Of a DNA stretch of 64,000 nucleotides, positions 1 to 64,000 are shown piece by piece. Origin of the DNA: an uncultured Acidimicrobiia bacterium. GTDB taxonomy: Bacteria > Actinomycetota > Acidimicrobiia > Acidimicrobiales > AC-14. The stretch covers positions 128,001-192,000 of the forward strand of contig CAWIIV010000017.1 in NCBI GenBank assembly GCA_963836205.1, read 5' to 3'. Each line of letters opens with the position of its first letter. Position 1 is the stretch's first letter. The position numbers and the translations under genes are program-made. The notes under the pieces are model-generated. The model was given only the letters and a program-made list of their open reading frames with translations, did no database searches and was not told the origin of the DNA.

Positions 1-546
1 AAGTCGACCCTCCTCCATCTGGTGGGCACCCTCGACCGCCCGTCGGACGGGATCGTGCGGGTCGCCGGCCACGACGTCGACCGGCTGTCGGACCGGGCCC
101 TGTCGGCGCTCCGGGCCCGCACCATCGGCTTCGTGTTCCAGCAGTTCTTCCTGCTCGACGGGATGAGCGCGCTCGACAACGTCGCCCAGGGCCTCCTCTA
201 CCACGGTGTCCCTTCCCGGGAACGGCGGCGACGGGCGGCGGCGGCCTTGGAACGGGTGGGGTTGGGGCACCGGGTGGAGCACCGTCCCGCGCAGCTGTCG
301 GGCGGCGAGCGACAACGGGTGGCCATCGCCCGGGCGGTGGTGGCCCGGCCGGCCCTCGTCTTGGCCGACGAGCCCACCGGCAACCTCGACAGCCGGTCGA
401 GCGACGAGGTGTTCGCGGTGCTGGCCGAGCTCAACGCCGACGGGACCACGGTGGTGGTCGTCACCCACGACCGGGAGCGGGCGGCGGCCCTGCCCCGGAC
501 GGTGGAGATCCTCGACGGCCGGGTCCGGCGGGAGGTGCGGGTGTGA
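1..546 (+). CDS. ABC transporter ATP-binding protein, LolD/MacB-type (5' partial)
   Basis: Frame open from base 1 (KSTLLHLVG, end of Walker A); IGFVFQQF Q-loop, [14 protein letters not shown] signature, [10 protein letters not shown] Walker B, VTHD. Confidence 0.95.
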
Positions 547-1742
547 CCGCCATCCTGGTCCCGGCCCGGATGGCGGCGGCCGACGTGTTCCGGGTGGGCA
601 GCGTGGGGCTGCGCACCCGCCGGCTGCGCACCGGCCTGTCCGGGCTGGGAATCGCCCTCGGCATCGCGGCCATGGTGTCGGTGCTGGGGATCTCGGCCTC
701 GAGCCGGGCCGACCTCCTGGCCACGCTCGACCGCCTGGGCACCAACCTGCTCACCGTCACCCCCGGCCAGACCCTGTTCGGCGAGGACGCGTCCCTGCCC
801 GAGGAGTCGGTGGGGATGATCGGCCGCGTCGGGCCGGTGGAGTCGGTGAGCGCGACCGGGAACGTGTCCGCCTCCGTCCGCCGCACCGACCTCATCCCCG
901 AGTCGGAGACGGGCGGGATCTCGGTGAAGGCGGCCCGCACCGACCTGCCGGGCGTGCTCGGTGCCACCGTCCGGTCCGGGCGCTTCCTCGACGCCGCCAC
1001 CGAGCGCTACCCCGCCGTCGTCCTCGGGTCGGTGGCGGCCGAGCGCCTGGGGATCGTGAAGGCGGACCCGTCGGTCTTGGTGTTCCTGGGCGGGAACTGG
1101 TTCACGGTGGTCGGCATCCTCGACCCGGTGCCGCTGGCGCCGGAGATCGACCGGTCGGCCCTGGTCGGCTTCGGCGTGGCCGAGTCGCTGCTGGGGTTCA
1201 GCGGCCACCCGTCCACCATCTACACCCGTTCGGCGGAGGCCGCGGTGGACGCGGTGCGGGCCGTCCTGCCGGCCACCGCCAACCCGGCCAACCCCGAGGA
1301 GGTTCGGGTCAGCCGGCCGTCGGACGCGCTGGCGGCCAAGGTCGCCACCGACGACGCCTTCACCGCCCTGTTCCTCGGGCTGGGGGCCGTCGCCCTGCTG
1401 GTCGGAGGCGTCGGTATCGCCAACGTGATGGTGATCTCGGTGCTGGAGCGGCGTTCGGAGGTCGGGCTGCGGCGGGCGCTGGGGGCCACTCGGGGGCAGG
1501 TGCGGTTGCAGTTCCTGTCCGAGTCGCTCCTGCTGTCGGCCCTCGGAGGTGTGGCGGGGGCGGGGCTGGGGGCGGCGGTGACCGCCGGGTACGCCATGTC
1601 CCGAGGGTGGACGGTGGTCGTGCCGATGGTGGCCCTGGGTGCGGCGGTCGGTGCCGCGCTCGTCATCGGGGCCGTCGCCGGCCTCTACCCGGCCATGCGG
1701 GCGGCCCGCCTGTCGCCGACGGAGGCGTTGCGGTCGGTGTGA
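543..1742 (+). CDS. ABC transporter permease, MacB/FtsX family
   Basis: N-terminal TM, extracytoplasmic domain, [25 protein letters not shown] FtsX motif, [11 protein letters not shown] end; GTGA overlap with the ATPase gene. Confidence 0.95.
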
Positions 1743-1763
1743 GCGTCGCTCGCGGTCAGGCGG

Positions 1764-2495
1764 TCAGCGGCCGCCGCCGAGCAGCCCGCCGAGGACGCCG
1801 GCCGCACCGGCACCCCCCGACTGGCCGGGCATGATCGATCGGATCCATGCCTGCAGGGCGCTCGGGTTCCGGGTCTGGGTCATCACCCAGCCGGGGCCGA
1901 CGAAGTCGAACACGAAGCCCTCGCCCGACTTCAGGGTGGCCATCATGCCGGTGGCCACCTTGCGCATCTGGCTCTGGACCTGCGGACTGAACGCGACCAC
2001 GTGGCCGGTGTCGATGGTGATCGACTCGCCTTCGGCCAAATGGATGGTGTCGAGCGCGCCGTAGCAGGCGATGAGCGCCTTCCCGTGGCCGGAGGCGTGG
2101 ACGAGGAACCCGCCCTCGCCGCCGAACAGGTTCTTGAACCCGCCCCACTTGGTGTCGAGCTCGACGCTGGCGGCGGAGGCCAGCCAGCAGCCCCGGGTGA
2201 TGAGGACGGGCTGGTCAGGGGCAACGTCGGCCACGATGATGTCGCCCGGCAGGTGGTGGGCCACGTCGACCCAACCGCCGCCGGCGGGAGCGGTGTAGAT
2301 GGTGACGAACAGGCTCTCGCCGCCCAGAGCCGAGCGCTTCAGGCCCTTCATCAGGCCACCTTGGGTGTTCGACTCGACCGAGACCCCCGACGAGGTGGCC
2401 ATCATCGCCCCCGACTCGGTGCGGAGCTTCTCCCCCGGTTCGAGGGTGACTCGGGCGGCGGCGAAGGAGGGACTGTGACGGAGGTCGACGTTCAT
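1764..2495 (-). CDS. AIM24/TIGR00266 family protein
   Basis: ESGAM, GGESLF, FGGEGGF, IDTGHVVAF, SGEG, GPG..TQTRN motifs; ATG at 2495. Confidence 0.9.
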   Translation of the reverse strand: MNVDLRHSPSFAAARVTLEPGEKLRTESGAMMATSSGVSVESNTQGGLMKGLKRSALGGESLFVTIYTAPAGGGWVDVAHHLPGDIIVADVAPDQPVLITRGCWLASAASVELDTKWGGFKNLFGGEGGFLVHASGHGKALIACYGALDTIHLAEGESITIDTGHVVAFSPQVQSQMRKVATGMMATLKSGEGFVFDFVGPGWVMTQTRNPSALQAWIRSIMPGQSGGAGAAGVLGGLLGGGR

Positions 2496-2517
2496 ACGGG
2501 CAGGGTAACCCCGGGGG

Positions 2518-2678
2518 ATGTGAAATCGTCTGGCGATGAGCTCCTCCGCCTCCCGGCCGAGGCCTGGCTGCGCCTGACGTTCGGCCGTCTCACCACCGAC
2601 CACACGCCCCCCGCCGTCACCCTCACCGGCGACGCCGTCACCCTCGACGACCTTCGCCGGGTGTTCCCCGGCATCTGA
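2518..2678 (+). pseudogene. C-terminal remnant resembling a mycothiol-dependent maleylpyruvate isomerase family protein
   Basis: LRLPAEAWLRLTFGRL...TLDDLRRVFPGI* tail with no N-terminal part. Confidence 0.5.
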
Positions 2679-3109
2679 GCAAGCCGCCCGGCCGGCTCGA
2701 CGGCCCCGGCTGAAGGCGGGGCCGACCCTCCCGGCCGACTACGCAGAGCCCGCTCCGCCGACCCGCTGGACCTGCGTCCGAGCCGTGCCCCGTTCGACCC
2801 GTCGCCCCCGTCCACGCCGCTGACCCGTTCGAATGACTGCGACGCCGACCGACGCGTCGGACCCCGTCCACCTCGAACTCTGCTGATCCCGGCCGACAAG
2901 TCCGACGCCGTCCGCCATGAGACCCCGGCCCCGTCGATGCCGGCTTGAACCGCACTCCGCCCGCGGAGTCGCGGCCGAACCCGCCACCCCGGCCCGCCCG
3001 TAGGGCGGTATGCCGCGTACTGAGTGCCGTCGTACCGTCAGACGTTCTTCCGGTCGGTCTCGCTCGAGCACTGTCCTGACGCTTGTCGCCGCAACTGGTA
3101 CTTGCACTA

Positions 3110-3123
3110 CGAACACATGTTCG
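3110..3123. promoter_or_regulatory. LexA (SOS) box
   Basis: CGAAC-ACAT-GTTCG matches the actinobacterial consensus CGAAC-N4-GTTCG, about 55 bp upstream of the DUF222/HNH gene. Confidence 0.8.
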
Positions 3124-3177
3124 TGTAGAGTGGGGGTACTTCCCCCTTGGTCAGGTGCTCGACCGGGGAGTCCGGCG

Positions 3178-4335
3178 ATGGACGTGGTGACTGGGCTGGT
3201 GGCGGCGGTCGACGCGCTGTGCGCGGCCGATCCCTCGACGCTGGCCGACGGCGAGAGCATCGTGGCCCTCGACCGCCAGCGGCAACGGCTGACGGCGGTG
3301 CTCACCCGGGCCTCGGCCGCCTTCGACTCGGCAGGTTCGTGGGCCGACGACGGCGCCCGCTCGGCAGCCAGGTGGATGGCGGCCCGCTGTGGCCTGCCGG
3401 TGGGCAGTGCCCGGGAGCGGGTGCATCTCGGTCGTGGGCTACGACACATGGCGCTGGTTGAGCAGGCATGGCTGGCGGGCGACGTCGGCCAGGCCCAGGT
3501 CTCGGCGTTGGCGGCGGCTCGCACCGAGGCCACGGCCGACTGTTTTGCCCGGGACGAGGAGATGTTGGTCTCCCAGGCCAAGGAGCTCAGTCACCGCCAC
3601 TTCAGCCGGGCCCTGGCCTACTGGGCCCAGCACGCCGATCCCGACGGAGCCGAGGACAAGGCCGCCGCCCAACGTGATGCCCGGCGCCTGCACCTGTCGG
3701 CCGGCTTCGAGGGGACCTGGGTCCTCGACGGGCTGCTCGACCCCATCTCGGGATCGATCGTGGCCGATGCCCTCAAGGCGGTGGAGGAGGAACTCTTCGC
3801 CGCCGACTGGGCCGAGGCCAAGGAGAGAGTGGGAGAGTCGGTGTGCGCAGCCGACCTGGGCCGCCGCCCGGCCCAGCGCCGGGCCGACGCCCTCGTCGAG
3901 CTGGCTCGGCGGGCCATGGCCATGCCGGCGGGAGCACGGATGCCCGAGCCGCTGTTCAGCGTCCTCGTCGGCTACGAGACCTTCGCCGGACGCATCTGCG
4001 AGCTGGCCGACGGCACCGTGGTCACGCCGGGGTCGCTCGTTTCCTGGCTCGACCAGGCGTGGGTGGAGCGGGTCGTCTTCGAGGGAGCGGATCGGGTCAC
4101 CAACGTGGGCGTTCGTCGGCGCATCTTCGCCGGGGCCACCCGCCGGGCGGTGCAGGTCCGGGACCGGGAGTGCTTCCACGAGACCTGCGAGGCCCCCACC
4201 GACGAATGCCAGGTCGACCACGTCCAGCCCTGGGCCATGGGCGGGCTCACCGTCGACGACAACGGCCGCCTGGCCTGCGCCTTCCACAACCGCCTGCGCC
4301 ACCAATCACGACCGCCGCCATTGCCGCCGCCTTGA
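3178..4335 (+). CDS. DUF222 (13E12-like) HNH endonuclease
   Basis: QRRADALVELA DUF222 motif; RDRECFHETC, DHVQPWAMGG, N..LACAFHN HNH motif; ATG at 3178. Confidence 0.9.
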   Translation: MDVVTGLVAAVDALCAADPSTLADGESIVALDRQRQRLTAVLTRASAAFDSAGSWADDGARSAARWMAARCGLPVGSARERVHLGRGLRHMALVEQAWLAGDVGQAQVSALAAARTEATADCFARDEEMLVSQAKELSHRHFSRALAYWAQHADPDGAEDKAAAQRDARRLHLSAGFEGTWVLDGLLDPISGSIVADALKAVEEELFAADWAEAKERVGESVCAADLGRRPAQRRADALVELARRAMAMPAGARMPEPLFSVLVGYETFAGRICELADGTVVTPGSLVSWLDQAWVERVVFEGADRVTNVGVRRRIFAGATRRAVQVRDRECFHETCEAPTDECQVDHVQPWAMGGLTVDDNGRLACAFHNRLRHQSRPPPLPPP

Positions 4336-4422
4336 GCGGGACCGAAGACGGCGGGAACTCCGATCGATTGAACGGCCGGATGAAAGGGGCCGGGGCGGGC
4401 ACGAGCACCGACGGAAGGATCG

Positions 4423-4578
4423 GGCATCGTTGCACCGGGGCGCGGGCCGAGCCGGGACCTCGGGCGCGGCGCGGCATCGTTGCACCGGGGCGCGGCCGAG
4501 CCGGGACCTCGGGCGCGGCGCGGCATCGTTGCACCGGGGCGCGGCCGAGCCGGGACCTCGGGGCGCGGCGCGGCATCG
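4423..4578. repeat. Tandem repeat, 3 copies of a ~49-50 bp unit plus a partial copy
   Basis: GGCATCGTTGCACCGGGGCGCGGCCGAGCCGGGACCTCGGGCGCGGCGC starting at 4423, 4473, 4522; partial at 4572. Confidence 0.9.
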
Positions 4579-4751
4579 GGGCATCGGGGGCGTCATCGGC
4601 GCACTGGGCCGCGGCGCCGGCATCGGGTCCGGGGTCCGATGGGCGGTGTCGTCGCGGCCGCTGGGAACTGCCGTCTGGCAGCGCGCGTGCCTGACAGGAT
4701 CCGGCTGACGGGCGTTTCGGCGGGGCAGGACACCACGTGAGGAGGTCACCG

Positions 4752-5699
4752 ATGCGCATCTGCCTGATGGTCGAGGGCCAGGAGGACGTGACGTGGGCGG
4801 AGTGGGTCGCCCTGGCCACCGCGTGCGAGGACGCCGGGCTCGACGGGCTGTTCCGCTCCGACCACTACCTCACGGTCCAGGGCCGGCCCGAGCGGGGCGC
4901 GCTCGATGCGTGGGCCGCCATCGCGGCATTGGCGGCCGTCACCGAGCGCATCCGGTTGGGCACACTCGTCTCGCCGGTCACCTTCCGGCATCCGTCGGTG
5001 CTGGCCAAGATGGTGGTGACCGCCGACCACGTGTCGGGGGGCCGGGTCGAGCTCGGCATCGGGGCCGGCTGGCACGAGCCCGAGCACCGGACCTTCGGCT
5101 TCCCCTTCCCACCCACCGAGACCCGGGTGGAGATGCTCGAGGAGCAGATCGAGATCGTGCGCCGGTCGTGGGAGCCGGGGCCGTTCGACTTCCACGGCCG
5201 CCATTACCAGCTCGAGGGTTGCGACGCCCGGCCCAAGCCCGCCACCCGGCCCCACCCCAACCTGATCGTGGGCGGCAGCGGCGGGCCCCGCAGCGTCGCC
5301 CTCGCCGCCCGGTGGGCGGACGAGTACAACACCGTGTTCCCCACACCCGACGTCTGCCGGGAGCGCCGGCGGAAGGTGGATGACGCGTGGCGGGCGGCGG
5401 GCCGCGACCCGTCCACCGCGGTGTTCTCGGTGATGACCGGCTGCATCATCGGCACCGACGAGGACGACCTCCTCCGGCGGGCGAGGCGGGTGATGGACCG
5501 CCATCAGGGGACAGGCCCCGAGCCGGACTGGCTGGCCGGGCGGCCCGAAGAGTGGGTCGTGGGCACCGTCGACGACGCCGTCGACCAGTTGCGCACCCTC
5601 GAGGAGGCCGGCGTGCAGCGGGTGATGCTCCAGCACCAGACCAACGACGACGTCGCGATGGTCCACCTTCTGGGCGAGGTCGCCCGCCGCCTGGAGTAG
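4752..5699 (+). CDS. LLM-class F420-dependent oxidoreductase
   Basis: FRSDHY, RLGTLVSPVTFRHP, SGGRVELGIGAGW; GGAGG RBS before ATG 4752. Confidence 0.93.
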   Translation: MRICLMVEGQEDVTWAEWVALATACEDAGLDGLFRSDHYLTVQGRPERGALDAWAAIAALAAVTERIRLGTLVSPVTFRHPSVLAKMVVTADHVSGGRVELGIGAGWHEPEHRTFGFPFPPTETRVEMLEEQIEIVRRSWEPGPFDFHGRHYQLEGCDARPKPATRPHPNLIVGGSGGPRSVALAARWADEYNTVFPTPDVCRERRRKVDDAWRAAGRDPSTAVFSVMTGCIIGTDEDDLLRRARRVMDRHQGTGPEPDWLAGRPEEWVVGTVDDAVDQLRTLEEAGVQRVMLQHQTNDDVAMVHLLGEVARRLE

Positions 5700-5924
5700 C
5701 CCAGCCGCCAGCGATCGGGCCGGCGGGAGCGGCGCGCGGTCGGGGCCGGCCCGAAGCACCTCGGCCAGGGCCGGCGATACCGGGGCCGGCGGGTGGTCGA
5801 CGGCGGCCCGCAGCTGCGCCACCAGATCGGCGGCGGCGGTCAGGCCGGGGTCGTGCCCGGTGAGGCCATCGGCCCGGCCGGAGACCACTAGGTCGGCTAT
5901 CCCCTCGTTGACGAAATCGGGCAT
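5700..5924 (-). pseudogene. Possible truncated gene (anti-sigma-like position) downstream of the ECF sigma
   Basis: ATG 5924 follows the sigma stop; plausible N-terminus (DLVAQLRAAVDHPPAP) then runs antisense into the LLM gene with no stop. Confidence 0.3.
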
Positions 5925-5948
5925 CCAGTAGGTGATCGGCGGCGGCGG

Positions 5949-6512
5949 TCAGCCCGTGACGGCCACTGGCGCCAGCTCTCGGCGGACGGCCAGGATCGCC
6001 CGGTACTGGAGGGCCCGGACGGCGCTCGGCTGCTTGCCCACCGCCTCCGCGACCTGGGCGACCGACAGGTCGGCGACCACCCGCAGGAGGAGCACGGTGC
6101 GTTGGTCGGGCGACAGCCGGTCGAGGACGGCCCGCACCCGGTCCAACTCCACCCGCGAGAGGGCCACGTCCTCCGCCGAGGCGACCCCGGCCCGACCGGC
6201 GACCCCCTCGGCGGCGGCGTCGAGGTCCTCCATCCTCGGGGTACGGGACGTCACCCGCCGGGCGTCGACGATGCGGTGGTGGGCGATGGTGAACACCCAG
6301 CTCCGGAACTGGGCCTCGGTGCCCCGGAACGCTCCCAGGCCGATGAAGGCGGCCAGGAAGACCTCGTTGACGACGTCCTCCGGGTCATTGATCCCCTGCA
6401 TGCGGACATAGGCGCTCACCGCGGGGGACAGCCATCCGTGCAGGCGGCTGAACGCCCACCCCTCGTTCGCCTGGGCTGCGTTGAGAACTTCGTCGAAGAC
6501 GTCGAGTGCCAA
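5949..6512 (-). CDS. ECF RNA polymerase sigma factor
   Basis: EDVVNEVFL, FRSWVFTIAHHRIVD (region 2); LSPDQRTVLLL..LSVAQVAEAVG (region 4). Confidence 0.92.
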   Translation of the reverse strand: MALDVFDEVLNAAQANEGWAFSRLHGWLSPAVSAYVRMQGINDPEDVVNEVFLAAFIGLGAFRGTEAQFRSWVFTIAHHRIVDARRVTSRTPRMEDLDAAAEGVAGRAGVASAEDVALSRVELDRVRAVLDRLSPDQRTVLLLRVVADLSVAQVAEAVGKQPSAVRALQYRAILAVRRELAPVAVTG

Positions 6513-6744
6513 AATCGTCCGTCCCAGGGCCGCTGGTCCTCCGGTATCGGCCGCACCCGGCCGGGACTTGAGTCGACCGCGTGGGCCGAATGATGCATTT
6601 TGGCCGTCACGGACTCGGGGTCCGCGGCGATGGCCTGGGTGACGCTCTGGCGCACCCGTCCCGTGCCTGCCGGCCCCGATCTCGCAACGAGATTGGGGCT
6701 GGAGCGCGCCGGGGCCGACGACCGCTCAGCCCCGGCCTCCCAGA

Positions 6745-7737
6745 GTGGCAACCATCGCCGTAGAATCGGGGCCCATGGCCGTTCGGAGCGAGATCCGGCT
6801 GGAAGACGACCTGGAGCAGTACCGGCGGGAGCTCACCGGGTACTGCTACCGGATGCTCGGCTCGAACTTCGAAGCCGACGACGCCGTCCAGGAGACGATG
6901 GTGCGGGCGTGGAAAGGGATCGACAGCTTCGAGGGTCGCTCGGCGATGCGCTCGTGGCTGTACCGGATCGCCACCAACGTCTGCCTCGACATGCTCCGGA
7001 GCCGCCAGCGCCGAGCTTTGGCGATGGACCTCGGCCCTTCCTCGCCGGCCGACGCCTTCACCGGTGCCACCCGCCCCGAGCACGCCTGGCTGCAACCCGT
7101 CCCCGACGCCCGGGTGATCCCCACCGACGGCGACCCGGCCGCGGTGGCCGAGTCGCGAGAGTCGATCAAGCTCGCCTTCGTCACCGCACTTCAGGCCCTT
7201 CCTCCCCGCCAGCGGGCCGTGCTCATCCTGCGGGAGGTCCTGCGCTGGCAGGCCACCGAGGTGGCCGAGCTGCTCGAAACCACGGTGGCGTCGGTGAACA
7301 GTGCCCTCCAACGGGCCCGGGCCACGCTCGCCGCCCGCAACGACGGCTCGCCCGAGCCGGAGGTGGTCAGCGCCGCCCACCAGGAGCTCCTGGCTCGCTA
7401 CGTCGACGCCTTCGAGCGCTACGACATCACCGCCCTGGTCAAGCTCCTCCACAACGACGCCGTCATGTCGATGCCGCCCTACGACTTCTGGCTGCGGGGA
7501 CCGGTGGAGATGGGCAAGTGGTTCCTGGGCAACGGCATCGGCTGCAAGGGGTCGCGGCTGATCCCGGTGGCGGCCAACGGCCACGCCGCCTACGGGTCGT
7601 ACAAGCCCGGCGCCGACGGGGGACTGCACCCGTGGTCGATCCAGGTCATCGAGATCTCAGGCGACCGGATCGTCGGGCACCACAACTTCCTCGACACCAC
7701 GCTGTTCCCCGCGTTCGGGCTCCCCGACCACCTGTAG
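6745..7737 (+). CDS. SigG-like ECF sigma factor with C-terminal SnoaL-like extension
   Basis: ELTGYCYRMLGS, DAVQETMVRAW, SWLYRIATNVCLD, LPPRQRAVLILREVL; C-terminal YVDAFERYD..DAVMSMPP domain. Confidence 0.92.
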   Translation: MATIAVESGPMAVRSEIRLEDDLEQYRRELTGYCYRMLGSNFEADDAVQETMVRAWKGIDSFEGRSAMRSWLYRIATNVCLDMLRSRQRRALAMDLGPSSPADAFTGATRPEHAWLQPVPDARVIPTDGDPAAVAESRESIKLAFVTALQALPPRQRAVLILREVLRWQATEVAELLETTVASVNSALQRARATLAARNDGSPEPEVVSAAHQELLARYVDAFERYDITALVKLLHNDAVMSMPPYDFWLRGPVEMGKWFLGNGIGCKGSRLIPVAANGHAAYGSYKPGADGGLHPWSIQVIEISGDRIVGHHNFLDTTLFPAFGLPDHL

Positions 7738-8013
7738 GACGGCACCGGTCGCGCCGGCCACCGCCCGGGCCAGGCCCAGGAAGGCGAGCAGGGCGGTCAG
7801 CTCGCCGCACGCGTCGCGGAGCTTGACCGAGCAGCCCAGACGGCGGGCGGCCAGCTGCAGGCGGGCGAGGTCGTCGACCACCGCCAGGTCGACCGGGCCG
7901 CAGAGCCCCAGCGGCCAGCTGGCGATCTCGACGCCGTCCCGCGTCAGAACCACCACCGCGACCACACCGTCCGGATGCACGATCGTACGACGACCGCCGG
8001 CGTCCAAAATCAT
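7657..8013 (-). CDS. STAS-like small protein convergent with the SigG-like gene
   Basis: DLAVVDDLARLQLAARRLGCSVKLRDACGELTALLAFLGL; 3' ends overlap; start uncertain. Confidence 0.65.
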   Translation of the reverse strand: MILDAGGRRTIVHPDGVVAVVVLTRDGVEIASWPLGLCGPVDLAVVDDLARLQLAARRLGCSVKLRDACGELTALLAFLGLARAVAGATGAVLQVVGEPERGEQRGVEEVVVPDDPVA

Positions 8014-8163
8014 CGACCGCGACCCCTGGGCGCCAGTGACCGACCGGTCCGGCTCTCGGCTGACCTACGGCGCCGGGGACTCCACCGTCGACGCGGCTCT
8101 CGAGGGACGGCCTCGACCGCTTCTCCGCCGTGCTCGTCGAGGCGCTGCGCGCCGGGACGGCCG

Positions 8164-8541
8164 TCAGGTGGGGTCGACGCGTCGGCCCAGGAGGCAGAAC
8201 TCGTTGTCCTCGGGGTCGGCCAGCACCACCCACGGCACCTCGCCCTGGCCGACGTCGACCGGGCGGGCGCCGAGGGCGAGCAGCCGCTCCAACTCCTCCG
8301 CCTGGTCGCAGCCCGACGGATTGACGTCGATGTGGACCCGGTTCTTCACCGTCTTGGGCTCGGCCACGGGCACGAAGACCAGCAGCGGAGGCGGGGCCCA
8401 CGGCTCGCCCGTCGACGACAGCCAGCACGTGCCGTCGTCGTCGTCCTCGTTGAGGGGCCAGCCGAGCACGTCGGCCCAGAAGCGGCCCACCACCCCCGGC
8501 TCCCGGCAGTCGATCACGATCTCCCTGAATACGCTGGCCAT
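8164..8541 (-). CDS. VOC/glyoxalase-like protein
   Basis: IVIDC..FWADVLGW, KNRVHID, WVVLADPEDNEFC. Confidence 0.92.
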   Translation of the reverse strand: MASVFREIVIDCREPGVVGRFWADVLGWPLNEDDDDGTCWLSSTGEPWAPPPLLVFVPVAEPKTVKNRVHIDVNPSGCDQAEELERLLALGARPVDVGQGEVPWVVLADPEDNEFCLLGRRVDPT

Positions 8542-8576
8542 AGGGGAAATCTCACCAAACGGGGAGGCAGCCAACC

Positions 8577-9422
8577 ATGCTCGAACGTCGCGAGTACCCG
8601 CCCGGAGTCCCGTGCTGGGTGGACTCGGCCCAACCCGACGCCGAGGTCGCGGCCCGGTTCTACGGCGGGCTGTTCGGATGGGACATGGAGGACCAGATGC
8701 CGGCCGACTCGCCGGGCCACTACTTCATGGCCCGGCTGCGGGGTCGGGACGTGGCCGCCATCGGGTCGCTCCCCGACCAGGCGCCACCGACGCCGGCCTG
8801 GACCACCTACATCGCGGTCGCCAGCGCCGACGAGACCGCGGCTGCGGTCACCGCGGCCGGGGGGACGGTGCTGGCGGGGCCGTTCGACGTGTTCGACTCG
8901 GGTCGCACGGCGATGTGCGCCGACCCGGCAGGCGCCGTCTTCGGCCTCTGGCAGGCCGGCGCCCACCACGGGGCACAACTGGTGAACGAACCCAACACGT
9001 GGAACTGGAGCAACCTCGAAACCCCCGACGTAAAGGGCGCCAAGGCGTTCTACGGGACGGTGTTCGGCTGGGAGGCCGCCACCGTGAGCTTCGGCGAGAT
9101 GGAGGGCGTCATGTGGCGGCTGCCGGGATACGGCGACTTCCTCGATCGGCTGGAGCCGGGTATCCGCCAACGCCAGGCCGACGCCTCGGTGCCTGCCGGC
9201 TTCACCGACTGCGTCGCCTGGATGGCGCCGACCGCCGGCGAGGGCGCCCCGCAGTGGACCATCACCTTCGCCGTCGACGACACCGACGCCATCGCCGCCC
9301 GCGCCGTCGAGCTCGGGGGTGACGTCGTGGTCGCGCCCTTCGACGCCGGCCCCGTCCGGGTGGCGACGCTGCGCGATCCCCGGGGCACGGTGTTCTCGGT
9401 GAACCGGTACAACCCGGGCTGA
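8577..9422 (+). CDS. Two-domain VOC protein (Rv0577/CFP32-like)
   Basis: PGVPCWVD, FYGGLFGW, DPAGAVFGLWQ; second domain FYGTVFGW. Confidence 0.9.
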   Translation: MLERREYPPGVPCWVDSAQPDAEVAARFYGGLFGWDMEDQMPADSPGHYFMARLRGRDVAAIGSLPDQAPPTPAWTTYIAVASADETAAAVTAAGGTVLAGPFDVFDSGRTAMCADPAGAVFGLWQAGAHHGAQLVNEPNTWNWSNLETPDVKGAKAFYGTVFGWEAATVSFGEMEGVMWRLPGYGDFLDRLEPGIRQRQADASVPAGFTDCVAWMAPTAGEGAPQWTITFAVDDTDAIAARAVELGGDVVVAPFDAGPVRVATLRDPRGTVFSVNRYNPG

Positions 9423-9462
9423 CCGTGCTGACGGGCGACAGCCCCGGCGGTCGAGGCTCCGC

Positions 9463-9649
9463 TCAGGCCACCGCCGCGACTGCGAGCGGGGCCGCCGATG
9501 ACGGGCGCGCATCCCAGTCGAACGAGCTCGCCGCAGGTGCAGCGGAGCACGACCACCCGGCCGTGAGCGGCGTCGCCGGCGAAGCCCACGATGCGGTCGG
9601 TGCCAAGCAGGACCCGGGTGCGGCAGGTCGGGCAGTGGGGAGCGAACAT
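9463..9649 (-). CDS. Small zinc-ribbon protein (probable +1 frameshift near 9521)
   Basis: MFAPHCPTC...LRCTCGELV then shifted DWDARP..AVA*; divergent from the MocR gene. Confidence 0.55.
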
Positions 9650-9708
9650 GGCCCCATCCTCACGACTGGCCCTTGCCTTGTCACCGGCCAACGGGGCACA
9701 ATTGGCTG

Positions 9709-11148
9709 GTGAACCGGCAAGCCACTTGGCAGACCACTCCCGTCGGCCCCGAACGGTTGGCGACGGTGCTGGCCGGCTGGGCCGACGCCAGCCACGGGAC
9801 GCTGGCCCAGCAATTGGCTCACGCCCTGCGGCGGGCGGTGCAGTCGGGCGTACTCGGCGACGGGTCGCGCCTCCCCGCGGAGCGGACCCTGGCCGCGGCC
9901 CTCAACGTGAGCCGCTCGACGGTCACCGCCGCCCTCGACGAGCTGCGAGCCGACGGCACCGTCGAGTCCCGCCAGGGCAGCGGCACGGTGGTGCGCGACG
10001 TCCACGCCCGATCCGTCGCCGGCACCCGCATCGCCGAGCACTTCTCCGACGTCGGCGGCATCGACCTGGCCGCCGGCAACCCGCCCGACGCGTCCCACCT
10101 GCCGCCGATCCACCTCGACGTGGCCGCCCTGCTGGCCCGCGGCGGCGGCCCCGGCGTGCAACCCCTGGGCCTGCCCGCCCTGCGGTCCGCCCTGGCCGAG
10201 CGCCACGCCGAGTACGGCCGCCTCACCGAGCCCAGCCAGATCCACGTCACCGCCGGTGCCCACCAGGCGGTGTCGCTCTCGGTGCGGGCGCTCGTCCGCC
10301 CGGGCACGCCGATCGCGGTGGAGGACGTCAGCTACCCGGGGATCTTCGACATCATCGACTCGATCGGGGCCCGTCCCGTCCCCATCCGCACCGATCGCGC
10401 CGGCCTCATCCCCACCGACCTCGACCGGGCCCTCACCGCGCACGCCCCGCCGGTCCTGTATCTCCAGACCGGGCCCCACAACCCCACCGGGCGGGTCCCC
10501 AGCCGGGGCCGGCTGGAGGCGCTGGCCGAGGTCCTCGACCGCCACGACGTGACCGTCATCGAGGACGGCGCCCTGGCCGAGCTGACCTTCGCCGGCCGGG
10601 TCCGGCCCGAACTGGCCGACCTCTGCCGGCGGGCGGTGGTGGTCAGCGTGGGCTCGTTCAGCAAGGTGGCCTGGGGCGGGCTGCGCATCGGGTGGCTGCG
10701 GGCGCCGGCCCCGTTCGTGGAGCGCACCATGTACCTGCGCCTGGCCAACGACCTCGGGCCGTCGGTGCCGGCGCAGCTCATCGCCCTCCAGCTGGTCCCT
10801 CACCTCGACGACCTCGCCGCCCGCCGCCGGGCCACCCTGGCCGCCACCGTGGCTGCCGCCGTCGAGCGGCTGCGGGCCGACCTCCCCTCCTGGAAGGTCA
10901 TCGAGCCCGGCGGCGGGTCGGTGCTCTGGGCCGAGGTGCCCCTCCCCGACACCGGCGCCTACGTCCTGCTGGCTGGCCGCCACGGGGTCCACGTGGCGCC
11001 CGGCAGCATCGCCACCCCCACCCGCGCCCCCAACCCCCACGTGCGCATCTGCGTTGACCGGCCCTGGCCCACGGTGGAGGAGGGGATCCACCGTCTCTGC
11101 CTCGCCTGGCGCGAGCTCGACACCGCCCCCGCCGCCGTCCTCGGCTGA
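9709..11148 (+). CDS. MocR-family GntR regulator (HTH plus PLP aminotransferase domain)
   Basis: LPAERTLAAALNVSRSTV HTH; HNPTG, IED, GSFSK..GLRIGW. Confidence 0.93.
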   Translation: MNRQATWQTTPVGPERLATVLAGWADASHGTLAQQLAHALRRAVQSGVLGDGSRLPAERTLAAALNVSRSTVTAALDELRADGTVESRQGSGTVVRDVHARSVAGTRIAEHFSDVGGIDLAAGNPPDASHLPPIHLDVAALLARGGGPGVQPLGLPALRSALAERHAEYGRLTEPSQIHVTAGAHQAVSLSVRALVRPGTPIAVEDVSYPGIFDIIDSIGARPVPIRTDRAGLIPTDLDRALTAHAPPVLYLQTGPHNPTGRVPSRGRLEALAEVLDRHDVTVIEDGALAELTFAGRVRPELADLCRRAVVVSVGSFSKVAWGGLRIGWLRAPAPFVERTMYLRLANDLGPSVPAQLIALQLVPHLDDLAARRRATLAATVAAAVERLRADLPSWKVIEPGGGSVLWAEVPLPDTGAYVLLAGRHGVHVAPGSIATPTRAPNPHVRICVDRPWPTVEEGIHRLCLAWRELDTAPAAVLG

Positions 11149-11476
11149 ATCGCCCGCCCCGGCGGCCGATGAGTTGCGAGGGCCGGTCTCGTCCTACCTG
11201 CGATGCGGACGACGACCACCTCCCCGACGCCGGAAATCTCTTCGGAAACCGGTCACTGGATGACCGGTTCCGAGGCGCATCATGACCGGGTGGCGGCCGA
11301 AAATCGTTGGTCCCAGCCGGGAAGGCCGGACATGCTGGACCCGTCCGACGTACCTGGTGGGGGACGGGCGATTCCCGGAAAATCCCCGAGCGGCTCGTCC
11401 TTGACTTCAAGTGAACTTCAACAAATAGGGTGGCCGCGGGGCCCCCACTCCACCCGATCAGCGAAGGGACTGCACC

Positions 11477-12517
11477 GTGTCTGAGAACCGAACCGGACTG
11501 ATCGAGCGCCGCGCCCAGCGGCCACAACCACCGTCCGACGTCACCTTCGCGGTCGACGCCCACGGGCTGGTCAAGCGCTACGGCGACACCGTCGCCCTCG
11601 ACGGCATCGACCTCCAGGTCCCGGTGGGGACGGTCACCGCCGTCCTCGGCCCCAACGGGGCGGGCAAGACCACGGCCGTGCGCATCCTCACCACCCTCAC
11701 CCAGGCGGACGAGGGCTCGGCCACGGTGGCCGGCTTCGACGTCCGCCGCCAGGCCACCGAGGTCCGCCGCCGGATCGGCCTGGCCGCCCAGGACGCCACC
11801 GTCGACCCGCTCCTGACCGGCCGGGAGAACCTGGTCATGCTGGGCGAGCTGCACCAGCTCAGCCGCAAGGAGTCGGCCGCCCGGGCGACTGTCCTGCTCG
11901 ACGACTTCTCCCTCACCGAGGCCGCCGACCGGGTCGTCTCGGGCTACTCGGGCGGCATGCGTCGCCGGCTCGACCTGGCCGCCACCCTGATGTCGCGGCC
12001 CAGCGTGCTCTTCCTCGACGAGCCCACCACCGGCCTCGACCCCCGGGCCCGCGCCGAGCTGTGGACCGTGATCGACACCCTCGTCCACCGGGGCACCACG
12101 GTCGTGCTCACCACCCAGTACCTGGACGAGGCCGAGCGCCTGGCCGACGACATCGTCGTCATCGACCACGGCAAGGTCATCGCCCGGGGCGACGCCCGCA
12201 CCCTCAAGCGCACCGTGGGCGGCGACCAGGTGCGGGTCGTGGTGACCGACCCCGAGCGCCTCCACGACGCGGCCCGCATCGTGGAGGACGTCACCGGCTT
12301 CGACGTGATCGTCGACACCGCCACCCGCACGCTCACCGGACCCACCGGCCGCAGCGTGGAGACGGTGGTCCTGGTCGCCCAGGGCCTGCTCCGGTCCAAG
12401 ATCGGGGTCGACGACCTCAGCCTGGGCCAGCCCACGCTCGACGAGGTGTTCCTCACCCTCACCGGAAGCCCCGCCCACGACGACACCGACGACGAGACCG
12501 CCGAGGAGGCGTCATGA
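11477..12517 (+). CDS. DrrA-family ABC transporter ATP-binding protein
   Basis: GPNGAGKT, YSGGMRRRLDLA, LDEPTTGLDP, TTQYLDEAE, PTLDEVFL. Confidence 0.95.
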   Translation: MSENRTGLIERRAQRPQPPSDVTFAVDAHGLVKRYGDTVALDGIDLQVPVGTVTAVLGPNGAGKTTAVRILTTLTQADEGSATVAGFDVRRQATEVRRRIGLAAQDATVDPLLTGRENLVMLGELHQLSRKESAARATVLLDDFSLTEAADRVVSGYSGGMRRRLDLAATLMSRPSVLFLDEPTTGLDPRARAELWTVIDTLVHRGTTVVLTTQYLDEAERLADDIVVIDHGKVIARGDARTLKRTVGGDQVRVVVTDPERLHDAARIVEDVTGFDVIVDTATRTLTGPTGRSVETVVLVAQGLLRSKIGVDDLSLGQPTLDEVFLTLTGSPAHDDTDDETAEEAS

Positions 12518-13383
12518 CTCTCATCCTGGCCACATCCACCGGCGCGCCGGTCGACGCCACGCCGGCCCACGACGACCTGCCCGCCCCCCGGGGGGTCCTC
12601 CACGACGCCCTGGTCATCGCCCGGCGGGGCCTCATCCACATGAAGCGCCAGCCCCAGGCCCTGGCCGACGCCACCATCCAGCCGATCATGTTCGTGCTGC
12701 TGTTCGCCTACGTGTTCGGCGGCGCCATCGACGTCCCCGGCGGCGGCAACTACCGGGAGTTCCTCATGGGCGGGATCTTCGCCCAGACCATCGTGTTCAT
12801 CGCCATGGGCGTGGGCATGTCGATCGCCTTCGACCGCACCAACAAGGCGGTCGACCGGTTCCGGGCCCTGCCCATCTCCCAGGGGGCGGTGCTCGGCGGC
12901 CACGCCCTCGCCAACCTGGTCAAGTCGCTGCTGCCGATCACCCTCATGTCGCTGTGCGGCCTCCTCATCGGGTGGCGCATCCAGTCGGGCCTGGCCGATG
13001 CGGTCGTGGGCTACGCCCTCCTGATCGCCTTCGCCCTGGCCATGATCTGGGTGGGTGTGCTGCTGGGAAGCGTCGTGTCCACCCCCGAGGCGGTGCAGGG
13101 CGTCGGCTTCGTCGTGATGTTCCCGATCACGTTCATCGCCAGCACGTTCGTGCCCACCGAGTCGATGCCCGGCGTGCTGCGGACGATCGCGGAGTGGAAT
13201 CCCGTGACCACCCTCTCCAACGCCGTCCGCATCCAGTTCGGCAACCCCACCGCCCCACCGCTGCCGGGCGACCCGTGGCCGATCGCCCACCCGCTGGCCT
13301 ACTCGCTGATCTGGTGCGTCGTCATCGTGGCCGTCTGCGCCCCCCTGGCCATGCGGGCCTACCGACGCTCGATCGCCGACTAG
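12514..13383 (+). CDS. DrrB-family ABC-2 permease
   Basis: QPIMFVLLFAYVFGG, DRFRALP, WNPVT; ATGA overlap with drrA-like gene. Confidence 0.93.
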   Translation: MTLILATSTGAPVDATPAHDDLPAPRGVLHDALVIARRGLIHMKRQPQALADATIQPIMFVLLFAYVFGGAIDVPGGGNYREFLMGGIFAQTIVFIAMGVGMSIAFDRTNKAVDRFRALPISQGAVLGGHALANLVKSLLPITLMSLCGLLIGWRIQSGLADAVVGYALLIAFALAMIWVGVLLGSVVSTPEAVQGVGFVVMFPITFIASTFVPTESMPGVLRTIAEWNPVTTLSNAVRIQFGNPTAPPLPGDPWPIAHPLAYSLIWCVVIVAVCAPLAMRAYRRSIAD

Positions 13384-13429
13384 TCACCGTCGGCGGACAG
13401 GAGCGGGCGATCCGACGTAGAAAGGCCCC

Positions 13430-13842
13430 GTGAGGCTGCTCGGAGACGACCTCGTCCCCGAGGTGGGCGTCGCCCCTGAAGTGGGACTCGTCTATTGGGT
13501 CGACACCACCATCCTCCCGGCCGGCGACCCCGAGGACCAACGGCCGGTGGTCGTGGTCGAGGTCCCCGCATCGGAGTCGGTGGACGGGCCTGAGTCGGTG
13601 GACGGGACGGTCGGTGGACGGGCCGATCGGTGGACGGGCCTGAGTCGGTGGACGGAACAGTGGTGGTCGTGTCCCGGTCGGCGGTCGACGGCTTCGGCGT
13701 GGAGGACACGGGTGGCGGCGCTCGCTTCTCCCGCCGCCACCCCGTCCCCCGCCGGCTGTGGACGGCGGCGACGGTGACCCCCATCGGCCGCCTCGACGAC
13801 GACGTGCTGGCCGCGGTGCGGGCCCGGTTCAGCGGCCGGTGA
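13430..13842 (+). pseudogene. PemK/MazF-like protein interrupted out of frame by an internal tandem repeat
   Basis: GLVYWVD..GDPEDQRPVVVV, then GTVVVVSRS..IGRLDDDVLAAVRARF in another frame; collapsing the repeat gives 114 aa. Confidence 0.55.
13577..13655. repeat. VNTR, five copies of TCGGTGGACGG with 18/16/16/18 bp spacing
   Basis: Copies start at 13577, 13595, 13611, 13627, 13645. Confidence 0.9.
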
Positions 13843-14851
13843 GCGCCGGCGCGCCGCCGCCGCCGCCGGGCTGGCCGAGCTGCGGGCGGGCCGGGCCGGC
13901 ACCGCCTTCACGGCCGAGCTCCAGCGGACGATCCGGGCGGTGGCCGTGGCCCGGAACTTCCCCCCGCCCGAGGGGCATCCGTCGTGGGACGCCGACGCGG
14001 TGTGGTCGGCCGCGTCCGAGTTCATGAGCGACGCCCAGACCCCCCGCCGGCTCACCGACCTCGCCGTCCACTGCGCCACCGGCGACGCCCTCCGGGCCCG
14101 GCTCCAGGGGACGGTCCGCAACTTCCTCGCCGACCTCGGCCGGCGGACTCCCATCGGCAAGCTCGTGGTGCGGGTCAACGACGTCCTGCGGGGCGAGCCC
14201 GGGTTCCGGTCGGTCGGGGGCCGGTGGGCCCGGGCCGCGGATTCGTCCGACGTCGCCGGCGTCGACGACCCCGAAGCCCTGGGCCGGGCCATCGCCGGCA
14301 TCGACGTGGTCGTGCCCGCCTGGGGCCACGACGCCCACCGGGCGGCACCGGTGGCCGACCGCACCACCATCGTGTCCCTCTGCGACGCCCTGCTCGACGC
14401 CGCCGGCGGCTCGCTCACGGCCCGGGCCCTGGCCCGGGCCATCGGCCGCCGGCTCGGCATCGGCCAGGCGCCCCTGTCGTTGGACGCCAACGCGTTCGAC
14501 GGTGGGGCCGGGACCGCGGGCGCCGCGGGCTCGTCGTCTCCGAAGGCCGACAGCACGGCCGACGAAGCCCTCCGGCTCCACCGGGCGGCCGAAGTGCTGT
14601 CCCAGCTGAACGACCGGGAGCGCCTCGCCGTCGCCTACCCCGAGCTCACCGTCCGCCACCTGGCGCCCGTCCTCGGGGTGAGCCCGTCGCAGTGCCACGT
14701 GATCCGGGGGCGGGCGGCAGAGGTCATCCGGGTCGAGCTGGTCGACGACGACGACGCCGAGGGGGTGGCCCTGCTGGTGATGGCGCTGGGCCGCAATTGG
14801 GCCGACGCGGTGGACAACGTCGCCGGGTCCGCCGTAGTGGTCGCGCGATGA
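13839..14851 (+). CDS. Atypical sigma-70/ECF-like protein (probable 1-nt frameshift in the GCC run near 13855)
   Basis: LQGTVRNFLADLGRR resembles end of region 2; LSQLNDRERLAV..LTVRHLAPVLGVSPSQCH resembles region-4 HTH; long insert between. Confidence 0.6.
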
Positions 14852-16101
14852 GCGTGTTCGGACCGGCGCACCCCCTCGACGTCGACTTGGCCGCGACCGA
14901 CCGCGACCCAGGCGCCGATCTCGAAGTCGCCGATCTCCAAGCCCACCTCCTCGACTGCCGGGTGTGCCGGGTCCGGCGCGACCGGCTCCGCCGGGCCACC
15001 CCCGCCGACCTCCACCTCGACCGGGCCCTGCCATCGCCCGAGATCACGCCTCCCGTGGGTGAGCCCGGCTCACCGGCCGTCGACGACCTGTGGCTGGCCG
15101 GCGACGACGAGCGGCTGCTGGTGCACGTCCTGCGGTTGGAGGAGGGCCGGGCCCTGGTCGCGCCCGTCACCCTCGACGTCGAGGCCGCCGACGACGAGAC
15201 CCTGATCGTCGACGGGGGGCCCCCTGGGCTCGGGCCGCTGGCGATCCACCCCCGGCTGGCCACCGAGGTCCCGGCCTCGGTGCTCGTCGAGCGCATGGGC
15301 CACCTCGACGTGGCCGGCGCCCGCCGGGGCTCCCCCATCGTCGACGCCACCGACCCCCGGCTCGAGGTCCGCCAGCTCCTCGCCGACCGCCTGGCTTCCC
15401 TCGACGAGCCCCCGCCCGACCCCGCCACCAGGGCCGACGCGCGCCCGCCCCGCCCCGAGCACGTCCGATCGGCCCTGATCGGCGACCTGCGCGCCTTCCG
15501 GGGCCGCATGTGCGTGGTCCGCCCCCTGCCGAACTGGGGCGACGTCCTCCTCGCCCACCGGGCCGGATGGGAGCCGATCGCCACCGTCGACGAGATCGGT
15601 ATCGTGCTCGTCGTCCTCGACACGCCCCACGGCCTGGCCGACGACGCCGACTTCGACATCGCCCGTTCGGTACTCACCCGGTTCAACGCCACCGCCCTGG
15701 TCGTGCTGGCGTCCGCGGTCAGCGACACCGCCGAGGCGTTCGACTCGTCGTCGCTCAACTACGGGATCGACGCCCCGTCCGGCCGCCACACCGCCCCCCG
15801 CCCCCTCATCTCCGGCCTGGCCCCGTTCGACGCCATCGCCAAGTTCCTCGACCAGGTCTCGGGCGCCCGGTTGGCGGCTCCCGCGTCCCGAGGCCCGGTC
15901 ACCCGGGTCGACGTCGACCAGATCCTGCGGGAGGCGGCCGGCGCCGCCGTGGCCGAGTCGGTGCGCCAGGGCTCCAAGTTCCGGATCGTCCCCAAGCGGC
16001 GGGGCTACGAGTCGATCGCCGACGCCCAGGACGGCTTCGAGACCGCGCTGGCACGCGCCTTCGGGCCCGGCTTCGCCGTCCAGGACCTGCTCGACCTGTG
16101 A
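14848..16101 (+). CDS. ZAS (zinc anti-sigma) motif protein with additional uncharacterised domains
   Basis: H8-x24-H33-x3-C-x2-C (QAHLLDCRVC); no obvious TM segment; ATGA overlap with the upstream gene. Confidence 0.65.
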   Translation: MSVFGPAHPLDVDLAATDRDPGADLEVADLQAHLLDCRVCRVRRDRLRRATPADLHLDRALPSPEITPPVGEPGSPAVDDLWLAGDDERLLVHVLRLEEGRALVAPVTLDVEAADDETLIVDGGPPGLGPLAIHPRLATEVPASVLVERMGHLDVAGARRGSPIVDATDPRLEVRQLLADRLASLDEPPPDPATRADARPPRPEHVRSALIGDLRAFRGRMCVVRPLPNWGDVLLAHRAGWEPIATVDEIGIVLVVLDTPHGLADDADFDIARSVLTRFNATALVVLASAVSDTAEAFDSSSLNYGIDAPSGRHTAPRPLISGLAPFDAIAKFLDQVSGARLAAPASRGPVTRVDVDQILREAAGAAVAESVRQGSKFRIVPKRRGYESIADAQDGFETALARAFGPGFAVQDLLDL

Positions 16102-17861
16102 TCACGCACATCTCGCTCGAGAACTGGCGGGCCTACCGCAGCCTCGACATCGACGTCCTGCCCGGTACCACGTTCCTCGTCGCCCCCAACGGCGTGGGCA
16201 AGAGCTCGCTGTTGGAGGCGGTGCGGTGGGTGTTGGCCGCCGGCAATGTCGAGCACCGGGCGTCGATGATCCGACAGGGCCACAAGGAGGCGACGGCCGC
16301 TGTCACGGTCGACGTCTCCGGCGGCTCCCTGGTCGTCGCCCGAGCCCTGCGGGCCAAGGGCGCCCGGCTGACGACGGAGACGACGGCCACCCTCGCCGGC
16401 CACCCGGTCGACGAGGCGGAGGCGGTGCGGCTGCTGGAGGAGTCGTGGTCGGCCGACCCCCGGTTCGTGTCCCGCACCGCCTTCCTCACCGAGGACCTCC
16501 GCCGGGACGCAGAGGAGCCCAACCTGCGCACCCATCTGTGCCGGGCCTACTCCCTCGACGACCTCCAGCGGGCGGTGGCCGAGATCGAGCCCGTCCTGAC
16601 CCAGCTGTCCAAGGGACTGAAGGCCTCCCGGGCCGAGCTTTCGGCGACCGAGGAGCAGCTGCGCACGGCCCAGGACGACCTGACCGGCCTGTCGGAGCGG
16701 GCCGCAACCGCCGGCGCCGCGGTCGACGCGGCCCGGGCGGCCCACACCGAGCTCCGGGCCGCCCTCGAGGTGGCCCGGGCGGCGGAGACGCAACGGGCGG
16801 CGGCGACCGCGTGGCGGGAGCGGGACGAACGCCTCCGGGACGAGGCAACCACGATCGGCCTCGTCCCGGAGGCGGGCGCACCGCTGGCCACCGCCCTGGC
16901 CGCGGTGGAGGACGACCTCGCGGCCCGCGTCGAGTCCATCCGCCAGCAGCAGGCCGCCCTGCGGGCCCGGGTGGAGGCGGCCGAGGCCGCCCTGGCGGCG
17001 CTGCTGGAGGCGGGGGCGACGTGTCCGGTGTGCCTGCGGGAGCTCGACGACGACAGCCGGGAGCGGGCCGAGCACCTCCACCGCACCGGGGTCGAGGTGG
17101 CCAGCGACGTGCTCGCCGACCTCGACCAGTCGACCGCGGCCGTCACCCTCGACGCGGTGCGCCAGCTGGCCCGGCGGGCGGCGGCGCTCGGCACCCCTCC
17201 CGAGGAGCCGCCGGCCGCCGGGCTCGACGAGCTGGTGGCGGCCGAGACCGAGGCCCAGGCCGCGCTCGAAGCGGCCGTCGGCGGCCTGCGGGAGGCGCAG
17301 CTGGCGGAGCAGGCCGCGGTGGCCCGGGTGGGCGCCATCCGCACCGACCTCGCCACCGCCGGCGCCCTCACCGAGCAGTACCGGGCCGAGGCCCTGCTGG
17401 AAGCGGCCAAGTCCGCCCTCAACCAGACCATCACCACCGTGCTCGGCCGCCAGCTGGAGCCGGTGGCGGCCGAGGTCAACCGCCGGTGGGAGGCCGTCTT
17501 CCCCGACCGGCCCAACCTCCACGTGCTGCCCGACGGGCAGATGTCGCGGGTGATCGACGGCGATCAGCTCGAGTTCGGGGCCTTCAGCGCCGGCGAGCAG
17601 ACCGTGGCCAAGCTGATGATGCGCCTCACCACCCTGCTGGCCACCACCACGGTGCCGTTCTGCTGGGTCGACGAGCCCCTGGAGCACCTCGACCCGGTCT
17701 CCCGCCAACTGGTCGGCAGCACCCTGGCCCATCTGAGCGCGGCCGGCGGGCTGGAGCAGATCTTCGTCACCACCTACGAGGAGCCCCTGGCCCGGCGTCT
17801 GGCCGAGCTCCAACCCGACCGGGTCCGGGTGCAGTACCTCCGCACCGAACCGTCCCGCTGA
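16098..17861 (+). CDS. Rad50/SbcC/SMC-like ABC ATPase with zinc hook
   Basis: ISLENWRAY, Walker A APNGVGKSS, coiled coils around CPVC, signature FSAGEQ, Walker B WVDEP, D-loop LEHLD. Confidence 0.9.
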   Translation: MITHISLENWRAYRSLDIDVLPGTTFLVAPNGVGKSSLLEAVRWVLAAGNVEHRASMIRQGHKEATAAVTVDVSGGSLVVARALRAKGARLTTETTATLAGHPVDEAEAVRLLEESWSADPRFVSRTAFLTEDLRRDAEEPNLRTHLCRAYSLDDLQRAVAEIEPVLTQLSKGLKASRAELSATEEQLRTAQDDLTGLSERAATAGAAVDAARAAHTELRAALEVARAAETQRAAATAWRERDERLRDEATTIGLVPEAGAPLATALAAVEDDLAARVESIRQQQAALRARVEAAEAALAALLEAGATCPVCLRELDDDSRERAEHLHRTGVEVASDVLADLDQSTAAVTLDAVRQLARRAAALGTPPEEPPAAGLDELVAAETEAQAALEAAVGGLREAQLAEQAAVARVGAIRTDLATAGALTEQYRAEALLEAAKSALNQTITTVLGRQLEPVAAEVNRRWEAVFPDRPNLHVLPDGQMSRVIDGDQLEFGAFSAGEQTVAKLMMRLTTLLATTTVPFCWVDEPLEHLDPVSRQLVGSTLAHLSAAGGLEQIFVTTYEEPLARRLAELQPDRVRVQYLRTEPSR

Positions 17862-17939
17862 CGGCCCGACCACCCGCAACTGGTGACAGTTGCAGCCCTC
17901 ACACGGCGGTACGTGTCACCAGTTCGCAGAGGGGAGCGG

Positions 17940-18590
17940 TCAACGCCGGCTGACGTCCCGCAGCCGCGACTCCACGGCCTCCCGCCGGGCGTCGGACGCG
18001 TCGTCTTCGTCGTCGCCCAGGAACAGGTCGTGCAGCTGCACCGCGAGGACCGCCTGTTGGGTAGCGGTGGCGGCGAGGTCGTCCCGCTCGGCCACGTAGG
18101 CCGCGGCCGCCTTCACCGCCTCGTGCTCGACCCGGTCGACCTCGTCCGGGTGGTCGAAGCGCCACCGCCGGGCCCGTTGGACGATGGCCGGCTTGTCGTC
18201 GTCGGCGTCGATGCCGGCGGCGGGGAAGACCCGGCAGTCGTAGGTGCGACATGCCCGCGGCCGGTGCTCGTAGATCGAGCAGGCATCGTCCACCAACATG
18301 GGGCAGTGGCCGTGCTCGTCGTAGCCCATGAGGACGTGGCCGACGGGCAGGCGGGGGGCCTCGAACAGCAGGCGGGCGGGTATCCGGGCCCGGGTGGCGG
18401 CCTCCTCGGGCCCGATGTGGACGAACTGCGACGAGGTGCAGCAAGCGGTGCAGCCGTGGCACGGCACCTCCGACTCGCCTCCGCCCCGAAGGGCGCGCTG
18501 CATCCCGGCCAGCCAGGCGGAGAAGCTCCCGGCCGGCAGCGGCTGGTCGTCGGTCGCGTCCGTCTTGGCCCCGGACTGACTGTCGCTCAG
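17940..18590 (-). CDS. YkgJ-family cysteine-cluster protein
   Basis: CHGCTACC, CPML..CSIYEHRPRACRTYDC; start uncertain (ATG 18503 or upstream CTG 18590). Confidence 0.85.
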   Translation of the reverse strand: MSDSQSGAKTDATDDQPLPAGSFSAWLAGMQRALRGGGESEVPCHGCTACCTSSQFVHIGPEEAATRARIPARLLFEAPRLPVGHVLMGYDEHGHCPMLVDDACSIYEHRPRACRTYDCRVFPAAGIDADDDKPAIVQRARRWRFDHPDEVDRVEHEAVKAAAAYVAERDDLAATATQQAVLAVQLHDLFLGDDEDDASDARREAVESRLRDVSRR

Positions 18591-19006
18591 CGGGCCCGGA
18601 CCCGGTTGTTGCGGGGGTTGTGCTCCAGCTCGACCAGGCCGAGGTGCTCGAGGAGGGGTGGGACGTACATGGCGAAGCGGCCCCGGTAGCCCTTGCGCAG
18701 CCCGTACCAGCCGCCGACCGGGTTGTCCTCGGCGCGGGCCCAGGCCTCCAAGGTCCCGTCCTTGGCCGGCTTGTTCTCGTCGGCGCTGCCGAGGTCCATC
18801 CAGTCGCCGTGCTCACGGAGCATGGCCGGGGCGTCGTCCAGGCAGCGGGCGAGATACTTCAGCTTGGTCGTCCCGACGACGCAGACCAGCTCGGCCGGGT
18901 CGACGCTGTCGTCCCGGTACATCTGGTACTCGGAGGTCCCGGGCGGCGTCCTCAGGACCCACGGGTCGTCCGGGGTCCCAGTGCCGGTCGCGGCGGTGTC
19001 GGTCAT
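18587..19006 (-). CDS. Conserved hypothetical protein (DUF6855-like)
   Basis: GTPDDPWVLRTPPGTSEY, NPVGGWYGLRKGYRGRF, EHNPRNNR. Confidence 0.75.
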   Translation of the reverse strand: MTDTAATGTGTPDDPWVLRTPPGTSEYQMYRDDSVDPAELVCVVGTTKLKYLARCLDDAPAMLREHGDWMDLGSADENKPAKDGTLEAWARAEDNPVGGWYGLRKGYRGRFAMYVPPLLEHLGLVELEHNPRNNRVRAR

Positions 19007-19009
19007 GGG

Positions 19010-19989
19010 GACCATTCTGCCCCGCTCGTCGCGACGGGCGCGGGCCCGGCGCTTGCCTTCGTGCATGGCCTGCACCCGGCCGGTGGGGATGGCGTGGCCC
19101 TCGGCGACGAGGTCGGCCGGCAGCGGCTGGGGGCCGGGCATCCGCTCGGCCCACGAGTCGCGGTCGCCGAGCTGCCGCAGGGCGGTGTGGATGGTGAAGT
19201 CGGCCGGCCGGGCGGCGTCGATCTCGCCCAGGCCGGCGGGAACGACACCGGCACGCCCGGCCGCACCCGCGGGCTGTAGGCGGCCACCACCGTCGCCCCG
19301 CCCACCCGGGTGGCGTCGACGAACACCTTCCCGTCGCGGTCCTCCTTCATGAAGGCGACGGTCGCCAGGCCGGGGTCGAGGGCCGCGGCCCGGCCGGCGA
19401 TGGCCCGGGTGGCGGCGGCCGCGTCCTCGATCGACGCCTGGTCGTCGATGGGCACGAACACGTGGACGCCCTTGGCCCCGCTGGTCTTGGCCGCCCACTC
19501 CAGGCCGACGTCGGCGAGGGCCTGGCGGACGAGCTTGGCCGCGCCGACGGCCATGGAGAAGGCGTCGATGGCGCCCTCCGGCGGGTCGAGGTCGAGGACG
19601 AGGTGGGTCATGCGGTCGGGACGGTCGACCTTGACGAGGGTCGGGTGGTATTCGATGGCCCGCTGGTTGGCGAACCACACCAGCGCGCGGCGGTCGTTGC
19701 ACAGGGCGAACGCCACCTCCCGCTTGGAGGCCTCCGCCCACATCTTCACCGTCCGGACCCACTCCGGGGTGTACTTGGGGACGTTCTTCTGCATGAACGC
19801 CTCCTGGCCTCGGTGGACCCGGATGACCGACAGCGGCCGGTCCTCCAGCACCGGGAGGATCCGGTCGGCGACCCCGTCGAGGTACTCGATGAGGTCCCGC
19901 TTGGTCGCCTCGGCACCGTCGAACAAGGGCTGGTCGAGGTTGGTCAACGTCACCCCGTGACGTGACTCCGCTGCTTTGGCCTCAGGCAT
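19010..19989 (-). CDS. LigD-type NHEJ primase-polymerase domain protein (frameshift near 19230)
   Basis: TNLDQPLF, TKRDLIEY, FMQKN, DLDPPE, KTSGAKGVH, AYSPR; C-terminus continues in a second frame. Confidence 0.85.
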
Positions 19990-20040
19990 CGGATCTCGAC
20001 CGTACCGAGGAGTGCCGGTCCGGTACCCGCGGCGCTGGTC

Positions 20041-20550
20041 TTAGTCGAGGGTCAGGCGGAGGAGCTGGAGGCAGAGGGCGCGCAGGTCGGCCTCGGTGGC
20101 GCCGGTGCCGGGGGCGACGACGTCGGCCGCGTAGAGGTCGTCACCGACGAAGGCGAAGGCACTGGCCTGCCCGTCGTCGCTCGAGGCGAAGGCCTCGTCG
20201 CCATAGCCGGCGAGGGGCGCGTAGCCGGCGGGGACGGTGAAGGCCGCCCGCCCGCCGAGCACGATGGCGACGTCGATCCCCCGGGGACCGCCGTCGTCCC
20301 ACGTGAAGTTGCACCGACCGGGGTCGGGCGTCGAGTTCTCGGAGACGCCGCTCGCCGGCGGGAGCAGGTTCTGGACCTCGGCCAGGGTCACCCCGCACGG
20401 CGGGTCGGCATCGGTGGAGGTCCGGGCCGTCGTCACTGGGGAGGAATCGGTCGGGGCCGCCGAGGTCGTCGTCGTGTCGTCGTCGTCGCCGCCGCAGGCT
20501 CCAAGGGCGAGCACGGCAACCAACGCCACCAGGGACATGACCTTCTTCAT
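20041..20550 (-). CDS. Putative lipoprotein
   Basis: MKK signal, lipobox LGAC, Thr-rich linker. Confidence 0.8.
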   Translation of the reverse strand: MKKVMSLVALVAVLALGACGGDDDDTTTTSAAPTDSSPVTTARTSTDADPPCGVTLAEVQNLLPPASGVSENSTPDPGRCNFTWDDGGPRGIDVAIVLGGRAAFTVPAGYAPLAGYGDEAFASSDDGQASAFAFVGDDLYAADVVAPGTGATEADLRALCLQLLRLTLD

Positions 20551-20590
20551 CAGCGCCTCCTCGCGCTCGGAATCGAGAAATCATGCCCTC

Positions 20591-21238
20591 TTAGAGGGGT
20601 TCGAAGGTTCCCAGGGGCGGTGTCGGCTGAGTACTCGCGGGCGGGGCGAAGGCCATACGGTCGAGGAACAGGTGGACGTTGGGGCCGACGGTGACGGCAA
20701 AGGCCAGCGTGCCGATCCCGACCGAGCCGCCGAGGGCGACTCCGATGGCGAGGACGGTCAGCTCGATGGCCGTGCGCACCGCTCGCACCGATCGACCACG
20801 CCGGGCGAGGGCGGTCATCAGGCCGTCCCGCGGCCCGGGCCCGAGGCCGGCGCCGATGTAGAGGCCGGAGCCGGGCCCGAAGAGCGCGATGCCGAAGACG
20901 AGGAGGCCGATGCGGGCGGCCATCGACGCCGGCGTCTCGACGACGGCCATGGTCGCGTCGATGACGACGCCGATGATGAGGGCGTTGGCGACCGTGCCGA
21001 TGCCGACCCGCTCCCGCAGGGGGACCCAGAGGAGAAGGACGACCACCCCGACGATGATCGACGCGGTGCCGATGGCAAGGCCCGTCCGCTCGGCGACGCC
21101 CTGGTGGAGGACGTCCCACGGCGGCAGGCCCAGGTCGGCCCGCACCATGCAGGCGATGGCGACGCCGAAGAGCACCAGCCCCCCGAACAGCCGCGGCAGC
21201 CGTCGCCCCAACTCGGCCCGCGGCGGCAACGGAAGCAT
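20591..21238 (-). CDS. YczE/YyaS/YitT-family membrane protein
   Basis: LGLPPWDVLHQG, GIGTVAN, GPGPRDGLM, GGSVGIGT. Confidence 0.9.
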   Translation of the reverse strand: MLPLPPRAELGRRLPRLFGGLVLFGVAIACMVRADLGLPPWDVLHQGVAERTGLAIGTASIIVGVVVLLLWVPLRERVGIGTVANALIIGVVIDATMAVVETPASMAARIGLLVFGIALFGPGSGLYIGAGLGPGPRDGLMTALARRGRSVRAVRTAIELTVLAIGVALGGSVGIGTLAFAVTVGPNVHLFLDRMAFAPPASTQPTPPLGTFEPL

Positions 21239-21857
21239 CCGGCCAAGTTACGCGGGCCGACCCTCCTCGGCCCCGGATTTCCGCATGCCGCGACCGAGGC
21301 TCCACTACGAGCATTGAGGCTTCGAACCCGAGTGAGGACTGGACTCCATGCCGCCGAACCTCGCGCTACGGCTCGGGACGCAGCCCACCTCCGCAGCGGG
21401 GGAGCGACGCCGCGATGGACAACGACTGGTCCTGTCGCCACGAACTCCTGCACCTTCTCGGTCGGGTCGTCACGGAGGTCGACGTAGATGACCGCATCGC
21501 CAACCCACTCGCCGGGGACCTGCCAGTAGACCGCGTCGTCAGAGGCGAGGAACGTCCGCGCCAGGAGGTCGAGGCGCTCGTCGTCGAGCATGCGGGACTC
21601 CGCGATCCGACGAACGAGCCTCCCAGCGGCCACCCCGCCAACGGAGATCGGTGACCAGGAGCATCGCCGTGACGGGCGAGATGGACGCTGGGTCTCGTGG
21701 TGTTTTCGCCAGGAGATCGTCGGCGATCAACGACGACGGAACGGCCGCTGACGTGGCCGGTCTGGAATCAGGAGCACCGGCCCCTCATGCGGTTCTGGTG
21801 CGCCTCCGGAGACCTTGATCTTGCCGTGGTCGAGGCTCTCCAATCGCGGCGGCTCGA

Positions 21858-22063
21858 TTGAGGCCGGCGTGGTCGGCGACCACGACCAGCCAGAGCGCGG
21901 GCAGCGCGGCCCAGAGCCAGCGCCGGCCCTTGCGGCAGCCGAGGCGAACAGGCCGATGGCCGCGGCCACCAGCGCCGTCTCGATGTGGTGGCCGGCGTCG
22001 CTGGCCGTATGGCCGGCATTCGAACCGGCCGCCGAACAGCCTCCAGCCGTAGCGCCAGTCGTC
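21858..22063 (-). pseudogene. Degenerate copy of an internal segment of the PrsW-toxin gene
   Basis: Near-identical, with indels, to 28175-28383. Confidence 0.9.
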
Positions 22064-22064
22064 C

Positions 22065-22455
22065 TGGCGAGACGGCCCGTCGAATCGGCGTGAAGACTCG
22101 AACCAGCCGCGGGTGCATCGACCTCGACGCAGGACGATCAGCTAGCTCCGGCGGTGCGCCAGCGGATCCAGGAGGAGGGGCTGCCAGCGGGCGGTGGCGA
22201 CTGGATGTTCTGCAGCACGGCGGGACGCTTTCTCAACCCCGAATCACTCAGCCAGCTGTTCGATCGGGTGGTCGGGCGCTCCGCGGTCCCGCGCAACAGA
22301 TTCCATGATGTTCGCCATACGCATGCCTCGCTGCTCATCGCCGCCAGCGTCCCGGTAAAGGTCGTCAGCGAACACCTCGGCCACGCCCATTCCGGCTTCA
22401 CCATGAACACCTACCAGCACCTCATTCGCCGCCCTGGTCACCGCCAGCCGGTAGA
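22065..22455 (+). pseudogene. Tyrosine integrase C-terminal remnant
   Basis: RFHDVRHTHASLL, HLGHAHSGFTMNTYQH; degenerate paralog of 30085-30509. Confidence 0.9.
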
Positions 22456-22592
22456 CGTCCGCCGGCCTGGGCCGGCGGACAACAGCAGGTCACGGACTCG
22501 CTGAGCTGAGTGCCGATAGACCGCGCCGGTGACGCGTCTCGGGGCAGCAGAAGGGCCGATCCTTTCGGACCGGCCCTGACCTGCTCGTTTCT

Positions 22593-22638
22593 TGGTGGCG
22601 GGGGTAGGATTTGAACCTACGACCCTTCGGGTTATGAG
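22593..22638 (-). repeat. att site (3' part of tRNA-fMet), outer copy
   Basis: TGGTGGCGGGGGTAGGATTTGAACCTACGACC(C)TTCGGGTTATGAG matches 47785-47829 with one extra C. Confidence 0.93.
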
Positions 22639-23093
22639 TTACCCGAAGAATCCGGCGGTCCGTGCTGATTGGTGCGGGTTCGTGCCTGTGAGCTGGCCTT
22701 TCGTGGCTGCGTCCTCCTGGTTCGGGTGGCTCGGTCCGGGTCCGACCCGATCGGTCCGGTAGAAGATCCGGTAGAAGAACCACCCAGGTGCAGGGGCACT
22801 CGCCGGTCCTCGTCGTCGAACACGGCCATCAGCTCCAGCCGGGCGCCGAGGGCCTCGAGGTACTGGCGGAGCGTTGAGACGCGTACGTCGTCGGCGTGCT
22901 CGAACTTGGAGACCGCCCCCTGGGTCACCTCTAGCCGGCCTGCCAGCTCGGCCTGACTCACCGCCTCGGCGTGGCGCAACTCGTACAGGCGGATCTCCTC
23001 CAATGTCTCGACTCGCTTCTCAGCGAGACGCTCCTTGGCGCCGGGACGCGCCTCGAGCTCTTGGCGGAGCTCGGAGAACTTGCGTCGAGCCAT
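22632..23093 (-). CDS. XRE-family antitoxin (HigA-like)
   Basis: SQAELAGRLEVTQGAVSKFE, STLRQYLEALG; coupled to the toxin gene; tail extends across the att arm. Confidence 0.85.
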   Translation of the reverse strand: MARRKFSELRQELEARPGAKERLAEKRVETLEEIRLYELRHAEAVSQAELAGRLEVTQGAVSKFEHADDVRVSTLRQYLEALGARLELMAVFDDEDRRVPLHLGGSSTGSSTGPIGSDPDRATRTRRTQPRKASSQARTRTNQHGPPDSSGNS

Positions 23094-23449
23094 CAGATCA
23101 ACCCCTCGTCGCGCAACTCGTCGAGATATCGGTCGTAGAGGTCATCAGCGGCGGGTACCGCCCACTCGTACCATGTGTCCCAGTCGCCGCTCTTGTCGCC
23201 GCCCAGCAGTAGGATCACCTGCCGGCGCGGGTCGAAGGCGAACAGCACGCGGAGCGCCCCGCCTTTGGAGGCCCTGAGTTCCTTCATATTGTGGTGCCGC
23301 GATGTGCTGATGCGGTCCACCACCGGCCGGCCCAGGTCGGGCCCTTGTCCGGCGAGGAAGTCGACACGGTCCGTGACCGACTCCTGCTGGTCGACCGACA
23401 ACGCCTCCCACCACTCGATGAACTCGTCGGTGACCTCGACTTCCCACAT
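23093..23449 (-). CDS. RelE/HigB-like (Gp49-like) toxin
   Basis: GPDLGRP, NMKELR, LRVLFAFDPRRQVILLLGGDK; toxin-first gene order. Confidence 0.9.
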   Translation of the reverse strand: MWEVEVTDEFIEWWEALSVDQQESVTDRVDFLAGQGPDLGRPVVDRISTSRHHNMKELRASKGGALRVLFAFDPRRQVILLLGGDKSGDWDTWYEWAVPAADDLYDRYLDELRDEGLI

Positions 23450-23592
23450 CAGAATCGTACATTACTCATAGCTCATACAGTGCCTAGGTGATCGCACGTG
23501 GTCCTGTCATGGCGCTTCGTATGGGCTGACCTCCTCAGATCGCGCCTCGCCCCCGGGCAGCGACGTCGACGGAAAGTCAAGGGCCGACAGAA

Positions 23593-23772
23593 TCAGTATC
23601 GCTCGGCCCGAAAACCGGAGGCGTCGCCGAGGTGGAAGTAGATCCGCCCGCTGAGGGACCCGTCATCTTGGAGGGTGGCCCACCCTCGGCCGCTGACCGG
23701 ATCTCCCTCGTCGGTTCCGTCCCAGCTGAACTCGACGCGACGACGGTCGGTTCCGTCGCGACGCCAGTCCAT
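23593..23772 (-). pseudogene. C-terminal fragment of a conserved hypothetical protein
   Basis: VEFSWDGTDEGDPVSGRGWA..GRIYFHLGDASGFRA. Confidence 0.45.
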
Positions 23773-23817
23773 TGTTGCCACTCACGACGATGAATCCGAA
23801 GCTGCCCGTACGGTCGG

Positions 23818-25530
23818 TCAGGTCCAGCGCTTCTTGTCGATGAGGGCCATGAGGTTCCGCTTACGGCCGTGCTCGGCGATGACCGTCGCCAGGAGGCGGC
23901 TGAACAGCTGCGGCTGATCGCCTTTGGTGGCCAGGGTCCGGATTCGTGCGAGGAGGTCGACGGCTGCTCGGTAGCCACCGTTCTTCTTGGTGTCTATCTG
24001 CGCGGCGACCGCTCGTTCGTAGATCGGGATGACGTCGAGCGGATGGGTCGTCTCCCGAGCCCGCGCCAGCGTCATCCACGTCCGCTCGTCACAGCCGTGC
24101 GCCGCGGCCGCCGACCATGCATCGTCGGCGCGGCCCTCGTAGAGGAGGATCTCGACCAGCGTGGTGGCCGGCGCCCGGTCGAGCAGCGGGTTGCGCGTTC
24201 TCGGCTGGGTGTCGCCAGCCTCCAGGCGCCGTCGGAGGAGATCGACGGCTTGTCGCCGGCGGGCGTCGCCGTCGGCGCTCTCGGCCAGGAGCTTGCGGTA
24301 GCCGTCGAGGGACGGGTGACTCTCGAACGCCTCACACCACAGGGCCTCCGCGGCCGGATTATCGCCGGCGACGCGGAGCTGAGAGGCGAGGAACTGCCGC
24401 AGCGGGGGCGTCTGCCAGTGCCGGTCGGCGAAGGTGTCAAGCCCGCGCCGACACCATTCGAGCGACTCTGCTTGGCGGCCGGCGGCGACGAGTGCTTGTA
24501 CGACCTCCAGGTAGTCGTCGGGCGTGCGAAGATCGCCGCTGCGGATGGCGATGAGGTCGTCAGGGTCGCCACCGGCCTGGGCGACGCCGATCATCGCCTG
24601 GGTCGCCGCGAACGCTCCGTGCCCATGGGGATCCTTCTGCTTCTTGGCGGCACGCCACCTCGGCTCGACGACTCGTCGGTAGGCGGCGATCCCATCGGGC
24701 CCGAGCACATCGGCATAGGTCGCTGCTGCTCGATGAAAGGTGTCGAGCTCGCTCGTCAGCTCGAGCTCAGCGAGGCGCTCCGCCAGCTCGACCGGATCCG
24801 GGTGCGCCTCCCGGCATGCGCCAAGGTGCAGCTCGCCGATCCGTCCCGAGATGTCAGTAAGCCAGCCGTCGCTGTCGTCGATGTACTGCACCGCCATATC
24901 GGAACGGCGATGCGCATGCTCAGCGAGCGCCACCACCGCGGCCGCATGCCCAGCGCCCACCAGGTCGCCGAGGGCGGCGAGGACGCCGTAGATGTCCTGG
25001 GCCCAGCCGGCCACCTCGGCGTAGGGGATGAAATGCCGGCTGTCCCCGAACACCGAGTCGATGCGCCGCTTCCACGTCCGAAGATCCAAAGACCCGCCAC
25101 CTTGAGCGATCGCCTGCGCCGTCAATCGCTCCCGCAGCCGCCAGTCCGAGTCGACCTGCTCCATAACGAGATCGACCAACGCGTCATTGTCGAGCCCGGC
25201 CAGGAACTTGCGTACATCTGGTTCCTCATCCTCGCTCCGGGCGGAGCGCTTCGACTTGCGGTCGGGTCCCGCTTCCTCGATCGCGACGGCAACGCAGTGC
25301 TTACAGAAAATGCCCTCCTCCCCCACCGGGCAGTTGCACGACCACGCCACCTTCGGGCTGCGACGAAGCTCGACGTGGTACGGCATCGAGCCCCGTACCA
25401 CCGCCGTCACGGCATCGCCATGTCGATCGCCGACCTCGACGCGCCCGCCGCGCTGGTAGCCGACGCCGCGCAGGAACGAACCAGGGTCCGCCAGGGACTC
25501 GATCTCGCTACGCGTCCACACGCCGGGCAT
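23818..25530 (-). CDS. SWIM zinc-finger protein
   Basis: CNCPVGEEGIFCKHCVA (CxC-xn-CxH); helical C-terminus; ATG at 25530. Confidence 0.88.
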   Translation of the reverse strand: MPGVWTRSEIESLADPGSFLRGVGYQRGGRVEVGDRHGDAVTAVVRGSMPYHVELRRSPKVAWSCNCPVGEEGIFCKHCVAVAIEEAGPDRKSKRSARSEDEEPDVRKFLAGLDNDALVDLVMEQVDSDWRLRERLTAQAIAQGGGSLDLRTWKRRIDSVFGDSRHFIPYAEVAGWAQDIYGVLAALGDLVGAGHAAAVVALAEHAHRRSDMAVQYIDDSDGWLTDISGRIGELHLGACREAHPDPVELAERLAELELTSELDTFHRAAATYADVLGPDGIAAYRRVVEPRWRAAKKQKDPHGHGAFAATQAMIGVAQAGGDPDDLIAIRSGDLRTPDDYLEVVQALVAAGRQAESLEWCRRGLDTFADRHWQTPPLRQFLASQLRVAGDNPAAEALWCEAFESHPSLDGYRKLLAESADGDARRRQAVDLLRRRLEAGDTQPRTRNPLLDRAPATTLVEILLYEGRADDAWSAAAAHGCDERTWMTLARARETTHPLDVIPIYERAVAAQIDTKKNGGYRAAVDLLARIRTLATKGDQPQLFSRLLATVIAEHGRKRNLMALIDKKRWT

Positions 25531-25958
25531 TCGACGATTCTGTCCTGTCCGCTCAGCCAGCTCGCCGTCTCCCCGCGAGCAGGTCGAAAACCGCAGCCAA
25601 GTCTCGGTCACTCCTTGGGCGCCGGCTGATCCCAACCTGAGATGCGCTCGATGGTCTTGCGAATGTCTCGGGCGGCGAGCTCGGCCCTTTCGGCCTTCTC
25701 GTGGAGATAGGCGATCTGCGAGAAAGCTCCGATCTGGTCCAGCTCGCCGTCCCAACAGGCCGCCAGCCTCATGGTGAGGTTTTCGAGTTCGCAACAAGTG
25801 TCGGTTGATCGTCGCCGCTTCGGCGTGCGTCTCCATCACCGCGATCGACCCCGGCAGCTCACGTCGGCGGTCAAGCAATTCGCGAAGACGATCATCGATG
25901 TCACCCATGCCCCGAAGCGTACGTGCGGGTCGGGCTGTCCGGCCGCGACGATGGTGCG

Positions 25959-26350
25959 GTGAAGCGTTCGACGACGATCAGGCATCTCGTCGAGATGGCC
26001 GAGGTGGCGACGGAGCGGATGCGCCTCCGCGAGACCGACATCGGAGGGCCGGTCGAGGAGAGGTGGGTGACGGGTGAGCTGCTGGGCTTCGCGGAAACGC
26101 TCGAAGCGGGAGCGGTCGTGCTCGTTCCGTCACCGCCGTGGCTGCCCGCCACAGATAATCCTCGGGCGATTACCACCAAGGTGTCCGTCAAAGCATCGAG
26201 TGGCTCGGTTCCTCTACCGATCGTGCTACCGGGCGGTGATCGGTCCATCTCGTTGCCCGACACCCGGACTCTTCACCGAGGTGGACGGAGCGCGCCCGCC
26301 AGAGGACCCCGTCGTCGCGATCGTTCGCGGCAATCGCGGCCGCTGACCGT
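25959..26350 (+). pseudogene. Degraded hypothetical gene
   Basis: VKRSTTIRHLVEMAE..WVTGELL N-terminus looks coding, then loses coherence. Confidence 0.35.
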
Positions 26351-26357
26351 AGAGACG

Positions 26358-26999
26358 CTACGGATCGTTCCGGATGGGCGCCTTGGGTGGTAGCCAAAAC
26401 GACACCTCCGCGCCTGCGGCGCGTAGGTACGCGAGGACCTCGTCCTGGTTCGCGTTGTGGAGTCCGTCGGGCGTCTCGATGGAGGCCGGGCCAGGCAGGA
26501 TCGTCCCGGACGCTCCGGCGGCGTCGAGCTCCCCGAACGTCGCGTCGTGGAAGGAGGTGCGGTCGAAGCGTGCGCCCTGGAAGGAGCAGCCGCGGAGGTC
26601 GGCTAGGTGGAACGAAGTCTTCGTCAAGGTCGTCCGATCGAATCGGGCGCCACGAAGATCGGCCTCAAAAAAGCCTGTTCGCATGAGGTTGGCGTCGGTG
26701 AAGTTTGCCTTGCGAGCGATGACGGCGGCGAAATCGGCTTTCACGATCTGAGCGCCGTTGAAGTCAGCGCCGACGCACGATGAGCCGCCGGCGAAGACGG
26801 CGTAAAGGTCTGCGTTGGCCAGATTCGCGCCGTCGAGCCGGACCTCGGATAGGACGACGCCGGCGAGGTCGGCCTCGGAAAGGTCCATGCCACGGAGGTC
26901 TTCACCCTTGAGCACGAGTTCTTGCCCACCGCCTTCAAGGTGGAACCGCCGGTTGTGGGCGGCGAGGAGGGCCTCGAGATCGGCGCGGTTCTTACCCAT
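26358..26999 (-). CDS. Pentapeptide-repeat protein (putative immunity protein)
   Basis: Tandem A[D/N]LXX units (EDLRG MDLSE ADLAG, ANLAN, ANFTD ANLMR, ADLRG); starts 3 nt after the toxin stop. Confidence 0.9.
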   Translation of the reverse strand: MGKNRADLEALLAAHNRRFHLEGGGQELVLKGEDLRGMDLSEADLAGVVLSEVRLDGANLANADLYAVFAGGSSCVGADFNGAQIVKADFAAVIARKANFTDANLMRTGFFEADLRGARFDRTTLTKTSFHLADLRGCSFQGARFDRTSFHDATFGELDAAGASGTILPGPASIETPDGLHNANQDEVLAYLRAAGAEVSFWLPPKAPIRNDP

Positions 27000-27002
27000 T
27001 GC

Positions 27003-28947
27003 TCACGGCCACCATATGACCTTCCCGGCGAGCGCGGGATCCCCGGTGATCGCCGACCGCAGTTCGGCGACGTGACCGGGAGTCATCTTCGTGGTGTCGA
27101 GGATCACGTTCTCGTCCGACGAAACCGACTTCTGGATGTTGGTCATTGCGTCCACTCGGCTGTAGCCGTTCGGGTAGCCCGAATGAAAGCCCTTGACGTC
27201 CCACGCCTGGCCGGACTGATCGATGAACTCGGCCCCGCCGGTCGGGTCCCGGCGCAGCCGTGACAGCCGGCCCGAGTCCTCCAGGGAGCGGCCGACCCGG
27301 GCCTCTTGGAGCGTCTTCAGGTCGATATTCCCGCCATGGGCCGGATCCCGTGCCAGCTCGGCGAGGTGGGGATCTTCGGCGAGGTCCTTCCTGTCCGCGT
27401 CGGACAGGTCGTCGCGGCCTGGTCGGCCGCCGGATGGTGGATGCTGCGCTCCGGTTGCCGCCATGACCAAGATGCCCGTGCCGGCGAGGAGGGATGTGAC
27501 CGCGGCCGCGCCGGTCCCCCGCGGTCGTCCCGCCGACGACGATGACCCCGCCTTCGGTCACAACGAGGCCGCCTGCGACGGCTGCCACCTCGGGGAGCAG
27601 GAGCAGCGCGCCCAGGACGAGAAGTGCGAGGCCGGCGCCGACTACAAGCCCATGACCGCCGGGGCCCATGCCGTCCCACCAGTCCCCGAGGGCGTCGAGC
27701 AGGCCTGCGAACCAGGCTCGCCGCGATGAACGCAGTGTCGGGCCGATGTCGACGGCCAGCGACCGGGCCACCAGCGCGCTGAGCCCCACGCCCAGGGTGG
27801 CGGCCACACCCGCGAAGGCGCGCGTCGAGAGCCAGGGCCGGGCCGGCGAGAACGGCGCGGCCGAGAACTCGCGGCCGCGTCGCTGGGCGGCCCAGACGGC
27901 AAGCCCGTTGGCGACCCGGACCCGCGCCGGGCCGGGACCGGCCTGGTACGCGCCGTTGGCGGCGGCCCACGAGCTGCCGAGCTGGTGGAGCGGCGCGGCA
28001 AGACCTGATCGGCCCGTCTGGGCTCGGGCGTCGGAAATCACCGCAACGGCGAGCAGTCCGACAAGCAGCCACCCGCGGTTGAACCCATGACCCGTCCACG
28101 ACCAGAGGGTGTGCAGGTACACCGGCACGGTGGACCGTCCCGACGTGAATGCGGCTTCGTCGGCGACGGTCGCGTTGAGGCCGGCGTGGTCGGCGACCAC
28201 GACCAGCCAGAGCGCGGGCGGCGCGGCCCAGAGCCAGCGCCGGCCCGTGTGGCCGCCGAGGCGAACGGCCAGGCCGATGGCCGCGGCCACCAGCGCCGTC
28301 TCGATGTGGTGGCCGGCGTAGCTGGCCGTATGGCCGGAATCGAACCGGCCGCCGAACAGCGTCCAGCCGTAGCGCCAGTCGTCTCGCTCGAGGAAGAGCG
28401 AGAAGATGCCGGGACGCAGGGCAACGCTGCGAACCATGTCCTCGGCAGCCTGGAACCCCATCCCCGAGGCGAGCCCCAGCAACGCCCAGTCTGTGGCGGC
28501 GAGCCGCCTCGCCCGACCGGGCGCCAAGAACGCGATGACGGCGAGAGGAACGAGCTTGAGGCTCTCCTCCATTACCGCTGCTATCGCGACCGACGGACCG
28601 GCCGAGCCGACCGGCAGCCCGAGGTCCCCCGCCATTCGCTGGCACAGGAACGCGATCGCGAACGCCCACAGCGCCGTCAGCGAGAACAGTCGGAAGATCG
28701 AGGACCACCGCAGCGTCTTCGTCGGTGCGAGCAGCAGCCAGCCGAGGAGCATGAGCGAGCACGCCAGCCACACGTCGACCCCTCGGTCGAGCCTGTCGAC
28801 GACCGCTCGGGCGACCAACACGACCACGATGGCGGCAACGTTTACGATCAGCAGCCGTTTGGCGCGAGCCGGGCTGGCGCCCAACCAGGCGAGCCAGCGC
28901 GCCTGCACCCGCTCCCACCATTCACCTGCTACGCCCACCACCGCCAC
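27003..28947 (-). CDS. PrsW-family intramembrane metalloprotease fused to a C-terminal nuclease-like toxin (+1 frameshift in the C5 run at 27516-27520)
   Basis: PrsW motifs EESLK, GMGFQAAED, GHH..TA, DHAGLN; C-terminal DPAHGG..EARVG..RDPTGGAEFID..WDVKGF..ENVILD. Confidence 0.75.
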
Positions 28948-29029
28948 GCAGACACGGTATTTGGCCTCCGGCCCAGGCGCTGGCTACGCCGGGACGCGCT
29001 AGGGCCCCGAGCCCGGCGTATGGGTCGAG

Positions 29030-29200
29030 CATCACGTTGGGGGACTACCTCTTCGGCCGGTGGCTGCCGGCACGGCGGGCGTCGCTCTCACCGACGATGT
29101 ACGCCCGCTACGTCACCTCCGGCGGAGCACTACCTGCTCCCCCATCTCGGGGCACGTCGAACTCAGCCGGCTTCACGCCGACCAGTTCGCCTCCCTGGAC
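29030..29200 (+). pseudogene. Integrase N-terminal (SAM-like) fragment
   Basis: GDYLFGRWLP..SPTMYARY, HYLLPHLG, LSRLHADQ; similar to the N-terminus of the integrase at 40302. Confidence 0.6.
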
Positions 29201-29377
29201 CGGGGAGCATTGTCAGGGATATCGACGATCGATACGAACATCAACTGTGACGCTACGGCCTGAGATGGAGTCCAACACGTGTTGAGCGGCACCGTTCGCT
29301 CGGCGGTGACGGCTCGCGACTGCCGGCGTGGCCCAGCTCTTCGGGTTGGCGCCATAGTGGTCGGCCAGGCTCTGACG

Positions 29378-30509
29378 ATGACCTACATCGTGCAGCGCCA
29401 GGACCGCTTCTACGTCGTCGCCTACGACGGCCTCGATCCCCTGACCGGCAGGGAGCGGAGGCGGTGGCACCCCGTCGGCCACGACCGCGGCGAAGCCGAC
29501 GCCCTGGCCGCCCGTCTCGATCGCGAGCGTACGAGCGCACCGCCCAAGGTCGGCGGCCCATCACTGTCAGCCAGTTCCTTCGAGAGACATGGCTTCCGCA
29601 GAAGCGCCGCCAAGTTCGGCCACCACCGCCTACCGCTACGCCTGGTTCGTCGACCGCTACATCATCCTGGCGATCGGCGACATCCCCCTGAGGCGGGTGC
29701 GGGTCGACCACCTGGACGCTCTCTACGCGGAGCTGGAGGCCAGCGGGGGTCGAAACGGTACCGGGCTCGCGCCCAAGACCGTCCTCGAGGTTCACATGAT
29801 CATCCGCGCCGCCCTCGACGCCGCCGGCCAGCGCCAGCTGGTCGAGCGCAATGTCGCCACTGCCGCACACGTCCGGCTGTCGCGTGCCAGCGGGAGGTCC
29901 GCCCAGGCCTGGACCGCACCGGAGTTGGCAACGTTCCTGACGGCTGCTCGTGCGCAGCGTCTGTACTCCGCACTTCACGTCGCCGCCCACACCGGGATGC
30001 GCCGCGGAGAAATCGTGGGTCTCAAGTGGTCCGATCTCGACGTCACCAACAAGCGGCTGTCCGTCCAGCGGACCCTTCAGTGCGTGGCGGGACGGCCGGT
30101 CGAATTCGGGGTCAAGACCCGAACCAGCCGGAGGTGCATCGACCTCGACACCGGGACGATCGGCGAACTCCGGCGGTGGCGCCAGCGGAACCAGGAGGAG
30201 GGGCTGCCAGCGGGCGATGCCGACTGGATGTTTCGCAGCACGGCTGGACGCTCTCTCAACCCCGAATCACTCAGCCAGCTGTTCGGTCGGGTCGTCGGGC
30301 GCACTGCGGTCCCGCGCATCAGATTCCATGATGTTCGCCATACGCATGCCTCGCTGCTCATCGCCGCCGGCGTCCCGGTCAAGGTCGTCAGCGAGCGCCT
30401 CGGCCACGCCCATCCCGGCTTCACCATGAACACTTACCAGCACCTCATGCCCGGGATGAGCGCCGCGGCCGCCGATCAGTTCGCCGCACTGGTCACCGCC
30501 AGCCGGTAG
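29378..30509 (+). CDS. Tyrosine integrase of element B (frameshifts near 29560 and 29620)
   Basis: TGMRRGEIVGLKW, RFHDVRHTHA, LGHA..TMNTYQH catalytic motifs; N-terminus spread over three frames. Confidence 0.88.
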
Positions 30510-30658
30510 ACGTCTACCGGCTGGGCCGGCGCGAAACCGCAGGTCACAGACCCAGCGGGCTGAGAGCCGGTAGACGTCGCCGGTGACGCGCGTCGGGGGA
30601 AGCACAAGGGCCGATCCTCTCGGACCGGCCCTGACCTGCGCTTTCGCATCTCTGCGGT

Positions 30659-30703
<45 letters not shown>

Positions 30704-31059
30704 GCGCCTCAGGCCCGTGTCGGCTCGTGTCACCATATGCCCCATAGTGGCATTGACCTGCGGTTTCGCGTGCTGTCTCGTGATGCTTGGTCCGTCGACT
30801 GACGCCCTCTGCCAGCCCATACGTTAGAAGAAGCGTTAGAGGCGTTCTGGGGTGCCGCAAGGTCGATTGGCTGGAGCGAACCATCCGCCGCTGCGCACAG
30901 AACCACTAGATGGCACGGTCCACCAGATCGTCAGCCACCTTTGAGCCGGTTGCCTCGAGTTAGCCTGAGACCAGGCTCCTTGTTCTCGGAGTGGATCTCG
31001 ACCAGCGACGAATCGAGGACGACTCCGCGGGGGCCCCGCCGGACGCCCCAGGCGCGGCC

Positions 31060-31480
31060 CGGGGCGCTGCGCTCGGGCATCACGGAGCGCGACAAGCGTC
31101 TCGTCGATCGAGTTCAGCACCCGCCAGATAGCCGCGTCCGACGCCACCGTGCCGAACAGCACGGGCTGGTCCCGCAGCGCGGCCATGTCCGAGACGCACA
31201 CCCCGCCTCAGGCCAGCATCACCGCCACCTGGGCCAGCGGCCGACCTCGGTCGTGCACCGACGCCTGCCACCGGGGACGGGCACGGCGTGCGACCAGGCC
31301 GAAGTAAGACCGAGGCGGTCGGCCAGTTCTCCGAGAAGATGCTTCCCTGCCAGCGACACCGCCGGTCATCCCTCCATCACCCTCAACCGCCTCACCACGC
31401 GGGTCGCGTTCACTTTGAACGTGCCCTCCCTGGGTGGGTTGCGGCTGCCTTCGAGAAGCGCAGTTTCCCCTGCTGGGAGG
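31060..31480 (-). mobile_element. IS1380-family transposase remnant
   Basis: Fragments HDRGR..QVAVMLA and CVSDMAALRDQPVLFGTVASDAAIWRVL in different frames. Confidence 0.7.
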
Positions 31481-31838
31481 GCATTTTAGCGGACCGCGAC
31501 CGGTCAACCACCAGGTCGCCGTGAAGATCGGGGCTAGCGACGAGCGCCAAGTTGACGCCACAAGGCTCCGAAGCGTTTCATTCGGACCGAACCGACGGGA
31601 TCTCGCCCTGTGACCTCCTAGAGGACCGCTTGCCTCAGGCTCCTCGACAGCCGATGTAGCCAAGGGCGCTTGGAGATGCCTCACCGTCGGGTTCAGGCGT
31701 GTTCCGGGGAATCTCTGTTGACGCCGTGGACTGGCTGGCCCATGATGAACAACGAGGGCGTTGGGTTTCTACACACAAAGATCGGTAATCGGTGTGCGAT
31801 TGCGGCCTGCGGGTTCATTGATGAGCTGGCGGCCTAGG

Positions 31839-32111
31839 GTGAATAAATTGGACGAGCTAAAGTTGGGGCTGGACCTTCGAATCGCCCTGTCGACGGGCAT
31901 CTCGTCGCGCTTTAATGTGATTGTGCACCATGCGCCTGATGGAAGCGTCGACATACTTGGCTCCCTGCGCAAGATCTGTGACGTTAGGGTGAGTGTTTAT
32001 GGGCAAGTTCTTGCATTGGACGTGACGATCGACCAGATGGCGGCGATCACAGAGTTGCCATGGGTTGAGGCTCTGTCTCTGTCACACGAACTACGACCGC
32101 TTCGATCCTGA
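31839..32111 (+). CDS. Free-standing subtilase propeptide-like protein 1
   Basis: KLGLDLRIAL..VIVH..VLALDVT..PWVEALSLSHELRPL; paralog of 34574-34843; start could be 31821. Confidence 0.65.
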   Translation: MNKLDELKLGLDLRIALSTGISSRFNVIVHHAPDGSVDILGSLRKICDVRVSVYGQVLALDVTIDQMAAITELPWVEALSLSHELRPLRS

Positions 32112-32697
32112 TAACTCGTCGCTAGAAAGCCAGCTGAATGACGGGCGGACGACTGTTCGATCCCTATCAAGGAGGGTGAGGGTCCTTGGATGGTTGACCG
32201 TCCCTCATAGCCAAATATCTCAGAGCACCAGGCCTTTGGAGGCTCCCAAAACTCGGGGTTGAGCCCACTGCGTGATGCGCTCGGGGCGTGCAGAATGCAA
32301 TGCGGATTCGACAAGCCTAGGCATCCTGCGTGATCGTGGATCGGAAAAATGGCCTTAGCGTGAGTGCCGACGCGCGTAATAGCCGAGTACGGCTCGATTC
32401 TTAGCTAGCTCAGGAGCACTCGGGTTCTTGAGTAGCTACCTCGGCCTCTGGGCCGGCACTCGGCAGCGTCAAAGTTTGAAGCAAACTGTAATCCTGTAGC
32501 AATCCAGTAGAAACCCGCCCGTGTCACAGCATAGGGACGATGCACCAAGAGGAATGCGTTCAGCCAAAGATTTCGACTATGTCCAGATTCGAGAGAGCTG
32601 CGATAGCGTCGTCGGGGAGCCCAAGTTGGCGAACACGACGTATCAGCGGCCCCCGCTCGGACTCTCAGGGAGGTGATAGCGCACGACTCGAGTCATC

Positions 32698-34521
32698 GTG
32701 GATGGACGGCGGAGGGAGATGGGCATGCACGACGACGACCCGCCTGACCAAGGCTCGGCACGTCTGCCAACGCCTAGATCGCATCGAAGCGGGCCCTTCC
32801 CGGAGCATCCGCTCAGGAAGACTGGTCGCACGACCACCCACTCCTTCGCACCGAGCGAAAACCTTGCTCCACGTCGAGGAGCAAGGTCTCCGTGGGTCGA
32901 GTCGGTTGTACCCCCGCTCCATGCCGATTCGTCGAACGGTCGCAAACAACTCTGTTGCGGACGCGGCCGCGACCCAAGGGTCGCCGCGATCGGTACGTTC
33001 GTCGGCTTAGTACGGTATTCTGCGGCGCTCGCAACGGCGGGTCGAGAACCCTTGGAGGCCGACGACTTGGAGGAGTGCAGCAGGCGGCTCGGGCTGCCGG
33101 TCGTCATTGATGGGAAGCAGTACACGGGCGATGGCGTGGTCGTTGGTATTGTGGACACTGGGGCTGATGCCTCCCATCCGGCCTTTAAGGACCGGATTCT
33201 ATCGGCTTGGGACCAGCAGAGCGTTGGCTTATACGGACGGCCGAGTGATCGAGGGTGGGGGTTCATTCTTGACGGTGACGACACTCGTTATCTCACCGAT
33301 CCTGAAGGCCACGGAACCCACGTTGCAGCAATAGCTGCTGGATCGAACCATCCAGTGGGAGTGGCACCCGGATCAGACCTAGTTATTGTTCGTTGCGACA
33401 AGAAGACATTCGGAATCCAGGCCGGGGTCGCCTGGATTTTTGAGATTGCAGAGAGCCTCGGGCGTCCTGCAGTCGTCAACGTCAGTTGGGGTGGGGTGCA
33501 TCTCGATCCTCACGACGGCACAGACAGCCTTTCGGAGGCTCTTGACCATCTCGTGGGGCCAGGACGCTTGGTGTGTGTCGCAGCTGGCAATGAGCAGCAT
33601 ATGCACCTTCACGTACGGGTCGAGCTTGGCCGGGACGAGCAGTTTCGGATCCCATTCATGTGGGGCGGTCCGCCATCCCTAGGCGACCTTATCTGGCTCT
33701 CTGGCTGGTGCAGCGGCGAGCTCCCCTCGGCCGTCGGCATTGAGATCGAGGGGGAGCGGATAATTGCTAGTGGATCCGGCGCAGTCGAAACCGCCACTCT
33801 TGGCAACACACCCGCGTACGTCGTTACGGATTGGGCTAGCAACAGACCGGGATTTCGAATCGGCATTCGTCCCCAATTATGTACGGGCGGGCAGGTTCGG
33901 GAGCAGGGAAAGGGTTGGCTCCTACTGAACGGGTGGTCTCTGACCGAGCCAACCAGGATTGACGTCTGGTCCAACGGGCAAGGACTTGAATTCTTCGATC
34001 ACACGAGGGCAGAGCGACCTGCCGCTACGTCAGTCTCTGACGAGTCCATGCTCGCCAGCCCGGCGTGTGCGAACGGGGTCATAACTGTTGGCGCTGTCTA
34101 TGGGCTTCTACAGTGGACGAATCGCCTCGGCCTGACTATTACTGCCGACCGACCCGTTGGTCAGGCCTGCGCCTTCTCTAACTCGGGTCCGACCATGGAC
34201 AATCGCCAAAAACCGGAGGCCGCTGCAGCGGGCTTCGGCGTACGGTCCGCCCGTTCACGACAGTTTGGGACTCAAGTCGGAGAGACAGATGCCGACATAC
34301 TCATGGTGGGAAAGTCCGGAACGAGCATGGCCGCACCGCAGGTCACTGGGCTACTCGCCCTTGGCTTGGAGGCCACAAATGGCGAGCTCGATCCGGACGG
34401 GGCGCGAGCGGCTCTGATCTCGGCGGGCGGCGGGAGGGCATGGAATCGACTGACGGGCTGGGGTGAGCCGGACGCGACTAGGTTCGTCGCCGGGCTGCTC
34501 GACTCCGTACACGAAGGGTAG
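32698..34521 (+). CDS. S8 subtilase, CspA-like with inserted domain; N-terminus uncertain
   Basis: Triad VGIVDTG, GHGTHVAAIAAG, GTSMAAPQV; oxyanion AAGNE; FSNSGPT..KPE. Confidence 0.92.
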   Translation: MDGRRREMGMHDDDPPDQGSARLPTPRSHRSGPFPEHPLRKTGRTTTHSFAPSENLAPRRGARSPWVESVVPPLHADSSNGRKQLCCGRGRDPRVAAIGTFVGLVRYSAALATAGREPLEADDLEECSRRLGLPVVIDGKQYTGDGVVVGIVDTGADASHPAFKDRILSAWDQQSVGLYGRPSDRGWGFILDGDDTRYLTDPEGHGTHVAAIAAGSNHPVGVAPGSDLVIVRCDKKTFGIQAGVAWIFEIAESLGRPAVVNVSWGGVHLDPHDGTDSLSEALDHLVGPGRLVCVAAGNEQHMHLHVRVELGRDEQFRIPFMWGGPPSLGDLIWLSGWCSGELPSAVGIEIEGERIIASGSGAVETATLGNTPAYVVTDWASNRPGFRIGIRPQLCTGGQVREQGKGWLLLNGWSLTEPTRIDVWSNGQGLEFFDHTRAERPAATSVSDESMLASPACANGVITVGAVYGLLQWTNRLGLTITADRPVGQACAFSNSGPTMDNRQKPEAAAAGFGVRSARSRQFGTQVGETDADILMVGKSGTSMAAPQVTGLLALGLEATNGELDPDGARAALISAGGGRAWNRLTGWGEPDATRFVAGLLDSVHEG

Positions 34522-34573
34522 GGGTTGCGTTGAGCGGGTTCGTCCGAGCTACATGGCGGGGTAGGAGGAGCGT

Positions 34574-34843
34574 GTGATGACCACGAAGATGGACCAGTCG
34601 AAACTGAGCACCGACCTTCGGCTCGCGCTGTGTGTCGGCGAGCGGGATCACTATCCCGTAGTCGTCCACCTTCTCGAGGCGGTGGATCTTGACATCGTTC
34701 GCAAGTTCGGCGAGGTACGTCTTGGTGCTGACAAGCGCGTGATCGCGCTCGACCTAACCGTCGAGGCCCTGGCGGACCTGTCGCAGCAATCATGGGTCGA
34801 ATCTGTATCGTCGTCGTACGACCTTCGACCGCTGTCGGGCTAG
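34574..34843 (+). CDS. Free-standing subtilase propeptide-like protein 2
   Basis: AGGAGG RBS; KLSTDLRLAL..VVVH..VIALDLT..SWVESVSSSYDLRPL. Confidence 0.7.
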   Translation: MMTTKMDQSKLSTDLRLALCVGERDHYPVVVHLLEAVDLDIVRKFGEVRLGADKRVIALDLTVEALADLSQQSWVESVSSSYDLRPLSG

Positions 34844-35072
34844 ACCTCTCGACTCAAAGTCCGTCGAATTCGCCCGCCGGCGGTACCAGCGCCTACTGAC
34901 CGCTACCGGGGCCAGCTCTAGGACGCGCGACCGTCACTCGCCTTGGCGATGACGAAGATGTAGCCGGTCGTAGACATCGACGCACCCGCCTTACCCCGCC
35001 CATCGCTGCCGATCGGAGGCAGTTGGTCGCGATCAAGACATGGCGGTCAACCGTCAAGCCGTACAGCGCGCA

Positions 35073-38000
35073 CTAGAGCCCGAGCGCCAGGTGTGGCGGC
35101 TCGATCGTGTACACCCGCTCGACGGTGCGATCGAGGCTCTCGCATGCTTCGGATGCGGCCCGCTGGCTGGCGTCGAAGGCGGTGTCGTCCCAACCACGTG
35201 AACGCCCGAGTGTGGTGACGTCGAAAGCGGCGCAGTGCTGGTCGATGCGAGCCGCCGCCTCATCCCACAGGTCGGCGGCAGCGCCCTGTGCGGGACGCGG
35301 GCCCAGGCGGTCGACGAGGTGGTCGGGCGGGTCGGCGATTAGCCCAGGTATCCGGGCGGCAAGGTCCCGGTCGAGTTCCCGGCGGATGCCATGGCGCTCC
35401 CGGTCGAGGCTGGGGCGCTCCCGTATGGTTGCCTGGGCTCGCTCAAGCGCCGCCTCCAGTTCGGGCCGGTGAGCGTCCAGCTCTGCCATCTCGGCGGTGC
35501 ACGCCTCGATGCGGCCCACCGCTTGGTTCAGGTTCCCCTGGGCCAGTGAGATCTCCGAGCGGTGCAGGCGCCACAGCAGGGGCCGATCGAAGGCTTCGAG
35601 GACGTCCTCGGACTTGTCCCGCGTGAGCTCGGCCTCGGCCAGGCGCCCGGCCAACTCGTCGTTGCGCTGCGTGCTCCGGTCGAGTTGTTCGCTGTACCTG
35701 CCTATAGCGTCCACCGCCCTCGACAGCGAGCGGGTGATCTCGTGCTCCCGCTCCAACAGCTTGCGTAGGTGCGCCCCCTCCAGCTGGTCTCCGAGCCCTC
35801 GGCCGTCGCCGTCGGGCTCCCGCCGTTGCAGCTCGGCCCGGCGGGCGATGGCGGGCTCGTCGATCCAGTCCCGGACCAATGCCTTGCCGACGAGGTCGAC
35901 GGCGGTCTGCTCACCCTGGAGAGCGACGAAGACCTCATTGCTCTGCCGGCCCCTGGTCATGGGCACGTAGACGCCGCGGGTGTCGGTGGGGCCGTCGAGG
36001 AAGAGCAGGGAGCGGTCTACGGTGCGGCCCTGGTTGGCGTGGCTGGTCTGGGCGTAGGCCAGCTCCAGGTGCTCGGCCACGTACTCGGCGGGAAGCCGGA
36101 CCGTGCCCGTGCGACCGGAGACGGTGACGTCGCCCCGGTGGACGTCGGCGACCTTCCACAGGTCGCGGTTCTTGACCATGAGGCCCCGGTCGGTGTGCAG
36201 CTCCCGGTCGTTGCGGCGGGTGGCCACGACGTCGCCCCGGAAGAACTGGTACTCCCCCACCGACACCGAAGGACCGAAGATGTCGATCTCGCCCGCTTCC
36301 GCCCGCAGGTCCTGGGCTCGCAGGTTCAGCTCCACCACGGTCTCGTTCGTCGGCGCCATCATGGCCACGCTCTCGCTCCGACCCCTGGCCTGCCACCAGG
36401 CGTCGACGACCGCCTCCTCCATCTGGCGAGGCGTTCCGCCGTGGAGACGGCCGTGGTGGTCGTAGAGGTGGAGGATCTCGGTGTCGCCCCGGCGCAGGGC
36501 CAGGCTGGCGTCGCGTTCCCACTCGTTGGCGAAGCGGTGGACCCGGTCCAGTTCGATGGCGCCGTAGCAGTTGATGAGATGGCCGAACATGCCCGAGCGC
36601 CCCACCGCGGAGAACTGCAGCGGGTCGCCGACCAGCGCCATGCGCCATCCCCGGGCGTCGGCCAGCTCCGCCAGCTCGGCCAGCTTCGGCGTCGAGACCA
36701 TGGCCGCCTCGTCGACCACGACGGTGGCTCCGGGGGGCAGGTCGTAGCGGTGGTCGGGTGGCCGGTCGAGGCGGTGCTCGACGAGGAGCTTGTCCAGGGT
36801 GTCCGAGGCTAGGCCGGCGTCGGTGCCCAGCACCTCGGCCGCCCCCGCCGAGGGGGCCACGCCAAAGACCGCCCGGCCGTCGGCCCGCAGCTGCTCCACC
36901 GCCGGAGCCACCGCAGAGGTCTTGCCGGTGCCGGCGGGACCGACGACCAGCGCCAGCTCCCGGTTGCCGGCCACCGCCCCCGCCACCTCCAACTGGGGCT
37001 TGGACAGGGCCAGGCTCACTCCCGACGCGTCCAGGGCGACGTCGCCGCCAACGGCGGCCAGGCGGCGCTCGGCCCAGGCGATGAGGCGCTCCTCCTGGGC
37101 GAGGATCTCGGGCGTGGTCAGGGCCCGATCGGCAACCGACTCGGTGATGGGCCGGCCATCGCGTCGCAGGGCCACGCCGTCGGGGATGGGCCTGGAGATG
37201 TCGACCAGGCGTTCGGCGATGACCGCCTCACCCAGCTGGTGCAGCCACGGCACGAGGATCTCGGCATCGAGGGCGACGTCGGTGGGCACGGCCGCCGCCA
37301 GCTCCCGGACCAGCTCGGCCGGCCGCCAGCTCGACTGGGTCTCGGTCAGGGCCTTGAGGGCTCGGGAGACGATCAGCTCCTGTGTCGCGGTGTCCATCGC
37401 CCGGCCGGCGCTCGGCTGCGACACGGCCGCGCCGACGACGTACTCGGGGTCGTGGCCGATGGCGGTGGCCCGCTCGGCCCACTCCGCGTGCAGCGACCAA
37501 GCGTCGTCGCCGTGGGACTTCGACGGCCGGCTCTCGGTCACCGCCTCCCGCTCCAGGCGCCAGCGCTCACGGGGGGTGGGGTCTCGCTCGAAGGACTCGA
37601 CGAAGCGCTCGAGCTTGTCCTCGATCCGCTCCTCCACCGCCTTGGTGCGGGAGGAGAACTCGGCCAGCACGTCGTCGGGGACGCCCTTCATTTCGGCGAT
37701 GCCGTGGACCGGCTCGGCCCACTCCACCCCCAGGGAGCGGGTCAGCTCGGTCCGCAGGCTGGCGTGGTAGAGGGCGGACAGCGTCCGCTGGTCGCACTTG
37801 ATGGTGCGGGCGTCCAGCGCCAGCCAGCGGCCGTCATCGGCGACGACCCGGTTGGCGATGACCACGTGGGTGTGCAGCTGGGGGTCCAGCGCCCGGCTGG
37901 TGTGCTGGCGGAAGCAGGCGGCGGCGATGCCCTCGGCGTCGAGCGTGCGGACCTGGCCGCCGATGCGGTAGCGGGTGTGGGCGTGGTCCTCGATCCAGTC

Positions 38001-38354
38001 GACCATGGCCACCACCGCGCTGTCGTGGGCGTCGAGCACCGCCGCCCGGGTGGCGTCGTCGCCCAGGGCGAAGAGCACCGACACCGACTTGGGCGCCGAG
38101 GCGGTGACGTCGAAGCCCCGCACCGATCCCTCGCCGTAGTTGCGACCGAGCGCCTCGCCGGTGCGGGGTTCGAGTCCGGCCATCAGCGCCAGGAAGGCGT
38201 CGTCGTCGACCTCGTTCACCAGCCCGAGTCGGCTGGCGCCGAAGCCCTGCCACGCGCCGGCGGGCTCGCCTGCGTCGAGGTAGTAGCTGGGCAGGGCCTC
38301 GACGTAGTAGAGGCCGGCGTCAGGGCCCTTGAGGGTCGTGACCCGAACGGTCAT
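35073..38354 (-). CDS. MobF (TrwC-like) relaxase-helicase
   Basis: N-terminal YY motifs, DVTASAPKSVS, HTSRALDPQLHTHVVIAN HUH; GPAGTGKT, VDEAAM, GDPLQ, AYAQTSHANQGRT. Confidence 0.95.
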   Translation of the reverse strand: MTVRVTTLKGPDAGLYYVEALPSYYLDAGEPAGAWQGFGASRLGLVNEVDDDAFLALMAGLEPRTGEALGRNYGEGSVRGFDVTASAPKSVSVLFALGDDATRAAVLDAHDSAVVAMVDWIEDHAHTRYRIGGQVRTLDAEGIAAACFRQHTSRALDPQLHTHVVIANRVVADDGRWLALDARTIKCDQRTLSALYHASLRTELTRSLGVEWAEPVHGIAEMKGVPDDVLAEFSSRTKAVEERIEDKLERFVESFERDPTPRERWRLEREAVTESRPSKSHGDDAWSLHAEWAERATAIGHDPEYVVGAAVSQPSAGRAMDTATQELIVSRALKALTETQSSWRPAELVRELAAAVPTDVALDAEILVPWLHQLGEAVIAERLVDISRPIPDGVALRRDGRPITESVADRALTTPEILAQEERLIAWAERRLAAVGGDVALDASGVSLALSKPQLEVAGAVAGNRELALVVGPAGTGKTSAVAPAVEQLRADGRAVFGVAPSAGAAEVLGTDAGLASDTLDKLLVEHRLDRPPDHRYDLPPGATVVVDEAAMVSTPKLAELAELADARGWRMALVGDPLQFSAVGRSGMFGHLINCYGAIELDRVHRFANEWERDASLALRRGDTEILHLYDHHGRLHGGTPRQMEEAVVDAWWQARGRSESVAMMAPTNETVVELNLRAQDLRAEAGEIDIFGPSVSVGEYQFFRGDVVATRRNDRELHTDRGLMVKNRDLWKVADVHRGDVTVSGRTGTVRLPAEYVAEHLELAYAQTSHANQGRTVDRSLLFLDGPTDTRGVYVPMTRGRQSNEVFVALQGEQTAVDLVGKALVRDWIDEPAIARRAELQRREPDGDGRGLGDQLEGAHLRKLLEREHEITRSLSRAVDAIGRYSEQLDRSTQRNDELAGRLAEAELTRDKSEDVLEAFDRPLLWRLHRSEISLAQGNLNQAVGRIEACTAEMAELDAHRPELEAALERAQATIRERPSLDRERHGIRRELDRDLAARIPGLIADPPDHLVDRLGPRPAQGAAADLWDEAAARIDQHCAAFDVTTLGRSRGWDDTAFDASQRAASEACESLDRTVERVYTIEPPHLALGL

Positions 38355-38443
38355 CCGCGCCACCCGCCCGCGGGTGTGCACTCGTCTGTCCTGAATTGCG
38401 ACAGGGGGGTAGTCGGGAGGTTGCTCATGGTTGTCGGGGCCTC

Positions 38444-38806
38444 CTACTTGCTTGATGCGGATCGGGATCGCGTCACGTAGATGCCGGTGCCGGTCAGGTC
38501 GAGGACGTAGGTCGGCGGTTCGAATCGGCCGTGTGTCCTGGCTGTGGCGGTACGGATCACGTGGGCGCGGTGGAATTCGCGGAGTCGTCGGTAGACGGTG
38601 TCCTTCGACAGTCGCGGTAGGCGCTCGGCGATCTGACGGATGCTTGCCTGGACGACGAGTTGGTCCTCGCGCTGGAGAGCGTGGGTGATGAGATCGTGGA
38701 GGATGGCGATGGCATCGGGCCCGTGCCGCTCGACGAACGCGAAGGCCTGGGGATAGCGGTGCTCGATACGGATCTCGTCGATGAGGGCGAGGTTGTCGGA
38801 GCGCAT
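38444..38806 (-). CDS. Small winged-HTH protein upstream of the relaxase
   Basis: ASIRQIAERL..SKDTVYRRLREF. Confidence 0.7.
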   Translation of the reverse strand: MRSDNLALIDEIRIEHRYPQAFAFVERHGPDAIAILHDLITHALQREDQLVVQASIRQIAERLPRLSKDTVYRRLREFHRAHVIRTATARTHGRFEPPTYVLDLTGTGIYVTRSRSASSK

Positions 38807-38942
38807 GGATCACACCACCAGTGTTGGTCTTCACGTACGACGATCACTCTGCGAACAAAGAGAGTCCCAAACTACAAGCGTGTAGTGAAGTCGTCAATTG
38901 AGGGGAGCGGTCGCCTAGGATGAAGAGCGGAGGTAACCCGGG

Positions 38943-39623
38943 ATGACGAAGCGCCGGACCAAAGAAGAGCGCCAGGCACCGCTGTTCTGGGGCCTCACTC
39001 CAAATCAGCTCGTCGGGTACAACCTCTGGTGCGCCCGACAGGAACGAGGCTGGACGCAGGCGCAGGCGGCCGAGGCACTGGAGCCACACCTCGGGGTCCG
39101 CTGGACCGTCGCGCAGGTCTCAGCCGCCGAGCGATCGGTGGACGGGACCCGCGTGCGCCAGTTCACGGCCGACGACCTCGTCGCATTCGCGCAAGCCTTT
39201 GACGTCCCGATCACGTACTTCTTCATTCCGCCGAGACCTAGCGCGACGTGGAGCAAGGTCAAACCCGGGACGTCGGAGGACGCGCAGAACCGCACGATGG
39301 CGGTGATGATCGACCTCATCCTCGGCGACTCGACCGACGGTGCCCCGCTGCTGGCGAAACACCTCCACGAGGTGATGCGCGACCTCGACCCGGCACTGTT
39401 CTCCGATGCCCAGGAACGGATCTTCGCCCTGGCCCGGCTCCGCCTGCTCGGTGTCGTCGGGCACGCTGTCGGCAGCATCGGCGGGTGGCAGCAGTCGCTG
39501 CGCGCCCTCGCCGACGAGCTGGGCGCACTGGAGGACGACGTCGCCGTGATGCTCGCTCACTCGCTTCCGGATGTGACAGAGAAGGACTTCACGGGCCTCG
39601 CCGCCGAAGATGCGAAGGCCTGA
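38943..39623 (+). CDS. XRE-family transcriptional regulator of element A
   Basis: RQERGWTQAQAAEAL..VSAAERS. Confidence 0.8.
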   Translation: MTKRRTKEERQAPLFWGLTPNQLVGYNLWCARQERGWTQAQAAEALEPHLGVRWTVAQVSAAERSVDGTRVRQFTADDLVAFAQAFDVPITYFFIPPRPSATWSKVKPGTSEDAQNRTMAVMIDLILGDSTDGAPLLAKHLHEVMRDLDPALFSDAQERIFALARLRLLGVVGHAVGSIGGWQQSLRALADELGALEDDVAVMLAHSLPDVTEKDFTGLAAEDAKA

Positions 39624-39810
39624 TTACGAACCCGCCAGGGCGTGTCAAGGGCGGCGTCAGCCGTCCCGTGGGACCGGAGCGCAGCGGAGGCCCTTGACGG
39701 GCCCGGTCACGCCCGAGGGGACAATGGAAGGAGCCCGCCCCCTGGGGCGGGCTTGGCCGACCATCCCGCTCGGATCCAGCCCGACCGAATCGCCGACCTA
39801 TGCGGCGCGA

Positions 39811-40167
39811 TCAGAACGGCAGGACAAGTTGATCGCCAGTGACGCGACGGTCGCGGCGCTTCGAACTCGGACGCCTGGCGCTGGTTGACGCAGTCGTGTC
39901 GCGCTCCACTGGCGGAGGTGGCTTGGGCTCCTCGGCGAGGGGTGGCCACTCGATCGCGAATCCCAGCCACGCCTCGAACTCGGCGCGGTAGATGAGGATC
40001 AGGCGGCCGATCCTGTGACAGGGGATGCCTTCCCGGCTATCGGGCGCCAGGAAGAGCCGGCACTGGACGTACGCACTCTGGCGTCCGATGCCGAGTACCT
40101 GACCCGCCTGCTCCACAGTCAGCACATCCTTCGATGCACGGCGCATATCCTCTATCCTACAGATCAC
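39811..40167 (-). CDS. Excisionase-like HTH protein
   Basis: LTVEQAGQVLGIGRQSAY, IPCHRIGRLILI; divergent from int. Confidence 0.75.
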   Translation of the reverse strand: MICRIEDMRRASKDVLTVEQAGQVLGIGRQSAYVQCRLFLAPDSREGIPCHRIGRLILIYRAEFEAWLGFAIEWPPLAEEPKPPPPVERDTTASTSARRPSSKRRDRRVTGDQLVLPF

Positions 40168-40301
40168 TCGACGGGCCTGCAGATAAGATGTGGACGGAGC
40201 ACGGAAGCGCAGGACCGTCGAACTCTGATGCCGGTACCAATCGGCACGACCTACGGCGCTCGGTGTGAGCCGTGCGGCAGGGATGGCTCAAGGAGGCAGC
40301 G

Positions 40302-41498
40302 ATGCGAGGTCACGTCGCAAAGAAGGGCAACCGCTACTACGCCGTCATCTACGAGGGCATCGATCAGGCCACTGGCCGCCAGCGCCACCGCTGGTACGCA
40401 GGCGGCGCCACCCGCAGGGAGGCCGAGAAGCTCCTCGCCGAGATGGTCAAGCGCAGTCACGACGGTGACTATCGGGCGCCCGAGCGGATCACCCTCGGTA
40501 CCTACCTCGAAGAGCGCTGGCTGCCTGCCAAGCGGGCCCAGCTCCGGCATTCGACCTGGGACTCATACCGGCGCAACGTCGAGATCCACGTCCAGCCCCG
40601 CATCGGCAACATCCCGCTGCAGCGGCTCACCCCGGAGGACCTCGACGCCTTCTACGCCGGGCTGCTCGTCGATGGGCGACGCAACGGTGCCGGTGGCGGC
40701 CTATCGCCCCGTTCGGTGCGGATCATCCACGGGATGCTGCGCAAGGCTCTCGCCGACGCCTGCCGCAAGGGCAGCCTGGTGCGCAATGTCGCCGATCTGG
40801 CCGACCCACCCAAACCCAGCGCGTACGGCAGCAAGGAGATGCGGGTCTGGATGCCGGCCCAGCTCCGCCAGTTCCTCGACGAGATCGACGACCACCGCCT
40901 CGCTCCGGCCTTCTTCCTCTCCGCCAACACCGGGATGCGGCGAGGCGAGGTGCTCGGGCTGCGATGGGACGACGTCGACCTCGACGCCGCTCGCATCTCG
41001 GTCCGTCACGCCGTGCTCAACGTCGCCTACGAGCTCATCCTCGCCGACGTGAAGACCAAGTCGAGCAGGCGCACGATCGACCTCGACGCCCGAACCGTCG
41101 CCGTGCTGCGGGGGTGGCGGAAAGCACAGCTGGAGGAACGACTCGCACTCGGGCGCCGGCCCGACGACGACGGGATCGTGTTCGCCGCGCCCGACGGTGG
41201 CCCGACTCACCCCGACCTGTTCAGCCAGACCTTCGACCGCCACGTCGCCAAGTCGACGCTGCCCCGCATCCGCCTGCACGACCTCCGCCATACACACGCC
41301 ACGATCCTGCTTAAGGCCAGAGTCCCCGTGAAGGTGGTCAGCGAGCGCTTGGGCCACAGCAGTCCGGCGTTCACCATGACCGTCTACCAGCACGTCTTGC
41401 CAGGCATGCAGGCCGATGCTGCGGCGATGTTCGGCGATGTGGTCTTCGGCGAGGAGCGGAACGCGCCACAGCAGCAGCCTGAAGCGAGTCCAGTCTGA
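40302..41498 (+). CDS. Tyrosine integrase of element A (intact)
   Basis: AGGAGG RBS; TGMRRGEVLGLRW, RLHDLRHTHA, LGHS..TMTVYQH. Confidence 0.96.
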   Translation: MRGHVAKKGNRYYAVIYEGIDQATGRQRHRWYAGGATRREAEKLLAEMVKRSHDGDYRAPERITLGTYLEERWLPAKRAQLRHSTWDSYRRNVEIHVQPRIGNIPLQRLTPEDLDAFYAGLLVDGRRNGAGGGLSPRSVRIIHGMLRKALADACRKGSLVRNVADLADPPKPSAYGSKEMRVWMPAQLRQFLDEIDDHRLAPAFFLSANTGMRRGEVLGLRWDDVDLDAARISVRHAVLNVAYELILADVKTKSSRRTIDLDARTVAVLRGWRKAQLEERLALGRRPDDDGIVFAAPDGGPTHPDLFSQTFDRHVAKSTLPRIRLHDLRHTHATILLKARVPVKVVSERLGHSSPAFTMTVYQHVLPGMQADAAAMFGDVVFGEERNAPQQQPEASPV

Positions 41499-41547
41499 GG
41501 CGACCCCCGCCTTCGTTACGGTGTAGCCACATGCCGGGAAGGCGGGG

Positions 41548-43941
41548 GTGGTGACCAACAAGAAGGCGCTGAGCGAGTCGGACATCTGCGACCGCTTCAT
41601 CACGCCAGCGGTCACCAGGGCCGGCTGGGCGCCCAACCGATGGCGGCGCGAGTACGGGTTCACCGACGGCAAGATCATCGTTCGGGGCAAGCTGGTCGCA
41701 CGGGGCAAGCGCAAGCGCCTCGACTACCTGTTGTTCCACACGCCGAACCTGCCGATCGCCTTGATCGAGGCGAAGGACAACAGCTACTCGGTCGGCTCGG
41801 GCATGCAGCAGGCCCTCGCATACGCGGAGCTGCTCGACGTGCCGTTTGTATTCAGCTCGAACGGCGACGGGTTCCTGTTCCACGACCGAACCGGAACGCT
41901 CGCACACATCGAGCAGACGCTGACCCTCGATGAGTTCCCCTCGCCCGAGACCTTGTGGGACCACTACAGGCAGTGGCGCAGTCTCGAGAAGGCCGACGAG
42001 GACGTCGTCTCCAGCTCGAACTACGTCGAGGCCGGCGGCAAGGAGGCCCGGTACTACCAGCAACTCGCCATCAACCGCACCGTCGAGGCGGTCGCCCGGG
42101 GTCAGCGGCGCCTCTTGCTGGTCATGGCCACCGGGACAGGCAAGACCTACACCGCCTTCAACATCATCTGGCGGCTCTGGAAGAACAAGACCGCCAAGCG
42201 AGTGCTGTTCCTGGCTGATCGCAACATCCTCGTGGACCAGACGATCCAGAACGACTTCCGCCCTTTCGGCGGGGTCATGAAGAAGCTGAACCGGGGCCTG
42301 GTCGACGAGCACGGCCGTATCGACACCTCGTACGAGATCTACCTCGGGCTCTACCAGGCGATCATGGGCAGTGAGGACAAGGAGCCGATCTACGACAAGT
42401 TCCCGAAGGACTTCTTCGATCTCATAGTGATCGACGAGTGCCACCGGGGCTCAGCGGCGGAGGATTCGGCGTGGCGGGAAGTCCTCGCCTACTTCGACTC
42501 CGCCATCCAGCTAGGAATGACGGCCACTCCGAAGGAGACGAAGTACGTCTCGAACATCCACTACTTCGGTGAGCCGGTCTACACGTACTCCCTGAAGCAG
42601 GGCATCGAGGACGGGTTCCTCGCCCCCTACAAGGTGGTGCGCGTCGATCTCGACCACGATCTCCTCGGATGGCGCCCCGAGGAGGGCCAGGTCGACGACG
42701 CCGGCGAGCTGATCGAGGATCGTATCTACAACCCGAAGGACTTCGACCGCGACATCGTCTTCCCGCAGCGGGACACGCTCGTCGCCGAGCGAATCTCGTC
42801 GTTCCTGCACGGCACCGACCCGATGCACAAGACAATCGTGTTCTGCCAGAGCATCGACCACGCGGAGCGGATGCGGCAGGCCCTCGTGAATGTGCCCGAG
42901 AACGCACCCCTCGTCCACGTCGACCACCGCTACGTCATGCGGATCACGGGGGACAACGATGAGGGCAAGGCCCAGCTCGACAACTTCATCGACCCCAAGC
43001 GGCCCTACCCAGTGATCGCCACCACGTCGAAGCTGATGAGCACCGGCGTTGACGCCCAGACCTGCCATGTCATCGCCCTCGAACAGCGGATCCAATCGCT
43101 CACCGAGTTCAAGCAGATCATCGGCCGCGGTACCCGCCTGCGTCCCGACTACGGCAAGTACTTCTTCACGATCATCGACTTCCGAAAGGCCACCGAGCTG
43201 TTTGCCGACCCTGATTGGGACGGCCCACCAATCCAGATCTACGAGGTACCCGAGAGCGCCGAAGACGTCACCCCACCCGACCCGACTCTCGCCGACGAGC
43301 CGATTGAGGACGAGATCGACGTGATCCTCGCCGACCCCGACCACGTCATCGACGACGCCGAGCTCGACGACGATGACCGCCACGTCTACGTGGTGAGTGG
43401 CGTGACATTCACCGTGGTCGCCGAGCGGGTGCAGTACTACGACCGCGACGGCAAGCTAATCACCGAGTCGCTCAACGACTACACCCGGCGCACGGTGCAG
43501 GAGGAGTTCGCCACGCTCGGCGAGTTCCTCAAGCGGTGGAACAACGCCGAACGAAAGCAGGTGATCGTCGACGAGCTACTGGAGCGGGGCGTGCTGCTCG
43601 AAGCGCTGGAAGCCGCCACCGGCGGCGGGCTGGATCCGTTCGACCTGATCTGCCATGTTGCTTTCGACCAGCCGGCACTCAGCCGCCGGGAACGGGCCGA
43701 TAACGTGCGCAAGCGCGACGTGTTCACCAGGTACGGCGACCAGGCCCGTGAGGTCCTCTCCGCCCTCCTCGAGAAGTACGCCGACCAAGGCCTCGGCTCG
43801 ATGGGTGAGATCGAGGTCCTCAAGCTTGACCCGTTCCCCGAACTAGGGACACCCATCGAACTGGTCCGTAGGTTCGGCGGACGCGACCAGTACCTCGCCG
43901 CGCTGCGCGAGATCGATGCCGCCCTTTACGAACCCGCCTGA
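41548..43941 (+). CDS. hsdR: Type I restriction enzyme R subunit (EcoAI-like)
   Basis: LDY..IEAK nuclease motif, MATGTGKT, DECHRG, TATP, QIIGRGTR. Confidence 0.95.
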   Translation: MVTNKKALSESDICDRFITPAVTRAGWAPNRWRREYGFTDGKIIVRGKLVARGKRKRLDYLLFHTPNLPIALIEAKDNSYSVGSGMQQALAYAELLDVPFVFSSNGDGFLFHDRTGTLAHIEQTLTLDEFPSPETLWDHYRQWRSLEKADEDVVSSSNYVEAGGKEARYYQQLAINRTVEAVARGQRRLLLVMATGTGKTYTAFNIIWRLWKNKTAKRVLFLADRNILVDQTIQNDFRPFGGVMKKLNRGLVDEHGRIDTSYEIYLGLYQAIMGSEDKEPIYDKFPKDFFDLIVIDECHRGSAAEDSAWREVLAYFDSAIQLGMTATPKETKYVSNIHYFGEPVYTYSLKQGIEDGFLAPYKVVRVDLDHDLLGWRPEEGQVDDAGELIEDRIYNPKDFDRDIVFPQRDTLVAERISSFLHGTDPMHKTIVFCQSIDHAERMRQALVNVPENAPLVHVDHRYVMRITGDNDEGKAQLDNFIDPKRPYPVIATTSKLMSTGVDAQTCHVIALEQRIQSLTEFKQIIGRGTRLRPDYGKYFFTIIDFRKATELFADPDWDGPPIQIYEVPESAEDVTPPDPTLADEPIEDEIDVILADPDHVIDDAELDDDDRHVYVVSGVTFTVVAERVQYYDRDGKLITESLNDYTRRTVQEEFATLGEFLKRWNNAERKQVIVDELLERGVLLEALEAATGGGLDPFDLICHVAFDQPALSRRERADNVRKRDVFTRYGDQAREVLSALLEKYADQGLGSMGEIEVLKLDPFPELGTPIELVRRFGGRDQYLAALREIDAALYEPA

Positions 43942-43952
43942 CCGGAGCGACC

Positions 43953-45416
43953 GTGTCCCTTTCGACCACCATCAAGTCCATCCAGGACATCATGCGCAAG
44001 GACGCCGGCGTGGACGGCGACGCCCAACGGATCGGTCAACTCGGCTGGATGTTGTTCTTCAAGATCTTCTCTGACCTCGAGATCCAAACCGAGCTCGAGG
44101 ACGATCACTACGAGTCTCCGGTCCCACCGTGGCTTCGGTGGGACGTATGGGCCAACGAGGACCTTGCCGGCACAAGCGCGCCGACCGGCGACGACCTCCT
44201 GGACCTCGTCGACAACTCCTTGTTCCCGGCGCTGAAAGAGCTGGACCTCGCGAGCTTCACCGGTGGGGCCCGCCTGCGGGCTGAGCTGCTACGCAGCGTC
44301 TTCGAAGGCGCCTTCAACTACATGAAGTCCGGCACGCTGATGCGTCAGGTGATCAACAAGATCAACCACGACCTCGACTTCAACGAGTCAAAGACCCGCC
44401 ACACGTTCGGCGAAATCTACGAGCAGATCCTCAAGGGCCTCCAGGGCGCCGGCAACGCCGGCGAGTTCTACACACCCCGCGCTGCCACGCAGTTCGCAGT
44501 CGACATGGTCAAGCCCCGATTCGGGGAGGTAGTGCTCGACCCGGCGTGTGGCACCGGCGGCTTTCTCACCTGCACCTACGAAAACGTTCGCCCTCAGGCC
44601 GACACCCTGCCGAGACTCACGCAGCTGAAGGCGAGTATCCGCGGCGTAGAGAAGAAGCCGCTCCCCCATCTGCTGTGCGTCACCAACCTTATGGTCCACG
44701 GGGTCGAGGTGCCGACGATCCGCCACGGCAACACTCTCGCCCGGCCGCTGCGCGATTACGGCCCGGCGGACCAGGTCGATGTGATCGTCACCAACCCGCC
44801 CTTCGGCGGAATGGAGGAGGACGGGATCGAGGGCAATTTCCCTGCCGAGTTTCGTACCCGGGAGACCGCTGACCTGTTTCTCGTGCTGGTGATGGAGCTC
44901 CTCAAGGACGGCGGTCGGGCGGCCATCATCCTGCCGGACGGGACGCTGTTCGGAGAAGGCATCAAGACCCGCATCAAGCGCAAGCTCCTGGAGGAGTGCG
45001 ACCTCCACACGATCGTCCGGCTCCCCAAGGGCGTCTTCGCGCCCTACACCACGATCAAGACGAACATCCTGTTCTTCACCAAAGGTGAGCCCACTAAAGG
45101 CGTCTGGTTCTATGAGCACCCATATCCCGAGGGCGCCAAGAGCTACTCGAAGACCAAGCCCATGCGGATCGAGGAGTTCGAGCCGGAAAAGGCGTGGTGG
45201 AACAACCGCGAGGAAACCGAGCGGGCCTGGATGGTCACCGCGGAGGATATCGCCAGTGGTGACTACAACCTCGACATCACCAACCCGAACACGGTCATCG
45301 AGGGCCACGAGGACCCCGACGTGCTGCTCGCCCGCTACGAGGAAGCGAACGCCGAGGTCGAAGAAGCCCGCGAGGCGTTGAAGTCCCTCCTCAGCGAATT
45401 ACTCGTTGGCGAGTGA
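43953..45416 (+). CDS. hsdM: Type I m6A DNA methyltransferase M subunit
   Basis: GEFYTPR, DPACGTGGF, TNPPF. Confidence 0.96.
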   Translation: MSLSTTIKSIQDIMRKDAGVDGDAQRIGQLGWMLFFKIFSDLEIQTELEDDHYESPVPPWLRWDVWANEDLAGTSAPTGDDLLDLVDNSLFPALKELDLASFTGGARLRAELLRSVFEGAFNYMKSGTLMRQVINKINHDLDFNESKTRHTFGEIYEQILKGLQGAGNAGEFYTPRAATQFAVDMVKPRFGEVVLDPACGTGGFLTCTYENVRPQADTLPRLTQLKASIRGVEKKPLPHLLCVTNLMVHGVEVPTIRHGNTLARPLRDYGPADQVDVIVTNPPFGGMEEDGIEGNFPAEFRTRETADLFLVLVMELLKDGGRAAIILPDGTLFGEGIKTRIKRKLLEECDLHTIVRLPKGVFAPYTTIKTNILFFTKGEPTKGVWFYEHPYPEGAKSYSKTKPMRIEEFEPEKAWWNNREETERAWMVTAEDIASGDYNLDITNPNTVIEGHEDPDVLLARYEEANAEVEEAREALKSLLSELLVGE

Positions 45417-47044
45417 TGTCCGCTCATACCTTGCTCGCGAACTTCGGCACGATCGTTGAGTCCCCCGACGGAGTTGCGCGCGCACGGACCCTCATCCTCG
45501 ATCTGGCAACGCTGGGACGGCTTACTGTGCGCATTCCGAATGACGACCAGCGCCGATCTTCGGACGACTCACGTTTAGACGAGCTCCCGCCGGGTTGGCG
45601 CTGGGTCCCCCTGGAGTCGACCGGCCGTCTCGTCACAGGGACGAGCGCGAACTCGCTCGCCAAGGAACGCCTGGCGAGCGTCCGATCTGGCGTCCCCTAC
45701 GTGGCAACCAAGGATGTCGGCTATGGAAATGAGGAGATCCGCTACGACACAGGCCTCCTGGTGCCCGAGGATTGCCTGGAGTATAAGCGTGCCCGTCCGG
45801 GTGCGGTCCTGCTGTGCCTCGAGGGCGGCAGCGCAGGCCGAAAGATGGGTATCACTGACCGTACGATCTGCTTCGGCAACAAGCTGCTCGCGAACGAGAC
45901 CTACGACGACGTCGACCCGACATATCTCCTCTATTGCTACCTATCGACGCGCTTCCAGACCGAGTTCAGGAGGAGGAAGACAGGGATCATCGGTGGAATC
46001 TCCAAGAAGGCAGTCGCCGAGATAGAGATCGCACTTCCTCCAATCGACGAACAGCACTTCATCGTTGCGAAGGTCGCTGAGCTGATGCGGCTCTGTGACC
46101 GACTCGAAGCCGGCCAAGCGCTCCGACAGCACGCTGCAACGCGGCTCAGGGAGTCCTCGCTCATGGCGCTGATCGCGGCCGAGAACCAAGAGAGTCTCAG
46201 CGCTGCTTGGTCTCGTCTTCGCGCCAACTGGAACGCTGTTACCAACGCCTCGAACGCAATCGACTCACTCCGCCAGACCGTTCTCCAGCTCGCCGTTCGG
46301 GGCAGATTGGTCCCGCGGGGCGAAACCTCGACCGGAACGGCAGGCGAGCTCGTCGAGGCCACGAGGGAGCGGCGCAAGCAGGTCGAGCACGAAAGGGGTC
46401 TTCGCCAACCGAAGAACCTCACCGAGATCAGCGAGGTTGCAAAACCCTTTGACCTACCAACGGGTTGGGCGTGGGCGCGGTTTTCCGAACTCGGTGAACT
46501 CGCCCGAGGCAGATCCCAGCACCGGCCGAGGAACGATCTGACGCTGTACGTCAATGGGGCCGTGCCTCTGATCCAGACGGGCGATGTGGCACGGGCCGTC
46601 GGCACGATTCAAACCTGGTCAACCACCTATAATGAGAAGGGCCTTGCCCAGAGCCGGCTTTGGCCAGCAGGCACGCTGTGTATCACGATCGCAGCAAACA
46701 TCGCCGACTCCGCCCTACTTGGCTTCGACGCGTGCTTTCCGGATAGCGTCGTGGGCTTTGTCCCATTCAAACCGATCCCGGACGCACGCTACTTCGAGTA
46801 CTTCATGCGAACCGCGCAGTCTTACCTCGAACAATTCGCTCCTTCTACGGCTCAGAAGAACATCAACCTCGCCATTCTCGACGAACTTCTGATTCCGCTC
46901 CCACCGGCCGAGGAGATGCACCGCATCGTGCAGCGGGTCGAGGCTCTGTTGGGTCTGTGTGACGTGCTCGAAGCACGACAGATGAACAGCGACACAGCCT
47001 CAGCCGAGCTCACAGGGTCCCTACTGCAAGCGATCGCGAGCTAG
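45413..47044 (+). CDS. hsdS: Type I specificity subunit
   Basis: Two TRDs (LPPGWRW..LPPIDEQ; LPTGWAW..LPPAEEMHRIV) with helical spacers. Confidence 0.93.
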   Translation: MMSAHTLLANFGTIVESPDGVARARTLILDLATLGRLTVRIPNDDQRRSSDDSRLDELPPGWRWVPLESTGRLVTGTSANSLAKERLASVRSGVPYVATKDVGYGNEEIRYDTGLLVPEDCLEYKRARPGAVLLCLEGGSAGRKMGITDRTICFGNKLLANETYDDVDPTYLLYCYLSTRFQTEFRRRKTGIIGGISKKAVAEIEIALPPIDEQHFIVAKVAELMRLCDRLEAGQALRQHAATRLRESSLMALIAAENQESLSAAWSRLRANWNAVTNASNAIDSLRQTVLQLAVRGRLVPRGETSTGTAGELVEATRERRKQVEHERGLRQPKNLTEISEVAKPFDLPTGWAWARFSELGELARGRSQHRPRNDLTLYVNGAVPLIQTGDVARAVGTIQTWSTTYNEKGLAQSRLWPAGTLCITIAANIADSALLGFDACFPDSVVGFVPFKPIPDARYFEYFMRTAQSYLEQFAPSTAQKNINLAILDELLIPLPPAEEMHRIVQRVEALLGLCDVLEARQMNSDTASAELTGSLLQAIAS

Positions 47045-47109
47045 CGCGTCGATACCTTCGCGTGGCCGAGGCGGCGTCTGCTGGCTCGCGGCGAGCTCGA
47101 GGGCCGAGG

Positions 47110-47575
47110 ACGCCCGTCCAAGAGGCGCTCATCCGCGCGCTCCTGCGTGGGAGACGAGCGGCCGCCGGTCCGCCGGGTTGGCTCGTCACGGTGGCGTGGC
47201 GGGCTTTCCTCGACATGGCGCGATCAGACACCGCACGTCGCGACCGAGATGTGCGGAACGGCAGGACGCCGCCGGCGGGTGCGGCCTCGAGTGCCGACGA
47301 CACCTTGCACCTGTACGAACCCTGCGCGCACCCGGACCTGACGCCCTCGTCGGCGGTGGCGGTGGCCCTGCGGTTGGCGGCCTGACCGCCGGAAAGATCG
47401 CGCAGGCCTACCTGGTCCCTGAACGCACGAGGGCACAGCGGATCAGCCGCGCGAAGCGGACGATCAGCGAGATCGGTGTCCAGGGCCCGGGCGACGCAGC
47501 CACCGTGATGCGGGCCCTCTACCTCGTCTTCAACGAGGGCTACTCCGGTGACGTCGATCTGGCCGCCGCCGGAGG
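47110..47575 (+). pseudogene. ECF42-like sigma factor remnant
   Basis: VQEALIRAL, WLVTVAWRAFLD, CAHPDL, AQRISRAKR, LYLVFNEGY spread over frames with a stop. Confidence 0.75.
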
Positions 47576-47743
47576 TAGGAGTGTCGTGCAGGCACCGGGT
47601 CACTGTCGCCCAGGTACCGGGGTCGCGTCCGGGAAGTGTCAGGTAGGTACCGGGGCCACGGTGTCCACTATGAACCGGGTCCGCACACAGGACCCCGTTA
47701 GAAGACGTTAGAAGAAACGTTAGAAGTCGGCCCGGGAACGCAG

Positions 47744-47769
47744 AGGGCCGGTGCTCTCGCACCGGCCCT
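47744..47769 (-). terminator. Hairpin downstream of the tRNA 3' end
   Basis: AGGGCCGGTGC-tctc-GCACCGGCCCT; related hairpins precede the att copies at ~22552 and ~30608. Confidence 0.55.
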
Positions 47770-47784
47770 GACCTGCTCGTTTCT

Positions 47785-47861
<77 letters not shown>

Positions 47862-47882
47862 GCGTAGAAAACAGGTTACCAC

Positions 47883-50813
47883 TCAGGCGGTGGCTGTGGT
47901 CGTCGGGGTCGTCGCGGGGGTGGGCGGCGACGCCGCGCTGACGGCGTCGGATGCCTGCTTGACGAGGGCCTTGGCCGCGTCCAACTCCTTCTGGTAGGTC
48001 CCCAGGTCGCCCCGGCGGAGGGCCTCGTCGGCGGCGGTGAAGTGGGCGTTGGCCTGGTCGAGGAGGCCGGCAATGGTGACGTCGACGACCGGCGGGGGCG
48101 TCTCCCCACCCGGCGGCGGCGTCCCGCCCGTGGGCGCGCCCTCGCCCTGGCGCTCGAGGGTGGACGGCGAGCTGCCGAACAGCACGGTCAGCGATTCCCG
48201 GAGCGAATCACGCATGACCACCCGGTCGCCCGCGACCACGATCACCTTCTTGAGCTGGGGGATGGGGGTGCCCTCGGCCTGGACGTACAGCGGCTGGATG
48301 TAGATCAGCGACTGGTTGACGGGGATGACCAGCAGGTTCCCGAACCGGACGTTCGAGCCGCCGGTGCCCAACAGGGTGATCTGCTGCGAGATCTCCGGTT
48401 GCTGGTTGATGCGGGCGCTCACGATGGCCGGCCCGTCGGTCTGTTTGGCCCGGGGCATGACGAACGCCTCCAGCCGGCCGTAGTTCGACGGATCGCTCTT
48501 GGCCACCATGAAGGCGGTGAGGTCCTTACGGCTGTCGTTGCGGGAGAAGGGGACGAACGGCTGCAGGATCAGGAAGTCCTCCCGCTCCTCGCCCGGCAGG
48601 CGCATGAGGAGGTGGTAGGGCTCCATCCGCTCCTCCCGGGCGACTGCGGGGGCCCCGCCCGGGGTCGTGGGATTCACGCCGCCGGGGGCGGTGGGGCCGA
48701 TCACGCCCGGCTTCTGGGCGATTTCCCAGGCGTCGGTGCGGTTGTAGAAGTTGGCCGGATCGGTGATGTGGTAGAGGCCGAACATGTTGGTCTGCACCCG
48801 GAAGATGTCCTCCGGGTAGCGGAAGTGGGCTCGCAGCTCGGCGGGGACCGACTCGCCGGCGGTGAACATCCCCGGGAACGCCTCGTCGTAGGCCTTGATG
48901 ATGGGGTCGTTGGGGTCGACGATGTAGAAGGTCATCTTGCCGTTGTAGGCGTCGATGACAACCTTCACCGAGTTGCGCACATAGTTGAAGTTGACGTTGA
49001 GGTCGCTGGTGTTCGGCAGCCGCGACGTGTCCGCCCGCTGCGAGTAGGGGTAGCGGCTGGTGGTCGTGTAGGCGTCGTAGATCCACTTGATCTGACCGTC
49101 GATGATCACCGGGTAGGGGTCGGAGTCGAAGCGGAGGAAAGGGGCCGCCTTGCGCACCCGCTCGTCGATGTTGCGGACGTAGATCGCCCGCGACTCCGAC
49201 GTGACCAGGCTGGAGATGAGCGGGTTCAGGTCGCCGAAGCGCAGGGCCAGCGCCGCCTGGCGGACGAAGGAGTTCATCCGCACCCCGCCGTCGCCCGAGT
49301 AGACGGTGGTGTGGTTGGTGCCGTCAGTGCCGGTGTAGTCGATCTCGGCCTGATTGGTCTTGACGATCGCGTAGCCGTCGACTCCCTGCCCGTAGTAGAT
49401 GGCGGGCTGACGCAGCGCGGGCTCGCCCACCGGCGGCAGGTCCTTCAGGCGGAAGTCGGGGTTGCTGTCGGGGGCGACGCCGGTGCTGGGCGTGAGGACA
49501 GCGCCGTAGCCGTGGGTGTAGACGAGGTGCTGGTTGACCCACGACTGGGACGGGATGCCGTTGACGTTGAGCTCCCGTACCGAGATGAGCGCCTGGGTGT
49601 CGAGGCCGTCGAGCGGGTAGCGATCCACGTCGACATCGTTGATCTGATAAAAGGTCCGGACCTCCTGGAGGCGGCGGTAGGTGTCCCGGACGATCGCCGG
49701 GTCCCAGAGCCGGATGTTGCGGATGGTGGCCTGGTTCTGCTCCAGGTCGGCGGCGGTGAGGGTGGTGTTGGCCTCGAAATCTCGTAGCTCGGTATTTCGG
49801 AGGTTGAACGCTTCCCGGGTGGCGGTGATGTTTCGCTCGATATAGGGGCGTTCCTTGGTGGACTCGGTGGGCTGCACCCGGAACTTCTGCACCGCGGCCG
49901 GGTAGGCGGCACCGATGACCACCGAGATGAGGGCCCACACCCCCACCGCGATCACGGGCAGGACCCATCCCCGGCGGAGGATGTTGACCAGGAACAGGGC
50001 GCAGGCGAAGAGGCTGATGAGCACCAGCAGGTTGAGGGCCGGAAGCTGGGCCTTCACGTCGGTGTAGCCGGCCCCGTCGACCACGCCCCGGCTGGAGTAC
50101 ACCAGCTCGTAGCGCTGGAGGAAGTACCCGGCCGCCTTGAGCAGGGCCAGCACCGCCAGCAGCACCGACAGGTGGGCCTTCACCTGCGGCGTCACCTTCT
50201 GCATCGGGGTCTGGAAGCGGATCCCGCCGTTGAGGTAGTGGGCGACGGCGGTGACGATGAGCACGATGACGATCGCGGCGAAGAGCCAGTCGGCCACGAA
50301 CTTCACGAAGGGCAGCTCGAAGACGTAGAAGCCGATGTCGCGCTTGAAGAGGGCGTCGTTGGCGCCGAAGGACTGCTGGTTGCGGAACAGCAGCCACGAT
50401 TGCCACTGGCCGGCAGCGCCGGGGCCTGCGACCAGGGCGAAGAGGGCGGCCACGCCGAGGCGAACCAGGCCGGCCCGGGCCCCGACCACCTCGTGATAGC
50501 GCTCGATGAACTGCTCCTCCGGCCCCATCGGTCGGAAGGTGGGGGCGAGGACGTCGGCGATGGCCAGGTTGGCCCACACGATGGCGAAGAACAGCAGCGA
50601 GAAGACGATGGCCAGGCCCACCTTGGCCCCGAGGACGCCCTGCCAGACGTCGGTGAGCCCGATCTCGTCGAACCACAAATAGTCGGTGTAGAAGCCGGCG
50701 ATCCCCCGCAGCGAGATGACGAGGAAGAAGACGGCCAGACCGATGACGACGAGGGCGACCCGCCGGGACGTGGAACCCCGTCGACGCCGGGGGAGATCGG
50801 TGGGCGCGCGCAT
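47883..50813 (-). CDS. UPF0182 family membrane protein
   Basis: YTDYLWF, GAGYTDV, NIRLWDP, HLVYTHGYG, NYVRNSVK, HFRYPED; usual neighbour of tRNA-Met in actinobacteria. Confidence 0.95.
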   Translation of the reverse strand: MRAPTDLPRRRRGSTSRRVALVVIGLAVFFLVISLRGIAGFYTDYLWFDEIGLTDVWQGVLGAKVGLAIVFSLLFFAIVWANLAIADVLAPTFRPMGPEEQFIERYHEVVGARAGLVRLGVAALFALVAGPGAAGQWQSWLLFRNQQSFGANDALFKRDIGFYVFELPFVKFVADWLFAAIVIVLIVTAVAHYLNGGIRFQTPMQKVTPQVKAHLSVLLAVLALLKAAGYFLQRYELVYSSRGVVDGAGYTDVKAQLPALNLLVLISLFACALFLVNILRRGWVLPVIAVGVWALISVVIGAAYPAAVQKFRVQPTESTKERPYIERNITATREAFNLRNTELRDFEANTTLTAADLEQNQATIRNIRLWDPAIVRDTYRRLQEVRTFYQINDVDVDRYPLDGLDTQALISVRELNVNGIPSQSWVNQHLVYTHGYGAVLTPSTGVAPDSNPDFRLKDLPPVGEPALRQPAIYYGQGVDGYAIVKTNQAEIDYTGTDGTNHTTVYSGDGGVRMNSFVRQAALALRFGDLNPLISSLVTSESRAIYVRNIDERVRKAAPFLRFDSDPYPVIIDGQIKWIYDAYTTTSRYPYSQRADTSRLPNTSDLNVNFNYVRNSVKVVIDAYNGKMTFYIVDPNDPIIKAYDEAFPGMFTAGESVPAELRAHFRYPEDIFRVQTNMFGLYHITDPANFYNRTDAWEIAQKPGVIGPTAPGGVNPTTPGGAPAVAREERMEPYHLLMRLPGEEREDFLILQPFVPFSRNDSRKDLTAFMVAKSDPSNYGRLEAFVMPRAKQTDGPAIVSARINQQPEISQQITLLGTGGSNVRFGNLLVIPVNQSLIYIQPLYVQAEGTPIPQLKKVIVVAGDRVVMRDSLRESLTVLFGSSPSTLERQGEGAPTGGTPPPGGETPPPVVDVTIAGLLDQANAHFTAADEALRRGDLGTYQKELDAAKALVKQASDAVSAASPPTPATTPTTTATA

Positions 50814-50825
50814 GGCGCGGTCAGC

Positions 50826-53621
50826 CTACGTTGAGCCGGCGCTACCCGAAACGGCGCCCCCCGAGACCGCGACCAGCAGGCAGCGGCAACCGAGGTGGGC
50901 CGGCGGGTGGTCCTGCCCGGTGGGGAAGGGCTCGCCCTTGGGGGTGGGCCCGGCCAGGGTGTTGTCGAAGCAGTCGGGGCACGGGCCCTCGTCGTCGACC
51001 ACCCACCGCAACAGGGTGCCGGCGGCAGTGGCGGCGTAGGCACCGAGGGCGTGGGCGGCGGCGGTGTGATGGCGGACCAGCTGCTCGATCTCCTGCAGCT
51101 TGGTGAGGCGGTAGGCGGCCCGGATGGCCTCGGCCAGCTCCTCCAGGTCGTCGCCGGCGGCGGCCACCACCCGTTGGAGGCGCTCCCGCAGGGGCCCGAC
51201 CAGGTCGTCGGCCAGCTTGCCGCCGAGGGCGGAGCCGGTGGTGTCGTCGGGTTCGGCGCCGCCGGCCTGGTAGGCGGCGGCCAGCACAGGCGCCGCGGCT
51301 GCGGTGAAGGCGCTCGCCTGCTGTTGGAGTTCGCCGATCACCGACGAGGCCCCCGCCTTCCCCCCCTCACGGAGGCGCTCGAGGACCTCGTTCTGGTCGT
51401 CCTGGAGGATGCGCTTGAGGGTGCGGGTGAGGTCGGCGTCGAGGGAGTCGAGTTGCTGGTCGCGCCGGGCGAGGGCGCCCTCCTCGACGACGTCGTCGGA
51501 CGGGGCGGTGGGCCCGGGGGCGGCCTCGGGCTCCGGGACTTGGTGGCGGAGGCGGGCGAAGAGCTCGTCGACCGGCGCCGCGCCGGGCGCCGAGTCGCGG
51601 ACGGCGGGCTGCTCGGAGGTGGCCAGTTCGGGCGGCTGCTCGGGCGCGGCCGCCGGTACCTCCAGGGGCAGGTCGGGCGGGATCGGGCGCAGGCCGGTGG
51701 AGCTCGGGGGCGGGCTGGTGCGTACCGCACCCGGTGCGGCCGACATGGTGGCCGCTCGGCCGCCAGCGGGAACAGGCACCGGCGCCGCGGACCGGCTGTA
51801 CGGAATGCTGTCGGCCACGGTCTGGGGCCGGAGGGTGGGACGGGTCGGCATCGGGCCGGCCGACGCCGAGGGGGTGGAGGGCGGGTTCCCGGCGGGCGCG
51901 GACGAGGGGCCGCCGTTGGGCGGGCGGGGCGAAGGGCCGGCACCGGGCGTGGATGAGGGGGAAGGGCCGCCGTTGCGCGGGCCAGACGAGGAGCCGCGAT
52001 CGGCCGGGTCGGCTGGGGACGCGCCGCCGGGCGTGGATGAGGACGGAGGGCCGCCGCCGGGCTGGCTGGACGAGACGCCACCGGCCGTAGACGACGCCGG
52101 AAGACCGCCACCGGACGGGACGGACGAGCCGCCTCCACCAGGTGGGTTGGACGAGGTGCCGCCGCCGCGAGGGGCGGACGAAGTGCTGCTACCGGGCGTG
52201 GACGACCACGGACGCTCGGGGTCGGCCTGCCCGCCGCTCGCCTCGGTGGCCGGGGAATCGGATGGCGACGGCGGGGTGGGCTCCGGTGGGCGGCCCTTGT
52301 CGCGAGGCAGGCCGAAGCCGGCTCCGGCCCAGGTGCCGGGATCGGCGGGGTCGAAGACGGGCTCGGGGGGGTGTCCCCCACCGACACCGGCGGCAGGGGT
52401 GAGGACGGGAGGAGGTGGCGGGGGAGACGGTGCTCGGCCCGCCCGTTCGATCCACCCGGGAGGGACCGGCGGCCGATCGGGCCGCTCGGAATCCGTCGCA
52501 TCCGGCGCCGACATCGGTGGCGGCGCCGGGTGCGACGGTTGGAGCGAGGGGTTGTAGGCGGGAGGGATCTCGGAGGGCCAGAAGCCGGACGCCGCCGGCC
52601 GGCCGGGCTGCTCGGAGGCGTGATCGGGCGTCTCCGGGCGGCGCATCGGGGCCACCGAACCCGGGCCCGACGACATCGGTGGCGGGGGCATCGGCTCCGA
52701 CCGCATCGACGACGACATCGGTGGCGGGGGCATCGGGGGAAGCGGCGGCATCGAGGGCATCGGCGGCAGCGGGGCGGCCCCGGTGGACGCCATCCGCAGC
52801 GGGGGTTCGGCGATCCGCAGCGGGGGTTCGGCGATCCGCAGCGGGGGGTGGGCGTCGGCGTCGGAGAGGCGTCGGCCGACCGCCTCCGCCGCCAGCCGCG
52901 CCTCGGGCTCGGCCGCGGCCAGCTCGGCGGTGACCTCCTCGAGCGTGCGGCGGACGACGTCGTAGGCCTGGACCAGGCGCTCCCGGGCCACCCGGAGCTG
53001 CTCCAGCTGCACCTCGGCCACCCGGCGGCGGCGGGCCAGGTCGCCCAACATCCGTTCCCGGACGGCCCGGGCCTCGGCCACCATCTCCTTGCCGTGGGAC
53101 CGGGCCGCCTGGATGGCCGCCTCGGCCTCGGCCTGGGCCTGGTCGCGGACCGCTCGGGCGTCGGCCTCGGCCGACTGGCGGAGGCTGGCCGACACGCCGT
53201 CGGCTTCGTCGACCCGGCGGGCCATGAGGGTGTCGGCCTCCTGGCGGATGCGGGCGATGCGGTACTCGGCGTCGCGCAGGGTGGCGGCCGCGGTGCGCTC
53301 GGCCTCGGCGGTGATGGCCGCGGCCGTCTCCCGGGCGCTGGCGATCAGTCGGCCCGCGTGCTCGCCCAGGCTGCTGGTGAGGGCCGCCTCGTCGAGCTCG
53401 GGATGGGCGGCCCGGTTCTGGGCGTCGTGCAGGGCCCGCCGCAGCTCCGCCTCCCGGGCCGCGGCCGCGCCCACCTCGTCGGCCACCCGCTTGAGGAACT
53501 GGCGGACCTCGGCCGGCTGGTAGCCGCGCAGCACGGTGGTGAAGCCCTTGCCGGCGACCGCCTCCGCGGAGATCGCCGCGCTGGAGGAGATGACGATCCT
53601 CTCGTCCCTCTCTTCGTCCAT
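50826..53621 (-). CDS. DivIVA-domain protein with Pro/Ser-rich linker and C-terminal MuF-like domain
   Basis: FTTVLRGYQPAEVRQFL plus coiled coil; C-terminal WVVDDEGPCPDC..FPTGQDHPPAHLGCRC. Confidence 0.75.
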   Translation of the reverse strand: MDEERDERIVISSSAAISAEAVAGKGFTTVLRGYQPAEVRQFLKRVADEVGAAAAREAELRRALHDAQNRAAHPELDEAALTSSLGEHAGRLIASARETAAAITAEAERTAAATLRDAEYRIARIRQEADTLMARRVDEADGVSASLRQSAEADARAVRDQAQAEAEAAIQAARSHGKEMVAEARAVRERMLGDLARRRRVAEVQLEQLRVARERLVQAYDVVRRTLEEVTAELAAAEPEARLAAEAVGRRLSDADAHPPLRIAEPPLRIAEPPLRMASTGAAPLPPMPSMPPLPPMPPPPMSSSMRSEPMPPPPMSSGPGSVAPMRRPETPDHASEQPGRPAASGFWPSEIPPAYNPSLQPSHPAPPPMSAPDATDSERPDRPPVPPGWIERAGRAPSPPPPPPVLTPAAGVGGGHPPEPVFDPADPGTWAGAGFGLPRDKGRPPEPTPPSPSDSPATEASGGQADPERPWSSTPGSSTSSAPRGGGTSSNPPGGGGSSVPSGGGLPASSTAGGVSSSQPGGGPPSSSTPGGASPADPADRGSSSGPRNGGPSPSSTPGAGPSPRPPNGGPSSAPAGNPPSTPSASAGPMPTRPTLRPQTVADSIPYSRSAAPVPVPAGGRAATMSAAPGAVRTSPPPSSTGLRPIPPDLPLEVPAAAPEQPPELATSEQPAVRDSAPGAAPVDELFARLRHQVPEPEAAPGPTAPSDDVVEEGALARRDQQLDSLDADLTRTLKRILQDDQNEVLERLREGGKAGASSVIGELQQQASAFTAAAAPVLAAAYQAGGAEPDDTTGSALGGKLADDLVGPLRERLQRVVAAAGDDLEELAEAIRAAYRLTKLQEIEQLVRHHTAAAHALGAYAATAAGTLLRWVVDDEGPCPDCFDNTLAGPTPKGEPFPTGQDHPPAHLGCRCLLVAVSGGAVSGSAGST

Positions 53622-53690
53622 CGCCGCAAAAGCCTACGCCTTCCCCGTCCGAAAATCGGGGATCGGCGCCCGGCCCGGCTCAGGTCGAGG

Positions 53691-54926
53691 TCACCCCCCG
53701 CCCAGGCCCCGCAACAAGCCGTTCAGCGCCTGCACCAGGGCATTGATCGTCTGGTCGATGAGGGGGATGCCGGTGTTGACGGGACCGATGTCGGGATTGT
53801 CGGGCGCGGGCTGGGGGACCGTCGTGGGCACGGCGCGCGCCGGTGGCGACCCCGGCACGGTGGGAGCGGTGGAGCCCCCCGACGGCGGCACCGACGAGCC
53901 ACCCCCGCCCGGGCTGGTGGTGCCACCATTGGGCGAGCCGCCCCCGCCCGGGAGCGGGATCGTCTCGAACGACCGCGGCCCGCGGCCGATAGCCTGGTCG
54001 ACGGCCGCCAGCAGGGAGGTCCGGGTCACCCCCTGGTCGAGGGCGACCAGGCCCCACTGGGCACCCTCGTCGCGGAAGGTGAAGATGGCCGCCCAGCGGG
54101 CGTCGAAGGAGCCCCGGGTGCCCTCCAGGGCTATGGCGGCACCGACCAGGGACTCGCCCGGCGAGCGAAGGGCGTCGAACAGCGAAAGCCCGAACGAGGG
54201 CTGGTCGGCGAGCCCGGGCAGGAGCCCGACCAGGAACTCGACCGTGCGACCGTCGGTGGAGCCGAGCTGGGCGGTGAAGCCCTTGCTCCGCGCCTCCAGG
54301 TCGTTGCCCGTCTCGATGGCGTCGCCCAGCAGGCGGCGGTCCCACGAGTCGTCGGCGTTGTACGACAGCGGCACCGGGCGGTCGGGCACCTGGCCGTCGG
54401 CGGCGATCGAGAGCTCGCGCAACGCGGGGAGAGTCGTCGACCGGTCGCCGGAGCGAAGCTCGACCTCGCCCTCGTACGACGACACCACCAGCACCGGCCC
54501 CCGGGAGACCTGGGCGGCGGCGCTCACGATCACGTCGGGACCCTCGGTGGACACCGTCAGGCGGGCGTCCGCAGGCGCGTGCACCAGCAGGTCGTTCTCC
54601 AGGAGGCGGGGCTGGGGGACCGACCCGTCCCCGTCGACCTCCGCCTTCTCCAGCACGACGTTGGTGCCGGTGCGCAGCTCGAGCTCCCGGCCCCGGTCGA
54701 GGCGGATGACGGCCGTGCCCTCGAGCACCTTGACCCGGTCCCCGAACTTGACCGTCCGGCTGCCGCGCTCCTCCTGGGCTTCCCCGCCCGCCGAGGCCAC
54801 CTCGGCCCGGCCGGTGACGGTGAGCCGGCCGGCGTCGTCGTCGCCACCCCCGGAGCAGGCCGCACCCACGACCAGCAGGACCAGGGCGGCGAGGCCGAGC
54901 CGCGCCTTCTTCGGCAGGCGGTTCAC
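53691..54926 (-). CDS. Lipoprotein with FecR-like beta-rich domain
   Basis: Signal with GAAC lipobox; GDRVKVLEGTAVIRL..ELRTGT; GTGA overlap with the kinase gene. Confidence 0.6.
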   Translation of the reverse strand: MNRLPKKARLGLAALVLLVVGAACSGGGDDDAGRLTVTGRAEVASAGGEAQEERGSRTVKFGDRVKVLEGTAVIRLDRGRELELRTGTNVVLEKAEVDGDGSVPQPRLLENDLLVHAPADARLTVSTEGPDVIVSAAAQVSRGPVLVVSSYEGEVELRSGDRSTTLPALRELSIAADGQVPDRPVPLSYNADDSWDRRLLGDAIETGNDLEARSKGFTAQLGSTDGRTVEFLVGLLPGLADQPSFGLSLFDALRSPGESLVGAAIALEGTRGSFDARWAAIFTFRDEGAQWGLVALDQGVTRTSLLAAVDQAIGRGPRSFETIPLPGGGGSPNGGTTSPGGGGSSVPPSGGSTAPTVPGSPPARAVPTTVPQPAPDNPDIGPVNTGIPLIDQTINALVQALNGLLRGLGGG

Positions 54927-57574
54927 GTACGGGTCCGGCGGCGGGCACGGGCGGGCGCGAGCGGGAGCACCATGGAGAACCTCGACCCCTTTCCGGGCAC
55001 TGTCTTGCAGGTCAGCTCGCCCTGGTGGGCCTCGACGATGCGCCGGACGAGGGCCAGGCCGAGGCCGAGCCCGCCGAACATGCGCGTCGGCGAGCTGTCG
55101 CCCTGGGCGAAGTCCTCGAAGATCCCCTCCATACGGTCGGCGGGGATGCCGATTCCGTGGTCGCGCACCGAGATGTCGACCGACCGACCGCCGTCGCCGT
55201 TGTCGTCGGACACGCGGGCGGTGACGTTGACCGGCCCCCCGTCGGGCGAGAACTTCACCGCGTTGTCGACCAGCTCGTCGAGGCAGCGCTCGAGCAGGGC
55301 GCGGTCGCCGACCAGGTCGGGGATGCTGCGGCCGACGCGGGTGGTGATGGGGTGACGGTCGTCGACCCGGGTCCGCCACCGACTCACGACCGACTCGAGC
55401 ATCGGTCCTACCTGTACACGGTCGCGGCGCATAGCGCTGGGCGCGGCCTCCTGGGCGGCCACGTCGAGGAGGCGCTGCACGACGGCCTCCAACCGGTCGG
55501 CGGCCTCCACGATCTCCTCCAGCGACTCCCGGGCCGTGTCGGGCGGGACGTCGCGCCGCAGGAGGAGCTCGGCGTAGCCCTTGATGGGGACGAGGGGGGT
55601 GCGCAGCTCGTGGCTGATGTTGGACAGCAGCTCGCTCTTGGCCCGCTCCGCCTCCCGCTCCCGGCGCATGTCGCGGAGCACGTAGACGCCGCCGACGATC
55701 TGGTCGCCCGATCCCCGCAGCCCGCCGGCGGACAGGGCCACCGGCACCAGCAGGCCGTCCTGGCGGACGACGATGGCGCTCTCGCTCCACCCCGACTCCG
55801 GGGGGGTGGCCAGCCTGGCCGTCAGGGGCGTGCCGTTCTCGGCGGTGATGGTGGCCACGTCGCCCACCTTGCCCCCCAACGCCGTGCGGGCAGGGACGCC
55901 GAAAAGCTCCTCGGCGGCGCCGTTGAAGGTGGCGATGCGACCGTCGCCGTCGACCGCCAGCAGGGCCTCGCCCATGCCCGCCACCACTGCCTCCAGCCGG
56001 TTGCGGACCTGGGCCTCCTCGTCCGCGCTCTGGCGCAGCTCCCGAGCCAGGGTCTCGATGGAACCGGCCATGGAGTCGAACGTCTGGCCCAGGATGCCGA
56101 CCTCGTCCCGGCTCGACATCGCCGCCCGCACCGACAGGTCGCCGGCCTCGATCTCCTTGGCCGCCTTGGTGAGGCGGCGGATGCCGGTGCCGATGCGCTC
56201 CCCCACGATGACGGCGATGACGAAGGCGGTGAGGGCGGCGGCCAGCGCCACCAGGAAGAGGGTCTTGAACAGGTCGGTGCGGGTCGTGTCGACGACATCG
56301 GTGGGGACCGACGCGATGATCGCCACCCGCTTGGGCGCGGTCGGCGAGGCGTCGGCGGGAACGGCCCTCGCCACCAGGAAGGATCCGCTGCTCTTGGCCG
56401 AGACGCTCTCCGGGCCGCCTTCGGCCAGTGCCCCGTCGGCCAGGCTGAACACCACCTCCTGGGGGGGCTGGATGGTGCCGGACAACCCCAGTTGGTGCTC
56501 GCGGTCGGCCAGGATCAGGGTGACGTCCTTCGTGAAGCTGCGGTCGTTGAGGTACTCGGAGTCGAGCTCCTCCATGGCGACGACCACGCCGGCCACGAGC
56601 TGTCTCCCGTCGGGCAGCTTCACCGTCACCCCGTACACACCCATCGCCAGGGCCCGGCCGGGGAAGGCGATCACCGAGCTGGCCACCGGCTCACCGGCGC
56701 CGGACCAGTCGATCACCTTGGTCACCGCGTCCGACCCGACCACCGCCGCCGCCTCGGCCCCGTTGAGCCGGGGGCCGGTTGTGACGATCACCCGCCGGCC
56801 GGCGGTGGCGAACAGGAGGGGGCCCGAGGTCGGCAGCAGCGGGGTGATCGTGCCCAGGTTGGTTCCGATGGCGTCCGCGCCGGGTGACTGCTCGCCATCG
56901 AGGGACAGGGCGAGGACCTGGTTGCTGTTGCTTCCCTGGATCGTGAGGGCGGAGATCTTGGCGCTGGTCTCGGCGTCCTTGAGCCCCGACACCGTGATCT
57001 CCTGGGCCTGGGCCTGGGCCCGGACGTCGATGCTCTTGAACGCCTCCGCCTCCACCGTGCGGGCGATCACCACCGACAGGGCGACCGACACCGCCAGCAC
57101 GACCACCAGGAGGATTGCGCCCACGCTGACGGTGATCCGGGCGCTGATCGAGCGCCGGGCCGACATGAGCAGCACCAGGCCGGCGAAGAGGGCGCCGCTG
57201 CCGCGCACCCAGTCGGAGGTGGTGGGCTCGCCCAGCAGGGTGAGGCACTCGGCCATCGCCATGAACACGAGCGCCAGCCACAGCAGCCGGCGGGGGCCCC
57301 GGTCGGTGCCCCATCCCAGGGTGCCGAGGGCCAGCAGTCCGATGCCCACGCACCGGAAGACGACGACCGGCGTCTCCCGGGCATCGGTGAGGAGGGACCC
57401 GTGGAGGAAGGCGGCCGCAGCCACGCAGATGAAGCCGGGGACGAGGACGCTGCGCGACCGGCGACCGGCCCCCACCAGGTCGGGCCGGGTCATGACGATG
57501 GCCGCGCCGGCCACCATCACGAGGAAGGAGGCGAACTCGACCGCGAACCGGAGCTGGGCGGCGGCAGTGGACAT
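54923..57574 (-). CDS. Membrane sensor histidine kinase (HAMP-PAS-HisKA-HATPase)
   Basis: DEVGILGQTFDSMA HAMP, FNGAAEELFG PAS, SHELRTPL H-box, NAVKFS, DHGIGI, GLGLGL. Confidence 0.95.
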   Translation of the reverse strand: MSTAAAQLRFAVEFASFLVMVAGAAIVMTRPDLVGAGRRSRSVLVPGFICVAAAAFLHGSLLTDARETPVVVFRCVGIGLLALGTLGWGTDRGPRRLLWLALVFMAMAECLTLLGEPTTSDWVRGSGALFAGLVLLMSARRSISARITVSVGAILLVVVLAVSVALSVVIARTVEAEAFKSIDVRAQAQAQEITVSGLKDAETSAKISALTIQGSNSNQVLALSLDGEQSPGADAIGTNLGTITPLLPTSGPLLFATAGRRVIVTTGPRLNGAEAAAVVGSDAVTKVIDWSGAGEPVASSVIAFPGRALAMGVYGVTVKLPDGRQLVAGVVVAMEELDSEYLNDRSFTKDVTLILADREHQLGLSGTIQPPQEVVFSLADGALAEGGPESVSAKSSGSFLVARAVPADASPTAPKRVAIIASVPTDVVDTTRTDLFKTLFLVALAAALTAFVIAVIVGERIGTGIRRLTKAAKEIEAGDLSVRAAMSSRDEVGILGQTFDSMAGSIETLARELRQSADEEAQVRNRLEAVVAGMGEALLAVDGDGRIATFNGAAEELFGVPARTALGGKVGDVATITAENGTPLTARLATPPESGWSESAIVVRQDGLLVPVALSAGGLRGSGDQIVGGVYVLRDMRREREAERAKSELLSNISHELRTPLVPIKGYAELLLRRDVPPDTARESLEEIVEAADRLEAVVQRLLDVAAQEAAPSAMRRDRVQVGPMLESVVSRWRTRVDDRHPITTRVGRSIPDLVGDRALLERCLDELVDNAVKFSPDGGPVNVTARVSDDNGDGGRSVDISVRDHGIGIPADRMEGIFEDFAQGDSSPTRMFGGLGLGLALVRRIVEAHQGELTCKTVPGKGSRFSMVLPLAPARARRRTRT

Positions 57575-57828
57575 CTAGCGGGAGTGGAGCAGGCCCCCCT
57601 CCCGGCCCCCCCTCGCGGCGGCCGGCCGGCGGCCGGCGGCGGACTCGGCGGGAGGCAGGGACGACCCGGTGATCGACGCCGGCGCCGGTGCCCGCCCACC
57701 GTCGGACGTCCCACCCGGGCAGGGGCGCCCGGCACGCTCGAACGGGGCCTGAGGCCGGCACTTCATCGCTCTCATCGTACCGCCCGACCGTCACCGTCGG
57801 TGGTGCCGGTCCTACGGTCCGCCGTGAT

Positions 57829-58887
57829 TCAGGTCCCCCGGGCCGGGCCGCCCTCGGGGGGGCCGAGGGCAAGGGCGTTGCTCCCCTCGAGGCTTCCCAG
57901 GACCCGTAGGGCGTCGTCGAAGGAGTCGACGGGCAGGACCTGGAGGTCGCCGGCCCGGGAGCGGGCCTCGTCCAGGTTGGCCGACGGCACCAGGAACACG
58001 TCGGCCCCGGCCCGGCGCACAGTGATGGCCTTCTGGGCCACCCCGCCGATGGGACCGACGGTGCCGTCGGTGCGGAGGTCGCCGGTGGCCGCCACCACCA
58101 TGCCCCCGGTGAGCTCGCCCGGGGTGAGGACGTCGAGCAGTTCGAGGGCGTAGGCCAGGCCGGCCGAGGGTCCCACCACCTTGCCCGAGTCGATCGTGAT
58201 CTCGAAGGGCAGCTTGACCCGGGTGGTGAGGCGGACGCCGAGCAGGGGCCCCCCGTCGTCGCTCCGCCCGAGGGGAGCGTCGATCTCGACCGGCCGACCG
58301 TCGCGCTCGACCCGAAGGTGCACGACGTCGCCCGCCTGGCGGGCCTGGATGCCGGTGACCACGTCGACGGTGTCGGTGACCGGGAGGTCGTCGATGGCCA
58401 CGATGACGTCGAGCGCCCGCAGCAGGGACGACGCCGGCAGCGAGGGGGCGACGTCGACGATCTCGGCCCCGTCGCCCAGGTCGTCGAAGCCGAGGTGGCG
58501 CAGGGCCAGGACCTGGGCCGTGGTCTTGGAGTCGGCCATGGCCTCGATGTTCATCTGCTTGAAGTCGTCGGGGGAGGTGTCGCCCCGGAGATCCTCCTCG
58601 GGGAAGACGTCGGTGTCGGCATCGAGCCACCCGGCCAGGGCCTCGTAGGGATTCACCCTCTCCCGGACGGAGACGGTGGTGTAAAGAAGCTGGCCCCGGG
58701 GAGGGTAGGAGGGATGTCCCGTCACCGTCACCACCCCGTTGACGGCCCGGGCCGATCCCGGCCCGATGCTGTCGTACGGCAGGCTCACGAAGCGGGCCCC
58801 GATTGCCACCATCGAGATCACCAGGCTCACGCCGACCAGCACCACCATCCACGGTCGGATCGGCCTGTGCCCCGGCGGGGCGGGCAT
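57829..58887 (-). CDS. PDZ/Lon-like protease (YlbL family)
   Basis: PDZ domain; GPSAGL Ser motif, TG..GPIGGVAQK Lys motif. Confidence 0.92.
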   Translation of the reverse strand: MPAPPGHRPIRPWMVVLVGVSLVISMVAIGARFVSLPYDSIGPGSARAVNGVVTVTGHPSYPPRGQLLYTTVSVRERVNPYEALAGWLDADTDVFPEEDLRGDTSPDDFKQMNIEAMADSKTTAQVLALRHLGFDDLGDGAEIVDVAPSLPASSLLRALDVIVAIDDLPVTDTVDVVTGIQARQAGDVVHLRVERDGRPVEIDAPLGRSDDGGPLLGVRLTTRVKLPFEITIDSGKVVGPSAGLAYALELLDVLTPGELTGGMVVAATGDLRTDGTVGPIGGVAQKAITVRRAGADVFLVPSANLDEARSRAGDLQVLPVDSFDDALRVLGSLEGSNALALGPPEGGPARGT

Positions 58888-59125
58888 CGACCAGTCGGTG
58901 CGATACCCCTTTGACGAGATCGGATCAGACGTGTCGACGCTCCTTGGCCCTGCCGTGGTGCTGGTCGCGATCATCGCAACCATCCGGATTGCCCTGAGCC
59001 AGTCCGACCAGCCCGACCAGACTGCCACGACGAAAACCCAATCCGACCGCACCCCGAGCCCCGAGGGTGCCAGGCCGGCCCGGGCGCCCGATCACGCCCG
59101 CCGGCGCGCCCCCTCACCCGTGCCG

Positions 59126-59299
59126 ATGACCCCTGCCCTGCCGGCCGGCTTCCAATGGGTCGAGGCCGGGCCCGTGCCCCGGTTCCGGGCCGGATTCGCC
59201 TTGGTGGTGGTGCTGGCGGTGGTGGGCGCCCTGCTGGCGGTGGCCGTCGCCGCCGTCGTGGTCGCGGCGTCGGTCGCGGTGCGAGGCTCGCTGGGTTAG
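59126..59299 (+). CDS. Small membrane protein
   Basis: Short ORF with a long hydrophobic stretch. Confidence 0.45.
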   Translation: MTPALPAGFQWVEAGPVPRFRAGFALVVVLAVVGALLAVAVAAVVVAASVAVRGSLG

Positions 59300-59308
59300 C
59301 GGCAGCCC

Positions 59309-59968
59309 CTATGTGGCCAGGGCCAGTTTCACCACGAAGCGGTAGGCGGCGGAGCCGGGGGGGTGGCAGGCGTAGAGGGTGCCGGTCGGCTCCGGGGTCT
59401 GGTCGGCGATCCACGTGTCGGAGGGCGTGACCACCAGGTTCCCCGTGACGCGGTAGACGGAGCGGGTCTCGCCCACGGTGAAGATCACCTCGTCGCCCTC
59501 GACCAGGGCGTCGAGGTCGCGGAAGGGGCGGGAGTTGGTGATGCGGTGGCCGGCGAAGACGGTGTTGCCAGGCTGCCCGGGCTCGGCCGTGCCCGTCCAG
59601 TGGCTGGGGCCGAGGTCGATGTTGTGGAGGGTGACGCCGTCGTAGATGGTGCTGGTCATCCCCAGGGCGGGGATCTCCATGGTGCCGATCTCGCGCACCG
59701 GCTCGGGGGCGTAGGAGTCTTCGGGGATGATGACCGGCCGGGGGAGATCGGGAAGGGTGGTGGTGGGGATGGGCGGGGCGGCCGTCGTCGTCGGAGGCGC
59801 GAGAATCGGGTCGTCCAGCCCCCGGCCCATGGTGGACGGAGGGACGTCGTAGCGGTCGCTGCCGTAGCCCCGGGAGCAGGCTGCGCCCGCGGCCAGCAGG
59901 GTCGTCGCCGACAGCAGCGACACGAGGGAGACGAGGGCCCGATGGCGAGAGGTTCCGGACGGCCCCAT
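59309..59968 (-). CDS. Sortase (class E-like), lipoprotein-type N-terminus
   Basis: GNTVFAGHR, TLYACHPPGS..YRFVV; GAAC lipobox. Confidence 0.9.
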   Translation of the reverse strand: MGPSGTSRHRALVSLVSLLSATTLLAAGAACSRGYGSDRYDVPPSTMGRGLDDPILAPPTTTAAPPIPTTTLPDLPRPVIIPEDSYAPEPVREIGTMEIPALGMTSTIYDGVTLHNIDLGPSHWTGTAEPGQPGNTVFAGHRITNSRPFRDLDALVEGDEVIFTVGETRSVYRVTGNLVVTPSDTWIADQTPEPTGTLYACHPPGSAAYRFVVKLALAT

Positions 59969-60634
59969 CCCCCCGAGGATCGCACACCGACCCCGGACGG
60001 CGGGCGTCGGGGGCGCGGCGGCGGGGGCGCCCGGCGGGCGGCGGCCATCGCCGGTCACACCGGGGACGAGGCCACCGCCCGGGCTCTGCTGGCGGGTACC
60101 GACGACGACGGCGGCGGCGACGACGACGACGACGGGTCGCCCGCCGTGCGGGCCACGGCCCTGGCTGCCCTCGCCCGGATGGGGGCGGCCACCGACGCCG
60201 ACGTGGCCGCCGCCCTCGCCGACGGCGTGGCCGAGGTCCGCCGGCGGGCGTGCGAGGTGGCCGTCGCCCACCCCGCGGTCGACCTCCGACCCCTCCTGGC
60301 CGACGTCGACCCCATGGTCGTGGAGGCGGCGGCGTGGGCGCTCGGGGAACGGGGCGCCGACGCCGCCGGTGCGGTGGACACCCTCGTCGGGGTGGCGGGA
60401 GGTCACGCCGACGCCCTCTGCCGGGAGGCGGCGGTGGCTGCCCTGGGCGCCATCGGCGACGAGCGGGGCCTGCCCGCCATCTTGGCGGCCACGTCCGACA
60501 AGCCCGCGGTGCGGCGGCGGGCGGTCATCGCGCTGGCCCCCTTCGACGGCCCCGAGGTCGACGCCGCCCTCCTCCGAGCCCGTGACGACCGCGACTGGCA
60601 GGTCCGCCAGGCCGCCGAGGACCTTTCGGACTGA
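59942..60634 (+). CDS. HEAT-repeat protein (start uncertain)
   Basis: Repeated VRATALAAL, VEAAAWALGE, REAAVAALGAIGD, DWQVRQAA. Confidence 0.8.
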   Translation: MARGSGRPHPPEDRTPTPDGGRRGRGGGGARRAAAIAGHTGDEATARALLAGTDDDGGGDDDDDGSPAVRATALAALARMGAATDADVAAALADGVAEVRRRACEVAVAHPAVDLRPLLADVDPMVVEAAAWALGERGADAAGAVDTLVGVAGGHADALCREAAVAALGAIGDERGLPAILAATSDKPAVRRRAVIALAPFDGPEVDAALLRARDDRDWQVRQAAEDLSD

Positions 60635-60653
60635 ACCACTCCGGAGTGGCGGG

Positions 60654-61118
60654 TTACTGGCAGAAGTAGTCCGGAACGACGCCTTCGAGGGTGGGGCCGC
60701 CGTCGAACACGTCGACGATGAAGGGCATGTCGCAGTTGCCGGGCTTGGCGAAATACGTCCACCGGTAGCTGATCACGAGCGATGTGTACGTGCCCGTCTT
60801 GTACGGCAGGCCGAACCGACCGCACTCGTAGCCGGCGGCGGCGTAGTGGGCGTGGGTGTTCGACATGAGCTGCACGTAGGACTGGCCGACGCCGTTCCAG
60901 GTGATCCACTGCAGAGGCACGTCGTAGTCGGCGAAGGCCGAGCTGTAGCTGGCACCCAGGCCGGGAGTGCCGAGCCAGGCCCCGTTGTAGGGAAACTCCG
61001 AATAGCAGGCGGTTGGGGTCCAGCCCCGCTCGCCGGCGGCAGCGGCGGGCGCGGGGGCGGCGAGGGTGAGCAGCGGCGCGGTCAGCGCCAGCAGGAAGGC
61101 CAGGATCCGTCTTCTCAT
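60654..61118 (-). CDS. Secreted hypothetical protein
   Basis: MRRR signal with AxA sites; aromatic-rich mature part with four Cys. Confidence 0.7.
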   Translation of the reverse strand: MRRRILAFLLALTAPLLTLAAPAPAAAAGERGWTPTACYSEFPYNGAWLGTPGLGASYSSAFADYDVPLQWITWNGVGQSYVQLMSNTHAHYAAAGYECGRFGLPYKTGTYTSLVISYRWTYFAKPGNCDMPFIVDVFDGGPTLEGVVPDYFCQ

Positions 61119-61176
61119 CCCTTTCCCTCCTCTGTTCTTCCGGCGCGGGTTGGCCCTCGCCGAACGTGGCGATCAG

Positions 61177-62181
61177 TTAACGATCGGCACCCATGAACAA
61201 AACCTTGAGGGATTCGAATGCTTCCAGGCACTTCCCGGCCCCCAGGACGACGCATTCAAGGGGCGCGTCGACCAGATGGACGGGAAGTGACGTCTCCTCC
61301 GACAGCCGCTGGTCGAAGCCGCGCAGCATGCCGCCGCCGCCGACGAGGTGGATGCCCTGGCGGATGAGGTCCTGGGCCAGCTCCGGAGGGGCGAAGCCGA
61401 GGCAGCGCACCACGGAGTCGACGATCGCCCGCACCTGCTCGCTGATCGCCTCCCGGATCTCCTCGGGGGCGAGGATGGCGGTCTTGGGCAGGCCGCTCAT
61501 GAGGTCGCGACCCCGGACCTCGGCCTTGAGCTCGTCGACGGTGGGATAGGCCGACCCGATGGCCAGCTTGATCTCCTCGGCTGTCCGCTCGCCGATGGCC
61601 ATCCCGTACTCGCGCCGGACGTAGGACTGGATGGAGGCGTCGATGTCGAAGGACCCGACGCGGATCGCCTCCAGGGCCACGATCCCGCCCAGGGAGATCA
61701 TCGCCGTCTCCGACGTGCCGCCGCCGATGTCGACGACCATGTTCCCCAGCGGCTCGTGGATGGGCAGGCCGGCACCGATGGCGGCGGCCATGGGCTGAGC
61801 CACCAACTGGGCGTCGGTGGCGCCCGCCTGGCGGGCCGCCTCCTTCACCGCCCGCCGCTCCACCTCGGTGATGGCCGACGGGACGCAGAGCAGGACCCGG
61901 GGCCGCTGGAACCGCGACAGGCCCGCCCGTTGGAGCAGGAGCCGGATCATGCGCTGGGTGATCTCGAAGTCGGTGATGGCGCCCTGGCGCAGGGGCCGCA
62001 CGGCGCGGATGTAGCCGGGCGTGCGGCCGATCATCTGCCACGCCTGGTGGCCCATGGCGAGGACGTCGCGCGTCTGCTCGTTGAGGGCGATCACCGTCGG
62101 CTCGTTGAGGACGATCCCCCTGCCCTTGGCGTAGACCAGGGTGTTGGCCGTGCCCAAGTCGATGGCGAGGTCCCTAGCCAG
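61177..62181 (-). CDS. mreB: Rod shape-determining protein MreB
   Basis: DLAIDLGTANTLVY, PLRQGAITDF, VDIGGGT, IGERTAEEIK; apparent CTG start at 62181. Confidence 0.95.
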   Translation of the reverse strand: MARDLAIDLGTANTLVYAKGRGIVLNEPTVIALNEQTRDVLAMGHQAWQMIGRTPGYIRAVRPLRQGAITDFEITQRMIRLLLQRAGLSRFQRPRVLLCVPSAITEVERRAVKEAARQAGATDAQLVAQPMAAAIGAGLPIHEPLGNMVVDIGGGTSETAMISLGGIVALEAIRVGSFDIDASIQSYVRREYGMAIGERTAEEIKLAIGSAYPTVDELKAEVRGRDLMSGLPKTAILAPEEIREAISEQVRAIVDSVVRCLGFAPPELAQDLIRQGIHLVGGGGMLRGFDQRLSEETSLPVHLVDAPLECVVLGAGKCLEAFESLKVLFMGADR

Positions 62182-62398
62182 GGCGGCGGCCTCTCCGGGG
62201 GGGAGCCCGCCACGGCGCGACCGGGCGGACCGTCGGGGACGTTGGTCCCGGAGAATCGGGGGCGAGGGCCTCCAACTCCCGGGCGAAGGCCCGGATGTGG
62301 GCGTCGACCGACCGGGGCGGCCGGTTGCGGACCCACAGCACGAAGAAGCCGATCGCGCTCAGCACGGCCGCGATCCCGAGGAAGATGAGGGCGCTCAA
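62174..62398 (-). CDS. Small membrane protein
   Basis: LSALIFLGIAAVLSAIGFFVLW..FARELEALAP; overlaps the moaE stop and the mreB start. Confidence 0.6.
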   Translation of the reverse strand: MSALIFLGIAAVLSAIGFFVLWVRNRPPRSVDAHIRAFARELEALAPDSPGPTSPTVRPVAPWRAPPRRGRRPG

Positions 62399-62910
62399 CG
62401 AGCCTCGCTCATGGGGGCCTCGCTCATGGGGGCCTCGCGCAGGGAACCGACCTCGGAGATGGAGGCGTGGCCGGTCGACCAGTCGTCGCCACCGGCCCAC
62501 GCCTCCCGCTTCCAGATGGGGACGGTGGTCTTCAGGGTGTCGATGCAGTAGCGGGCGGCCTCGAAGGCGGTGTCGCGATGGGGCGACGACGCCACCACGA
62601 CCACCGACGATTCCCCCACGGCCAGGTCGCCGAGGCGGTGGAGCAGGACCAGGCGGACGACGTCGGGCCACCGGGCGCGGGCGTCGGCGGCGATGGCGGC
62701 CAGCCGGGGCTCGACCTCCTCCTCGTACGCCTCGTAGGAGAGACGGTGCACGCCCGGCCGCCCCGGGGAGAAGTCGCGGACGTTGCCCGTGAACAGGACC
62801 GCGGCTCCACAACTCGGCAGCCCGGCCCACCTCAGGGCATCGTCGAGGGGAAGCGGGTCGGCGGTGAGGCCCACCCAGTCGTTACGAGCGCACGGAGGCG
62901 CGAGGCCCAT
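62395..62910 (-). CDS. moaE: Molybdopterin synthase catalytic subunit
   Basis: GAAVLFTGNVR, LSYEAY, HRLGDL..SSPHR, LKTTVPIWKRE. Confidence 0.93.
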   Translation of the reverse strand: MGLAPPCARNDWVGLTADPLPLDDALRWAGLPSCGAAVLFTGNVRDFSPGRPGVHRLSYEAYEEEVEPRLAAIAADARARWPDVVRLVLLHRLGDLAVGESSVVVVASSPHRDTAFEAARYCIDTLKTTVPIWKREAWAGGDDWSTGHASISEVGSLREAPMSEAPMSEAR

Positions 62911-63043
62911 CGGCCACCATGGTACCGGGGGGGTGGCCGCCGGACCCGATCCTCCCGTACCGAGGCTCGCCACCGACCGGGCGGCGGACTTTCGGGGCCG
63001 GGCCGCGACCGTCCCGGAGGGCGCCCCCGATAAGCTGCGAGGG

Positions 63044-64000
63044 ATGGAGTTCGTCGAGCCAGAGGACGAACCCGGCCTGTTCCGGAACCCTCTCCCACCC
63101 GACGACCGCCTGTGGCGCCATCCGTCGGAAGTGGGCGCCGGCCTGCCCCCCATTTTACCGCCGGCGGACTGGGCGCCAGCCTCGCCGGCGGGCCCACGCT
63201 CTCCGGGGCAATCGACGAGGCTCGGCCGTCGATGTGGCTGGTGGCGGCGGTATCGGCGGTGAGCGCGGGCTTGCTGGCCACCGGCCTGGTGATGGTCACG
63301 GTCGGCCTGGTGGGCACCGGCGAACAGCTCCGACCGGCGGTGGAGCGCCAGATGGAGCCTCGGCCCATCGACGCCGTCAGCACCGGGGTGGTCGACGTCG
63401 CCGCCCAGGCCCGGGAGGCGGTGGTCCAGCTCCGGCTCGGCGGCACCTCCACCGTCGTCGGCTCCGGCGTCATCTTCCGCAGCGACGGCCACCTGCTCAC
63501 CAGCGCGGCGGTGCTCGGCACCGCCTCCTGGGTCCGGGTCCGGTTCGACAGCGGCCGAGAGGTCACCGGCCGGGTGCTCGGCACCGACGTCGCCACCGAC
63601 CTGGCGGTGATCAAGCTGGACGGGAGCGGCCCCTTCCCCTCCGCGGTGCTGGGCAGCTCGGGCGACCTGCGGGTGGGCGAGCAGGCGGTGGCCATCGGCT
63701 GCCCGATCGAGCTCGTCGGCGGACCGTCGGTCACGGTGGGCATGATCAGCGCCCTCCACCGCTCGGTCCCGCTCGGCGGCGGCGGCATGCTCTTCGACCT
63801 GATCCAGACCGACGCCCGGGTGCCCACCGGGTGGCCCGGTGGCGCCCTGCTCGACTCGTCCGGCAGCGTGATCGGGATCACCACCTCCGCCGGCACCTCG
63901 GCCGGCACCACCGCGACCGCGACCGGCGGCTTCGGGTTCGCCATCCCCATCGACCAGGCTCGCTTCGTGGCCGATCAGATCGTCACCACCGGCCGGGTCG
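63044..64000 (+). CDS. HtrA-like trypsin-fold membrane protein, catalytically degenerate (3' partial; frameshift near 63200)
   Basis: PPDDRLWRHPSE N-terminus, TM, GSGVIF, TDLAVIK, IQTDA, GFAIPID. Confidence 0.82.

Follow-up and report, generated by a model that had tools for sequence, protein, structure and literature searches.

The window, a stretch of 64,000 nucleotides of DNA from an uncultured Acidimicrobiia bacterium, contains four genuine genes on the same strand, designated g1 to g4, together with an exporter gene pair and three copies of a bipartite promoter motif. The features of the locus were as follows.

11328..11352, plus strand: upstream copy of the motif, GGAC-N12-TCC-NN-CGTA, with about 125 nt between it and the exporter ATPase gene (strict match G000:C17:139328-139352)
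11477..13383, plus strand: DrrAB-like ABC-2 exporter (ATPase 11477-12517, permease 12514-13383), predicted sigma cargo
13395..13419, plus strand: P1, GGAC-N17-CGTA, with 10 nt between its end and the g1 GTG
13430..13842, plus strand: g1, small MazF/PemK-like gene in two frames (13430-13777 and 13630-13842)
13574..13655, plus strand: imperfect tandem repeat breaking the g1 frame (from Tandem Repeats Finder, the sequence and repeat-less intact homologues)
13839..14851, plus strand: g2, putative divergent ECF-type sigma (sigma2, insert of about 120 aa, sigma4)
14812..14836, plus strand: P2, another copy of the motif, within the 3'-terminal part of g2; 11 nt separate the end of its CGTA from the g3 ATG
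14848..16101, plus strand: g3, ZAS anti-sigma fusion, intact, 417 aa
15886..16098, plus strand: C-terminal helical hairpin of g3, predicted g4 binder (complex prediction)
16098..17861, plus strand: g4, intact Rad50/SMC-like ABC ATPase of 587 aa that has a short coiled coil
17022..17033, plus strand: CPVC zinc-hook motif of g4 (C309-C312), from conservation

Downstream of the module, at a distance of 1.1 kb, is a LigD primase-polymerase gene (19003-19989, minus strand), which also neighbours it in one relative. About 4 kb from the cluster begins a mobile element that carries a type I R-M system.

The original prediction described four genes joined by 4-nt overlaps. The three stop/start junctions were read in the window sequence (GTGA 13839-13842, ATGA 14848-14851 and GTGA 16098-16101) and were conserved, with a 4-nt overlap between g3 and g4 in 25/28 loci and between g2 and g3 in 16/28; L022 and L023 (split g3) and the truncated L031/L049 were excluded from these counts. 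The description failed in the reading frames, as g1 is split over two of them and GTG 13839 is out of the g2 frame. The window copy of the module is thus partly broken, and it may be non-working, given the damage to both g1 and the 5' part of g2; the two breaks may be true mutations or assembly errors of the MAG. Related loci were found in uncultured soil actinobacteria (Acidimicrobiia). In a scan of genome contigs of public Acidimicrobiia-type MAGs, the g2-g3-g4 trio was unbroken wherever the contig permitted among 27 related loci (g2 and g3 in 27/27, g4 in 26/27), the sole locus without g4 being a contig end, and the three genes were adjacent and co-oriented in 10/10 loci retrieved from relatives; co-occurrence in other genomes was therefore confirmed. 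None of the PADLOC models matched g1, g2 or g3, no named system matched the module, and literature searches aimed at the gene combination yielded no description, in agreement with the earlier failure to recognise a named system.

The proposal that g1 encodes a PemK-like toxin was not sustained. In the window its frame is interrupted by the tandem repeat, with units of 15-18 nt in about 4.8 copies according to Tandem Repeats Finder, and in relatives g1 is one ORF of 89-128 aa without the repeat. The gene was missing or truncated in 13/29 loci with enough upstream sequence, and absent, truncated or broken in 14/29 scorable loci, with the trio persisting. When the g1 family profile was compared with the PDB, the top 7 matches were all MazF/PemK at sub-significant E values of 0.17-0.8, Pfam PemK_toxin matched 1/13 g1 members (E 0.088), and an antitoxin-like gene was not present ahead of g1. 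The best reading is an accessory, dispensable protein of MazF fold, with weak likeness to MazF.

Profile and structure comparisons indicated that g2 is a divergent ECF-type sigma whose sigma2 and sigma4 parts are split by the insert, as originally predicted. The conserved ORF is readable at 13868-14851, and the first canonical in-frame start in the window is GTG 13940. The frame break falls within the (GCC)n tract spanning 13843-13868; in the contig of a close relative from a public metagenome run, 8 nt were missing at 13850 (a weak observation, from one contig at a depth of about 5), and such a deletion would return GTG 13839 to the g2 frame. The repeat in g1 was covered by none of the runs. 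An hhalign comparison with 18 ECF sigmas from the same genome matched g2 at a probability of 91.7% and an E value of 7.6e-7, across sigma2 and sigma4 with the insert as a gap, and "VRNFLADxGRR" was aligned to region 2.4. The chimeric row P0115, the lone Sigma70_r4 match in the g2 family alignment, was taken out before this comparison but was included in the PDB profile search, in which sigma factors accounted for 26/29 matches and sigma region 4 was best (E 8e-4). Sigma region 4 domains also headed the VIA-align matches, with Z of 7.5-7.9 and rmsd of 1.5-4.3 A over 60-76 residues, and nearly all of the best 50 Foldseek rows were sigma70-family chains, but at E 0.03-0.8. No Pfam/NCBIfam sigma model accepted g2 (0 families at E <= 1), TIGR02937 reached 15.4 bits against a cut-off of 42.9, and a genome scan with Sigma70_r2 gave 40 matches, g2 not among them.

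The ZAS domain of g3 occupies residues 1 to about 50 and includes H8, H33, C37 and C40; this H8...H33-x3-C37-x2-C40 arrangement was invariant in 31/31 aligned members, the ligands being of the His-His-Cys-Cys type and residues 1 to 50 containing no further conserved Cys. The domain model zf-HC2 was found in 21/31 members, the window's own g3 not among these, and 4/5 matches of the g3 profile in the PDB were ZAS anti-sigmas (DdvA, RslA, ChrR). After the ZAS domain follow a MazF/CcdB fold (about 74-160), a PD-(D/E)xK fold (about 200-340) and the C-terminal helical hairpin (about 347-417). In an AF2 model of pLDDT 78.6, the first of these folds was matched to MazF by Foldseek (probability 1.0, E 2.6e-3) and VIA-align (Z 9.1), and the second to Hjc, of restriction-endonuclease-like fold (VIA-align, Z 8.3). 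The claim of a ZAS fusion with extra domains was thus substantiated. In the g3 alignment, most rows retained the Arg and Thr that correspond to the catalytic positions of MazF, so an RNase effector role is possible for g3, and the canonical PD-(D/E)xK catalytic residues were not found.

The ATPase g4 matched SMC_N (6.9e-18, 65.3 bits, cut-off 40) and AAA_23 (1.2e-10) in Pfam, and Rad50_zn_hook at 22.9 bits, slightly below its cut-off of 24.3. C309, P310 and C312 were invariant in 23/23 aligned rows; of 30 rows, the 26 of full length that were used showed no variation in Walker A, in the hook C309-P-V-C312 (CPxC), in the signature FSAGE or in the DEP of Walker B. An Mre11/SbcD-type gene is absent from the operon, and the description of g4 as a zinc-hook ATPase without an Mre11 partner held. 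The predicted complex of g3(200-417) with g4 scored 0.76, compared with 0.00 for the best control, the mark used being reached by 58/80 solved complexes and 2/110 mismatched pairs; three runs shared at least 69% of contacts, with partner pLDDT of at least 79. Residues 347-417 of g3 were placed on the coiled-coil base of g4 (118-182 and 421-459), an arrangement resembling Mre11 seated on Rad50, and the pass may be an echo of likeness to solved Mre11-Rad50 complexes. A natural 1074-aa protein, P0370, consists of full g3 fused to a g4-like ATPase; it could be a frameshift artefact, as the g3 and g4 genes overlap by 4 nt.

A rival reading is a DNA-repair machine, in which g3-g4 would be a working analogue of Mre11-Rad50/SbcCD, with DNA ends, hairpins or adducts as substrates, and in which the sigma and ZAS would only set its expression. 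The Mre11-like interface, the nuclease-like fold in g3, the invariant hook and ATPase motifs of g4 and the LigD neighbour are consistent with it. It was nevertheless judged improbable: conserved catalytic PD-(D/E)xK residues were not found in g3, the promoter shared by exporters, a glyoxalase-family gene and Bub operons (see below) is left unexplained, and the one motif-bearing ligase-domain gene is not conserved. Signalling is favoured over repair because an anti-sigma domain is fused to the subunit in the nuclease position.

The bipartite ECF-type promoter motif GGAC-N17-CGTA is new here. In its loose form it was found upstream of the module in 30/31 loci, the remaining locus being without upstream DNA, including clades with g3 identity as low as about 30%; the gene strand of these loci contained 62 copies and the opposite strand 7. 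The first long ORF began 8-14 nt past CGTA in 16/17 clade-A loci. A copy at the P2 position (loose regex) was detected in 17/31 loci, all of the clade with g2/g3 overlap or near-overlap; one of them, L022, has a split g3. The genome (4.05 Mb) gave 5 strict matches, with 3 grouped at the module locus inside a 3.5-kb stretch; the total is a modest enrichment over the 1 match of the reversed-pattern control, and a spacer one base shorter or longer gave 0 matches in the same genome. Nine module-bearing genomes contained 37 strict matches against 6 for the control, and 16 genomes without a g3 match contained 18 against 9. Judged only by co-occurrence, g2, rather than another of the approximately 40 sigmas of the genome, would be the factor reading the motif.

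The motif also marks neighbouring operons. The exporter pair (ABC_tran 5.6e-31, ABC2_membrane 6.3e-28) has homologues adjoining the module, upstream or downstream, in 14/31 loci, and the motif stands ahead of the adjacent ABC ATPase in 6/7 loci of the genus including the window; among the six other loci the copy is in the same position in L024, L025, L026, L027 and L029 and not in L028 (5/6, loose regex). In L022 it is upstream of an ABC ATPase located downstream of g4. In 6 genus genomes it was further found to precede, by about 35 nt, an orthologous Glyoxalase-family gene of 127-130 aa, and in 3 genomes it stands ahead of a second DrrA-like ATPase, two of these being confirmed by Pfam and the third identified from N-terminal sequence only. 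One match, on contig C12, precedes a gene for a 226-aa ATP-dependent ligase-domain protein and is not kept in the closest orthologue. In other clades the motif lies at most about 110 nt past g4 in 9/12 loci, and in a tenth, L021, about 1 kb further on, directly upstream of a Multi_ubiq gene. A Bub operon (Multi_ubiq, Prok-E2_E or DUF6791-ThiF, DUF6527) follows g4 in 9 loci, of which 3 are near-identical and so not independent. Bub operons (n=544) are often flanked by DNA-damage-responsive regulators (CapH+CapP 31%, CapW/BrxR 8%), and their describers suspect an immunity or stress role (bioRxiv 10.1101/2024.11.21.623953).

Exporter and glyoxalase-family cargo would also fit a xenobiotic or electrophile response by an ordinary ZAS/ECF pair that, like RsrA-SigR or ChrR-RpoE, senses redox state or electrophiles, with the zinc site as sensor and the ATPase co-transcribed but outside the signalling, and the ZAS motif of g3 with its ChrR and RslA profile matches agrees with such a pair. 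There is little probability in this explanation, given the ligand set without extra Cys, the constant company and frequent overlap of g3 and g4, their predicted binding and their union in one protein.

Built on the established gene content, folds, conservation and motif positions and on the predicted g3-g4 interface, the reading to which we incline somewhat is that of a self-contained transcriptional switch, in which a Rad50-like sensor gates a tethered anti-sigma and the sigma drives cargo promoters. The N-terminal ZAS domain of g3 would bind g2 and keep it inactive, possibly aided by the MazF-fold domains, and the C-terminal hairpin would tether g3 to the coiled-coil base of g4, which would put g3 in the place of Mre11 on Rad50. 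A signal sensed by the g3-g4 complex, coupled to the ATP cycle of g4, would release the sigma; a DNA structure (ends, breaks, adducts) or foreign DNA seems the likeliest signal, and g4 may be its sensor. Released g2 would transcribe from GGAC-N17-CGTA promoters: P1 for the module's own operon, probably as leaderless or near-leaderless mRNA, and P2 as an internal promoter for g3-g4, which would give negative feedback. In the genus the cargo would consist of DrrAB-like ABC-2 exporters together with a protein of the glyoxalase/bleomycin-resistance family, and in other lineages of Bub ubiquitin-like conjugation operons. The closest analogue is CalpT-CalpS, in which the anti-sigma CalpT, with a MazF-like domain serving sigma binding, holds the ECF-like sigma CalpS (bioRxiv 10.1101/2024.05.08.593097).

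The original prediction left the output to the sigma and/or the RNase toxin. The evidence points to transcription, as the conserved ECF-type motif is found at the operon, at g3-g4 and at neighbouring cargo operons; the toxin as output lacks support. Defence of the abortive-infection type, in which g4 detects foreign DNA and frees toxic g1 and/or the MazF and PD-(D/E)xK-fold domains of g3, with the sigma output secondary, was considered unlikely. It could draw on both toxin- and nuclease-like folds of g3 and its retained Arg and Thr, on the adjoining Bub operons with the role suspected by their describers, and on PADLOC matches of g4 to mad3 (2.2e-18) and LmuB (1.6e-11). The N-terminus of NACHT/cNMP-binding proteins is the usual effector site, and in one such protein, P0355, it is formed by a ZAS plus MazF-like part. 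Transfer is suggested by module GC3 below that of neighbours in some genomes. Against these points, PADLOC was silent on the other three genes, NCBIfam MADS3 reached 25.9 bits against a cut-off of 420, the canonical nuclease motif was not found in g3, and g1 is dispensable to the trio and has no antitoxin-like gene before it. In the window's genus the cluster stands outside any defence island, although the mobile element mentioned above begins near it, and it lies in conserved chromosomal synteny, single-copy and with a native codon GC3 of 0.95-0.96. The transcriptional switch accords better with the MazF-like domain of CalpT, which serves sigma binding, and with the strongest conserved non-coding signal of the locus, a promoter common to exporters and a glyoxalase-family gene.

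The cluster was described in the original prediction as four same-strand genes joined by 4-nt stop/start overlaps. All four were located on the plus strand, and the three junctions were found at 13839, 14848 and 16098. The arrangement was largely right, but g1 and g2 proved to be broken in the window copy. Labels carried by homologues assign the window to an uncultured actinobacterium of Acidimicrobiia/Acidimicrobiales type. The following features were recognized:

13430-13777 and 13630-13842, plus strand: g1, the small MazF/PemK-like gene, in two frames split across a tandem repeat
13574-13655, plus strand: imperfect tandem repeat in g1, separating the two reading frames
14848-16101, plus strand: g3, the ZAS fusion gene, intact
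16098-17861, plus strand: g4, the Rad50-like ATPase gene, intact

In relatives, g1 is a single ORF of 89-128 aa, and the homologues of g2, the sigma-like gene, start with V/M-S-A-L-x-E-L-x-A-G at a codon overlapping the g1 stop. The GTG at 13839 of the window is out of frame with the conserved g2 ORF, which is readable from about 13868, and the frame break falls within a (GCC)n run, the G+C around the cluster being 72-76%. In a single contig of a close relative from a public run, 8 nt are absent at 13850, a difference that would restore the g2 frame. The g1 repeat was covered by no contig in the public runs, which contain at most 0.14 of the sampled words. Both breaks may be mutations or errors of MAG assembly. 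Other genomes also carry interrupted copies: in G001 (L015/L029) the g4 reading frame is divided after about residue 380, and G018 and the second G004 copy (L022, L023) each have a split or interrupted g3. The GC3 of the cluster (0.95-0.96) was the same as that of neighbouring genes, and synteny was kept within the genus.

A g3 homologue was detected in 12 of 41 related genomes, the window's own included, and was present in 6 of the 7 other genus genomes and 10/24 of the family. In all ten fetched loci g2, g3 and g4, hereafter the module, were adjacent and co-oriented. Their co-occurrence elsewhere was confirmed in 27 loci (one genome per species), with g2 and g3 in all 27 and g4 in 26, the sole miss being a contig end; these loci belong to MAGs labelled Acidimicrobiia or Actinomycetota, except one labelled Chloroflexia. 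The 4-nt overlap was retained between g3 and g4 in 25 and between g2 and g3 in 16 of 28 scorable loci. The family is rare: of 401 genomes sampled evenly across the class, 4 contained it. In a library of 1.84 billion proteins the g3 profile matched 120 clusters (50% identity) at E <= 1e-30, a number that rose to 336 at E <= 1e-10. An ESM Atlas search with g3 gave no usable match. Two deep clades were separated by g3 identity to the window, clade A at >=45% and clade B at about 30%, and genome G004 holds one copy of each. With two short contigs left out of the scoring, 15 loci had a full-length g1, 3 had one truncated to about 72 aa, 10 had none and the window had a broken one; because g1 was found in both clades, it is ancestral yet dispensable. 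Intact operons are present in loci L024 and L025, which have g1, and in L027, which lacks it. The conservation counts include contigs L030 and L031 (genomes G008 and G015), on which no conclusion rests. The GC3-based gene caller misplaced several module genes and was used solely for picking ORFs for Pfam.

The description of g2 as a sigma factor with region-2-like and region-4-like parts around a long insert was upheld by ECF profile alignment. After removal of one chimeric row, the g2 family was aligned by hhalign with 18 same-genome ECF sigmas over sigma2 (residues 7-100) and sigma4 (probability 91.7%, E 7.6e-7). The insert between the two domains (about 110-228) is conserved, partly folded and about 120 residues long, and by it g2 departs from the ECF type, in which a short linker joins sigma2 to sigma4 and sigma3 is absent; sigma2 in g2 was recognized by none of the Pfam and NCBIfam models. 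In the AF2 model (pLDDT 83.6), the C-terminal domain resembled region 4, the part that binds the -35 element, in sigmas of the ECF group and beyond, with VIA-align Z values of 7.5-7.9 to the sigma4 domains of SigL, WhiG, SigD and SigK. The g2 profile, with one chimeric row included, matched region 4 of FliA and SigA in the PDB (best E 8e-4), and whole-chain Foldseek matches were weak and nearly all of the sigma70 family. The homologue P0115, which gave the sole Pfam sigma match (Sigma70_r4) in the g2 family, was not counted as evidence: it is a chimera, probably from a chimeric contig, and ends in an RpoD-like region 4 of about 70 residues.

A new finding of the present analysis was the motif GGAC-N17-CGTA. 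Alignment upstream of the first gene revealed a bipartite (C/T)GGAC-N17-CGTA(G/C), whose 3' half extends to tCC(G/C)ACGTAG. An 'AC' in the -35 and a 'CGT' in the -10 element at fixed 17-nt spacing is the ECF promoter form. Of 31 loci, 30 had the loose version of the motif upstream of the module, the other being a contig without upstream DNA; in these loci it occurred 62 times on the gene strand versus 7 on the opposite strand. The copies around the window cluster were as follows:

11328-11352, plus strand: copy before the adjacent ABC ATPase gene, present in 6 of 7 genus loci (window counted)
13395-13419, plus strand: copy P1, before g1
14812-14836, plus strand: copy P2, within the 3' end of g2 (17 loci) and ending 11 nt before the g3 start

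The strict pattern matched five times in the 4.05-Mb genome, three of them at the cluster locus, and had no match in that genome once the spacer was changed by +/-1 base. In nine module-bearing genomes 37 strict matches were counted versus 6 for the reversed-pattern control, and in 16 genomes without a g3 match 18 versus 9. A PWM built from 27 unique P1 sites was overfitted and missed the ABC site, and the simple pattern with spacer controls was used instead. The motif travels with the module, an indirect sign that g2 may bind RNA polymerase core and direct transcription from GGAC-N17-CGTA.

In clade A, the first long ORF (g1 or g2) begins 8-14 nt past CGTA in 16 of 17 loci, a distance which suggests that the module mRNA is leaderless or nearly so. 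In other clades, the motif is followed by a short ORF of about 31 codons. In one clade this ORF, at L038:5588-5683 and at the same position in L039-L043, begins 11 nt past the motif and overlaps g1 at its end by ATGA; possibly it encodes a small peptide from a leaderless mRNA. Different short ORFs occupy this position in clade B.

The N-terminal domain of g3 carries the ZAS pattern H/C-x(23-26)-H-x3-C-x2-C, and H8, H33, C37 and C40 were invariant in 31 of 31 aligned rows. The zf-HC2 model was found in 21/31 members at E <= 0.01 and was absent in the window's own copy, and the g3 profile matched the ZAS anti-sigmas DdvA (0.008), RslA (0.016) and ChrR (0.38-0.44) in the PDB. RsrA-SigR, ChrR-RpoE, RslA-SigL and DdvA-DdvS likewise have an N-terminal H-x3-C-x2-C helical domain beside a sigma gene, and an autoregulated 'AC ... 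CGT' promoter such as is predicted for the cluster. A rival reading would take g3 as a plain redox-sensing ZAS of this kind. Unlike these pairs, g3 is cytoplasmic, bears three domains besides the ZAS and works with an ABC ATPase to which it is coupled, and g2 contains the insert of about 120 aa and escapes Pfam sigma models.

The further domains were assigned on a model of g3 with pLDDT 78.6. Residues about 74-160 form a MazF/CcdB-fold barrel, which Foldseek matched with probability 1.00 at E 2.6e-3 (TM(target) about 0.6; 99 columns at rmsd 2.5 A) and VIA-align with Z 9.1 (90 residues at rmsd 3.1 A). Residues about 200-340 were modelled as a restriction-endonuclease-like alpha/beta domain, with Z values of 8.3 to Hjc (115/125 residues aligned), 7.8 to BpuSI, 7.7 to a putative restriction-endonuclease-domain protein of Leptospirillum ferriphilum and 6.9 to the HsdR N-terminus, all in the range that the tool calls common. 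Neither a conserved Lys nor a canonical PD-(D/E)xK motif was found in the g3 alignment. The C-terminus was modelled as a helical hairpin. Proteins of two other genomes of the class (G226:C36:258629-259279 and G199:C42:7997-8611) match only the ZAS and MazF-like half of g3, covering profile positions 4-221, and their remainder is different or unassigned.

Another rival is a toxin-based defence system. In its favour, the Arg and Thr at the MazF positions are mostly kept in g3, and a protein of NACHT type begins with the ZAS and MazF-like part: in P0355 (1179 aa), profile positions 31-219 are followed by an NTPase of NNH7/NACHT type together with a cyclic-nucleotide-binding domain, and the N-terminal position in such proteins is usually an output or effector module. 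All top seven PDB matches of the g1 profile were MazF/PemK chains aligned over the full length, but with E values of 0.17-0.8, and Pfam PemK_toxin matched 1 of 13 members (E 0.088; cut-off 23.1 bits). The PemK-like identity of g1 is plausible, not established, by profile comparison. In clade A, g1 is the first gene after the motif, with no MazE/PemI-type antitoxin upstream, and no antitoxin family of Pfam, NCBIfam or PADLOC matched any cluster gene; these three collections gave nothing usable on the window g1, g2 and g3. Paralogy of g1 with the MazF-fold domain of g3 is not claimed, the hhalign probability between the two families being 0.2%.

The g4 protein matched SMC_N (6.9e-18) and AAA_23, and Rad50_zn_hook scored 22.9 bits, just below the cut-off of 24.3. 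Its Walker A, signature, Walker B and CPxC motifs were invariant, and the head motifs, coiled coil and hook are as in Rad50/SbcC, while NCBIfam Rad50 equivalogs reached only 56-58 bits against cut-offs of 700-1087. As the original prediction held, the operon lacks an Mre11/SbcD gene, and none was found in any locus examined. It is known that a helix-loop-helix of Mre11 docks on Rad50 at the base of the coiled coil. Complex prediction for g3(200-417) and g4 gave a score of 0.76, and the best control scored 0.00; among solved complexes 58 of 80 attained that mark, and among mismatched pairs 2 of 110. The runs shared >=69% of contacts with a partner pLDDT of >=79, and the predicted interface places the g3 hairpin 347-417 on g4 118-182 and 421-459, the coiled-coil base. 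The prediction supports, but does not prove, binding of g3 to g4, and the score may be partly owed to likeness with Mre11-Rad50. In a separate protein, P0370 (1074 aa), an entire g3, with zf-HC2 at 13-39 and a profile match over 4-423, runs on into a g4-like zinc-hook ATPase; this could be a real fusion or an artefact of frameshift or gene calling.

Given the ABC head, the antiparallel coiled coil, the CxxC hook and the predicted hairpin docking at its base, all shared with Mre11-Rad50/SbcCD, a further rival takes g3-g4 as a repair nuclease. In contrast to that complex, g4 is much shorter (587 aa) and no phosphoesterase nuclease is present, and g3 differs from Mre11 in having MazF-like and PD-(D/E)xK-like folds and an anti-sigma domain. 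A sigma/anti-sigma switch, with the anti-sigma mounted on a Rad50-like ATPase, was the best-supported reading of the cluster.

The motif was also found before other genes and operons, here called cargo. In 14 of 31 loci the module is flanked by a DrrAB-like ABC-2 exporter, on the upstream side in the window's genus and on the downstream side elsewhere; in L022, a motif copy precedes the ABC ATPase downstream of g4. A second DrrA-like ABC ATPase with the motif was found in three genomes, two of them Pfam-confirmed and the third (L087) identified from N-terminal sequence only. In the window's genome the motif stands 35 nt upstream of a 128-aa gene of the Glyoxalase/bleomycin-resistance family, whose orthologue keeps it at equal distance in six genus genomes. 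In other clades, an operon for bacterial ubiquitin-like conjugation (Bub) directly follows g4 in nine loci, three of them near-identical, with Multi_ubiq, Prok-E2_E or DUF6791-ThiF, and DUF6527. Of 12 loci of other clades, 9 have a motif copy no more than about 110 nt past g4, and in a tenth, L021, one lies about 1 kb further on, just upstream of the Multi_ubiq gene. With its promoter motif accompanying both it and its cargo, the module behaves, to judge from these sites, as a portable regulator.

A candidate regulon member was rejected. The strict motif also precedes a 226-aa gene with only an ATP-dependent DNA ligase adenylation domain (G000:C12:64945-65669, L051), but neither the closest orthologue (G007) nor any of the 22 other ligase loci examined has it upstream; this copy was treated as a chance or strain-specific match. 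In L021 and L023, the clade-B module and Bub operon had a GC3 of 0.76-0.83 versus 0.87-0.97 in the flanks, which suggests that they were acquired together by horizontal transfer.

The closest published analogue was CalpT-CalpS of the CalpL-CalpT-CalpS system. There, an ECF-like sigma, CalpS, is held by the MazF-like-domain anti-sigma CalpT until a dedicated sensor, a protease, acts and frees it, and the gene immediately ahead of that of the sigma encodes the MazF-like protein (bioRxiv 10.1101/2024.05.08.593097). The cluster differs in having no SAVED-Lon protease or DUF2080, its putative sensor being the Rad50-like ATPase; Calp is associated with type III CRISPR, whereas in an unsystematic look no CRISPR context was noticed in the loci. 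Compared by description, g3 adds to CalpT a ZAS, a PD-(D/E)xK-fold domain and a tether. On the model of CalpT, g3 and g1 may use their MazF-fold parts to bind the sigma and not as RNases.

Lamassu (LmuA-LmuB-LmuC) and MADS resemble the cluster in pairing an SMC/Rad50-like ATPase of about 600 aa with nuclease-fold proteins in a small operon, and the best PADLOC matches of g4 were mad3 (2.2e-18) and LmuB (1.6e-11, partial). In contrast to these systems, no PADLOC model (LmuA, LmuC, other MADS) matched g1-g3 at E <= 1, NCBIfam MADS3 scored 25.9 bits on g4 against a cut-off of 420, no methyltransferase occurs in the cluster, and its predicted output is transcription. The cluster matches no named system. 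In a library of open-access papers, no description was found of a sigma/anti-sigma pair combined with a Rad50/SbcC/LmuB-type ATPase. The interpretation offered in the original prediction was partly right.

Regulatory modules directly beside Bub operons have precedents in CapH+CapP and CapW/BrxR, which are found beside Bub, CBASS and other operons and respond to DNA damage or phage infection; Bub operons are reported to be often flanked by DNA-damage-responsive regulators and to have no assigned role (bioRxiv 10.1101/2024.11.21.623953). Those regulators are repressors (HTH plus metalloprotease, or HTH-WYL), whereas a sigma/anti-sigma pair with an ATPase predicts positive control. The module-Bub link may already be among the genes associated with 544 Bub operons in Table S1 of the same report.

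The cluster is best filed as sigma/anti-sigma signalling with a Rad50-like sensor subunit and a testable promoter and regulon. In such a switch, P1 would give positive autoregulation and P2 feedback through g3-g4, and the cargo promoters would be the output. We tentatively propose, at somewhat less than an even chance, that the Rad50-like zinc-hook ATPase serves as the sensor of the sigma switch and not in repair, with the anti-sigma in Mre11's place; DNA ends, damage or invading DNA would drive an ATP cycle that frees the sigma with no protease, and the sigma would turn on the cargo, either Bub operons or exporters and genotoxin-binding proteins. We infer the nature of the signal because g4 is Rad50-like, from the type of cargo (the daunorubicin-type exporter family and the bleomycin-resistance/glyoxalase family) and from the company of Bub operons.

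Sigma/anti-sigma pairs are a main bacterial route from signal to transcription, with membrane stress, redox state, proteolytic cascades and partner switching as the known inputs. If an anti-sigma were indeed coupled to an SMC/Rad50-type ATPase, DNA state would join these as a class of input new to ECF-type sigma factors, and the Rad50 scaffold would prove to have been reused for signalling, in parallel to Lamassu-type immunity. It would also offer a natural handle on the inducer of Bub operons, and a way to the inducing condition of a ubiquitin-like pathway to which its describers could as yet assign no role (bioRxiv 10.1101/2024.11.21.623953). The predicted promoter makes the idea directly testable, and since the few members of the family all come from uncultured genomes of Acidimicrobiia type, any work would have to be heterologous.

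The remaining surroundings of the window cluster were as follows:

5952-6512, minus strand, and 6745-7734, plus strand: ordinary ECF sigma genes upstream of the cluster
8167-8574 and 8577-9419: two further glyoxalase/bleomycin-resistance-family genes upstream of the cluster
17940-18503, minus strand: gene with a CxxCxxCC zinc/iron-chelating domain, kept downstream in four genus relatives
19003-19989, minus strand: LigD primase-polymerase gene, next in the window and one relative
22154, 29589 and 40272: integrase genes of an integrative element
22635-23449: Gp49/HTH pair of the element
35076-38834: TrwC relaxase of the element
41548-47041: type I R-M system (hsdR/M/S) of the element

The strict motif was absent before the ECF sigma and glyoxalase-family genes at 5952-9419. 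The integrative element (21700-47900) has a lower GC (0.60-0.69), begins about 4 kb downstream of the cluster, leaves the module outside, also has a pentapeptide-repeat gene and ends at a tRNA-Met gene (47785-47861).
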